Shown here in pieces: positions 1-64,000 of a stretch of DNA of 64,000 nt. Within the stretch, counting starts at the first letter, position 1; each line of letters starts with the position of its first letter. The stretch is from Dipteris shenzhenensis (Eukaryota), in the NCBI GenBank assembly GCA_047967505.1, contig CM106538.1. One strand, written 5' to 3'. The notes under the pieces were generated by a model. It searched no databases. It was given only the letters and a program-made list of their open reading frames with translations, and was not told the origin of the DNA. A program made the translations under genes and the position numbers.

Positions 1-249
1 AAGACTGTGAAGCCCATTTCATCATCACTGGCTACAACAACCCTGATTCCTTAGCATCCAGCCTCCGTCCTCTACTGTTTCCAGCTTGCCATCGAAGCTT
101 CTTTCACAGGAGCGCACAGTTGGGAGGCAGCGCCATCTATTGTATCAGTTCTATAGTAATCAAATTTTTGATTCTCCATACTATCTTGTTTTCTCTCTCG
201 CATACGAGATCCTCTTATCTATTGAGCACAGACGTATTATTTTCTTACA

Positions 250-261
250 TGGTATCAGAGC
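250..261 (+). promoter_or_regulatory. Primer-binding site complementary to tRNA-iMet 3' end
   Basis: TGGTATCAGAGC immediately after the LTR end ...TTACA. Confidence 0.95.
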
Positions 262-319
262 CTGGACTCTAGCAAGAAGATTTGGTAGTGTGCTTCTGTT
301 TGTGAGCAGATTGTGAAAG

Positions 320-3300
320 ATGGCCCAGCCCGCAAGACTACGAATCCCACCGTTCGGTGAAAGCAAAAAGTTGGACAGCTCTAACTATCCTCTCTAGAAG
401 TTCAAGATGAAGACCATCCTAAGCGCATAATCCTAAGCGCATACGAGCTTTGGGACACTGCTATATGGGTGGACGTGAGGTCGGTTGCGAGACCAGATCC
501 AACCAATGCAGGAAAATAGATAGTACCAATTGCGGATGAGATTCTCGCGTGGATAAGAAGAAATGCAAATGCGCTGTGTTCTATTGTCTGCAATGTAAGT
601 GATTCCATCATTGTGTTAATTCAACATGTCACCATAGCGGAGGAGGCATGGACGGTCTTGAAAAATTAGTACGAGACCACGAATCAGATGCGGATTCAGA
701 ATCTGGAGACTCAACTCATGAACGAGAAATTGTCTGAGTCTGAAGTGGCAGAGAAGTTCATCACCAGGGTGAAGAACCTGCGTGATCAGATGACTGTGAT
801 TGGCATCACCATCACCAGCGAGAATCTAGCACAGAGGTGCATACGGATTCTCCCACCAAAGTACGACTGTCTTGTTACGGCGCTAAATACGCAGAATAGA
901 AATCCGCCCCTCAACTTTGAGGATTTTAGCGTGATGCTTCTGGAGGAGGAGATGCATCAAAAGATGAGGACTGGAGAAGATTCGACTTTCTGGACCGGAT
1001 CAAAGAAAGGTAAGGGTAAGGACTCTGGTAACCCATATTCTTCTGATGATAAAAAGAGAAAGAAGAAGATCAAGTGCTTCTATTGCAACAAGGCAGGGCA
1101 CAAGCAGAATGAGTGCCACAAGAAGATTGTAGATGGGAAGAACGGAGTAAAGAAAGAGTCTAGCAACAGCACGCAGGCAGTACCAGTAGAGCTGTTCGTC
1201 GCAATTGAGGAGATTTGCACGGAGGTAGTTCATGTACCTGTGGATGAACCTTGGATTATTGACAGTGGTGCATCGCGCCACATGACCAGTCAGAAGGATT
1301 GGTATACCTCTCTACAGCCGGTAGGGAATGACGTCCTGGTAGCAATCGGCAATGATGCAAAATGTCCAGCAAAAGGAAAAGGTATGATTGCTCTCAAGTT
1401 AGATGGAGTTGTAAAACAGTTGTCCGATGTTCTTTATGTGCCAGATATTAAGAGAAACTTGTTGTCCGTTTCTACGATCACGGATCGGGACCTCAAAGTT
1501 CACTTCGATAAGAATGGCGCACAGATTGTGGATCTTCAAGGGAAGGTCATTGGTAAAGGTACATGGCGCAACAACATTTACAAACTCTCAGCTTTCAGTG
1601 CTCGAGCCGATGTGAAGAACACTAAGTTGTGGCATGAGAGGTTTGGTCATTTAAACCTTAGTTCTTTGAAGGAGATGCATAAAAGTGGAATGATTGCAGA
1701 CCTACCAGAAATTTTAGATCTGCCCGATGTATGTGAAGCTTACATGATGGGCAAGTAGCATCGGCAGCCCTTTCCTAAAGAGACCAGCAAGGCAAAGGCT
1801 CCTCTAGAGCTCGTTCACACGGACCTCTGCGGAAAGATGGAGACGGAAGCTTTGGGTGGTTCCTACTACTTCATGACGTTGATCGACGACTACAATAGAA
1901 GGATATGGATATACTTCTTGAAGACTAAAGACGAGGCTTTTAGCAAGTTCAAGGAATGGCATGTAATGGTCAAGAAAGAATCGGGGAGGAAGGTGAAGAA
2001 ATTGAGATCAGACAGAGGTGGAGAGTTCACATCAATTGAATTCGAGAGTTACTTCAAAAGTCATGGGATCAAAAGGCAGAAACCCCTGCCACATACATCA
2101 CAGCAAAATGGAGTAGCAGAATGCAAGATGCGCGTCATCTGCGAAATGGGCCGAAGTATGATGAAAGGGAAAGATTTGCCAAAGACTTTCTGGGCTAAAG
2201 CATGTAACACTCTAGTTTACATTCTCAATCGTAGCTACACGAATGCTGTGAACGGGGGATGACTCCACTGCAGGCCTTTTCTGGTAAGAAACCTTCAGCT
2301 GCACATTTTAGAGTTTTTGGATGTGACTGTTTTGTGCATGTCCCTGATGCTACCAGGACCAAATGGGAACCGAAGAGCTGGAAGTGTATTTTCTTAGGCT
2401 ATAGTGAAGAGGCGAAGGGTTACCGTCTCTATAACCCTGTCACCAAGAAGGTTATAGTAAGTCACGATGTGGTCTTCTCAGAACAGCCGCATCAATTAGA
2501 GGAGGATGCTTCCTTCCCAGACAACCAGGACCAGGATATCCATCTAGTACCACCACCAACAGCAGACTGAACTCCCCCAACGGTGCTTGGGAGGATTCAA
2601 GATAAAGAAGATGAAGAAGAGCCTGCAGAACCACAATGGCAACAGCCATTCCTGAAGTGGGTAAAGCAGCTTTTGGACGGCAGAGAACCTCCAGCCATTG
2701 AGGAGGAACCATCCGAACACCGCCGGTCCAAGAGATTAGAGGAGCAAAGAAGAGCACAGGAACACTTGGTCAACTATGCTTTGATGACTGAGGTGATCCG
2801 TGCTGATGAACCCAAGTGTCTTGAAGAGGCACAGGGTGATGATAGGTGGATGGAGGCTATGCAGTCGGAGTATGGCTCCATAATAAAGAACAACCCTTGG
2901 GACCTTGTGGATCGACCACCCAAACGCAAGGTAATCGGAACCAAGTGGGTGTACAAGACCAAGTGCAAGTCCGACGGCACGTTGGATAAGTATAAGGCTC
3001 GGCTCATGGCAAAAGGATTCGCACAGGTACATGGTTTTGATTATCAGGATACTTTTGCTCCCATAACTTGACTAACCACAATTCGCAATGTTTTGGCTTT
3101 AGCTGCCCAAGGAAAGTTGGCCTGTGTTTCAGATGGATGTGAAATCCGTCTTTCTGAATGGAGATCTCAAGGAGGAGGTATACGTGGAACAACCACCAAG
3201 TTTTGTGATCCCCGGTTCAGAAGGTAAAGTCTGTAAACTGAAGAAGGCACTTTATGGGCTGAAACAGGCCCCACGAGCATGGTACCAGCAAATTGATGCC

Positions 3301-4330
3301 TACTTTCTACAAAATGGGTTCAAGAGGAGCCCATCTGATGCAAATTTGTATATCTTCAGAGAAGGAGGCAGGTGTATGATCGTGGTCCTTTATGTGGACG
3401 ACCTTGTCATAACAGGGAACCATGAAGAGAAGATCTCGCAGACAAAGAAGTTACTAGGAAGAGAGTTTGATATGACAGACCTCGGACTGATGCATTTTTG
3501 TTTGGGGATTGAAGTTTGGCAAGAGCCGAAACGGATCTTCATTTCACAGCTGAAGTATGCTAGAGAGATACTGAAGGCATTTGGCATGGCTAAGTGCAAG
3601 ACAGTTGGTACCCCTATGGAGGTTGACGCGAAGCTCTCAAACGAGGATTCATCACCACTAGTGGACGAAGCGAAGTAAAAAGACTTGTGGGCAGCTTGAT
3701 TTACTCGTGCAACATGCAGCCGAACATCAACTTTGTGACTGGTGTACTAAGTAGGTTTTCCAATAAGCCCCGGGAGAAGGAGGGCAGGGATGCGGGTGCT
3801 GAAATACATCAAAGGCACACTTGTTGATTATGGTATCACCTATACCAAGGGCAACATCTTGACCGGATTCTGTGACTCAGACTGGGCAGGAGACGTGGAC
3901 AGCAGGAGATCAGTGACGAGATATTGTTTCTCACTTGGATCTGAAGCTATGTCATGGGTCAGCAAGAAGCAACCTATAGTTGCTCTTTCTTCTACCGAGG
4001 CTGAGTACAAATCGGCATGCTTTGCTTCTTGCGAGGCAGTGTGGTTGAGGAGGATTTTGGGGGACATGGGTGCAGTGTAGAACAAGCCTACGTAGTTATC
4101 ATGTGACAATTAGAGTTGCATGGCAATTGCAAAGAACCCTGTGTTCCACGCTCGCACAAAACACATTGAGATTTAATATCACTTTGTACACGAGCTCATC
4201 ATGGATGGAGAGGTCGACTTGGTGTACTGTCCAACTACAGAGAATGCTGCAGACATCTTCATGAAGGCTCTTGGAAGAGAATTTCTGGAGAGGCATCTTC
4301 ATCGACTTGGCATTGGTCCGAAAAACTAAG
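320..4330 (+). pseudogene. Copia gag-pol, with multiple stops and frameshifts
   Basis: Zinc knuckle CFYCNKAGHKQNEC; protease WIIDSGASRH; LWHERFGH; integrase LRSDRGGEF and [20 protein letters not shown] and LYVDDL; RNase H FCDSDWAGD and SSTEAEY. Confidence 0.96.
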
Positions 4331-4361
4331 TTCACTTGCGCAAGTAGACATTGAGGGGGGG

Positions 4362-5087
4362 TGTTAGATATCAATGCTCCACCTTCATGTAACTACGTTG
4401 GAACTAGCTAACTCTACTTGTAAGCCCCCCCATATGAGGAGAAGGCATTTGAGTAGCTCAGTTATCCGGTAGGTCCTGGTTTGACACCAGATGGGGGCCA
4501 TGTGTGGCCTGATGGCTAGATGGAGTTGGCACACTGCCAACTAGGCTACATGCAAGTGCGGGAAGGCATCCCATGACTGACTGCACTGAGGGTAGATGGA
4601 GCTTTTGTTGGGGCAGCCCACTCTCGGGTTGCGGGGCCCGTTTGGAGGCCCAGATGATCCCGGATGGCTGTGGGCCGAAGAGAGACCGTAGGTAAGTTGC
4701 TCTATTTTACGCCACGGTCCTATCGTGTGGTCGGTGGCCTATTTCAAGACCACACCCCCAGTCGACTGTTTTGGGCAGACTAGGTCGGTCACCAAATTGG
4801 GTCTAACCGACTACGACTAGTGGCTATATAAGAACAAGCCCGTGAAGCCCATTTCATCATCACTGGCTATAGCAACCCTGATTCCTTAACATCTAGCCTG
4901 CGTCTTCTATTGTTTCCAGCTTGCCATCGAAGCTTCTTTCATAGGAGCACACGGTTGGGAGGCAGCGCCATCTATTGCATCAGTTCTACAGTAATCAAAT
5001 TTTTGATTCTCCATACTATCTTGTTTTCTCTCTTGCGTACGAGATCTTGTTATCTGTTGAGCACAGATGTTGTATTATTTTCTTACA
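4362..5087 (+). repeat. 3' LTR of copia family 1 (726 bp)
   Basis: Starts TGTTAG after the PPT and ends TCTTACA; homologous to 1-249 and, inverted, to 55231-55646. Confidence 0.95.
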
Positions 5088-7184
5088 TCCATTACCTAAA
5101 GAGACTCATAATAAGGATGATTGAGTCTATGCACGATTATGTGCATCACAATCACTCTTTTCTACCATGGATAAAAAAGGAAAGAAAAAGGAATTGACAT
5201 TGGAATTTTTTACATTATTATAGACTTGGGATGTTCTTAAGTAATCTCCTTTATTGTTTGTGAAATGATCATGTCTTTCTTAAGGATTGTTAAAGTCCCA
5301 AGGTTAAGGAGACTTTAAGCCTAGATCGTGGTGCTTATGATGTAGGAATCAACCAAGACATATTTCCATTGATTTTGAATTCATTATAATGCCCCTTAGT
5401 GGGATAATCCTTTTTACTTATAAATAGAATGACCTTGATGATGCAGGATTTGGAGACCCTTCAAAGATTTTATCTTGTAGGTTTATAAGCTTGGCTTAAT
5501 TTGAAATGAAAACCAGAGGATTCCATTTCATGATTGATGTATTCTGGGGTTTCTGTTTACTCTTTTTAGAATTTCTCTAGCATTTTATACACATTTTATA
5601 AACATTTCATCAACTTTTTAGGAGCCAACCTTTGATTACTTTTGGAGTAACAAAATGCCCAAGATTCATTCATTGCTAAGCTAGATAGAGTGGCATGGAT
5701 AACAACTGTGTGCCAGCATTGAATCCTGGCTTCCATAGCAAAAATGTATTGTTCTAACCTTCATTTTTGTTGTGATGGTACACCTCTTTGTCAAATTTGC
5801 AAGTGGAGTCTTGGGCATGATATTAAGAAAAAGGACATTGGCAACATGAAAGAATACACTTGAGGGACTTATAAGGGGATATATAGTACTATCAACCCTG
5901 TTTGAGCACACTTACTTAATTGTATCCATTTGAAGTGGGAATAAGAATATGAACTGTCTTAAAGGTTGCTTGATTTAGAAATTGTCCTATGGATTTTACC
6001 ATTGCATAAATTGACAAGAAACTATTCCCTTGGACTCCCATTTTAAAATACACAAGTAAGAAAATGCATTTCTATTTGCTTTGTGATTCTCTTTGCTGCA
6101 CCCTTAAGCAAAAACTAATTAAGAAAATAGTATTGATGAAGTTATGCTAATTTAGATCGAGTGACACGGATAACAACTGTGTGCTGGCATTGAATCCTGC
6201 AGTCCCACAATTCATAGTGTGCATGTTCTAACATGCTATGTTTGTGGATGGATGCAAGTGAGTCGGCATACCTCTCCATCAGGTTTGCATTAGAAAATCT
6301 AAGGCATGAACACACGGTGTTGGCAACTTCGAGGAGCACTCTACAGTGGATTTTCTCCAAGTACTGCTAAATAAGCTTGAACTCTCTATTGGAGACTAAT
6401 CATCAGTATCATTGTACTTTTTGAAATGTGAGTATAATATTTGACTCTCATTTTGACACCTTGTTAAGAGGAATGCTATGATATGGATTATTCTCACTTA
6501 TGTGGTATTGAGAAGTTGGTTATTAATGGACTACTCTCTCTAGGTGTTTAAAAGGGCAATAGTAGATGTTTGCAATTTGTTTACTATGACATTGAAAACT
6601 AGTCCAGTAGTATAGTAGGATAGATGTTTGATAGGCAAAACACACACTAGTATATCCCATCATACGATAAGAAAAATCTTACGACTAACGGCCATACTTG
6701 GATTGACTTATTTCGGCTGATTGAATTTTCAGGCTTGATTGCGGCACAAGGATTATGGGACCAACCCCTTTCCTTAATTGCTATAACGTGATGCTAACAT
6801 CAAGTTATTGGACACATCCATTGCCCATGGTATGGAAGATTGACAAAGAAATGCAATTCCTCTTCACGTATTTGATATTCACAGGAAGTCTCCATATCGT
6901 AGAGGTAATCTATCTAGAAGCTCAAAATGTTAATCATCATTAGAAGCATGTTATTTTGATACTTGGGATTGATACCCTCGACCAACTGGTCGAACGTCTT
7001 GCACTTGATACACTTTATGATTGTCCCCGACCTTCCGGTCTAAAAACTCTTCCATGACTATGGAAATTTGATGACCCTTCACCGACTGGTTAGAGAGGAT
7101 TTATACTTTTACTTACTTTTTAGTTACTAGTTAGAAAGGATTAATGAGACACTGGTATATCCATTTAAGTTTATGTTTTAGTTT

Positions 7185-8187
7185 ATTCGTATTCCCTCTC
7201 TTGAGTCTCTCTTCCCTTTTCTTTCTTTCAAAGCCATAAAAGTTCTTTCTATTCGGTCGCTCATTGCACACACATGGTCCATCCATTTCTCGAGCCATCA
7301 AGGGAGTTACTTACCCTATTCTAGGCAAAATCTATGAGTGGTGGATCGTTGATAAAGGTGGAGTCTTGAGGGAGCATCCTGCTCAGGCGAAATTAGAATG
7401 GGTGAAGAGCAGTTTTCATGACAGTTTGACTCCCTGTTAGTCTTTTGCTCATAACTTTCCGCTCGTTAGTCTGATTTTGATGAAACTTATATCAGCGCGA
7501 AGCTCTCTTCAAGGGCATGTCTTTATGTTATTAGACCTTGAATCAGATACTACAGCAAAAAGTTATGAGTCTCTGTGCTTAACAGTTTGTTTTCATGATA
7601 GTTTTTACCCCCATCTAGTAAACCGCCCATAACTTTCTGGCCGCTTCTTTGTTTCTTACAAAATGTATATTAGCGCGAAGCCCATCTCAAGGTGCATCTC
7701 TATATGTGTTTGAATCTTTCATATCATATCTCTACCAAAAGTTATAGGCCTTTGTGTTTAATGATAGTTTGCAGAGTATTTTTAGCTAAGTGTAAAGGTA
7801 TCTATGAAGGAGGTGTAATGTTTCCTCGGAACCTAACCATCCGACCCAATTAGCCCCTTTAAGGTCCTCAATATATATTAGTTCATGTCATGTTGAGCTG
7901 CAAGATCTTCTTTCAACAACGTATCACTCTTCTCTTTGGTGCAAACCGGCTTGCCGAGCTTATGGCCTCTGCTGATCCTTCCCTTCTCCCTATGCTTGAG
8001 TACAACATCACTTGGGATGTTACCATCTTCATTCTCATCTAAGGGAGGAAAGTATGGTGTGGTATCTAGGCATAAATGCTTCTTTTTAATGTCCCTTTCT
8101 CATTGATAAATATCTTTGTCACTCAGTTCAAAAGCAGTACGAAGTGAAGAGGTGCATGAAGTTTATTACCCCCAACTTCATGTCACA
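7185..8187 (+). repeat. Ty3/gypsy-family LTR (solo or 3' LTR; left boundary approximate)
   Basis: Inverted homology to 40454-41450 (e.g. TCTATGAAGGAGGTG...TTCCTCGGAACCTA); ends ...CTTCATGTCACA against a copia fragment. Confidence 0.8.
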
Positions 8188-9468
8188 TTGCCCTTCACAT
8201 ACCTGAGCACCGCATCCCTGCATTCCAATGATTCTCTTGGGCTTATTGGAGAACCTGCTCAAAATGCCAATACCAAAACTGATGTCCGGTCTGGTGTTGC
8301 ACAGATAGATGAGATTGCCGACCAACTTCTTGTACCTCCTGATGTCTATTGGTGGTGAGGCATCCTCCATAGATAGCCTCGCATTTACCTCCATAGGTGT
8401 AGCTATCTCCTTGCATTCGGACATACCAAATGTCTTTAAGATCTCCCTTGCATATTTTTGCTGAGAGATGAAGATCTTGCCTGGCTTAGATTTCAATCCC
8501 CAAACAGTAGTGCATCAAGCCTAAGTCTGTCATCTCAAACTCTGTGCTCAGTGCCTTTCTAGTCTACTGGATCATGTCTTCATAGTCACTTGTAATAAGG
8601 AGATCATCCACATATAGAAAAATAATAGCAGATTTTCCACCTTTTCTGTACACATACAAGTTAGCATCTGAGGCACATCTTTTGAAGTTTAATTTATGAA
8701 AGAATTTGTCTATCCATTAGTACCATGCTCTTGAGGCCTATTTCAGCCCGTACAGAGCCTTCTTCAGCTTACATACCTTGTTCTCAGAATGGGGGGCCTC
8801 AAACCGAGGTGGCTAAGCCACATACACCTCCTCCTTGATGTCACCATTCAAGAATGCTCATTTAACATCCATTTGATAAACTGGCCACTTTTTATGAGTA
8901 GGCACCGATAGTACTGTGCGAATAGTGGTCATTCTGGTAGTTGGAGCGAAAGATTCCTGAAAACCAAACCCTTCAACATGCGAAAATCCTTATGCAACCA
9001 ATCTGGCTTTGTACTTGCGAAAGTCCCATCGGCCTTGTACTTTACCTTCCAAACCCACTTGGTGCCAATAACCTTTCTGTTAGGTGGTCGATCTACCAGC
9101 TCCCAAGTTTCATTCTTCATGATGCTATCATATTCTACTTGCATAGCATTTTTCCAATCTCGGTCTGCAAGTGCTTCCTCCAAACTCGCAAGCTCCTTTA
9201 CTTCTACAATAATCTCAATCATCAAGGCCATATTGACTATGTGAGCAGAAGCCCTCCTTTGCTCCTTGATTCTCTGAGACCGCCTTGGTCCATCTGCATG
9301 CTGCTCAACAGACATAGGCATCTGGTTATCATGGTCATAGAGCTGCCTTACCCATCGTGGCAATGGCTTTTCTGGTGGTGTAACAATAGGTTAGTGACTT
9401 ATACCTTCAATTGGGTATTTCCTCCTCCTTTATAGCTCCTGGGATAGGTCCATAGTGAATTACCTCTT
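8188..9468 (-). mobile_element. Copia family 2 RT fragment
   Basis: [25 protein letters not shown] and LIYLCNTRPDISF; closely similar to about 53090-54380. Confidence 0.93.
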
Positions 9469-12400
9469 GCACAATACTTTTCCTATGCCTTAACCTAGGT
9501 GGTATTGAAATGTTCTCAAAGAGGCACACCCATCCGATAAGTACTTGGTTAGATAACATACCTAAGGGCGTGTTTTTTTGCGGATGTGCATATCACTACG
9601 GGAAAAACATTGTATAATGCATAATCGACCATGCAGAGCATATCTGATGGTGACAATACTTTGCACGCATCTCCACCTAGTTGAAACGGACTTGCGTGCA
9701 AACTGGAGCCCCCATCCTATGAGTACTTGTTTGATTAACACACTTAGGACCGTGTTTTTTCATGGTTGTGCATGACACTAAGCCAAAAACGGTGTTTTAT
9801 GCTTGATCGACAATGCAAAGCATATCCGATGGGCACAATAGTTTGCACACACCTTCAACTAGGTGGAACTGACTTACATGCAAAGTGGCACACCCATCCC
9901 ATAAGTGATTGATCAGATAACATACCTAGCAACGTGTTTTTTTTACGGATGTGCATGACACTAGAGCAAAAATAGTATTTAATGCTCGATCGACCATGCA
10001 AAGGATATCCGATGGGCACAATACATTTCCTACACTACAACCTAGGTGGTATTGAAATGTTCTCAAAGAGGCACACCCATCCGATAAGTATTTGGTCAGA
10101 TAACACACCTAAGGGCGTGTTTTTTTGTGGATGTGCATATCACTAGGGGAAAAATGGTGTATAATGCGTGATCAACCATGCAAATCATATCCGATGGTGA
10201 TAATACTTTGCACGCACCTCAACGTAGTTGAAACGGACTTGCGTGCAAAGTGGAGCCCCCATCCGATAAGTACTTGTTTGATTAACACACCTAGGACCAT
10301 GTTTTTTCATGGTTGTGCATGACACTAAGGCAAAAACGTTGTTTTATGCTTGATCGACAATGCAAAGCATACCCGATGGGCGCAATACTTTGCACACACC
10401 TTCAACTAGGTGGAATTGACTTACATGCAAAGTGGCACTCCCATCCCATAAGTGCTTGATCAGATAACATACCTAGCAGCGTGTTTTTTTACGGATGTGC
10501 ATGACACTAGAGCAAAAATAGTATTTATTGCTCGATCGATCATGCAAAGGATATCTGATGGGCACAACACTTTCCGATGGGCACAACACTTTTTTTACGC
10601 CTCAACCTAGGTGGTATTGGAATGTTCTCAAAGAGGCACACCCATCTGATAAGTACTTGGTCAGATAACACACCTAAGGGTGTGTTTTTTTGCGGATGTG
10701 CATATCACTCGGGAAAAAATGGTGTATAATGCATGATCGACCATGCAAAGCATATCTAATGGTGACAGTACTTTGCACGCACCTCAACGTAGTTGAAACG
10801 GACTTGTGTGCAAAGTGGAGCCCCCATCCGATAAGTACTTGTTTGAATAACACACCTACGGCCGTGTTTTTATATGGTTGTGCATGACACTAAGGCAAAA
10901 ACGGTGTTTGATGCTTGATCGACAATGCAAAGCATATCCGATGGGAACAATACCCTGCACACACCTTCAACTAGGTGGAATTGACTTACATGCAAAGTGC
11001 CATTCCCATCGCATAAGTACTTGATCAGATAACACACCTAGCAGCGTGTTTTTTTACGATGTGCATGACACTAAGGCAAAAATGGTATTTAATGCTCGAT
11101 CGACCATGCAAAGCATATCCAATGGGCACAATACTTTTCCTATGCCTTAACCTAGGTGGTATTGAAATGTTCTTAATGAGGCACAACCATCCGTTGGTCA
11201 GATAACATACCTAAGGGCATGTTTTTTTGCGGACGTGCATATCACTACATGAAAAATGTTGTATAATGCGTAATCAACCATGTAGAGCATATTTGGTGGA
11301 GCCCCCATCTGATAAGTACTTGTTTGATTAACACACCTAGGACGTGTTTTTTCATGGTTGTGCATGACACTAAGGGAAAAACGGTGTTTTATGCTTAATC
11401 GATAATGCAAAGCATATCCGATGGGTACAATACTTTGCACACACCTTCAACTAGGTGGAATTGATTTGCATGCAAAGTGGCACGCCCATCCCATAAGTAC
11501 TTGATTGGATAACATATCTAGCAGCGTGTTTTTTTACGGATGTGCATGACACTAGAGCAAAAATAGTATTTAATGCTCGATCGACCATGCAAAGGATATC
11601 CGATGGGCACAACACTTTGCCTACACTGCAACCTAGGTGGTATTGAAATGTTCTCAAAGAGGCACACCCATCCGATAAGTACTTGGTGAGATAACACACC
11701 TAAGGGCGTGTTTTTTTGCGGATGTACATATCACTAGGGGAAAAATGGTGTATAATGCGTGATCGACCATGCAAATCATATCCGATGGTGACAATACTTT
11801 GCACGCATCTCCACCTAGTTGAAACGGACTTGCGTGCAAAGTGGAGCCCCCATCCGATAGGTACTTATTCGAATAACACACCTAGGACCATGTTTTTTCA
11901 TGGTTGTGCATGACACTACGGCAAAAACATTGTTTCATGCTTGATCGACAATACAAAGCATATCCGATGGGCACAATACTTTGCACACACCTTCAACCAA
12001 GTGGAATTGACTTACATGCAAAGTGGCACTCCCATCCCATAAGTGCTTGATCGGATAACATACCTAGCAACGTGTTTTTTTACGGATGTGCATGACACTA
12101 GAGCAAAAATAGTATTTAATGCTCGATCGACCATGCAAAGGATATCCAATGGGCACAACACTTTTAGTTCGCCTCAACCTAGGTGGTGTTGAAATGTTCT
12201 GAAAGAGGCACACCCATCCGATAAGTACTTGGTCAGATAACACACCTAAGGGCGTGTTTTTTTGCGGATGTCCATATCACTAGGGAAAAAATGGTGTATA
12301 ATGCGTGATCCACCATGCAAAGCATATCGGATGGTGACAATACTTTGCATGCACCTCAACGTAGTTGAAATGGACTTGCGTGCAAAGTAGAGCCCCCATC

Positions 12401-15400
12401 TGATAAGTACTTGTTTGAATAACACACCTACGGCTGTGTTTTTATATGGTTGTGCATGACACTAAGGCAAAAACAGTGTTTTATGCTTGATCGACAATGC
12501 AAAGCATATCCGATGGGCACAATACTTTGCACACACCTTCAACTAGGTGGAATGGACTTATATGCAAAGTGGCATTCCCATCGCATTAGTACTTGATGTG
12601 CATATCACTAGGGAAAAAACGGTGTATAATGCATGATCGAAAATGCAAAGCATATCCGATGGTGACAATACTTTGCACACACATCAACCTAGTTGAAACG
12701 GAATTGCGTGCAAAGTGGAGCCCCCATCCAATAAGTACTTGTTTGATTAACACACCTAGGACCGTGTTTTTTCATGGTTGTGCATGACACTAAGGCAAAA
12801 ACGATGTTTTATGCTTGATCGACAATGTAGAGCATATCCGATGGGCACAATACTTTGCACACACATTCAACTAGGTGGAATTGACTTACATGCAAAGTGG
12901 CACTCCCATCCCATAAGTGCTTGATCGGATAACATACCTAGCATCGTGTTTTTTTACGGATGTGCATGACACTAGAGCAAAAATAGTATTTAATGCTCGA
13001 TCGACCATGCAAAGGATATCCGATGGGCACAACACTTTTCGTATGCCTCAACCTAGGTGGAATTGAAATGTTCTCAAAGAGGCACACCCATCCGATAAGT
13101 ACTTGGTCAGATAACACACCTAAGGGCGTGTCTTTTTGCGGATGTGCATATCACTAGAGAAAAAATGGTATATAATGCGTGATCGACCATGCAAAGCATA
13201 TCCGATGGTGACAATACTTTGCACACACCTCAACATAGTTGAAACGGACTTGCGTGCAAAGTGGAGCCCCCATCCGATAAGTACTTTTTTGAATAACACA
13301 CCTAGGACCGTGTTTTTTCATGGTTGTGCATGACACTAAGGCAAAAACGGTGTTTTATGCTTGATCGACAATGCAAAGCATATCCGATGGGCACAATACT
13401 TTGCACACATCTTCAACTAGGTGGAATTGACTTACATGCAAAGTGGCACGCCCATCCCATAAGTGCTTGATCGGATAACATACCTAGCGGTGTGTTTTTT
13501 TACGGATGTGCATGACACTAGAGTAAAAATAGTATTTAATGCTCGATCAACCATGCAACGGATATCTGATGGGCACAAAAATTTTTGTATGCCTCAAACT
13601 AGGTGATATTGAAATGTTCTCAAAGAGGCACACCCATCTGATAAGTACTTGGTCAAATAACACACCTAAGGGCGTGTTTTTTTATGAATGTCCATATCAC
13701 TAGGGAAAAAATGGTGTATAATGCGTGATCGACCATGCAAAGCATATCCGATGGTGACAATACTTTGCACGCACCTCAATGTAGATGAAACAAACTTGCG
13801 TGCAAAGTGGAGCCCCCATCCGATAAGTACTTGTTTGAATAACACACCTACGGCCGTGTTTTTATATGGTTGTGCATGACACTAAGCCAAAAACGGTGTT
13901 TTATGCATGATCGACAATGCAAAGCATATCTGATGGGCACAATACTTTGCACACACCTTCAACTAGGTGTAATTGACTTACATGCAAAGTGGCATTCCCA
14001 TCGCATAAGTACTTGATCGGATAACGCACCTAGCAGCGTGTTTTTTTACGGATGTGCATGACACTAAGGCAAAAATGGTATTTAATGCTCGATCGACCAT
14101 GCAAAGCATATCCTATGGGTACAATACCTTTCCTACACCTTAACCTAGGTGGTATTGGAATGTTCTCAAAGAGGCACACCCATCCGATAAGTACTTGGTC
14201 AGATAACATACCTAAGGGCATATTTTTTTCCAGATGTGCATATCACTACGGAAAAAACATTGTATAATGTGTAATCAACGATGCAGAGCATATCCGATGG
14301 TGACAATACTTTGCACGCATCTCAACCTAGTTGAAACAGACTTGCGTGCAAACTGGAGCCCCCATATGATAAGTACTTGTTTGATTAACACACTTAGGAC
14401 CGTGTTTTTTCATGGTTGTGCATGACACTAAGCCAAAAACGGTGTTTTATGCTTGATCGACAGTGTAAAGCATATCTGATGGGAAAAATACTTTGCACAC
14501 ACCTTCAACTAAATGGAATTGACTTATATGCAAAGTGGCGCACCCTTCCCATAAGTGCTTGATCGGATAACATACCTAACAGCGTGTTTTTTTTATGGAT
14601 GTGCATGACACTAGAGCAAAAATAGTATTTAATGCTCAATCGACCATGCAAAGGATATCCAATGGGCACAATACTTTTCCTACACCGCAACCTAGGTGGT
14701 ATTGAAATGTTCTGAAAGAGGCACACCCATCCGTTAAGTACTTGGTCAGATAATACACCTAAGGGCATGTTTTTTTGCGGATGTGCATATCACTAGGGAA
14801 AAAACGGTGTATAATGTGTGATCGACCATGCAAATCATATCTGATGATGACAATACTTTGCACGCACCTCAACGTAGTTGAAACGGACTTGCGTGCAAAG
14901 TGGAGCCCCCATCCGATAAGTACTTGTTTGAGTAACACACTTAGGACCATGTTTTTTCATGGTTGTGCATGACACTAAGGCAAAAACGTTGTTTTATGCT
15001 TGATCGACAATGCAAAGCATATCCGATGGGCACAATACTTTGCACATACCTTCAACTAGGTGGAATTGACTTACATGCAAAGTGGCACTCCCATCCCATA
15101 AGTGCTTGATTGGATGACATACCTAGCAGCGTGTTTTTTAACGGATGTGCATGACACTAGAGTAAAAATAGTATTTATTGCTCGATCGATCGTGCAAAGG
15201 ATATCTAATGGGCACAACACTTTTTGTACACCTCAACCTAGGTGGTATTGGAATTTTCTCAAAGAGGCACACCCATCCGATAAGTACTTGGTCAGATAAC
15301 ACACCTAAGGGCGTGTTTTTTTGCGGATGTGCATATCACTCGTGAAAAGATGGTGTATAATGTGTGATCGACCATACAAAGCATATCCAAAGGTGACAAT

Positions 15401-16295
15401 ACTTTGCACACACCTCAACGTAGTTGAAACAGTCTTGCGTGCAAAGTGGAGCCCCCATCCGATAAGTACTTGTTTGAATAACACACCTAGGGCTGTATTT
15501 TTATATGGTTGTGCATGACACTAAGGCAAAAACAGTGTTTTATGCTTGATCGACAATGCAAAGCATATCCGATGGGCACAATACCTTGCACACACCTTCA
15601 ACTAGGTGGAATTGACTTACATGCAAAGTGGCATTCCCATCGCATAAGTACTTGATCGGATAACACACCTAGCAGCGTGTTTTTTTACGGATGTGCATGA
15701 CACTAAGGCAAAAATGGTATTTAATGCTTGATCGACCATCCAAAGCATATCCGATGGGCACAATACTTTTCCTATGCCTTAACCTAGGTGGTATTGAAAT
15801 GTTCTCAAAGAGGCACACCCATCCGATAAGTACTTGGTCAGATAACATACCTAAGGGCGTGTTTTTTTGCGGATGTGCATATCACTATAGGAAAAACGTT
15901 GTATAATGCGTAATCGACCATGCAGAGCATATCCGATGGTGACAATACTTTGCATGCATCTCCACCTAGTTGAAACGGACTTGCGTGCAAATCAGAGCCC
16001 CCATCCGATGAGTACTTGTTTGATTAACACACTTAGGACCGTGTTTTTTCATGGTTGTGCATGACACTAAGCCAAAAACGGTGTTTTTTGCTTGATCGAC
16101 AATGCAAAGCATATCCGATGGGCACAGTAGTTTGCACACACCTTCAACTAGGTGGAATTGACTTACATGAAAAGTGGCACGCCCATCCCATAAGTGCTTG
16201 ATTGGATAACATACCTAGCAACGTGTTTTTTTATGGATGTGCATGACACTAGAGCAAAAATAGTATTTAATGCTCGATCGACCATGCAAAGGATA
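9469..16295. repeat. Tandem satellite: ~182-bp monomers in 546-bp trimers and ~1640-bp nonamers (~37 monomers)
   Basis: Motif AACCTAGGTGGTATTG (or close variant) recurs at 9492, 10039, 10604, 11149, 11630, 12176, 13050, 13596, 14142, 14689, 15235 and 15781; each unit contains three mutually homologous subunits. Confidence 0.97.
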
Positions 16296-16430
16296 ACCTG
16301 GCATGTCCATTTGATGAGTATTTGATTGGATAACTTCTCCCACCAATAAATTAAGTACTAATTAAAAATTATAATAAATGAGTAGATTATTAAAAAGAGA
16401 CTAATATTTATGTAATTGTTGCTACTGCAG

Positions 16431-19400
16431 CTTGCTTGCGAAGGACTCTCACAAAGGAGATGGCTATAGATTTTGTTCCAGGGATGGATGTGATTTTATG
16501 TAGCAAAAGAGAAGTAGTTGCATTTGCTACAATCCATGATAGTGATCCCAATTCAGTTTGCCACTTTCGAAGACTTGGCGAAGATAAGGTGGCAGTTACT
16601 GTATCAAAGATTCTTAGCGCACATGTTACGCTAAAGTATAAATGTGGAGATATGGAAACACTTGGAGATGTTATGCCCTACAATACATCCAACAAATCAT
16701 TTATAGCATGGGACAAAGATGAGACTTATGCAACAGACATTATCAAGAATACAAAGTGCACCACCTTGGATTTTACTATAGGGGACATTTGCAAATGAGA
16801 TCATTTGCAAATAAGACTGTAGCAGAAGGTGAAGTATTGGGATTTGAACAAGTGGAGCAATGGTCATTTGCATCGATGAGAATTCTAAAAGTCACTGATG
16901 ATGGTATGGTTGATAACATAACATCCTTATGTGATCCCTACTATGAGGTAAGCAAGAATATGAGATGGAGCATGCAATTTTTAAACATGAGAAAGAGGCA
17001 TGTGGTTTTCAATGATAAAGACAAGGTATATTACAATATCAAAGGACCTAAAAAGCGTGCCCATGTGCCAGGCTCTACCACTTCAAATGTGGATGATTTC
17101 AATGTACTCAATTATAGAAGTGACATCTTATCTGGAGTGGATGAGTTCATTGGTTCTGAGAAACAAAATGATTTTAGAAGCGAAGCCTTATCTGGGGTGG
17201 ATGAATTCTTGCATAGTGAGAAGGGCAAAGGTTTCAATAGTGACGTCTTGCCAAGTGTGGATGAGTTCATGCATATTAACAAACCTGGTGTCAATCAAGC
17301 TTGTGGATTTGTGAAAGCCATGCAAGATGTCCCAATGAGTGATGTTCTCTCAGGAGTGGAAGAGTTTCAAGGTTCTCAATACTCTCGTAGAATATTGAAT
17401 TCATTGAATGGTCCTAAGAGTATGTTAAAAATGAGGATGAGATCAACAAAGGATTATTCAATATTTAACTTTGATTGTGATATGGCCAAGGATGCAACGA
17501 CCAATCATGGATGCTTGGTTACAAACAAATGTGAGGAGAAGAAGTGCATAAATACAGATAACAACATGCAGGAGGAATGAAAACGGTCATACATATGCAT
17601 GAAGAGAAAGCGAATCAGGCAAATCCACAAAAGCAACCAAAGAGAAAGAGCGTAATGAAGGAGGAGAACATGTTAAATGCATTGGTATATCTATGTTGCA
17701 AGCAAAGATGTATGCGCTTCATTGATCTTGCAGACATCAGGGAATGTAGAGGACACGTGTGGCAAAGAAGAGGAAGCGAAAGAAATGAATACCTTCTCAC
17801 AAGTCTCTCTTGCTTTCTTCAAAATGGCAATAAAAGGCTAAGTTCAAGACAAAAGGTAAAACCTCTCGTAAATGGAAAAAGGATTTGCAATAAGGCATAT
17901 CGCAATATTACTGGATTATCCCATGGTACATATTGGGATTTAGTCACCAAGGCAAAGGGCGGCAACAAATTTAGCATTCACGGTAATAGAGGAAGGTCCA
18001 AATCAAGAATCTCAACTGTCACGGCAGTAGCAATTTTGCAAGACTTCATACATGAAAATGCTTTACCTTAACCCCATATATCTACCAAACTCCCTAACGG
18101 TGACGCGATCACTGAAATGCACCTTCCAATGGGCTTGACAAAGCTCGAAGTATTTGAGACTATTGCAAAAAAGCAAAGGCAAAGAGGGGATGCCGTAGCT
18201 TCTTCTCATACTTTGTATACTCTTTGGAAGAATAACTTTGGATATGTTAAAATCCCAAGGAGGCAAAAAATGTCAAAGTGCAATGTCTGTGATGATTTAA
18301 AGCGAGCGATTGAGAGTGCAACATGTCCAAATCAAAGGGAATTATACAAAAAAAACCGAAAATCTCATCATGACCTTATTCGACATTCCAAACAAAAATA
18401 TGCATTTTGGAAGGAGCAAGCTATTTCACATCCCAAAGACTACATGTGCCTTATTGTAGATGGCATGGATCAAAATACAACAACATTGCCTCGTTTTGTT
18501 GCCACTCCACCTAAATTACAAGAAAAGCACTTTCTAAAGACACATCTATGTGGAGTGTTAGTGCATGGAATTAAGTTCTTTGTAGATATATGGATTGATT
18601 CCTTGCATCTACATGATACCAATCAAGTTGTAACATCTATTATGAAGGCAATTCGCAATGTACATGCAGAAAAAGGTCGCCTACCACCGACTTTGAGAAT
18701 ACAAGCTGATAATTGCTGGCGAGAAAATAAGAATGTACTCATGTTTGCATTCTGCTCCATGCTAGTTGCTCATCAAATCTTCAATGAGGTCGAATGTGGA
18801 TTTTTGTATGTTGGGCATACACATGAGGATATCGATCAGGTTTTTAGCACAGTCTCAAGGGAGCTTAAATGCAAGGATGTGGAGACAATAAATGACTTGG
18901 TAAGAAGATGTGGCAGGCAAGTTGGTGGTCGTAAGGAAAGTACAGTATGTGAGAGGCTCGAAAGAATGTATGATTGGAAGAGCTTCATTCTACCTTTCAT
19001 ACAAATGGGTGGTGATGCATTGACAGGTCATACCAATCCACACTACTTTCGTTTTTTTTTAAAAGATGAAAAACTCGTAATGTAATGGCAACAGTATTCT
19101 CATGATACAAAATGGGAACCTGAAGAACCTTACAGTCTCTTAACTTCAATTCCCAGCAAGGAAAGGTATCCAACATGGGCTCCTATACAAGAATTCAATG
19201 AGAGGTCTAACTGTGAAATAGAAGGCCTAAAAGCATTTATTACATACAAAGAGGAAATGCTCCGGAGATATCCTGATTTGAAGCCTACTTGGAGAACACT
19301 ACCACTATAATTAACAAGACATGAAATTAAATAAAGGACCTTGAGAGAATGCGAGGCTCAAAGGATGTCAAGGAAGAATGCAATATGTTTTGGCCAAATG

Positions 19401-19924
19401 TTCATAACGATTTGCGCCCAGCTCCAGTCTTTGAAAATGAATTTGTATCATTACTCCCACGTCCATATTGTGGACTGAAGAAGAGAGAGTTTATGCCACA
19501 ACTAGATATAGAGGTCGATTGTTTTGTTGTGGTTCGGCCATCGGATGATGGATATGAGAATGTGAAGTTTTGGGTTGCAAAAGTAGTTGATGTGCAAAGA
19601 GATGACCAAGGGAGAGCTACAACATTTACAGCGGTATGGTATGAGCCAAAGGGCAGGAAGGAGAATATGGATAACAACACATTGTATACTAATTGTATAA
19701 TGAAGGAGTGGGTCCCAAATGATGAAGCGGTCTCTCAAGTTTTGACGGAGACAATCATAGTGTCTTGGCATTCAAGGGCAAAGAAATCAAAGAAGCGCAT
19801 GGGATATGAAGTAGAAGGAAAAATAAAAATACCACAGCAAACTATTTTGCATATACATGAATTTTTAAGGATGCTCGCCATGGAGGAAGTAGAAGGAGAC
19901 AGCGCAAATGAAGAATGTCCATGA
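16431..19924 (+). pseudogene. Sola1-like (DUF7869-type) DDD transposase, frameshifted; ~1150 aa when stitched
   Basis: Motifs KCNVC, LIVDGMDQN, QADNCWRENKN and FLYVGHTHEDIDQ. Consecutive ORFs 16436-16798, 16756-17580, 17577-18071, 18117-19085 and 19349-19924. Acceptor-like CTACTGCAG ends at 16430. Confidence 0.8.
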
Positions 19925-20039
19925 TTAAAGCTTTGTATTGTAGTCCATTGAAGGATTTTATTTGGGTACTAGGCAAGAAGCCAATCCAAGACAATTATAA
20001 TCAGAGTCATCACATCCTATGTCAAATGAGAGTCAAAAT

Positions 20040-20445
20040 ATGCACTGGATGTCACCCAAGGGTCAAGGATTGCCAAGACAATAGGGAGTTAATGCAGATG
20101 GCACCTAGCAAGGGACTATCACATTCAGCAATAAGACAATGGGGAGCCAATGCACCCAAGGGGCAAGGCTTGGCAAGACAAGTGGAAGTTAATGCAAATG
20201 GCACCTGTATTTTGCACTGGATGTCACCCAAGGGTCAAGGCTTGGTAAGACAATAGGGAGTTAATGCAGATGGCACTTGACAAGGGACTATCGCATTGAG
20301 CAATAAGACAATGGGGAGTCAATGCACCTAAGGGGCAAGGCTTGGCAAGACAAGTGGGAGTCAAATTATGCAGATGGCACCTAGCAAGGGACTGTCATGA
20401 CATTGAGCAATAAGACAATGGGGAGTCAAATTATGCAGATGGCAC
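20040..20445. repeat. Modular tandem repeat downstream of the transposase
   Basis: Repeated modules AAGACAATGGGGAGT, TAATGCAGATGGCACC and CAAGGGGCAAGGCTTGGCAAGAC. Confidence 0.85.
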
Positions 20446-21179
20446 GAATTGAGGCTCTTTAAGAGCAACAATTTAAATTGTAAACATATGTTTAATCTAT
20501 ATCATTTTGGATATAAAGACTCTAGCTGAGAGCAACGTCTCTCAATATAATCATATAATAATAGCTATAATTGCTATTATACCTCTTTGGTTCAATACAA
20601 AAGTTGGGTCTTATGGCATCATGTCTTTTTTGTATTTATTAAAAGTTTTAAAAATTTTGTGCATATTGCGAGTGACAATGTTATTTTCATGAAATATTTA
20701 AGTCTCCTTTCATGGATTTATAAATTTATCACATCAAGGAAAAATATTAAAAATAATTAAATTAACAAATAACTTAGATATAGCTAGAATTTCTAATATA
20801 GGATTATTTCAAATTCTTGCATGTTGGTGCAAAAGTATAGATTGAAAAAATAATATTTTTATGTGAATATGATAGTGCCACAAAGTGAATTTTTGATTTG
20901 GGAAGAATATTTTCAGAAAGTAAAATTTTGATTTGGGAAGGATATTTTCACAAAGTAAAGTTTTCATTTGGGAAGGATTTTTGGGCTTCATCCAAAAACA
21001 ACAGAAAAAGTCCAAAATTAATGAAATAGGTGTTCATTGTAGATGTTGGGCTCATCTACAGAAATAAGAGGATCGGAAAGGGTAGGGGCAGGGTCAGGGC
21101 TTGAGGTCGAGGCCTCCTCTTCCACTTGTCCCTCCTGGAGAAGGAAAATAAAGGTCATTTCCTAGGATAGGAACCTATT

Positions 21180-21541
21180 TCATGTGTATCCGATGACTCC
21201 ACATGCTAGGAGGTCATCAGTGTCCACCTCCCTAAACCCTAGGGGTGTGAGCTGGGCTCGAAAGCGATCTAAACGCTTCACGAACCTAGGTTCTTGATTG
21301 AACAAGTACTTCAAATAATCAATTGGGACCCATCTTTTTGTAGACTCATCAAGTTGATATGCAAAACTCGCGATGTAGTCTTGCATGTACTTGATGAGGT
21401 CTTCAAAATCTCATCTCGGGCTCCCAAGTAGGTGCCTAGGACATCTATGCTCTTATCAAAGACTAGAAATAACTCCTCCTCTCTATCAATTAATGGAGTA
21501 CAGGAGATGAAACCGTGGAAGGCAGACCTAGTAGAATCCAT
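21180..21541 (-). pseudogene. Small orphan ORF with one frameshift, possible transposon cargo
   Basis: Overlapping ORFs 21311-21541 and 21180-21386 read as one globular-looking peptide; TATATATA about 70 bp upstream on the - strand. Confidence 0.45.
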
Positions 21542-21774
21542 GGTAGTTTGGTAGCTAGGAGAACTATGGCTATGATAGTGAAACTTTGAAACTAAAGTAA
21601 CTTGATAACCTATATATACCCAAATGTTCTAAATATAAAAAATATAAAGAATTATAAATTTTTTGGAAAAAACTTGACATTGACATGAAACAAAACCATT
21701 CAAAACATCAAAATTAATTGCACCACTATTAATTGGAAAATGTCAAAATCCACAATTGTTCCATCCCACATTTT

Positions 21775-23053
21775 CTAAACAATCTTCAATATTGCAGGAG
21801 GGATAAAAGTGGCACTATGCACGAGCTTCTCTGCACGCTTTCCTACCTTTTCACCATTTAAGGTAAAGTGAAAGGACTCAGACATGCCACCCTCCATGAC
21901 CAATAGGTGTTCCCGCACGTCCCTGAAAGTCCACTATGATGTGACAGTCACATTCTTAACATCTCCTAAATGAGAACCAATACATAAACTTACCCCTATA
22001 TTATCATCATCGTTAGAGTCAAGTGGGAGCCAATTGTCACCTGTTTTCTTCCAGTGCCTATATTGGAAAGCAAAATCTAACATTTGGTGGGAGATGTGGT
22101 ACTTGACAACCACATTGTCCTTACATACATGGCATTGAAACAGATCACCCTTTTGTTCACTTGACTTGCTTCCCCAATTCACCCCAAGCAATTCCTCAAG
22201 GGCATTCTCATGTAGGCACTTGCATGACCACATGGTTTTTGTTCTGTGCATCTGGAGATTATGAAAACAAGAAGCAAAAATGTGCAGAGGCATAAACCAA
22301 GACAACCTTACCCATTTAGAGCCAAATGTAAACTTCATGGCCATGCCCACATCCTTTGCAATCTTTTCCTTGTGTATGACTGCATTGTTCTTGTGTCCAC
22401 CATGCTGCAATCCATGTCTTCAAGTTGTGGTGTTGCAATGCATTAAAGATGGCCATAGCCTGATGCCGTCCTTGGAGTAATGTACTTGGCATTATACCAA
22501 TAGATATTTCTCTGTTTCAAAGCAGAGGACTTCTCTCCAGCATGCATTTGTCTTCTTAAATCCTCATGAATGGTAGTAAACTTACCTAAGAAGCACTCCA
22601 CTGGTTTCCACTTCTCAAAGTCTGAAGGAAATACACCTACTATGCACAAGTGCTATTTCAAAATACAATTTCAAACTGACTCATTACACTGGTTCTATTT
22701 CAAAATACAATTTCAAGCTGACTCATTACACTTCAAAATCTTACACAAAATGCAGAATTACAATGCGATGGTATTGTCGATTGATTGCTTGATGGAGGAA
22801 GGTGTATGTCCTTCCCCATGTAGATGTGTTGCACCTTTGCAAGCAATCCTTTCTTCCCAAGCTTGAACTTCATGATGCGGCCCTTCTATTCATGCAAAAG
22901 ATCACCTCTTTTGCTCTTGGGAACCTTATGTGGACCCTTGGCAGACCCTCTCATGACTATCCAATCATTCAAGCTATAGGTGCAAGGCATCCATTCACCC
23001 AGTACATTTTTGCTCCTGTGGGAGACAGAGTACATGTATGGTCTCCTCACCAT
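21775..23053 (-). pseudogene. Decayed gene with putative BAH-like N-terminal domain and ubiquitin-like C-terminal domain
   Basis: Stitched translation YSLNDWIVM...E*KGRIMKF...AKVQHIY [intron ~22637-22750] VFPSDFEKWKPVECFLGKFTTIH...IYWYNAKY; C-terminus VSLCIG..KNVTVTS*WTFRDVREHLL..FHFTLNGEKV..ILKIV*. Confidence 0.5.
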
Positions 23054-23178
23054 GCTTGTACAGAGGTCACAACAGCAATAGTGGACTAGAAAGTGCAGCT
23101 TGGAGGGAGAGAGCAACTTCGATAGAAAGAGAGAGAGGGAGAAGGTATAGAGGGTGTAATCGAAGCTTGAGAGAAGCT

Positions 23179-23420
23179 CCAAGAGGTACTGTAGCAAGGA
23201 ATGGAGGGAGAAAGAGTAGAGGGGGATGAGCAGCTGCTCCAGGAGGTGTTGTAGCTAGGAATGGAGGGAGAAAGAGCAGACGGGGATGAGCAGCCACTAC
23301 AGGAGGTACTATAGCTAGGAATGGAGGAAGAAAGAGCAGAGGGAGATGAGCAGCTGCTGCTGTAGGAGGTGCTGTAGCTAGGAGTGGAGAGAGAATGAGT
23401 AGCTGCTAGAGGAGGTGCTG
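23179..23420. repeat. ~60-bp minisatellite, about 4 copies
   Basis: GGAGGT..TGTAGCTAGGAATGGAGGGAGAAAGAGCAGA.GGGGATGAGCAGC repeated with a 60-bp period. Confidence 0.9.
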
Positions 23421-24059
23421 GAGAGGGAGAAACACAGTAGACCAGAGCAGGAGGGGGCAGAGAAGATGCCAAATGCATTCCCACAATTGAAAAATGGAGG
23501 GAGAATGGAGCTGGACCAGAGAAGAGGAGGGGGCAGGCCTGTAACAAGTTGAGAGGGGGGAAAAATTTGCCCAAAAGGGTCCACCACCTCTTGAATGACT
23601 TGTAGGTTTGTTTGGGGGAGGTGCATATGGGAGAAGGGTCAAGCATGGGTTGAGGGGGGGGGATGGTTTGAGTGGTCCCCGGTGTAAGAGGAGTAGCCAA
23701 TAGGGGCTGTCTGCAGGTCTGCCCACGCTTCACCTCAACATGGCATTGCCCCACAAAAAGGAGCACTCCCATTGGTACACCTCAAATACCTCACTAATCC
23801 CTTAAAATTAGGAAACACTAATTGGGGGCCCTTTGGAGACCCCAATTCTCCCCTAATGGGTTTCTTCATCATAGGCTTATCTTCTAGGAGTCTTTTCTTC
23901 GTGTTGGCATCTGGCATCTTTCTATCTACATTCTTCCCTGATTGAATAGTAGCCGTTTGTGCCACTAGCTCTATGATCTCGGCCACCACAGGGTCGTCTG
24001 TCGAGCTTTTATCACCAATCTCAGCTTGTGTTGTTTCTCTCCTCCCTACCACTTTCTAG

Positions 24060-24600
24060 GCATCATCCATCTTCTGATCATGAGATTTACCATTTCCCTT
24101 CGATGATATATCTACATCCTTGAAGAATCTTGGCTTGCATGTTGAGTTTTTGGTCCTCCAAGATCTCAACCACCAGCCCTTGCATGTCACTCTTTTGAGT
24201 ACTAACTTGTAGCAAAGGTTGAGCTTTCGCTCGATTCAAGCAATGATCGATCTTATCAATATGTACAACCTTAGGAACATCCCGATGCTCTTCTTCACGA
24301 TGCATGATGTCTTCCTTTAGATGCGTTGACATGATTCTTATCTGGGGCCTTCAACCACTCCATCAATCTTTTCATTTCTCACAAGCTCATGTTCTCATCT
24401 CAGGTTGGAGAATTACGTGCATAATGTCCAGTCTTCTTGCATAGATAGCATGCATCAAGAAACGCGCCAAACTTGACTCTTTGGGTAACCACCACTTTGG
24501 CAGAAAGATGCATAACAACGAATTCTGGAGTAGCTCAACTATGATCCAAGATGATCCATACTCTTTTAGCACCAAAGGTGTTTTGAGCTAATGGCGGAGC
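24060..24600 (-). mobile_element. Degenerate retroelement gag fragment
   Basis: Zinc-knuckle remnant CYLCKKTGHYARNS at about 24408-24450 on the - strand. Confidence 0.5.
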
Positions 24601-25001
24601 CACCAAAATCCTACCCAAAGAGTTCGCCACTAGATCCAAGGATGTACCCACCCACGTTGGCATGCAAGGCACTCCTTAAACAAGAATTTGTCAATACTAA
24701 AAGAGGCACTCCATCTTCAACCTATTAACCACGAAGAGGTGGAAAAAAAAAAAGAGGACAAGTGGCAGCTTGGAAGAGAAGAGCACCCCACATGTCACGA
24801 AGGAGCTCTTGGATGAGGGTTGAAGAGGGGAGGAGGTGGAAAGATAAGAGGTAGGGTTTGAGTGGGAAGGAGGTGGAAACACAAGAGGCAACTTTGGGAG
24901 GAAGGAGGGGATAGAAACGGCACATACAATTATTAGCATGCAGACGACATATGGTCCAAGAATATTACAAACAATAGAATCAGAGTTTCTTGCCGTTTCA
25001 C

Positions 25002-26783
25002 TCAATCAACGTGACACAAGGCGACGTCGAAAGCATGCCAATGCGCTTGGACGAGAGGGGCGCATTCCTCAGGCGACGCCCGCAGCCACGAGAACTCCTT
25101 TCCATGCAGATGCCCCTGCCTCAGCTGCCCCAGAAATCGCGAGAACAGGAGCTGCTGCGTGGTAGCGGGCAAGCGCAAGCTCTCGTAGCGAGCGAGGGCA
25201 GCAAAAAGCCCCTCCTTATCCAAACAAAAATCTGCAGTGGTCGTTGAAGACGATGAAGGCGCTGTTGTGCTGATTTTGGCAGCGAGCGCCTCATCAAAAG
25301 AAGAAGAAGAAGTCGTTGTTGTAATAATAGTAGCAGATGAAGCAGCTCCGGCACTGTCCTTGGCTATGGCGGAATCTATAGAAGCTCCACAGGCCTTGGC
25401 TGTGGCGCATGAATTAGCTCCTTCCCGCTTCTTGTTTATGGCGGCGAGACAGTTCGATAGCGTCACCGCGTCCATTATCGACATGTTCGTGCTCCTCGCT
25501 GCGTGTGGCGTCGTGGGATGCGCTGCCTCTCCCAAGAGCACCACCCTTCCCCACACCATCTTCTTCAATGGCTCCCTGTCGCAGATCGCCTGCAGAAATG
25601 GCGATGGCGTCGCCCTCAGCAAAGCTGCCATCTCTGGTGTCAGCTCCTCCTCCGCCTTGGCAATGGCTTCCTCCCCCGCCCTTGTCGTCAACGAGCTTCC
25701 CTGCTTGCAGCACAACCATATCATATCTGATCAGCAACACATGACCCCTCTCTCCTGATCGAATTATCAATCTGCGCCACGGCCGATTCCTCATCTGTAC
25801 CTTGAAGGTTGGTTCCGGCTGATTGACATACCACAGCCAGTTCAACCTTCCTCCTGGTATCTCGAACACGGCAGAGTGAGACTCCCCCGTCATCTCCACG
25901 TAGACTGTGTCCCCCAGGTTGGGATATCGCTTCCGCATCGCCATTAAGACCTCCTTGCTACCTTCCGCTGCTCTATCCACTACACCTCTCCAGGCGGAGT
26001 ACCCCGAATACCTGCATCAAGAGCAATCCGCCGTCTAGGGCGAAGGGAAAAGGCGACCAATCAAGTTTCACCATGTTCAATCCCATTTACAAACCTTCGC
26101 CTTTCCTCGGGGTCGAAGTGTGCCCGAATTCGTGAATTGCACCCATCTGCAGCAACCAGCAAATTCCCTTCGAATTCAATCGCGTCCCCTGTCTCGATCT
26201 GTCTCACCACGACTTTAACTTCCTTCCCACCCTTGATCTCCTCGAACGCTACCACTTCGTGACCCCAGCGCACGATGCCCTTGGGTAACGCATCGTATAG
26301 AAACTTCTGCAGATCACTCCAATGTAGAGCTTTGGTATTATGGAAGGGATTCACTACCAGAGTATGCAAGGACTTTGTTCTCCTTTCCACTGCCCGATTC
26401 TGCAAATGACAAAACAGTTTTTGAATCCGTTCGGTCATGAGATAGGGCACATTCCGAATTCTAGTCCATCAGCAATTTAAGGAGATTGATATCTCAAATC
26501 AAACCTCTTCCACGGCAAGGGGAATCGCATGCTGTAGAAGAGCGTCACCAAAACCCCACTCGCGCAACGCAGGGCAGCATTCTACTTCGTCCAAAACAAG
26601 CCCGGCCCCCAAGGGAGCCACAGTTCTGGCTTTCTCGAACACCACGACGCTACAGCCAGCTCGGAGGAGCCCGTGAGCGCAGCTGAGGCCTCCAATGCTG
26701 CCGCCCACGACGAGCACGCTGAGTTTGCTCGAACTGGTGTTCATGTGATGAGAGGGATTGAAGCTGCCGTTAAGCAACTCCAT
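25002..26783 (-). CDS. FAD-dependent (group A) aromatic monooxygenase, 2,6-dihydroxypyridine hydroxylase/PhzS-like; exons 26783-26505, 26399-26095, 26011-25801, 25700-25002 (497 aa)
   Basis: VVGGSIGGL (GxGxxG-type), LVAADG, RYSGYSAWRG, RLNWLWY and LLGEAAHPTTPH...NMSIMDA. Three GT-AG introns of 105, 83 and 100 bp give an uninterrupted 1494-nt frame. Confidence 0.93.
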
Positions 26784-27128
26784 CACGAACCCTTCGTCGA
26801 GCAGGAAACTGCAGCAGGAATTAGTGCCGACTAATCCTAATGCTTTCTGGCTTGTAGATCCTTGTGCAGCAGGGCAGCTATGGTAGAGAGGGAGGTGAAA
26901 GATCCAAAGAAAGGGAAAGTTGGAAGATGCGCCACACAGAAAAGTTTTGGTGACGACGATGACGATGATCTAAGTGTGGGTACACACGCCTGCCGCGTGG
27001 GGTGGTGTCCTTCACACACAGGGTGGTCAGGGTCATAAACCAGAATAAGCCACATACTATGATGTTAATGGCTAAACAAAATTTAAAACAAGGTGTCAAT
27101 GACACATAAGCCCTCCAAATGGAAGTTT

Positions 27129-30100
27129 TTAGAAATTGAGGTTGTATTTTCTTGATATTTTATACCGAAATATATGTAAGAGAGTGGTCTGACGAGTAGA
27201 GTTTGTATTTTCAATTGGAATGTTTGTCCATATTATGTGATCCAATGTAGTTCCATATATTGTTGTTGGCACTTGAATAGGCATTTTGAAATTGTATTTT
27301 TGCATAACATTATTTAGGGGTGATGTTTTAATGTTCATATCGATGTTAAAGTCACCCACTTGTTACGATCTAGTATATCTTCCAACATGCTTAAAAATGT
27401 GTTTATTATTGTGGTTGGTGGTTTGTAAATTACTACAATTAAGTAGTCTTGATTTGATTTGTTAATAAGAGCTTCTATGATTTCGATTCCATTGTTTTGG
27501 TTTTTTAGTTGTTCTTTCAAATGAGTGGTGTTGTTTAATAATACACACGTCCACATGATGAGAAGATGTGTAATGATTTGAATGTGTTGAATGCTAGTGC
27601 ATCAAATTGTTTAGTTCTAGTTTCTTGTAAGCATAGGACCTCACATTTCATAAGTTGCTCTGTGTTTTCTATGTCAAGCTTGTATTTTTGAAGTGATCTT
27701 GTGTTTAAAGATTGGATGTTTATGTTGAAATCAAATTTGGGTTTGTTCTCTTCTTTTAGTGTGTGCCATCTTTTTGTTGTATTAAGTCTTTCCATTTCTT
27801 GTTGAACACCTTTTTCCACGTGAAAGTTTTCATGTTTAGTTGGTTCTAGCAAGTAAAGGTTTTCTATTTTTTTGACCCTTGATATTGTGGTGTAAGCTAA
27901 TCCATGGCCTCTAACTTTCCAAGGGGAGAAGGCTAAACGATCCATTGTGAGACCTTGTGATCTATGTGCAGCAGCTGGTTGAATTGGAAATTGCTCTCTT
28001 ATTAGAATTCTTGTTTTTTAAGGACCTATTTGGACTTCCTTTGTAATTCGATATATTGGTGTCCAACTGGGGTCTATTTCTTTTGTGTAAGCTTCTTTGT
28101 TCTTGTTTCTTGCTTTCTTTCCTTCTTTGTTACATTCAAACTTTATTTAGACTATGTCTTTTTGATTTATTATAGTCATTCTTAGAAGACTCCATCTGCT
28201 CCATTAACAAGGCCATCATCTTGATCTAGGTTTCCTGAACATAGTTCTAAAAGCATTCCTTTCTTGATTTGTATATTTGTTCTCAGGCCATCAATTGCCT
28301 TAGGATCGTCCATTATTTTTTTGTTTTTGCAAGCGGACTCGCTAAAATTATCGATTGCTGTTAGGGTGTATATTGTGCCTTGTCCAATTTGGAGTATTGA
28401 TTCATTGTATGCATTAATTTGTAGGTTTGTATAGAACAAGTGTGGGAATGTGTGGTCTTGTGGTGGTTGTTGAAAACATTTTTCATTTATATAGTCTATT
28501 TGATGTTGAGTGTGTGTGCACATTCTAAAAGAATTTAAAGTATTTATGAAATTGTTGTCATTTTGCCTCATTGTTTTTTTCAATTCATAGCGTTGTATTT
28601 TGGTTGTCCAGTATGTGTTACCTAAGCTCTCTAGGGTATCGACACCCATGCATCTTTCATAGGTTTGGCTTGGTAAAAATCTCCACATGTAATGATGTCC
28701 ACATCTCCAAATAGTCCTCATAATTGTGGTTTAATGCTCTCATTCGTAGATTTGCAAAATTCATTATGCGTCTTCCTACGAGAGAAATTTTATCAAATAT
28801 GAGAAGTTGAACTTGTTTGTAAAGGTTTGATAATATGTCTAGTTTTTCTCAAGAGAGAGATGTTAATTCTTTGCTATAGAGTGGAAGGTGTAATGCTCTG
28901 TGTATTATTATACCATTGATGTGTTGTGCCGCCTTGCCGGTGTATGCAAGTAAAAGTGTTTTGGGTAAATTGATGTCATTTGCTATAATGATTTCATTCT
29001 AGTGCAGCCTTGAACGATCAATAGTAGAAGATATATTTTTCTTATACCTGCACCACCTATAAGAAAGAAGTTTATTTTTTCTTGAGGTTGAACCCATTTT
29101 CATAGAAGGATGTCATCAAATATATCTCTTTGGTCTTTGTTACCTAAGCTCTCCAAAGTATGGTTGCGATCCTTGAAAACCCACGCATCTTTCATAGGTT
29201 TGGCTTGGTAAAAATATCCACATGTAATGATGTCCATATCTCCAAAATAGTCCTCATAATTGTGCTTTACTGCTCTCACTCGAAGATCTGCAAAATTCAT
29301 TGTGCATCTTCCTATGAGAGAAATTTCATCAAATACGAGAAGTTGAACTTGTTTGTAAAGGTTTGATAATATGTCTAGTTTTTCTCAAGAGAGATGCTAA
29401 TTCTTTGAGCTATGGACTGGAAAGTGTAATGTTGAGTGTATTGTTATACCATTGATGTGTTGTGTCGCCTTGCCAATGTATGCAAGTAAAAGTGCTTTGG
29501 GTAAATTGATGTCATTTGATATAATGATTTCATTGTAGTGCTTAAGCATGCCTTGAACAATCAATAGTAGAAGATATGTTTTTTTGGTACCTGCACCACC
29601 TGTAAGTGGTGGCATATCTAAGCCAATATCATAAGTGTTGTTTTTATGTCTTTGCATGTGGGCATTTGAATTCATCTGTTGATTCAATGAAATCTCATGA
29701 TTTACTTGAATTTATCATTTCTCCTTCAATTATCCAATCCTCTTTCTATGCACAAAGCTTATAACTCATCCATGCAAGAAACTTGACTTTTCCTTAGAGG
29801 GATATATTCTATCATCTCAACTTTGTTTTTTCTTCATAAGGACCTATTCAATCTTGTCAAAGTTCCATCTTGTCAAAATGGTGACCAAATTTTCTTCATT
29901 TTGTAGAGCAAATATTTTTCAATGCAATTTTCAAGCATGTGTTTTGAATCGGTTTGGTTTGGATTTTAGAGTTTTGAATTGGTGGTATATCGCCTACTAC
30001 CTCATTGCTTGCATATTTTTCTAAGTTGCCAGCCCTTCTTAGATCCTCAATGGTAATTCCCTCTTCTAGGATATTGTTGTATTTGAAGTTAAAGTTGTTG

Positions 30101-31357
30101 CAATTTATTTTTATAATGACTCCGTTTGCTTTATATGCATCTTGCCATGAACCGAATGTTTTGAGCGACGGGCTGAGCTCATCTTTTTCAAAGGACAATA
30201 AAGAAGTACATGCTCTCTATAATAGCTAATTGGATCTTTTACCTTGTTGAATTTGACTTACCTTATGATTTTAGGGTTTTTTCTCTTGTTATAACCAGAT
30301 GTTGAGTGGTTGTATTCAGAAGCAAAGGATGCTAGGCAAATATTTTCCATGCCTTCACAGTTGGTGTATTTTTCTATGATTGACAAACAAGCTATGCTTT
30401 TTGAGTTATCATCCAACTTTTCAAGCTGATGCTTTCTTTTCAATATTAAAGCTCTATTGTTGGGCTCATTTGTCTTGATAAATTGGAATTCACTTGAAGA
30501 TTTGTATAATGGTAAGGACAAGGAAATGAAAGAAGCCAGTTGTGTGCTCATTTGTTGAGCATGTAAGAAAGCATTTTCTAATTTTCTCATTCAACTTTGT
30601 GTGTCCATGCCATCTTGCAAACATTCCTTCATTGTATCTTGCAAGATTTTTGTTATTGTATTGTCCATTTTTGTGATGTAAGATGTGCAATAGGACGCTG
30701 CACCATAGGGATCCATGATATATCGTATATCGATATTTAACTACCACAAATATGAGATTTTCCTATTGAAAGAATTTGTAAAGATATTTTTTGGATGTCT
30801 TTTCTAAAACAATGTTGGCTTTTTCAACTGAGATCTAATTGATAATATGTCTGTGTCTATCCATGCCTTTTTCTTGTATCGATTCTTTTGTTGATGTTGT
30901 GATGGTTGAGTGCATGATGTTCAAACTATTTTGCACCTTGCAATAATTGTCTTTCTGTGTTGTTATATTATGGCTTTCCAAGGGTAAATAACATAGTTTT
31001 GTGCAAGGGTGGTTTTGGGGTAGTTGAAATAGAATTTTGAGTTGTTTTTTTTCGAGCATGTGGATGTGTGATGTGTTTGAATATCTCTCATGTTGTTGAG
31101 AAGGTCTTTATCACAAGATATGTGAGTCTTGTCTATGAAGATGCAAACATTATCGTCATTACTTTTTTTTTATATTGGAGCATTATCAACCCAAATTAAG
31201 CCATGCTCATGTTGGCTTTCCCTGCTTTGAAACTCAATTACAAAGAAGTAATCTTTAATATTTCCTATTATTCCTTTGTCTTTTTGGATTGTGTTGATCA
31301 TTTGATGAAGCTTGTGATTGTAATACCTTGCACAAATTGTCGGGCTCTCTCTAATTA
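27129..31357 (-). mobile_element. Decayed Helitron-like element with Rep, Pif1 helicase and AP endonuclease (Helentron/HLE2 type), 5'-truncated
   Basis: Rep FVIEFQSRESQHEHGLIW; helicase LTGGAGT, DEIS-like, LVNGADG, RSQGLT, LAYTTISRV; endonuclease SLNTRSL, CLQET, IYKPP, GDFNID, TTLDHI and frameshifted YSSDH. Confidence 0.88.
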
Positions 31358-31873
31358 CACTACAAGGCATAGGCCCTTTTTCAACGAGAATACCAACCTT
31401 TTTTACACTTTTTTTTTAAAATGGGTGCAAAGGTCATTATTTACGTGGTGTTAAGCATCGAAAAATAATGGTCACTATATAAGCGTCGCTATATAGTAAC
31501 ACTAATAAACGTCGCTATATAGTGACACTGGTAAACGTCGCTATATAGCGACATTGGTAAAGGTTGCTATATAGCGACGATTAACAGAAACTTAAAAAAA
31601 TATTAGTGGGGCTAAACAGGGCCACAACAAGTCCTATTTTGCCCCACTAATGTTTTTTATTTAGTAATTACAAAAGAATGTTTTTTATTGCAAAATTTTC
31701 CTTGTGGAAAGGGTGATACAAAATCGCTCAAATGAACCGAGCGACATAAGCATATACATGTCAAAGATATACAACATTGTTTGTTGCAAAATTACCCTTT
31801 CAAAAAGGGTGATACAAAATCGCTCAAACGAGCCGATATACAAAAGCATATACATGGCGAAGTATATGCAAAC

Positions 31874-31904
<31 letters not shown>

Positions 31905-32320
31905 GCTCATCCGAATCATCATCATCATCCTCGTCCTCATCTTGCTGGCCTGATCCTTGGCCCTCGTGAGCTGTGCCTGATCCCTAGCCCTCGTGAGCTA
32001 TGCCTAGTCCCTGGCCCTCGTCAAAGCTGTGTAAGCCTAATCCCTCATCATCACTGCTCACCTTTGCTGATGGGACGCTCGAGCTTTGATTCTAAGAGTA
32101 AAACCATATTAATTGGAAATTAGATTGGAACTTAAAGAATAAAATAGTTTAAAAAGTGAGATTATAAGTAGGAGTAGACTTACACCGTACGAGAAGCCAC
32201 CTCAGCCCAATCGACCGTCACTCCCAGTGCCTCCTGCTCAATAAACCATGGCTTTGTTCCTACACTAAACGCACGTCTCGTCATCTCTATGTCTGTAGGA
32301 AGGCGACCCATTGCAGCTTG
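31358..32320. mobile_element. CACTA/EnSpm terminus with subterminal repeats and exon remnants
   Basis: CACTACAAG at 31358, exactly where the Helitron Rep stops; four 26-bp-period AACGTCGCTATATAG repeats at about 31480-31580. Confidence 0.75.
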
Positions 32321-34969
32321 CTATGGGCCCAATTTACGAGAGTTAGATAATATTGGGCCCTCACTCATGGCCTCCTTAAGTTGCTGAAAAGACTCCTGTT
32401 GCTCCATGCCCCATTGGAAAGGAACTCCTTTTCTTGTCAACAAGTTCATGGGATGCACTATCTCTATGAAATCATCACAAAAGCATTGATAATACTTGCT
32501 TTTTCCTAGAATTTTGTGAACACCAATGACACTCTTAGGACTTGGCAATGCCATGATTGCTTGAACCTTGTCAGGATCCATTTGCAAGCCTTCTTCAGAC
32601 ACAATATGCCCCAACAAGAGTACTTTTGTTTGAGCCAAATGACACTTGCTAGGATTTAGACACCCTTTTGCTTCATCAATCCTAGCTAAGGCCATCTCTA
32701 ACTTCTCCATGTGATCTATGCATTGAGAATAAATGCAAAAATCATCCAAAAACTCCCTTATGAACTTTCCCAAGTAAGGCTCAAGGACTTGACTCATGAA
32801 CCTTTGAAATGTAGCCGGTGCATTGGTTAACCCAAAAGGAATGACTCTATAAGCAAGAACTCCCCAAGGTGGCATACCTTCTTATCATTTTCCAGCAAAA
32901 TCAATTCTCCAGTATCCCACTTTTGAACAGCCTTCACCTTGCATAGCCAAGGCCTTCCCAAAATCAATGGATAGGCACGTGCATCTGGCTTGGTAGGGAT
33001 CACCTGAAAAGTAGTCGGCATAGAAATTCCACATACATCCACTTCTAGATTCTTCACAACTCCCAAGGTCTTTACCCTAGTGTTGTCAGCCAATTCAAAT
33101 GCAATAAGGAGAGGTAGTACTAGAGTATTATAAATCAGCATCTATCATGGTCTTCTCACTCATGACATTAATCGATGCACCTCCATCAATGTACACATTA
33201 GAAATCACTTGACCATCAATGATCACATGAACCATAGGTACATCATCGCCAACATCTATATCTACCTTTTGAACAACAAGAATGGCACTTTTCTTCTTTT
33301 TCTTCTTTGACACTCTTGTGCTTGCTAGTTTTCCCCATTACTTCCATAGTTTTGGAGACAAAGCAAGTAATTGACCAAAGGTGATATGAGCTTTCTTTTC
33401 TTTAAGGTTGGACAACAAGTCAAAGCTTCCAATTCCTTGTGCTAAAGAAAAGTTTGATTGGCTAATTCTCCTTCTAGATGCTTCTTTTTCTTACTACAAA
33501 GTTCCTCTTCCTGATGTTCCTCATCTACTTCTTCCTTGCTTTCTTCTTCTTCTTTTGCTTTACCATGCACCGTTTAGCCATCATTACATCTCTTTCCTCA
33601 TCCCCTGAAGAAGCATTTAACAAGGATACTTGTTTTTCTTCTTTCTTTCTCACAATCTAGGACAAGGAAGTAGCAAGCTAAGGGTGTCCACTTTTTGTTC
33701 ACTCCCCAATCCTTAGAAGGTGGAAAAACAAGCTTTTTAGCACACAAAAATGCAAATCTCACCTACTTTCCTATGGATCTAGTCTTTGAAGTCTTCAGAC
33801 ACAACATCACACATGCTATTGTGCACACAATCGTATAGTCTGACCAAAAATTTGATGCACACACAAAAAATTTCTTTGTGTCACACGGCATGGTTCCAGG
33901 GTGGTCACACCTTTGTCACGAATAGAGAGTGTCATATTAAATTCTAAATTTCTCACTCATTTTAGATTAAATATTATTGAAACTTTGTAGGTGGTCTCTT
34001 TACATTATGTAGACCTTAACTTGATTTATTGGTAATTTTTTGAATGATTTATCTAATTATAAATAATTATTTATTATAAATAAACTCATGAAATACATGC
34101 ATTTTAGTAGCACACCACATTTTTCTTGTATTTTGAATAATTAAGCAAATCCAATTCGGTGGAAGGTTAGTAGGCACATAAGGGTGTGTGGTTGAATCAT
34201 CAAATCCCAAATCCAACAGTTAGATTTAGGAAGATTGAAGTTTAATTTTTACTTTTACTCCTTAGAGGATCAACAAAGAATATTAAAAATAAATCTAGTA
34301 ATTCTCAAACATGGCCAAACATTTCAAAAATGTCAATATTTTTAGTCCTCCACATAATGAATAAGAGGAAAAAATTTTGGTTAAATTTGAGTAAGGGAAA
34401 CGTACGATATGGCCTCCAAGAGTGAAATCTCCCTTTTGTGGGGGAAAAAGGGCCACCCAAGCCTAATACCAAGACAAGGTAGGCTTGGTATTAGGCTTGG
34501 TGAGGTAGGCTAGGAGCATCACCGACCCTAGTGGCAAGCCTTTGGAGTGTGCATGCTACCCATGCGGAAGGCTGAGTCATCTATTTTTACCTTGCAACCA
34601 TGCCATGTTGTTAGACCGCATGGTGCCATGTCATCAAGGAGATGTGACATCACTCCTTGCCATGTCACCTTACATTGCCACACATGTTGCCACATCAGCC
34701 ACATGTGCCACCTCATCATTCCACATCATAGGAACTCTTGGAGCCATGTCATCACACCTTGCCACCTTGGCATACCTCGTCAACCTTGCCACATTACCAA
34801 TCCCTCCACCTCAATTTGCCATGTCAATCTACCACCTCATGAATGCCAACTCATCATGCCACATCACATTTCCACGTCATGGAAGAGACTCATATATTCC
34901 ACACCATATTGCCACATCATGACCATGCATGGTGCCACATCAGCCACATGTATACACATCACGATGTGC

Positions 34970-35205
34970 GCGAGGCATAGAATACCTCGATCGAGGTTTA
35001 TGACCGCGATGTGCGAGGCATAGAATACCTCGATTGAGGTTTATGACCTGCGTGAGGCATAAAATACCTCGATCAAGGTATATGACCATGGGGCATAGAG
35101 TATCTCGATCGAGGTTTATGACCTGCGGCATTGAATACCTCAATCGAGGTATATGACCTAGGCATAGCATACCTCGATCGAGGTTTATGACCATGATCGA
35201 GGTAT
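34970..35205. repeat. Cluster of palindromic ACCTCGATCGAGGT repeats (left)
   Basis: About 6-7 copies at 35-42 bp spacing. Confidence 0.92.
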
Positions 35206-35449
35206 TTGGAGGTACAAACTGGAATAAAATCAAACGATGCAAATATTTAAAATTAACGTTGGATTCTAGCCAATTAGTTTCAATCTTAGCACCCTCTCCA
35301 CCAATAATAATCAAGAGCAATCTAAGAGCAATCTAGTGGATGAGTTGAGGCTCTCTATAAGACACCACGTTTTGGTTCATTTCACCCATTCTTAGCCATT
35401 CTTGCCTCCTCATCACTTTGTCATACCTTCCATCCTACTTTCATTGAGA

Positions 35450-38365
35450 ATGGGTTCTCAAAGCTGTAGAGCTAGTAGACGTGAAAGATGTAGGAACCCC
35501 CCCCAAATCTCATTGATGAGGAGCGCAAGCGGAAGGCTTGTGAGCGCAAGAGAGCCTCTAGAGCTAGAGCTCGCGCTGCTACCACCGATCCACCTCCACC
35601 TCTACATCCCACCTCCACCTCCACCTCCACCCCCACCTCCATTGTCCCCCCATCCTCATCCGCTCCCCTACCTCCAGCCTCCGCCCTTCCCCTAGCCACC
35701 TACATTTTGGCCTCCACCTCTACCTCTTCCCCCTCCACCCTCCCCCGTCCCCCTCCCCCTCCCCCTCCCCCCCTTCCCCTTGGCGCCTCCCTTCCCCCCT
35801 CCACCCTACCATCTCCCATTGATCCCCTTGCCCCACCTTGCAATAGTGGTGTTGCTTCATGACGTGACTTGCCGAAGTCCACTATCTGTCGTCGTACTAG
35901 CAAGATTGTGCAGTCTTTTTTTAGTGACCTCATGCCAGCTTTGCAGTCTGCTCTTCTCACATCCTTGATTGATCACCCTGACTTGGTAGAGTGTAGGAGG
36001 CTTGCTGGTCTTGGTGCACGTAGAGATAGGGTTGTATGTAGCGAGGTCCTTAGCAGTGTTCGACGTTCCTATGCTGCTATTAAGCATAAGAACTCTAGTG
36101 ATGCCTTGGCATCACGTCATGCTATTGTGGCTGCCATTAGTAGACCTCATATGATAGGCCATGTGTGTACCACTTCACGTCTTCAGATTGCACCGTGCAC
36201 ATTGCGAGTAGGCATGATTAGGAGGCAGAGTCTAGAGGATAGTGAGACTGATGCTCTTTGGGCTTCAAGTGGTCGTGCACCTCGCAGCGATCAATTGTTG
36301 GATGATTCCACTAAGTCCTTCATACAATGGTTTTGGGAGGAGCATTGTAGAGCATCCCCGGTGTTCAAGAAGGCATTGTGGAAGAGGGTGTCATGCAGTG
36401 TGTACATTGAGCATGGTGCATGTTTTTTGGAGTGTACCCAAATTGAGTTGTACACTCAGTTTGTAGAGGCGCACCCGGAGTTCAAGATTGGGAAGAGGTC
36501 ATTTGAGCGATGCAGGCCATGGTTTGTGCGATGCTCTCACAAGCATGACACATGTTGTCACTACCATGTGGATTTTGGATTGATGTATGACATATTCCGT
36601 TCCCTTGATGGTCATAGGGGAGTGGTTCCTACTAGCCCTCGCGACTTCATTCATTTTATATTGTGTACACGAGATGGTGATGCTTTATTCCACTCCCTTG
36701 ATTGCATGGAAGGTAGGTGTACTTTGTGTGGTGACTTTGCTAGAGTGCCACGAGTTGCACTAGATACTTGTGATGTGCAGATGGTTCGTTGGCAGCAGTA
36801 TGAGTATAGTACCTTGACATTAGATGGTGGTGCACAGTCGAGGAGGTTGCAGCTTATGGGGAAGGAGACATCACGTGTTGTATTCATTGACAGTTTTTGA
36901 GGGAAGCTGTACTTCTACATACATCACTCGCACACTGCGAAGTGGGAGGATCGTCAATTTCGTGCATGTTTGAGGACATTTCCTATAGGGGTGGTTGTCT
37001 CAGTGGTGGACTTTACGGAGAATTATACCTTTGCACCATAGCATGAGATCCAATCGGAGTATTATTTCTCCGAACAGGTGACGTGTGCCTGAGTTATTAG
37101 TTTTTTATGGCCTCATTATATTGAATTATTTCAATAGTCATATTTTTTTTCAATGCCATATTGCAGGTTGCTATATTTGTGCACATTAGCTATCGTCATG
37201 CATAGGCTTATGTGGATGGCATTGATAGTAGCATGGACTCACGCGTCTTTGTGCGAGAGTATCAATTCTACATTAGTGATGATCGATCGCATGATGCCCA
37301 TTTTGTGCAGCATTGCTTCACTTTGCATGATAGTTTCTTGAGGGATCATGGTGTCACATGGCAGCGGTGCTAGATTTGTCAAACGGCTGTGGTGGTCAGT
37401 TCAAATATGCTAGACAGTTTTATTGGTTCTGCAGATGGCACCATGAGACAGGCATTCCAATCACATGGAGCTACTTCGAGACAGGACACGGTAAGGGAGA
37501 GCACGATGGTGTAGGTGCTTGTGTGAAGTGTGCTTTGCATCGATACCAGTTGCGTCACAGTGCCGATCGCTTCAAGGATGCACATGATGTGGTGCGGTGG
37601 TGTAGCCAACACTTATCCACTAGTGCTATCTCCTCGTTTCAGTCGTGTGACGATAGGGTGGTGAGCCGGTATTTTTGGTGCGTGGACATTGGGAGTCTTG
37701 ATCGGTCTAGGCCTTTTGATTTTCATTCAGTGTCTGGCACTCTTGATTTCCATTCCATCAGGAGCATAGGTGGGTCTCACCCCGTGATCTTTTCTCGACG
37801 GTTTGCATGTTTTTGCTCTGCATGCATTGATGATGATTAGGGAGGGTGCTCCATGATACCATGGGCCAATCCATGGGCATGACGAGTGCTTTCTCCCTTC
37901 CAGCCTTGGGAGGAGGTACATGATGATCAAGATGCGGGATTCAGTTCCTCTAGAGATTATGACCAACTTACAGATATGTTGCGTATTGGTGATATCTTCG
38001 CGGTTATTGCTTCGGAGGGCAATGAGGAGGGTGTGGATTATTACTTGTTGCGATGCTCTATGGTGAAGAGTGTGCTGAATGAGGATACAGTGGATGGGCA
38101 TGGGATGCACTTCAATGCTCATAGCATGATCATAGGTGGTCACTATTTTCAGCAGATACAGAGGCGTGGTCATTATATTGAGTTCCAGGAGTGCATGGTG
38201 GATCAAGAGGCATACATGTATTCTCATCTTGTTGTTGCGATCAAGATTACTTTGAGTTGTGTTCGCACTCACAAGGCGACGTCCACTCCACGATGGTGCC
38301 TTGCAGTGGTGGATCACGAGAGCATACTTGTAACTATTGGCATGAGATCTGATCTTGAGGAGTAG
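35450..38365 (+). pseudogene. Sola2-type DDD transposase with an 89-bp intron (37078-37166); stops and frameshifts
   Basis: VVDFTENY..EIQS, ISDDRSHD, SNGCGGQFK, WSYFETGHGKGEHDGVG, CFCSAC; Pro-rich N-terminus. Confidence 0.88.
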
Positions 38366-38629
38366 CACATTACATATCATATTTTTTGGGATCATCAGTT
38401 GATCAGATTGATTTTTATTGGGTATCACTAGTTGATTACATATTTTTGTATTCGATATGTATAGGCTCACTGTGTGACCGTACCATTGTAATTTTCATGG
38501 ACTCATATTTTGTATTTCACTATGATGGTTGTATACACATTCATACACATCATTGTATTAGATTCTATTTTATACATGATGTCCGTTGTCTTCTCATGAT
38601 GTCCATTGTCAACTGCCCTGTCGGATGGC

Positions 38630-38900
38630 ACATACCTCAATCGAGGTATTTGACACGATCGAAGACATTTATCCACGATACCTCGATCGAGGTATGTGGA
38701 CTTGCCACAATACCTCAATCGAGTATAGCTGGCTTGCCACGATACCTCGAACGAGGTATAGGTGGCATGCCACAAGACCTCGATCGAGGTATAGGCTCGG
38801 TTCGGTGAAAAAAAGTCTAGGACCTCGATCGAGGTATTGGCTTGGCTCGGTTGTCCTCGTGTGTGAGTTTCATTGGAGATAATACCTCGATTGAGGTATT
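38630..38900. repeat. Cluster of palindromic ACCTCGATCGAGGT repeats (right, subterminal)
   Basis: About 7 copies between the transposase stop and the right TIR. Confidence 0.92.
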
Positions 38901-41900
38901 GCACACCAAAGAAAAACCTTTGTATTTTCATTCGAGCGGGTGTCACACTCACCCGAAGGTGGTTTGGAAGTGGACACCCTTAGCTTGCTACCTCTCGACA
39001 CTTGGGGCGATAGTGACCTTTTTCATTACATTCATAGCAAGTGACCCCACTCATATCTCGAGGCCTATCCTCACTCTTTGGTGCTTTCGGTTGTGCATTA
39101 ACAAAATGCAATTTCAAATTAGCAAACTCTGCCATCAATTGGGAGATACTATGATCTAACTCAGAGGACTTTGGTACCTAAGGAGTGCCCATTACCTCCA
39201 CCTTAGAAGTTGAAGCTGTTGAAGACACAAAAGAGGATTCGATCTTTAGAGAAGATTCTTTCTTGGTTGCAATGCGAAGTGCCTCCACGTATGTTGTTGG
39301 ATCTTTACTCATTACTTTTGAGTGAAGATAAGGCTCCAAATGCATAACAAATTTTCTCATCTTTAAGTGCTCCATCCCTACAAGACTTTGAGGGGCCGAT
39401 GATGCAAATGCCATAGCTCGCAAAGCTGCCCTTTCATACTTTGTCCATAGAGTTTCATATCAGATTGCCAACACAGAGACCATCTCACCCTCTCCTTGAT
39501 AGAACTAGTCCAACTATAACATCAAAGCATTTGGCGACTCCAATGCCCCAAATCTCTGCTTCATTGCAGCCTGGTACCACTTGGTTCCAGTCCTCCTTGT
39601 TAGAGTCTGGCAAGGCCTCATGCCAACTCAAGGCTACACCTTCAAGAAATAGGCAAAATCTTCACTCGATCCTTCGTGGACCATCCAGAAAGCCGACATC
39701 CTTGAACAAAATCCCAAAGATAAGATGCCGGGTCTTCCCCTTGGGTCCCTCAAAACACTGGAATATTCACTGTGATGAAACACAAAAAGGAAACACCAAG
39801 ATTCGAATAATATCCCAAACAAAATCCAAACAAGATCCCACAAAGCCTTAGTATACCAAGACCAACTTATTATGCATAACCACTTGTTGAAAACCCTCCA
39901 CAATGTGATCCTCAACAAAATCTTCAAAAATAAGTGACCAACTAGCACCATGAAAACATTGTGTATACGTGCATTCAAGAATCATCCTTGTCACAATTGG
40001 AAGTGCACATAATAGCTTCAAGATATTGTACTCTTCATCATTTTCATAGCAAAAGAAGTTGAAAGCATTGAGAATCACCACTCCACTATTATGGTCAAAA
40101 ACTACACAAAGACTCAACTCTTCTTCACACCAAGCTGCCAGTGCATAAAACAATCCCCATCTATCATTATGCGTGCTGCCGGCATTGTCGATTCACCAAC
40201 ATATTCAAGAGTGCAAACATAAAGGATATGATCATGATGACTGTGCGAATAGCTTGAGCATCACCTTCACAATCTTCTAGTTCTCTTAAATGGGTTGCAA
40301 TCTCTTCTAATCGAGCTCTTCCAGGCATCTTCTTTATCACATCAAAAAGCACATGCCTATACTAGGCATAACATGCAATCCATTACACCCGAGGCCATTT
40401 AGTAAGGTGGGATGAATCCAATACCAAACGTACCCGGTGTCTCCACTAAAAGATGTGACATGAAGTTGGGGGTAATATACTTCATGCACCTCTTCACTTC
40501 CTACTGCTTTCGAACTGAGTGATAGAGATATTTATCACTGGGAAAGGGACATTAAAAATAAGCTTTTATACCAAGAGACCACACCATACTTTTCTCCCTT
40601 AGATGAGAATGAAGATGGTAACATCCCAAGTGATGTTATACTCAAGGATAGGGAGAAGGAAAGGATCAATGGAGGCCATAATCTCAGCAAGCCAGTCTAC
40701 GCCAAAGACAAGAGTGATACGTTGTTGAAAAAAGATATTGTAGCTCAACATGACATGAATTGATATATACCGAGGAGTTTGAAGGGGCTGATTGGGTCGA
40801 ATGGGTAGGTTCCGAGGAAACATTGCACCTCCTTCATAGATACCTTTACAATTAGGTCAAAACACTCTGAAAATATCATAAGACATAGAGACTCATAACT
40901 TTCAGCAAAAAAATGATATTAAATATTCAAGCACATATCAAGATGAGCCTTGAAATGAGCTTCGGCCTTATATAAGTTTCGTAAGAAACAGAGAAGCGGT
41001 CAGAAAGATATGGGCAGTTTACTGGATAGGGGTAAAAATTGTCTGAAAAAAAAACGATCACACACAGAGAGTCATAGATTTTTGGTTTGATATCTAATAC
41101 AATAACTGAAAACATACGATGATGATCCTTGAAGAGAGATTCATGTTGATATAAGTTTTGTCCAAATCAGACCATCGAGCTAAAAGTTATGAGCAAAATA
41201 CTGATAGGGGGTCAAACTGTCATGAAAAACACCTACTCCTTCTATTGGTGCCAACTTGGGAGAATACTACCTCCATGCTTAGACTTCATCAACGATCCAA
41301 GTCCCATAGAGGTCACTTAGGAGGGAAGGAAGATCTTTCTTTGTGGCTTAGGAAATAGATAAACCATGTATGTGCAATGAGTGGCCGAATAGACAACACT
41401 TTTGAGCACTTTGGAAGAGAGAAAAGGGCAGAGAGACTCAAGAGAGGGAATATGAAGTGAGCTTCATTGTCAATAGAGTGAGACTCCACTCCAATGCAAC
41501 TCAAAATACTAGAAACACAAGGGAGAATAAGATGTTGACATCCGTTTCATCATCCTGGGCATATATAATCAGCAGTTACTGGATTTCAAGAGTGAACATT
41601 TTCACCTAAGCATTGCACAAGTTTGGTTTGTTCATGAGCACCAAGCACTTGTGAGTTTACCCATCGGGAGTGAGAAATCTAGAGCGTCAACATGAAGCTG
41701 TCACTGCTACACCAATTTTTTTCTCTAACTGCTTCTATTGGGGCCGACATCTATTGGGATTGCTTGGTGGTAGCCTTATCACCTACAAGCGTCTCTTGCT
41801 TGTGATGTTTAGTGTCCACCTCATTCGTGGCCACCTTGCTAGTCTTTGTCTTCTTAGAATGTTCTAGTGAGGTGCCCTCACTGATGTTCCCCTCCGAGGC

Positions 41901-42599
41901 CTTCTGACCACTATAGTCACTATGCTCCTTAGAGCCATATTCTTTATAATTAGATGGCTGCTTGCTATCATCCTTGGCACCCGATGACTCTACTCCTCCA
42001 ACTTGTGTAGGAAATGTATTAGGCCGATGCACCTCACCTGATGTGAGTATGTGGTGCAACATAATAGATGTGGCTTGAGTTTGTAGTGTGCTTGGCCTTT
42101 TCTGGCCACCTTGAGTTGGGACTCAAAAGTATTCTTGGAGGTAGAGAATGATTCTACCTCTTGGTTATCCCCCACCACTATGATCATCCAAGCCACATAC
42201 TACCATGGCACATACCCTATACTTTTCTTCAACCCGATGAACTCTGAGAAAAAGTTGTAGACTACTCGGAGCCCTTCTTTGAATGCCTTGCTAATCAGGT
42301 ACCCTTGAGAAGAGGAGTTCTTCCTTTGTCAAAATAAGTGTTGTAGTGTTGGTTGGATGCCAGCAGACCTAGAGCAGCTAGAATCTTTATCCAGAAGAGA
42401 GATTGTCACTTACCCTTTGTCACTTACCCTTACCCCCACTGGAGGTTTGTCTTCCATTCCAAGGTTGAGTTCTTCGGTTGGTTTGGCACCAACTACTCAG
42501 TTCTGAGACATGTAATGGTTACTATTGTCTTGGCTGATTTCCATGCCTCCTCAACTGATAGCATTAAGCCCCAACATGAAGTGTGAGCTACAATAAGGG

Positions 42600-44050
42600 A
42601 AGAAGGGAAAAATATGAGAGATTTCATCAATTTCTAAAGGTATCGATCGCCACCCATAGATGATAGATGTCATCATTTATAACTACTACATCAAAAGTGT
42701 ATATGCTGATGGTGGTGCTGCATGCACCATCATGGTGCCCTATATTATGAAAAAGTTGAATCTAAAATGTACAAGGGATTCCTCTACTTGAATCAAGGTA
42801 GGAAATGGGAGACGACTCCCTCCATGGGGGTTATTGAGGATTTGCCCACCACTGTTAATGGGTTCACCACCTCAGTCAATTTATATGTAGTCGACATGGG
42901 TTTCACCAGCAGTTGTCACTCCTAAAGAAGAACAAGTGGCATATTTGCATCGACTACAGGTAGCTCAATCTTGCCACAAAGAGAGATCATCATCCTCTAC
43001 CTTTTTAAGACATCATTTTAGAGAAGGTGAGTGGTCATGATATGCACACTTTCTCTGATGGCTACTCTGAATTCTATCAGATCAAAATTGCCAAGAAGGA
43101 CATGTGCAAGACCACATTTTCTACCCCATGGGGGACTTTTTCTTTCAAGTTAATGCTGTTCGGTCTCACCAATGCTCTTGTCACATTCCAATGGTTCATG
43201 CAGATGGTGTTTGCCCCTTATTTGGGAATTTTATTAGAAGTGTTCCTAGATGACTTTTGCATATTCTCCACATGAAATGAGCATGTCATGAAGGTCCCCA
43301 TGGACTTTCAAAGAAGAATTGATGAAGCAAATGGCAACCTCGGTCCTCAACCCTAAGAAATGCACTATTGGAGCCACCACTCAAGGTAGATTGCTTGAGC
43401 ACATTGTCTCAACAGACAGTGTTAGGCTTCATCTAGAAAAGGTAGATGCAATTCTTAAGCTCCCCCCACCAACTACAAAGCATCAAGTGCGCTAATTTTT
43501 GAAAAGGATATTATCAGTGCTTCATTGATGAGTATGCCGCCTTGACACGGCCTATGACTATTTTGTTGAAAGATGGTGTTGATATATCTTGGAGTGAGGA
43601 TTGTGATCAAGGTTTTGTGCAAATCAAGGGTGCTCTTGCTTTTGAACCAATCCTATGTAATCTTAATTGGTCTAAGACCTTCTATATGAACCCAAAGTTT
43701 GGGGAACACACTTTGGTAGGAATTCTTCTCCAACAAGGGGAAGATCGATTCATGTATCGCATTCAGTTTGCTTCACGGTAGATGCTTGAAACCAAGTAGC
43801 ACTATCCAAAGGCCGACAATCATGCTCTTTCTTTGGTGTTTTGCATTGAAAATTTTAAGCACTATGTGGCACATAGAACCTTTATCATCATTTCAAGAAA
43901 TGGCCTTGCAAAGTAGGTTTTGCAATCACCAAATCCCCTAGGCCAATTGGCTAAGTGGTTGGAAATCCTTCAAGAATGTGACTTTTCTTTCAAGATTGTA
44001 AACAGGGGTTGTTCGCTTTTAGCCGAAATCATGGGATGGTTTCCACATTA
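42600..44050 (+). mobile_element. Highly decayed Ty3/gypsy pol (protease, RT, RNase H)
   Basis: CIDYR*LN, DGYSEFYQI, TPWGTF, FGLTNA, FLDDFCI, GILLQQ...FASR. Confidence 0.85.
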
Positions 44051-44815
44051 GCACTCTCTTTTACCAATGTCATAGGCTGCTTGGAACACACGATTCTTGC
44101 CAGCACTTGCAGTTCTTCTTAGCACTATCAATTTTTGTTAGCACTTGCAATTAGCACTCTCATCTACCACTGTTGTATGCTAGTTAGCACATGCAATTCT
44201 TTCCGGCACCTACAATCCTTATTAGCACTCTCATTTACCACTGCAAGATGCTAGCTAGCACATGGAATGCCTGTTATTGTAGGTTCTTCTTGGCACTACT
44301 TGTTAGCATGTACTATCAAGAAATTCTTGTGCTTGTTAGCACATGCAATTCTAGCACCACCTATAGTTGCTAGCACCTACAATGCTTATTAGCACCCGTA
44401 ATCCTTGTTAGCACTTGTAATACTCTCATCTATAACTACCATATGCTAGTTAGCACCTGCAGTGCTTGTTAGTGCTTATAATTCTTGTCAGCATCACTTG
44501 TGGTTGCTAGCACCTAAAATTCTTATTAGCACCTGCCATCCTTGTTAGCACAAGTGCAATGCTGATTAGCACTCTCATTAACCACTACTAGATGGTAGCT
44601 AGCACATGAAATTCCTATTATTGTAGGTGCTTGTTGGCACATGAAATAACATGCATGTGCTAACAAGAATTACATGTGCTTGTTAGCATGTGCTGGAAAG
44701 AAATGCTTGTGCTTGTTAGCCCTACAATTCTTGCCAGCATCACCCATAGTTGTTAGCACCTGCAATGTTTGTTAGCACTTGCAATGCTTGCTAGCAATTG
44801 CAATGCTTATTAGCA
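44047..44815. repeat. Degenerate TTAGCAC/GCTAGCA-rich repeat
   Basis: Dozens of (T/C)TAGCAC motifs at irregular, roughly 20-bp spacing; related ATGCTAACA repeats at 45160-45335. Confidence 0.75.
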
Positions 44816-45410
44816 TAAGACAAATAATGTTGAGGGTGTAGATTTTTACCTTCTTAAATGCACTACATAAAAAAACCAATCTGATCAAGACTATCTTGAT
44901 GATTAGGGAAATGTCATAGCGAGGGGTTCTTATGTCATTAAGGGTCTATTCTACAAACAAATAAATCACTATTCCTTTAAACTCCTCACGACTCAACCGA
45001 CAGTCCACATATTCTCACACCTTGTGCATTGCATCAAGATACCTATAGAGAGGATCCCAAAATAAAGAAATCTTTTCTCAATCACTCCAAAGACCCATGA
45101 GGTCATATGTAACAATATGAAGTGTTTGGAAACATTCAAAAGGTAATCTATGTCAACATGTATGTTAGTATAAGTACACTAACACAAATATGCTAACATT
45201 AATATAGTAGCATAAGTATGCTAAAAATTGTGCTAACATAAGTATGCTAGCATATATATGCTAACAAGTAAGCTAACATAAGTATGCTAACAAGAAAGCT
45301 AGCATAAGTATGCTAACTTAGGTATGTGAACAAGTATGTTTTCCTACCTTGATCTATTTCCACCTGATGGCATGCTAAGAATATAAATTAAGCTATTTAA
45401 AAATGTAATC

Positions 45411-45526
45411 GATATGGCCCTTGAGGGGTCCTCTTTAGGGGAAAGGGCCATATCGACATGCCACTAGACATATGTGGCATGTCTATATGACCCCTGCCCT
45501 AAAGGGAATCCCTTGAGGGCCATATC
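45411..45526. repeat. Foldback: ~53-bp inverted arms, each internally palindromic
   Basis: GATATGGCCC...GACATGCCAC - TAGACATAT - GTGGCATGTC...GGGCCATATC. Confidence 0.8.
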
Positions 45527-47557
45527 AACATAAAATGGGATCTCTCAATGCAACAAGTGTTGTAACTAATGTGTTATTGCCTTGATTTTATATATTCAAC
45601 TCTCCTCTTTTGGGACAACTTTCTAATATAACTCAACGTGGATGTCACAAGAGAGCACAATTTATATGTTAACTACTAGCATAGTTTGTATGTTTCTTCC
45701 TTGTATTTTGTATATTGCAATATTGTTTCAGCCTACATCCTCTATTTCCTAGATACTTTGTATCATATTGTTAAGCCTATCCAACTTGCAATGTGCTGGT
45801 TTTCCTTTTGAAACCACACGGCATACATAGATGGATTCTTCACATCAGCTCTTTCCTTAGCAAATATCCATCACCTCTTGTGCTACATCTAAATCTCTAG
45901 CACCATACCGAATTGCCCAAGGTGAATTAGCCAAATTTTCATTTTAGTTTTTGAAGTTATCGGATTTGTTTGACATAAGTATTGAAGTGCAAGCTAGTAT
46001 TTTAGATAAATTGTGATGTTAGTTATGAACAAAAGTGAAAGCATCCATTTGGTGTTGCACTTATGCCTAGTTTGAGCACATTCCTCTAGCCTCACCCTTT
46101 CCTTTTTGTCAACCGCTATAACTGTGAAATCTTCCACTTCCCTATTTAGCAAAACTTTGGCATCCTTGTTTACCCTACTTTCCTAGCTTGCATTATGCAA
46201 GAGGATCCACATAACTTTTTTTTGTTTTTGCATTCTTCAAAATCAGCAATATCCTTTCCCATCCCAACAAAGTAGGGTCACATCCTTTGCAATCGCAAAT
46301 TTCAAATCTAAGTCCTCTTGAATTCAAAGATGTGGATTAAATTCACAGTTTTCAACAAAATGATGGTCAACCAATAACTAGTCATTTGTTTGCCCATTTC
46401 CCTATCTAGCATATCACAATTTATGTGTTGAGTAGCAGAGTATATGGCAACTGATGTGGAACAAATGCAAGATAATCAAAAATATAATCCAAGAACAAAT
46501 GCAAGATAATCCATGAACAAATTTGAGATAATCCAAGAACAAATGATAGATAATCCTTGCGAAAATGCAAGTTTTTTTCTTGAAAGATAATACAAACTGG
46601 TACATAGAACAGTCTTATGCTTGTTGAAAAGACTTATGTTTGTAGTTTTTGTACAACACATACACTACAATGAGAAGATGACCTTATATGGCATCCTATT
46701 GTTCCTTTGCATCCTTTTTCTTCTTCTTTGCATCATTTCCTTCTTCTTAACTATGAATTCCAAAATTTTTATAGACTCCTCGCATCGTTGAATAGGTAGT
46801 GCTCGAACTGTGGGCTCTATACGCCTAATGATCCTAGCATGGATGCCAAACAAATAGCCATGGCTATACATCCTCCATCAAATACAACTACATTTCTTCA
46901 TAATCCTGTAGCTCGAACTTGGGAAGTATGCACCATGTACCGGACAGATTTTGGTGAACCTTGTACAAAGAATCATCCAATATAATGGTGTTGTCTACAT
47001 TTCAGTGCATGTGTTGATCCCATATTATTTGTAGGTATTTGAAGAAAATTGTCTTGTCGCCCAATGCAAATCCTACTTGATGATACTATTCTTGAGCCAA
47101 TATATCAATTTCCTCATGGCATACAAGACAAGCACAAATAATTCTATCAACTTTAATTCTTTGGGAAGTGCTCAAAAAAAAATCTTCGAACTAAGTAAAA
47201 CAAAAATGTAAAAATGTGGGAGCATATTTCCTAATATGTAGCCCATCCCTTAGACTCTTGATAATGATCCATGAGGGATGCATATGGGAGGGGTGATTCT
47301 CCATGAGAGGACTCTACGATCTTCACCAAAAGGCCATTCACAATTGCTCTTCGATCTTCATGGAGAGGTTGGGACAATCTTGGTGGGGGTGTAGGCAGGC
47401 ATAATAGCTAAGGGTGATCCATCAATGGGATGGCTAGATGGATGTGTCTAAAGTCTAGCATCCACCAAATGAAGAAGACTAGCCACCACTACCATAGGAA
47501 TCCACTCTCGACACAGAGTAAGTAACAACTTCTCACTTTAATCTCTATGTTGGAGCA

Positions 47558-47558
<1 letters not shown>

Positions 47559-47636
<78 letters not shown>

Positions 47637-47638
47637 CT
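47559..47638. repeat. Compound (CT)n/(CTAT)n microsatellite
   Basis: Directly visible. Confidence 0.97.
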
Positions 47639-48184
47639 ACTCATCGCTCAATTGACTTGGGTCTAGTATAGTGCTACATAAGCCTAAATACAATATCTTG
47701 AGCAACATCTTGGCTACCTACCTACCTAGCTTTGCATCAATCCAATCTCTGGACTCAATCCTTAGCCCATACTTTGTGCATGGACCATAACAAGGTGACC
47801 TATCTAGCTCAAAATAATTCATGAGCTTTGATGGATTCATGGGAGAACCCTCCAATTCTAGAGCATCAATGGTTTGGTAGATGGTCTATATAAACTTAGT
47901 TTAGCTTGCTATGTCTACATGTGTATAAATCTTGAGTCTAGGAGTCACAATGTCCAAGTCCCCTATATATCTTAGCTTACCTCTTCATCTAATCCTTCTA
48001 GTGTTTACAAATATACATATGAATCCTTAGTCTACCTAGATAAGTGCACTAGGGTCCCATGCACAGCATCACAATGGGGTACGCATATCCCAAAGCCCTA
48101 AGTAAAAATAGCAAGTCAAGTCATTATGAATCTTCACACTCTTACTACATCCTAAAATGTACCCCTAGTGATTTACATCAATCA

Positions 48185-49860
48185 TCAAATTTTTGCAAGT
48201 CCCAACTTAGATGTCGTAATTATTTTTGTACTTGTTTCATATATAACTTTTTATCCAAATGGTGGAATTAATTGTATGGCTCATTTATTGACGGGACTTT
48301 TACATATAAACACACACACACAAATTTGATTAGTTAGTGTATGTCACACACAAAGACACTTCTTTCTTTACACATAAACATGCACACACACACGAATACT
48401 TCCCTAACTATGATTATTACTTTATGTAACCCCTTGAAATCTTCCCTTTACACTTTGTTTTTAACCACCCCACATACCAAGCCCACTAATTGTCCCATAC
48501 CTCCTCTAATCCCTTCTTAACCCATGCACTCATTTGCTCCTTACTCCACTTGTGACTTAAACTTCACTTATGGCTAAACATTTTTTTAATTTATTTAAGA
48601 ATCCATATGGTTGTCTATATTCCTAGGTAAAGCGATAACAAGCCGAGGAAAACAAGCATTACCAGTCTACCCAAATGTAACTATGATGTTCTAACACCTA
48701 GTTTGTTTGGATGGTGGTAGGTAAGTGGACCATGACCTCAAAACCTAGACTCTACCTGAAGATTCGACATCTTTTTTCAATATTATGTTTGTCAAACTCA
48801 ATATTATTAAAAATACTTAATTTGATCAAAATTTTTGCAATATCTAGTTGCATTTTTCAACTTAGATGTCTCAAACATTTTTTCCTTATATGTTTTCCTT
48901 TTTTAACTTTTTATCCAATTGATGGAATTAATTGTATGGCTTAATTATTGATGGGACTTTTTTATCTAAACAGACACTTTTATTTCCCAACTAGCCTTTG
49001 GTTGGGCTAGTGCCATACAATTAATTCACATCCATTGGATAATTCTTTAGCATGGATATAATCCCTAGTCATGTTGTTGTGATCCACCTTTATTTTTACT
49101 AACGTTTATATCTATTTTATAGGTGGGGAGTAAGTTTCACATGTGGGCTTACTCCCCACCATGTGATCTTACCCTTTGGGTTGAGGGTGGACCACACACA
49201 CACACACACACAAAGATTACTAAGTGTATCTCACACACATAGACACTTCTTTCTTTACACACAAAGACACACACACACACACATGAATACTTCCCTAACT
49301 ATGAGTTATTCTTTTATGTAACCCCTTGAACTCTTACCTTTACACTCTCTTTTTAACCACCCCACATACCAAGCCCACTAATCATCCCATACCTCCTCTA
49401 ATCCCTTGTTAACCCATGCACGCATTCACTCCTTACTCCACTTGTGACTTAAACTTCACTTGTGACTAAACGTTTTTTAAATTTATCTAAGAATCCATAT
49501 GGTTGTCTATATTCCTAGGTAAAGTGATAACAAGCCAGGGAGAACAGGCATTACCTATCCACCCAGATGTAACTATGATGTTCTAACACCTAGTTTGTTT
49601 GGATGGTGGTAGGTAAGTGGACCCTGACCTTGGAACCTGGACTGCATGAGGATTCAACATTTTTTTTCAATATTATGTTTGTCAAACTCAATATTATTAA
49701 AAATTCTTAATTTGATCAAAATTTTTGCAACCTCTAATTGCATTTTTCAACTTAGATGTCTTAAATGTTTTTTCCTTATATGTTTTCCTTTTTTAAATTT
49801 TTATCCAATTGATGGAATTAAGTGTATGGCTCAATTATTGATGGAACTTTTTAATCTACA
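48185..49860. repeat. Tandem direct duplication of a ~660-bp unit (48310-48965 and 49195-49860) plus a partial copy at 48185-48300
   Basis: Shared GAATACTTCCCTAACTATGA...CAACTTAGATGTC...TGGAATTAA; copies begin at (CA)n tracts. Confidence 0.85.
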
Positions 49861-51917
49861 CACACACACACACGGGACTTTTTAATCCACACACACACAC
49901 ACACACTCACATGGTTACTTCTTCTCACACAAACATACTCACGCACACTAACATTTGTTGCACACACATAGTGCTTACAAAACCTTTTAGAAATTCTTCT
50001 TTTTTAATCTGTTATGGTTATATATGTAGGGAACCGTCTCTCTAATGGAAGATTGACATCTTATGGCTATCAAGTTCATGGATCCCTGATCTTTGGTGGT
50101 GTATGGGAACTTTTGCTTTGATGGAAGAATGACAGCTTGTACATGGATCCTAAAATTTTGGGAGTGATCAGTTTAGTATTTTGTTCTGGTAGCTTCTTCA
50201 ATTTTTAAGCTTACTAGTTTACTTGACTCTTTTTGCATTACCTTGAGCAATGCAGTAATATAATGATTCCTACCCCCTTGCCTGTCATATGTTTTATAAT
50301 AATTAACTACTCCATTCCCTTTATTCTGGTAATTAATTTTCTTGGTTTTTGAAAATAATAATTGACATTTCTTGGTTTAACTCCCTCTTTTAGATTCTTT
50401 CCTAACTAATTTTTTCCTTGTTATACATTCGCTATTTCTTTAGGTAACTTTTAAAACTATTATTTACTGTTCTTCTCTTGGCTTTTGTTTTTAATTTATA
50501 CAATTGTTATATTTAAGACTATTATTATACTATAATGTCGTGATAAATCATTTGGCAATCGGTTACATAGCTTCTTCTTGGCCTTTAACCCTATAAAATC
50601 TTTTAATTGTTTAAACCCTGTATTAGTAAGTTTTCTTGTTGTTTTAAACTTTAATTTTTTAGAGTTAATTATTTTTTTCCCCCCTAAGATCATTACTATT
50701 TAGAGTGAAATAAAGATGCCAAAGCTCTTCTTTTATGAAATTTTACTTATTTCTTGTTGATGTACTTTAAAAAAAAAAAAAAGTCATAATAAACCCATAG
50801 GGCCTTTTTTAATTAATGTTATTTATGTTACTTAAAGCGGTACGGGTTTTTCAAGGATAACCTTTTCTAAACTATGCCCTTACTAAACTAAACCTTTTAA
50901 CTTAACTTATTCTAACCTTAAGACCCTAGGCTAGTCTATACTTCTACTAACCACCACCCCACTAACCCTCACTCTTCCCCCCTTATCTTGTACCTTAAAC
51001 TATTACTAAATATTCCCCTATAACGCCTTCTTGTGTAAAACCATCACTACGTAACCTCCCTTAATAACCTCCCTCTAGGTTATAAATTACCATTTTCTTA
51101 TTGTTTTTGCATCCTCTATGCTCCTCTTTACCCATTCGTACTTATCTCATTACACTATCTTGGTGTCTAGCCTCGCTTTCAATTTGTGTTACTTCCTACT
51201 TCGTTGTCCTGCTCAATGGCAAACCTTAATCCTCAGGGACCTCGCTCTATTCATGCCTTGATCATAGTCCTGTAGATACTGGCTACGCACAACTTCTACG
51301 TGATTATTAGCCTTCTTTTTATGTAAAGCTCCTCCTTCTTGCGATCTATTTCTTGGCGTTCAACAGGTGGCTCGACCTTCATCTTACAAGAGATCATTCT
51401 CTTTTCTTCTCACTGGCTTTCTTAGTGTTATATGCTACCAAATTTGGTCATTTATTCTTGTGGTCATTCACTATTCTCTACGTGGCTGTCTCGATGGCGT
51501 GGACTATTTATCTCCTTCCTTCCACTTTGATTCTACTATTGGTATGCACATAATGACTGCCCTTCTTCCTATAGTTTTCTTTGTTGGTAATAGTCTCCGG
51601 CCCAGTTTCCATTCTTAGTGGTATTGGTTCCAAGACCTTATAAGCATGTTAAATTCACATTCACCCTGATTGTGGTGTCACGATTTTGGATTGTCAGTTA
51701 TCAATTCCCCAATCATGGGGAACTGATGCTTCCTGCAACCAAGGACGTCCCAGTAAGATTGATAGTATTTCTTGGGAGATCCAAGATTCCAAATTGAATG
51801 GAAAAGTAGACTCTTGTGACTTTTGTTGACACGACATTCACTATTCCCAAGGGTTTTGCTTATGAATCATTGGCAAGGCGTATGTTGAAATTAGCCTTTT
51901 ACATTGGTGGGAGACCT

Positions 51918-54900
51918 TGTTAAATTACACAGCACAGCGGAATAGAAACTGAACAAAGAATAGAGAGTACACAGCAAAATAGAGAGGAACAAAATTTTCC
52001 TTCAATACTGATGTAGTACAAATGATGGCTCTGTCCACCCGTGCGCTCCCACAGTGGAGCTTAGATGGTGATCTAGACAGACACTAGGTGGAGAGCTACT
52101 AGCTGGAAGATCTGATCTGATTTGAACTAATTTGATACAATGGACTGGGGAGGTCACCTCTTTATAGCTATGAGGGCGGTAGTTGGATCAACATAGTCAG
52201 TGGAACCGACCAATCAACCTAGTCAGTGGAGTCGACTAGTCAACCTAGTCGGTGGAGCTGACTAGTCATCCATGGAATATTCACGTAATATTCCCTATAC
52301 TGTCGCCTCAGGGGCTCTCGCCCCCGAACCCCCACCAAGGGGGCTGGCCCTAGTAAGAGTAAGGGGCTCCCACACAATCACCTTTCTACCATCAACGGTC
52401 TCATTGATAGACCTCATTTGACATGCAAGTCAGGATCCCAAGTCAGGATCCATCCAGTGTCCCAGGCTCACACATGGCTTCTCCTCATATGGGTGCCTTA
52501 CAACTTGAGCACCTTGAACCACTGGTGGTTACCAGGAGGGTGGGGCATTGAGCATATCTAACACCCCTTCTCAATGTCCACCCATAGGTGAACTCAATGT
52601 CGAGTCTCTGAAGATGACCCTGAAGCTGATCCTTCTCGAGTGCATTGGTGAAGATATCTTCTCCATTTTGCTTTGTTGGATTGCAGACCAATTCCACTAT
52701 CCCATCCTCAATCAAATCATGCACATAGTGATACTGAATCTCTATATGTTTTGTGCGCGCATGAAACACTGGATTTTTAGCAATGGCCATGCAACTTTGA
52801 TTGTCGCACCCCAGCACAATTGCCTCATCCTCTTGCACTCCCATGTGCCATAAGATCCTCCTCAGCCACACTGCTTCACAAGATGCAAAACATGCTCCCT
52901 TGTACTTAGCCTCGGTAGAAGACAATGCCACTGTTGGTTGTTTCTTACTGATCCAAGAGAAGATACCTGAACCTAAAGAGAAACAATATCCATAAATTGA
53001 TTTCCTGGAATCAACATCTCCAGCCCAATCTGAGTCATAATGACCAGCCAAGGAAGTGCCCGTACCATAGATGATGCCATAATCAAGAGTGCCCTTCACA
53101 TACTTGAGCACCCGCATCCTTGCATTCCAATGATTCTCTCAGGGCTTATTGGAGAACCTGCTCAAAATGCCAATAGCAAAACTGATGTCTGGTCTGGTGT
53201 TGCACAGATAGATGAGACTGTTGACCAACTTCGTGTACCTCCCGATGTTTGCTGGTGCTGAGGCATCCTCCATAGACAACCTTGCATTTACCTCCATAGG
53301 TGTAGCCATCTCCTTGCACTCGGACATACCAAATGCCTTCAAGGTCTCCCTTGCATATTTCTGCTGAGAGATGAAGATCTTGCCTTTGCCAGATTTTAAT
53401 CCCCAAACAGTAGTGCATCAAGCCTAAGTCTGCTGTCATCTCAAACTCAGTACTCAATGTCTTTCTTATCTGCTGGATCATGTCTTCATAGTCACCTGTA
53501 ATAAGGAGATCATCCACATATAGAACAATAATAGCAGATTGTCCACCTTCTTGTACACATACAAGTTAGCATCTGAGGCACATCTTTTAAAGTTTAATTT
53601 ATAAAAAAATTTGTCTATCCGTTGGTGCCATGCTCTTGGAGCCTGTTTTAGCCCCAATACAAAGCCTTCTTGAGCTTACATACCTTGTTTTGAGAATGGG
53701 GGGCCTCAAGCCCTGGTGGCTGAGCCACATACACCTCCTCCTTGAGGTCACCATTCAAGAATGCTGATTTAACATCCATTTGATAAATTGGCCACTTTTT
53801 ATGAGGAGCCACTGAGAGTACTATGCGAATAGTGGTCATTCTGGTAGTCGGAGCGAACGATTCTTGAAAATCAAATCCTTCAACCTGCAAAAATCCTTGT
53901 GCAACCAATCTGGCTCTGTTCTTTCCCAAAGTCCCATCGGCCTTGTACGTTACCTTCCAAACCCACTTGGTGCCAATAACCTTTTTGTTACGTGGTTGAT
54001 CTACCAGCTCCCAAGTTTTATTCTTCATGATGTTGTCATATTCTACTTGCATAGCATTTTTCCAATCTCGATCTGCAAGTGCTTCCTCCAAACTCGCAAG
54101 CTCCTTTACTTCTGCAATAATCTTAGCCATAAAGGCCATATTGACTATGTGAGCAGAAGCCCTTCTTTGCTCCTCGATTCTTTGAGACTACCTTGGTCCA
54201 TCTACATGTTGCTCAACAGACATAGGCATGTGCTTATCATGGTCGTAGAGTTGCCTTACCCATCGTGGCAATGGCTTTTCCAGTGGTGTAACAATAGGTT
54301 GGTGACTTATACCTTCATCATATGATATTTCCTCCTCCTTTATAGCTCCTGGGATAGGTCCATAGTGAATTACCTCTTCGCTTGATGATAAAGTCAAAGA
54401 GCTCTTCTCTACCTCCACTGCATGTGGTTGCTCCCTGAACACCACATCATGGCTCGCTATGATCTTCTTTGCCTCTCGGTCATACAACTTATAGGCTTTC
54501 TTCTCATCACAATAGCTTAAAAAGATACATTTGGTGGTTTTTGGTTGTAGCTTGTTTCTCTCTTTGTCTGGTACATGTGCATAGCATTCACACCCAAACG
54601 TTCTGAAATGGGAGACAAATGGCTTCTTACCACTGTAAGCCTCACATGGTGTTTTGCGTTTCAGTGCCTTTGTATAGCTGCGATTAAGGATGTAAACCAT
54701 AGTATTGATAGCCTCAGCCCAAAAGTGGTTTGGCAATCTAGCACCTTTCAACATACACCTCCCCATCTCCACGGTGGTCCACATTCGATGTTCAACAACC
54801 AAATTTTGCTGAGGCGTATGTGGTGTCATCGTTTGTTGCTTGATCCCTTTGCTCTTGCAAAAATCTCCAAACTCTGTAGAAACAAACTCACCACCACCAT

Positions 54901-55230
54901 TCGATCTGATTTTCTTCACTTTTCTCCTTATTTCATTTTCAACAAGCTGCAACCATTCTTTCAATTTACCAAAAGCTTGAACCTCTTTGCGAAAAAAGTA
55001 CACCCACATCTTCCTACTATAGTCACCAACAATCAATAAAAAATAGGCAGATCCCCCCAGGGCCTGTGTAGGCATCTTACCGCACAAGTGAACATGCACC
55101 AACTCTAGACGAGTGTTTGCTCTATTCTTAGTTTCTTGTGGGAATGCCTTTCTCTATTGCTTGCCCATCATGCAAGCGTCACATGGTTCTTTGATTTTTG
55201 CTACTGTAGGTAAGTGAGCAACCATATCTT
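51918..55230 (-). mobile_element. Copia family 2: IN-RT-RH plus 3' LTR (51918-52563), 5'-truncated
   Basis: [49 protein letters not shown] followed by TGTTAG...TAACA. Confidence 0.95.
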
Positions 55231-57350
55231 TGTAACAAAATAATACAATGTCTGTGCTCAACAGATAACAGGATCTCCTACGCAAGAGAGAAAACAAGAT
55301 AGTATGGAGAATCAAAAATTATATTACTATAGAACTGATACAATAGATGGCACTGCCTCCCAACCATGCACTCTTGTGAAAGAACCTTCGATGGCATGTT
55401 GGAAATAGTAGAAGACGGAGGTTGGATGCTAAGGAATCAGGGTTGCATGTAGCCTAGTTGGCGGTGTGCCAACTCTATCTGAAGCTGTCCAACCATCAGA
55501 CCACACATGGGCCCCATCTGGTGTCCAAACTAGGACCTACCAGATAACCGAGCTAGTCAAATGCCTTCTCCTCATATGGGGGGCTTGCAAGTAGAGTTAG
55601 CTGGTTCCCGCGTAGTTACACGAGAGTGGAGCATTGATATCTAGCACCCCCTCAATGTCCACCTGCAAGTGAACTTACTTTTTCGGCCCAATGCCAAGTC
55701 GATGAAGATGCCTCTCTAGCAAGCCTCTTCCAAGAGCCTTTGTGAAGATGTCTACAGCATTCTCTGTAGTCGGACAGTACACCAAGTCGACCTCTCCATC
55801 CATGATGAGCTCACGTACAAAGTAATATTGAATCTCAATGTGTTTTGTGTGAGCGTGGAACACCGGGTTCTTTGCAATCGCCATGCAACTCTGATTGTCA
55901 CATGATAACTACGTACTAGGCTTGTTCTGCACACCCATGTCCCCCGAAATCCTCCTCAACCACACTGTCTCGCAAGAAGCAAAGCATGCAGATTTGTACT
56001 TGGCCTCGGTAGAAGAAAGAGGGATGCGTCAATTTTACGAGCAAAAACCTATGAGCAGGTTTATCCGAGCGTGTTTTTCAAGAGATTTTTAAAAATATTT
56101 TTCTTTAGGAAACATGGTTTTTACACTTTTATTTTCACTAGAACTAGATCCCTTTATCATAAAACTATACAGACTAGTCACTCATTCATTTTTACACAAC
56201 ATAATTTTCTTATTTAGAGACATCCCTTTATACCCCTGTTATTACCTTAAAAAAGTGTTGATTCCTTTAAGAAACATTCCTCATAATCACTCTCAATGTA
56301 ATAATACTATGCATATATAATTACTTATTAACACATTTATATCATATGGCAATATCTTTTTAGTGTTTTTATAGCATATTTATGGACATGTTTCTAAAGA
56401 AGTTTAAATTACTATAAATAAGTATTAACTTGGGCTTATATATCACTCTCATAAAATACATGTAATATTTAATACTATATATGAAAGATTTTCCAAAATA
56501 TAACTCCATAGATGTGCTCAAATGGGGTGTTTTGATCAATTTGAGTGGTTGAATGACTATATTTGGACATTGGATATGAAAGTTATGTCACTTTTAAAAG
56601 TGCTGTCCAAGGTAGTTTCGCCAGCGAAACTACCTTGGGAGACTTGCTTCAAAGGGGTTTCGCTGGCGAAACTACCTGGATGGCTTGCTTCAATGAGTTT
56701 TCTTTGAAGAAACTCCTTCATGAAGATAGGTTGAGAGAGGGTTTTCAATGTCATCCCCTATTAAGTAAAAGTTGTAAGAAGGATCATAAGGGAATTTTCA
56801 TAGAGAAGTCTACTGTACATGTGGGTTTCTTCAAAAGCCATCCCATTATGCTCTCACCATTCCTACAGATTCACCTAAAGATTTTTGTATAAAATAGGCA
56901 TTGCTATAATACTTTGCATATTTCTAAGTGAAACTATGTTTTCTTCTGATCGATTTTTGCCATATTTATGCATAGTTGGAAGCTTTTTTTTTCCTTCGCT
57001 CGGACGCTCGGAAGATTTCGCTCAAAAAATGCTCGTCCCCAAGAAAGAGCAACTGTGGGCTGCTTCTTACTGACCCATGACACAACTCCAGATCCAAGTG
57101 AGAAACAATACCCTGTCATTGATCTCCTGCTATCCACGTCTCCTGCCCAATCCAAGTCACAGAATCCGGTCTCGATGTTGCCCTTGTTATAGGTGATGCC
57201 ATAACCAAGTGTGCCTTTGATGTATTTCAGCACCCGCATCCCTGCTCTCTAATGGTTCTCCCGGGGCTTATTGGAAAACTTGCTTAGTACACCAGTCACA
57301 AAATTGATGTCCGGCCGTGTGTTGCATAGGTAAATCAAGCTGCCCATAGT
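55231..57350 (-). mobile_element. Copia family 1 fragment (RT end, RNase H, internally deleted 3' LTR at 55231-55646), interrupted at 56022-57040
   Basis: Inverted homology to about 3690-5087. Confidence 0.92.
56022..57040. mobile_element. Non-autonomous TIR DNA transposon, MULE-like (9-bp TSD)
   Basis: AAGAAAGAG at 56013-56021 and 57041-57049; removing the insert and one copy restores the copia ALSSTEA codons; imperfect G-initial TIRs; AT-rich non-coding interior. Confidence 0.8.
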
Positions 57351-58810
57351 CTAGTTGCAAGGATGGCAACTGTAAGAGTAGTCATTGCTATGGCTGCATC
57401 AAAGGGATGGTCTTTACATCAGATGGATGTAAAGAATGCCTTCTTGCATGGTGATTTGCAAGAAGAGGTCTTTATGGAGCAGCCACCAGGTTATGTTCAT
57501 ATTGTTCATCTTGAGTTTGTTTGCAGGTTGAAGAAAGCCTTGTATGGCTTGAAGCAAGCACCTAGAACATGGTCTGACAAGATAGGACAGTATCTTGTCA
57601 CTATTGGCTTTCAGATTTCCAAGGCAGATTTCTCACTTTATGTGAGAAAAACAGAGAAAGGTATTATGATGCTTGTCATTTATGTTGATGATTTGATCAT
57701 CACAGGTGATAGTGATGAAGATATCCTTCATGTGAAAATGCTATTGAAGCAGAAGTTTGAGATGAAGGATTTGGGAGAGCTACATTATTTCTTGGGCGTT
57801 GAGGTGATTAGATCACCAAGTGGGATACGGCTCTTGCAGAGGCAGTATGGATTGGACATGCTGTCCAAATATGGGATGACAGGCTGTAAGCCTATTTCAG
57901 TTCCTTTGGAGCATAATGTGAAGCTAAGCACAGATGCAAGTGAGCTTCTAGAAGACCCTACTATGTACAGATGCATAGTAGGAAGTTTGATTTATATGAC
58001 TATTACCAGGCTAGATTTGAGCTATGCTATTGGATTGGTAAGTCAGTTTATGCAGGCTCCAAGAAAACCGCATTTGGATGCAGCTAGATGCATACTCAGG
58101 TATGTGAAGTCCACATTGCAGTATGGACTATTTTATGAGGCTAGAGTTCAGTGCAGTTGCATGGATACACTGATGCTGATTGGGCTGGTAGTATTTCTGA
58201 TAGACGATCTACCAATGGATATATTTTCTCTTTTGGGAGTGCTGCAATCACTTGGAGCAGCAAGAAACAGCCTATAGTTGCCTTGTCAAGCACAGAGGCT
58301 GAGTACAGGGGTGTAGCAATGGCTGCATGTGACGTAGCTTGGTTGCATAAGCTACTCTATGATATGCATCAGTCTACAGATGGGCCAGTTGTCATTTATT
58401 GTGACAACATGAGCAGTATACACTTGGCAAATAACCCAGTCTATCATGCTAGAATAAAGCACATTGAGGTGCGTTATCACTATGTGTGGGAGAAGGATTT
58501 ACTAAGTCTTATTGATCTAGTTTATGTCAGCATAGAGGATCAGGTAGCTGACATATTCACAAAGGCATTGGGCACAGAGAAGCTGCGCAAGTTCAGAGAC
58601 CTGCTTGGTGTGTAGGAATTGGGATTGTGAGCTCGAGGGGGAGTGTTGAGATATCGAGCTCCACTCATGATATGCCAGGGTGACCGTTGTGCATTTATGT
58701 CACCGACTTGTTAGCTGCAGATGCGGTTGGTAGCCCATGAATAATAGCTGGATGACAACTATCCTTATGTACTCTAGTTCATGGCTTAGTTAGTATGCCA
58801 CCTTAGTTAG
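57351..58810 (+). mobile_element. Copia family 3 RT-RNase H fragment with start of the 3' LTR (from 58644)
   Basis: QMDVKNAFLHGDL, LYGLKQAP, IYVDDLII, YTDADWAG; PPT GAGGGGGAG then TGTTG. Confidence 0.93.
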
Positions 58811-59517
58811 CTGAGTTTGGTTTGAGACCCACATATAGGGTTCTTCTTTTTCTTTGTACAAGAGTTCTTTTGGCTTTCACAACTAAGAAGAGGAAAACTG
58901 TTTTCAGCCTCCACCTTTGTGTGTATTCCCCCATTGTGTATGTGAGAAAGCCACAAGTGAGACTCCTTCCTTCTCTCCCACTATCTTCACAAAAAATTGA
59001 TATTAGTGGCAACTGGAGTTCTTGTTTTCCTCGTATCTTCATACAATTTCTGTGCAAATGTCTTATCTAGCTTTCTTTGATTTGTGAACAATAAAGCTCG
59101 ATCAATAAGCATTGTGGCCACACTGAATTTTGAAAATCCCCAAATGTACCCCTCATCCTTTGGAGGATGTAAGTCTGCCACACTTATAGAAAAGTCTGCG
59201 AGACTTGTATCTTCTTCTTGTGGATCCTCCTAATCATCACTATCCAATTTTTTGCTTGGTTTTAAATAACCTGCACTTGAATGATCTACACGTGGAGTAG
59301 GAGATATTTTGGTTCTCTTTCTAGGAATAGCTGTGGAACTTGAATCTGCTCCATGATCACTCCTTCTTGTTCTTTTAGTTGCAGCAGTCAATGGTGTAGA
59401 TACAGTTGGAGATACTATAGTTACTGCCATAGATATCGTAGTTACTCTTGTCGGAGATACCATATTTATCGCCACAGATATTGGCGGTACAACTTGAGGG
59501 CTACATGTTATAGATGG

Positions 59518-62500
59518 TGTACTTACTAAGAGTGCTCTCAATGGAAACAAGAATAGAAGAGGGAGAGAGAGAAACAAAAAGACACACAAGTTTTGGTGGG
59601 TGTAGAACACCCTAATCTTCTTTTTCATTCATTTATATATGTGTTTGAGTACTATACATAACCGGGGTAAAGGCACAGTAACCTTAAACCCCCACAACCT
59701 CCCACTTAAAGGCCAATGTGCCTTTAAGGGAGAACAACCAGTGAGCATACTATCCTATGCCCATCATACATGACAATACTCAAATCGCTGACTAGGTAGA
59801 CTCTTTGTCAGCATATTTGCAGGGTTATCATCTGTATAAACCTTGACAAGCTCTATGCACTTGTCCTCAAGTACCTCCTTGATGAAATGGTACCTGATCT
59901 CAATGTGTTTGGTCTTTGCATGAAAGACCAGATTATGTGCTAGCTAAATAGCACTCACGGAATCACTATGCAATGTCAGTATACCTGTATGAATCCCCAA
60001 ATCTCCCACTAGTGGATCAAGCCATATAGCCTCCTTGCAACCCTCTATGGCTGCAACATACTCAGCCTCTGTGGTAGACAAAGCAATGCACTTCTATGTG
60101 TGAGACATCAATGACAGTGCACCACCTGTGCAAAGATGAACACATAACCAGAAGTGGATCTCCTACTATCCACATGCCCTGCATAGTCGAATCTCTGTAC
60201 CCAAATACACGCATGTCTCCTCTACCAAAGTAGATGCACATCTCCTTCGTACCCTTCATGTACCTCATGATGTACTTAACTACCTCCCAATGCCTCTTTC
60301 CTGGATTAGCCATATACCGGCTAACAACTCCCACTGCAAATGCAATGTTTGGTCTAGTAGCTATCATAGCATACATGACTCCCAACCGCTGATGCATAAG
60401 GAACCTTGGCCATCATGGCCCTCTCCTCATCTAATTTGGGACTATCTGTATGACTCAGTTTCACATATGGAGGCAATGGAGTACTCACTGCCTTCCCCCC
60501 CTCCATATTGAAATGCTGCAATACTTTTGTAGCATACTCCTTCTATGAAAGCCAAACGAGTTTCCTACTCCGATCACGCATGATGCGCATACCAAGAATA
60601 TGGCCTGCAAGTCCGAAATCCTTCATATCAAAGACCTCATGCAACTTGGCCTTTAATGCATCTAGCTCATAAGTATTCTTGCTAGCCAATAGCTTATCAG
60701 CCACATATAGTGCTAGAATTATTAGGCTATTATCCTTAGCCCTTTTAGGGTAGAGGCAGTGATCAATTTCACTCCTTCTAAAACCCTAGGACCGAATGAA
60801 AGCATCAAACTTTGGATACCATCATCTAGGTGCTTGGTTAAGACCATAGAGACTCTTTTTCAGCTTGCAAACTAAATGCTCTTTGCCCTTTTCTTCAAAG
60901 CCTTCTGGTTGCACCATGTAAATTTCCTCATGCAGATCCCCATGCAAGAAAGTTGTCTTGACATCCATCTGAATAAGCTCCATATCTTCTACTGTCACTA
61001 GTCCAAGCATGCATCTAAGTGTGGTCATCTTCACAACCTAAGAGAATATCTCATCAAAGTCCACACGCTTCTCTTGCTTGAACCCTTTAGCGACCAAACA
61101 GGCCTTGTACCTAGGCACATCATCACCTATAACCTTCATTTTGTAGACCCATTAACATGGCAATGCTTTCTTTCCATGTGGCAAAGAAACCAAGCCCCAA
61201 GTCTTATTCTTCATAAGTGAACTCATCTTTGATTGCATAGCATACTCCCACTTGTGTTGATCCTCGTGCGTCATAGCCTCTCTGTAGCAAGAAGGCTCCC
61301 TGCAATCAATAAGCATCACATAGTCTACCCCTAGAACAAACCTATCAAGTGGTCTAAACACTCTAGATGATCTTCTGGAGGGCATTTCAGCTTGCTGTCC
61401 CACCTGTATATCAGCCACATTTGACTCATCATTTCCACCAATAGATGATCCATCATCTACCCTTGATTGTATACCTGTGGGAGTACTTGGTGGTACCATT
61501 TCTTGCACATTTGGTGCATGAACAGCTTGCTATCTATCAACATATGCAGGTGGATTCACATCCTGGAAAGTGATTCTCCTCATTTCCACATCCCTCATGG
61601 GTACCTTATGCATCTTCTTCTCATTGAAGACTACATCATGGCTATGTATGATCTTCTTTGCTTCTGGATCCTAGAGACGATAGCCCATCTCTCCACTTTC
61701 ACCATAACCTAGAAAGATGCATTTCCTAGACTTAGGATCTAGCTTCTTTCGAAGCTCTTTTAGCACATGTGCATATGCCTCACACCCAAATATGTGCAAA
61801 TGAGAGTAAGAGGGCTTCTTGCCACTCCATGCCTCTTTAGGAATACCACCATCCAAACTCTTACTAGGTGATCTATTGATCACATGCACTGCAGTCTTCA
61901 TTGCCTCAGCCCAAAAACCACCAGAAAGACTTGCATTGGAAAGCATGCATTGCAACCTTTCTTGAATGGTAGGTTCATCTTTTCTGCAAGTGGATTTTGC
62001 TCTGGAGTATGAGGGGATGTGAGCTCCCTCTTAATCCCACATGTATTATAGAAATGCTGAAAGACATGAGAGAGATACTCTCCACCATTGTCAGTTCGTA
62101 GGCATTTAAGCATTCTACCTGACTGATTCTCAACCAAGGCCAACCATTTTTGAAATACCTAGAATACATCACTCTTCCAAGCTATAGCATAAGCCCACAC
62201 TTTCCTAGTTGCATCATCAATGAATGTCACATAGTATTCAGCCCCGCCTAATGACCGTGTAGGCATGGGACCACATACATCTAAATGCACCAAATCAAGC
62301 TTTTGAAACTCTTTCTTTCCCCTTTTTTAATGGGCTGATTTAGCCTGCTTCCCATAGAGATAGTGCTCACAAAATTCAAAATCAGAGAAACTCAAATGCG
62401 GTACATAACCCAAATGGCATAAGAGTTTCATCCCATTTTGGCTCATATGGCCCAACCGGCAATGCCATAAAGAAGTGCTTCGCTGCTTGGTTATTTCAAC

Positions 62501-63219
62501 AACATGATCAAACACCCCTGATACATGTAAGGGATACAAAGTCCCACACTTGGCACCCCTAGCCAAAAGCATAGAGCCCTTTTGAATTTTCCAACTGTGA
62601 AAGCTAAAAGTGGTGTGAAAACCAGCATCATCTAGCTGACCCACTGAAATAAGACTCTTGGTCAACTTAGGCACATGTCTCACATGTTTCAAAACAAATG
62701 CAGACCCATTTGCAAAAGAAAACTTTGTCACCTGCTTCCACTATGTCACATGCATAGTCATTTCCAAGATGCACACAACCTGTCTTTCCACTATCATAAG
62801 TGGAGAACCATTCCCTATGGTGAGTAACATGGAATGAACCACCAGAATCCAAAATCCAATCCTAGGAATATGCATCATCTGAAGTGGTAAGCTGCAAATA
62901 AACTAGACATGAAGAGAATGTCATTGTCACTATCATGTGTGACTGCATTGATCTCCTCAATCTTCACTTTTCCTTTGTCCTCCCTTGGACTCCCTTCTGA
63001 TTTGCACCCCAATTTGCATTCTTTTTCTTATCCTTTTGCTCTCTTTACAGCTTGTAGCAATAATTTTTCATATGGCCCTTCTTGCCACAGTGGTAACACT
63101 CAATGTTCTATGCCCTAGATTTGCTACGAGACTTCCCTCTTTCTTAGTACTTCCCCCTGAGCTGTGATCTACCCCTCTGCACATTTAAGGCAGCATCCTG
63201 CTTGTTGTTGTCCATAGAC
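59518..63219 (-). mobile_element. Copia family 4 (Tnt1-like) decayed PR-IN-RT-RH with a short putative 3' LTR (59518-59696)
   Basis: DSGGSFH, LWHCRLGHMS, LRTDNGGEY, FWAEAM, QMDVKTTFLHGDL; PPT AGTGGGAGG. Confidence 0.9.
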
Positions 63220-63877
63220 TCGCAAGTGAACTTACTTTTTCGGCCTAATGCCAAGTCGATGAAGATGCCTCTCCAGTGAGTCTCTTCCAAGAGCCTTCGT
63301 GAAGATGTCCGTAGCATTCTCTGTAGTCGGACAATACACCAAGTCAATCTCTCCATCCATTATGAGCTCGCGTACAAAGTGATATTGAATCTCGATGTGT
63401 TTTGTGCGAGCGTGGAACACAAGGTTTTTTTGCAATCGCCATGCAACTCTGATTGTCACATGATAACTGCGTAGGCTTATTCTACACTGCACCCGTGTCC
63501 CCTAAAATCCTCCTCAACCACACTGCCTCACAAGAAGCAAAACATGTTGATTTGTACTCAGCCTCGGTAGAAGAAAGAGCAATTGTGGGTTGCTTCTTGC
63601 TGACCCATGACACAAGTCCATATCCAAGCGAGAAACAGTAACCTGTCACTGATTTCCTGCTGTCCACGTCTCCTACCCAATCCGAGTGATAGAATCCGGT
63701 CAAGATGTTACCCTTGGTATAGGTGATGCCATAATCAAGTGTGCCTTTGATGTATTTCAGTACCTGCATCCCTACCCTCCAATGGTTCTCCCGGGGCTTA
63801 TTGGAAAACCTACTTAGTACACCAGTCGCAAAGCAGATGTCGGGCTACATGTTGCACAAGTAAATCAAGCTGCCCAT
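63220..63877 (-). mobile_element. Copia family 1 RT-end and RNase H fragment
   Basis: VLKYIKGTLDYGI, SSTEAEYK, ARTKHIEI; closely similar to about 3690-4345. Confidence 0.93.
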
Positions 63878-64000
63878 GCATGATCATGAAGAATAAAAGC
63901 ATAGTCCCCTCCCTCACCTTATCTTTCTTGCCTGCCTCTCCTCTCCATCCACCTATCATCACCCTGTGCCTCTTCAAGACACTTGGGTTCTTCAACACGG

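Follow-up and report, generated by a model that had tools for sequence, protein, structure and literature searches.

A decayed DUF7869 transposase gene with a putative BAH-like C-terminal domain beside a higher-order tandem array in Dipteris shenzhenensis

A stretch of 64,000 nucleotides from Dipteris shenzhenensis contig CM106538.1 (GenBank assembly GCA_047967505.1), referred to here as the window, was analyzed, and the features of its part up to 24 kb are listed in Table 1. From left to right, an internal fragment of a copia element is followed by a long tandem array, one decayed transposase gene and several blocks of shorter repeats. The initial annotation had described this region as a structured satellite of 6.8 kb with its left end lost at a copia junction, a DDD transposase behind it and, farther to the right, a short repeat block and a 60-bp minisatellite, all uninterrupted by retroelement sequence. 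Each of these features was recovered in our analysis, and Pfam detected no domain of a retroelement from 16.3 to 25 kb.

Table 1. Positions of the array, the transposase gene and neighboring features in the window.
Feature	Position	Strand	Description	Basis
Internal copia fragment (RT/INT region)	8189-9468	-	Left breakpoint of the array	
182-bp tandem array	9469-16298	+	About 37.5 monomers, 6.83 kb	TRF, repeat families, per-monomer blast
A+T-rich stretch from array to start codon	16299-16459	+	Presumed 5' UTR and putative promoter	
Transposase pseudogene	16460-19924	+	One gene, about 1,156 codons read through	ORFs, frames, contigs of other copies
N-terminal PF03017 (TNP1/En/Spm, 'Transposase_23')-like domain	16499-16669	+		Weak Pfam match
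Ten-residue peptide motif SDxLSGVDEF (consensus)	17119-17367	+	Four copies	Direct repeat family D9
RNase-H-like DDD catalytic core (DUF7869)	18072-19085	+		Pfam, AF2 model, VIA, conservation
CxxC motif	18279-18290	+	Within the DUF7869 core	
Candidate triad	D130 (18459-18461), D213 (18708-18710), D253/D255 (18828-18836)	+	Within the DUF7869 core	
C-terminal BAH-like beta-barrel of the transposase (weak fold assignment)	19478-19900	+	Frame differs from that of the core in the window copy	
3' block of short direct repeats	20041-20445	+	AAGACAATGGGGAG... x6; ATGCAGATGGCAC... x4-5; presumed subterminal	
35-bp x3 repeat in A+T-rich tail	20879-20982	+		TRF
Open frame, 214 codons	21778-22419	-	One TAG stop; without known family	
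60-bp minisatellite	23176-23399	.	3.7 copies	TRF; families D2, D3

The transposase gene is single and intronless. A splice-acceptor-like site about 135 bp after the array had been thought to open it; the sequence CTGCAG is present at 16425-16430, about 132 bp past the array end, but an acceptor is not needed because an open frame extends from 16394, with its ATG at 16460. The window copy carries three nonsense codons (17578, 18069, and 19083) and frameshifts at 16787, 17615, and 19295, and is dead. Two further frame-2 stops (19322 and 19328) lie between the 4-base difference at 19295 and the C-terminal ORF. Contigs of other copies, from runs X1 and X2, span 16510-19901 and differ from the window at 16 of 923, 17 of 939 and 5 of 477 letters. 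All contigs covering the three nonsense codons read C in place of the stop-codon T of the window, and all those covering the three frameshifts have 1, 1 and 4 extra letters, respectively, with the frame stepping from 2 to 1 to 0 to 2; the 4 extra letters at 19295 thus join the frame of the transposase core to that of the C-terminal domain. Copies that are 98% identical and free of the six window lesions (a count that excludes the stops at 19322 and 19328) exist elsewhere. A second lineage differs from the window at 119 of 713 letters.

Read through, the gene would encode a TNP1/En/Spm-like N-terminal domain, an acidic repeat region, the DDD core and a C-terminal BAH-like beta-barrel, in this order. 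In the window ORF, PF03017 matched from position 8 to position 64 of its 66-position profile, with E 0.067 and a score of 13.5 bits that falls short of the cut-off (21). The same domain was identified at 29.6 bits in one relative (P0135), where it is followed by DUF7869 and then by the C-terminal domain, an order as in the window. Among the four SDxLSGVDEF copies, the first three are spaced by 20 residues (60 nt) and the fourth follows 33 residues on.

The core matched Pfam DUF7869 (PF25273) with an E value of 7.1e-54 and scored 182.8 bits, where the curated cut-off is 26. Its AF2 model (pLDDT 82.9) shows the element order b1-b2-b3-a1-b4-a2-b5-a3, which is RNase-H-like. When compared by VIA, the model matched STLV integrase at Z 10.2 (7ouf_B; rmsd 3.0, 138 aligned), IstA at Z 9.8 (rmsd 3.4, 146 aligned), and Mos1 and Metnase at Z 9.5-9.6 (for Mos1, Z 9.5, rmsd 4.4, 180 aligned), with integrase and transposase matches down to Z 9.4 and Z>=8 for 111 of 1000 chains. 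Foldseek alone gave weak matches (best E 1.2e-3). The conserved acidic residues lie where b1 ends, behind b4 and where the helix following b5 begins, and in the non-gap rows of the protein alignment (A3) they are found in 37 of 38 (D130), 32 of 36 (D213), 33 of 33 (D253) and 33 of 33 (D255). As modeled, the core has a transposase/integrase fold and a conserved acidic triad. A near-length search with the transposase returned 127 relatives. Named relatives come from bivalves, cnidarians, echinoderms, and amphioxus; of 599 stretches matched in metagenome contigs, 531 also encode relatives. No publication was found in a literature search under the name DUF7869.

The initial annotation considered a BAH-like ORF, here 19331-19924, to be a gene of its own. 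Of the 43 long relatives, however, 16 have the C-terminal domain behind the core, as do 4 of the 120 near-length relatives and 6 of the 17 hits in a representative library. At 39-45% identity, these 16 long relatives align with 17.7-19.3 kb as well as with 19.49-19.9 kb of the window, and ten of them are 1,044-1,070 aa long. The relatives with both parts show that the ORF, in which a BAH-like domain is weakly recognizable, belongs to the transposase protein as its C-terminal domain and does not constitute a second gene.

The AF2 model of the C-terminal domain has a pLDDT of 83, with values above 90 for residues 50-190. The first 15 Foldseek matches were all BAH proteins, yet weak (E 0.022-0.064). 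By VIA, EBS (Z 6.8; rmsd 4.2, 86 aligned) was tied with MazF (Z 6.9), and MazF, chromo-barrel and PWWP structures equaled BAH at Z 6-7, with none of 992 aligned chains reaching Z>=8. Pfam BAH had no match in the window at E<=1. Searched against the PDB, the C-terminal profile gave SHL at E 0.15 and EBS at E 0.23-0.28, none of them significant, and a larger profile gave no better E (0.24). These comparisons weakly suggest a BAH-like fold. The methyl-lysine cage of PtSHL is described as Tyr41, Trp63, and Tyr65 (PMC6013494). In the HMMER alignment behind the SHL match, a conserved W/Y (W81 in the window) falls on PtSHL Tyr41 and the invariant W103 on Trp63; Tyr65 corresponds to an insert beside window Y104, leaving the third cage residue without a certain counterpart. 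Conserved aromatics of the domain are thus aligned with two of the three cage positions of plant SHL.

Per-monomer blast over the array revealed a similarity of 86-96% among same-type monomers and of 74-81% between different types, and repeat analysis identified 36-copy families with a similarity of 88-96% at every third copy. Because monomer types are more alike within than between, the unit of the array is a higher-order repeat of three monomers (546 bp). A degenerate monomer remnant, read by eye, continues from the array end to about 16335, and only about 125 bp separate this last remnant from the ATG. At the left edge, 8189-9468 aligns with 53090-54378 over 1290 bp at 90.7% identity, and this alignment stops precisely at 9468. 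An RVT_2 match was identified within this fragment in the minus-strand ORF 8929-9390; no continuation of the fragment was found in 19.9-34 kb.

On the other side of the gene, one contig of another copy departs from the window sequence after 20595 and other-copy contigs contain a rearranged joint (20905/20734). The 3' limit of the transposon likely falls within about 20.6-21.0 kb. As in the initial annotation, termini were not found: neither terminal inverted repeats nor a target-site duplication was detected in the window. No inverted copy of the 182-bp monomer was found 3' of the gene, and the array and the 3' block have no common motif above chance (169 of 300 shuffles reached the observed score).

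The minus-strand frame at 21778-22419 had been presented as a convergent, ubiquitin-like gene. Pfam identified no family in it and no ubiquitin-like or BAH-like mark, the Atlas provided no lead (recognition 1660, best score 0.75), and a counterpart was present in none of 80 relatives' loci. Its one relative is a protein of 113 aa with 63% identity over 102 residues. An X2 contig contains unlike sequence left of 22067, inside the frame, which is probably not a gene of the element. Further ORFs in 20.4-25 kb yielded neither a family nor a relative. Run X1 also contains the segment 22718-23216, in record 6 and with 22 letters that differ. Separate cargo genes are not supported, considering the BAH-like part as a transposase domain, the minus-strand frame without family and the divergence of contigs at 20595 and 22067.

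Whether the array and the transposase form one element, as had been proposed, was considered from their junction. One X1 contig has its start within the last monomer, about 54 letters in, and extends for at least 83 letters beyond 16327. Its letters at 16298, 16311, 16321, and 16327 are unlike those of the window, and it thus represents another copy of the junction between the array and the upstream stretch. The junction evidence consists of this one contig, the X2 contig having only 19 array-side letters. The X1 contig could derive from a segmental duplicate rather than from a transposed copy. Tandem repeats were identified upstream of the core in 9 of 29 relatives' loci with more than 1.5 kb upstream (7 distinct; a count with no background control), and downstream repeats are present too in 5 of 30. 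The proposal stands in that this junction is found again in at least one further copy, but no termini enclosing the array were found; it is plausible that the 182-bp array is part of the transposon.

The satellite might alternatively be host DNA in or beside which the transposon landed, perhaps steered to heterochromatin by the BAH-like domain, with the common junction resulting from a segmental duplication or from a single ancestral insertion that was copied along with the array. We regard this as a serious contender, although the less probable one. In its favor, no termini enclosing the array were found, and most monomer contigs continue as satellite beyond 16295 (as loose ends), so that most monomers are not at a junction. 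On its left, the array begins at a rearrangement breakpoint within a copia element, which means that the region does rearrange, and the observed/expected CpG ratio of the array (0.72) is unlike that of the gene (0.43) and of its 3' part (0.13), suggesting different histories. Independent insertions into satellite would, however, differ in their junctions, whereas the X1 junction is at the same place; the short distance from the array remnant to the ATG leaves little room for a 5' terminus and promoter, and relatives in other organisms also have tandem repeats upstream of the core.

In the full model of the initial annotation, 9.5-23.4 kb could be one transposon in which the array and transposase are accompanied by convergent cargo genes for a BAH reader and a ubiquitin-like protein, both acting as a VANC-like anti-silencing module on the array. 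This is improbable. The right part is repeated DNA too, as its recurrence in X1 indicates, the minus-strand frame has a relative and a BAH-like domain is present, but that domain is part of the transposase. Moreover, the minus-strand ORFs have no Pfam family, Atlas lead or counterpart in relatives' loci, contigs of other copies leave the window sequence after 20595 and before 22067, and neither a VANC-like protein nor a shared array motif was found. In several domesticated genes, a transposase core is fused with a domain resembling a chromatin reader, and a domesticated transposase-BAH fusion gene serving the host would share this architecture. We consider such a gene very improbable here, given at least six disabling lesions in the window copy, several diverged lineages in one run (233 of 17,770 X1 records lie on the stretch, with at most five contigs per site), differences that are mostly transitions, as in decaying methylated repeats, and the many relatives encoded on metagenome contigs.

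The explanation that we propose, with evenly balanced confidence, is a decayed autonomous cut-and-paste DUF7869 DNA transposon with a single transposase bearing a BAH-like C-terminus, its own 5' array and no cargo. The 182-bp array would be the 5' tandem-repeat region of this element, expanded to 6.8 kb through unequal exchange, and the short repeats at 20041-20445 would be its 3' subterminal repeats, both serving as putative transposase-binding sites. The BAH-like barrel may tether the transposase to marked nucleosomes and thereby bias its landing sites. The element would end near 20.6-21.0 kb, and 21-24 kb would represent unrelated repeat debris and not cargo.

Mobile elements that carry satellite arrays or give rise to them include Tetris in Drosophila virilis, CACTA elements with subterminal arrays, and Helitron- and MITE-linked satellites of bivalves. 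The locus resembles them in an array beside the coding part, in higher-order structure and in the same junction in another copy. It differs in its transposase family, in an array for which no enclosing termini were found, and in the length of this array (6.8 kb, 37.5 monomers) against an element body of about 4.5 kb. VANDAL (MULE) elements encode VANC anti-silencing proteins and are likewise DNA transposons with tandem repeats near the gene. Their transposase family is unlike the present one, and the VANC-like module suggested earlier found no support: no such accessory gene was found among ORFs to 25 kb and the array shares no repeat motif above chance with the other end of the element.

Chromoviruses such as MAGGY have a chromodomain on their integrase, and the small reader-like barrel predicted here would likewise lie at the C-terminus of a DNA-joining enzyme. 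Chromo and PHD fusions to integrases and transposases of mobile elements have been surveyed, and the reader domains that the available text of that survey lists as element-fused do not include BAH (10.1101/2021.11.30.470311). The fold considered here is BAH-like and not Chromo or PHD.

The Sola superfamily of eukaryotic DNA transposons, with its Sola1 group, was reportedly described by Bao, Jurka, Kapitonov, and Jurka in 2009. Neither a BAH-like domain nor a long array within the element is known from any Sola. Compared by description, the locus is similar to Sola1, to which the initial annotation tentatively likened the transposase, in its single long transposase and in the DDD triad of an RNase-H-like core, and its named relatives belong to animal groups with reported Sola. 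Without the array, the element would measure about 4.5-5 kb, compared with a mean of 5.4 kb given for bivalve Sola1 (PMC10294476). A 4-bp target-site duplication, AWWT, is given as a hallmark of Sola1 (PMC3845634); one distant relative (L021) has perfect inverted termini of 22 nt with AAAA flanking both sides, which is alike in its 4-bp duplication but differs from AWWT.

In a broader and more doubtful reading, the transposase of a clade of Sola-like DNA transposons, with at least 16 full-length relatives in public databases, may have acquired by fusion a BAH-type domain that reads methyl-lysine and would aim insertions at marked chromatin. Elements of this clade may also bring along and disperse a higher-order tandem array of their own in an algal-type genome. 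If true, an element with its own higher-order array would be a mobile seed of satellite DNA.

The gene directly 3' of the tandem array is a decayed transposase whose coding sequence is distributed over four successive open frames (see table), the third of which contains a DUF7869 domain (Pfam, E 7.1e-54). In an AlphaFold model of 18072–19085 (pLDDT 82.9), the order of strands and helices is that of RNase-H, and 111 of 1000 chains reached Z >=8 to this model in VIA-align, with scores of 10.2 for a retroviral integrase core, 9.8 for IstA, and 9.5–9.6 for Mos1 and Metnase; Foldseek matches were weak (best E 1.2e-3). Acidic residues are conserved at the canonical positions, namely D130 (37 of 38 non-gap alignment rows), D213 (32/36), and D253/D255 (33/33). 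The designation "DDD transposase" in the initial annotation is upheld. The first frame bears a sub-threshold match to PF03017 (E 0.067), to which the relative P0135, a protein with PF03017 at its own N-terminus, lends weight. The named relatives of the transposase, all uncharacterised, come from bivalves, a hydrozoan, sea urchins, corals, and amphioxus; the closest relatives are 39–55% identical.

Contigs of other element copies from two public sequencing runs (X1 and X2), aligned to the stretch at 80% likeness, cover 16510–19901 with about 1–2% differing letters (16/923, 17/939, and 5/477), and a second lineage of contigs differs at 119 of 713 letters. The 13.9-kb stretch received 233 of 17,770 X1 records, and as many as five contigs overlap at a single site, which indicates several diverged family members. 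In the window, positions 17578, 18069, and 19083 each hold the T of a stop codon where every covering contig has C; one of these three nonsense codons is a CGA to TGA change at a CpG, consistent with deamination of a methylated cytosine. Every contig that spans 16787, 17615, or 19295 is longer there than the window, by 1, 1, and 4 letters, respectively, so the frame steps 2->1->0->2 and exactly joins the four window frames. Two more frame-2 stops, at 19322 and 19328, lie 3' of 19295 in the window. The differences between contigs and window are mostly transitions, with A or T more often on the window side; together with the low observed/expected CpG of the gene (0.43, and 0.13 in its 3' part), this bias fits the decay of a methylated repeat. 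X1 depth (465 in the satellite bin, 59–118 over the gene, about 5 at 21.2–22.1 kb, and about 0 beyond 23988) was rejected as a copy-number estimate, since depths are not copy numbers and uncovered parts prove nothing. The window copy is a genuine transposon, now dead, whose transposase has an unusual architecture; it is located beside a possibly cognate higher-order array, and the family seems to retain near-intact members in the same organism.

The BAH-like ORF lies at the 3' end of the gene. When 19331–19924 was searched against 1.84 billion representatives, 17 proteins were recovered, six of them (including P0135) with DUF7869 upstream of the match; two of the 17, a WD40 protein and a 1,709-residue repeat protein, were judged spurious and excluded from the alignment. 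In local tblastn against the window, four of 120 near-length relatives gave a second match at 19490–19915, about 100–130 residues past the core match. Among 43 long relatives, core and C-terminal matches also occurred together in 16; ten of these are 1,044–1,070 residues long, close to the read-through length of about 1,156 residues of the window gene. Since the domain sits behind the same core in all three sets of relatives, the separate BAH-like cargo gene proposed earlier is not sustained; the ORF is the C-terminus of the transposase.

The fold of this C-terminal domain was modelled from 20 aligned sequences, with pLDDT >90 for residues 50–190. The first 15 Foldseek rows were all BAH proteins (SHL, polybromo BAH1, DNMT1 BAH1, EBS, and Orc1) at weak E-values of 0.022–0.064. 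In VIA-align, EBS (Z 6.8, rmsd 4.2, 86 aligned) tied with MazF (6.9), DIM2 (6.6), chromo-barrels, and PWWP, and none of 992 aligned chains reached Z 8. Profile searches of PDB sequences gave weak matches to SHL (E 0.15) and EBS (E 0.23), not improved by a larger profile. In the profile alignment, VVVRPSD...FWVAKV...VWYEPK of the window lay opposite VLMRPSD...SYVAKI...VRWYYRPE of SHL. The cage of PtSHL is described as three residues, Tyr41, Trp63, and Tyr65 (PMC6013494); in the alignment Tyr41 is matched by a conserved W/Y and Trp63 by the invariant W103, and Tyr65 corresponds to an insert beside Y104. It is plausible that the domain is a BAH-like barrel, possibly a reader of methyl-lysine. The Atlas search returned only unnamed eukaryotic clusters for it (scores 0.90–0.92). 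Reader domains on mobile elements are given as mostly Chromo and PHD in one survey (10.1101/2021.11.30.470311), and a literature search on BAH domain and DNA transposase found no title or abstract with these terms.

Coordinates of the transposase gene, its flanking repeats, and other features of the window
Feature	Position	Strand	Detail
copia-type gag, integrase, and RT pieces	0.7–3.7, 8.9–9.4, 52.5–55.2, 57.3–58.3, 61–63 kb		
Tandem array	9469–16298	+	extent by single-monomer blast, first base at monomer position 135, last at 129; 182-bp period over 9517–16295 (Tandem Repeats Finder)
Degenerate piece of one further monomer	to about 16335		sequence inspection
Successive open frames of the transposase	16394–16798, 16723–17580, 17562–19310, 19331–19924	+	third with two in-frame TAA stops
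Short direct repeats (3' block)	20041–20445		
Minus-strand frame	21778–22419	-	214 codons
Four consecutive open frames, FAD-binding monooxygenase pieces	25002–26969	-	FAD_binding_3, NAD_binding_8; G+C 0.52–0.56
Closely spaced direct repeat pairs	28644–29063 / 29179–29606; 48310–48977 / 49200–49867		89–90% identical
RVT_1 reverse-transcriptase piece	32321–32881	-	E 3e-14; non-copia retroelement

Relative to the reference monomer, identity is 86–96% for every third monomer of the array and 74–81% for the two in the interval, which marks three monomers (546 bp) as the unit of homogenisation. No monomer copies were found elsewhere in the window in either orientation. The start and end positions (135 and 129) raised the possibility of an array intact in situ, which was rejected because the degenerate remnant breaks the register. 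On the left, 8189–9468 is 90.7% identical to 53090–54378, a similarity that breaks off precisely at 9468, the array edge; the earlier statement that the left end of the array-bearing unit is lost at a copia junction holds. The rest of that copia, which would prove an insertion, was not found in 19.9–34 kb to the right of the block (blastn, tblastx), and the edge at 9469 against an internal copia fragment is a rearrangement breakpoint rather than an insertion boundary.

Whether the array is part of the element or only its neighbour was weighed on evidence from both sides. In favour of membership, an X1 contig whose first base lies about 54 letters within the last monomer and which extends at least 83 letters past 16327 differs from the window at four sites, so the array/gene junction probably exists in another copy; the array side of the X2 contig is only 19 letters long. 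Also in favour, the distance from the array remnant to the ATG is only about 125 bp, and of the relatives' loci that extend over 1.5 kb upstream, nine of 29 (seven distinct) have tandem repeats upstream of the core, compared with five of 30 (three distinct) downstream, both counted without a background control. Several results count against membership: the CpG ratio of the array (0.72) is unlike that of the gene, element termini were searched for in the window and none was found, no inverted monomer copy lies 3' of the gene, and the array and the 3' repeats are no more alike than expected by chance. The motif ATGCA[AG]A[GT]?TGGCAC, which the window has only in the array (seven times) and the 3' block (five times), was recognised post hoc and rejected as evidence. 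When the 546-bp unit and the 3' block were aligned locally without this bias, they scored 10, a value reached by dinucleotide shuffles in 169 of 300 cases and by real segments of the window in 168 of 300. On balance, we judge it about as likely as not that the array belongs to the element.

Two candidate pairs of termini were rejected. A 10-nt inverted match (16414–16423 / 20464–20473, with AATT at the outer end) is overrun by contigs of other copies, which continue past 20473, and only 6 nt of it would be left as a repeat. A 1-kb inverted repeat (7186–8188 / 40453–41456) is only 80% identical (89% in a 421-nt core); it brackets 32 kb including the whole block and is read as two opposite copies of another element. 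The 3' block has the look of subterminal repeats. Among contigs of other copies, one diverges from the window after 20595, and another is unlike the window to the left of 22067, a position within the minus-strand frame of 214 codons. This frame, previously described as ubiquitin-like cargo, and its neighbours yielded no Pfam family, no Atlas lead, and one 113-residue relative, and none of 80 relatives' loci has a counterpart; neither the ubiquitin-like nor the cargo label is therefore supported. Nothing resembling VANC was found, and the anti-silencing module once proposed drops out together with the cargo.

Relatives were also found on metagenome contigs. An apparently complete 3.7-kb DUF7869 element (L021, 437–4139), distantly related to the window copy, contains adjoining frames of 228 and 734 codons; its inverted termini are perfect over 22 nt and each is flanked by AAAA, which indicates that the DUF7869 family does make 4-bp duplications. 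An AWWT duplication is given as the hallmark of Sola1 (PMC3845634), the group to which the initial annotation likened the transposase; a literature search for the term DUF7869 returned no paper. Three near-identical contigs from different samples (L066, L068, and L074, 1214–12494) hold a DUF7869 core within 11.3 kb, with a 30-nt inverted repeat at the bounds but no visible target duplication; the core is flanked on either side by tandem repeats that have a palindromic GGCCACCAAAT motif in common. Contig L006, with 148-bp repeats in mixed orientations on both sides of a truncated core, was too tangled to guide element architecture.

The window resembles a repeat-rich genome of a photosynthetic eukaryote (see table), and the only public runs in which the stretch occurs carry the labels 'organism A' and 'algae metagenome'. 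The monooxygenase pieces look like an intronless, frame-broken pseudogene or a captured fragment.

The window copy itself is dead, and the value of this locus lies in its family. If the array is internal, the element would clearly exemplify a transposon with a higher-order satellite of its own, which bears on the origin and spread of satellites. If the barrel truly reads histone marks, it would represent a targeting domain of the BAH type fused to a DNA transposase.
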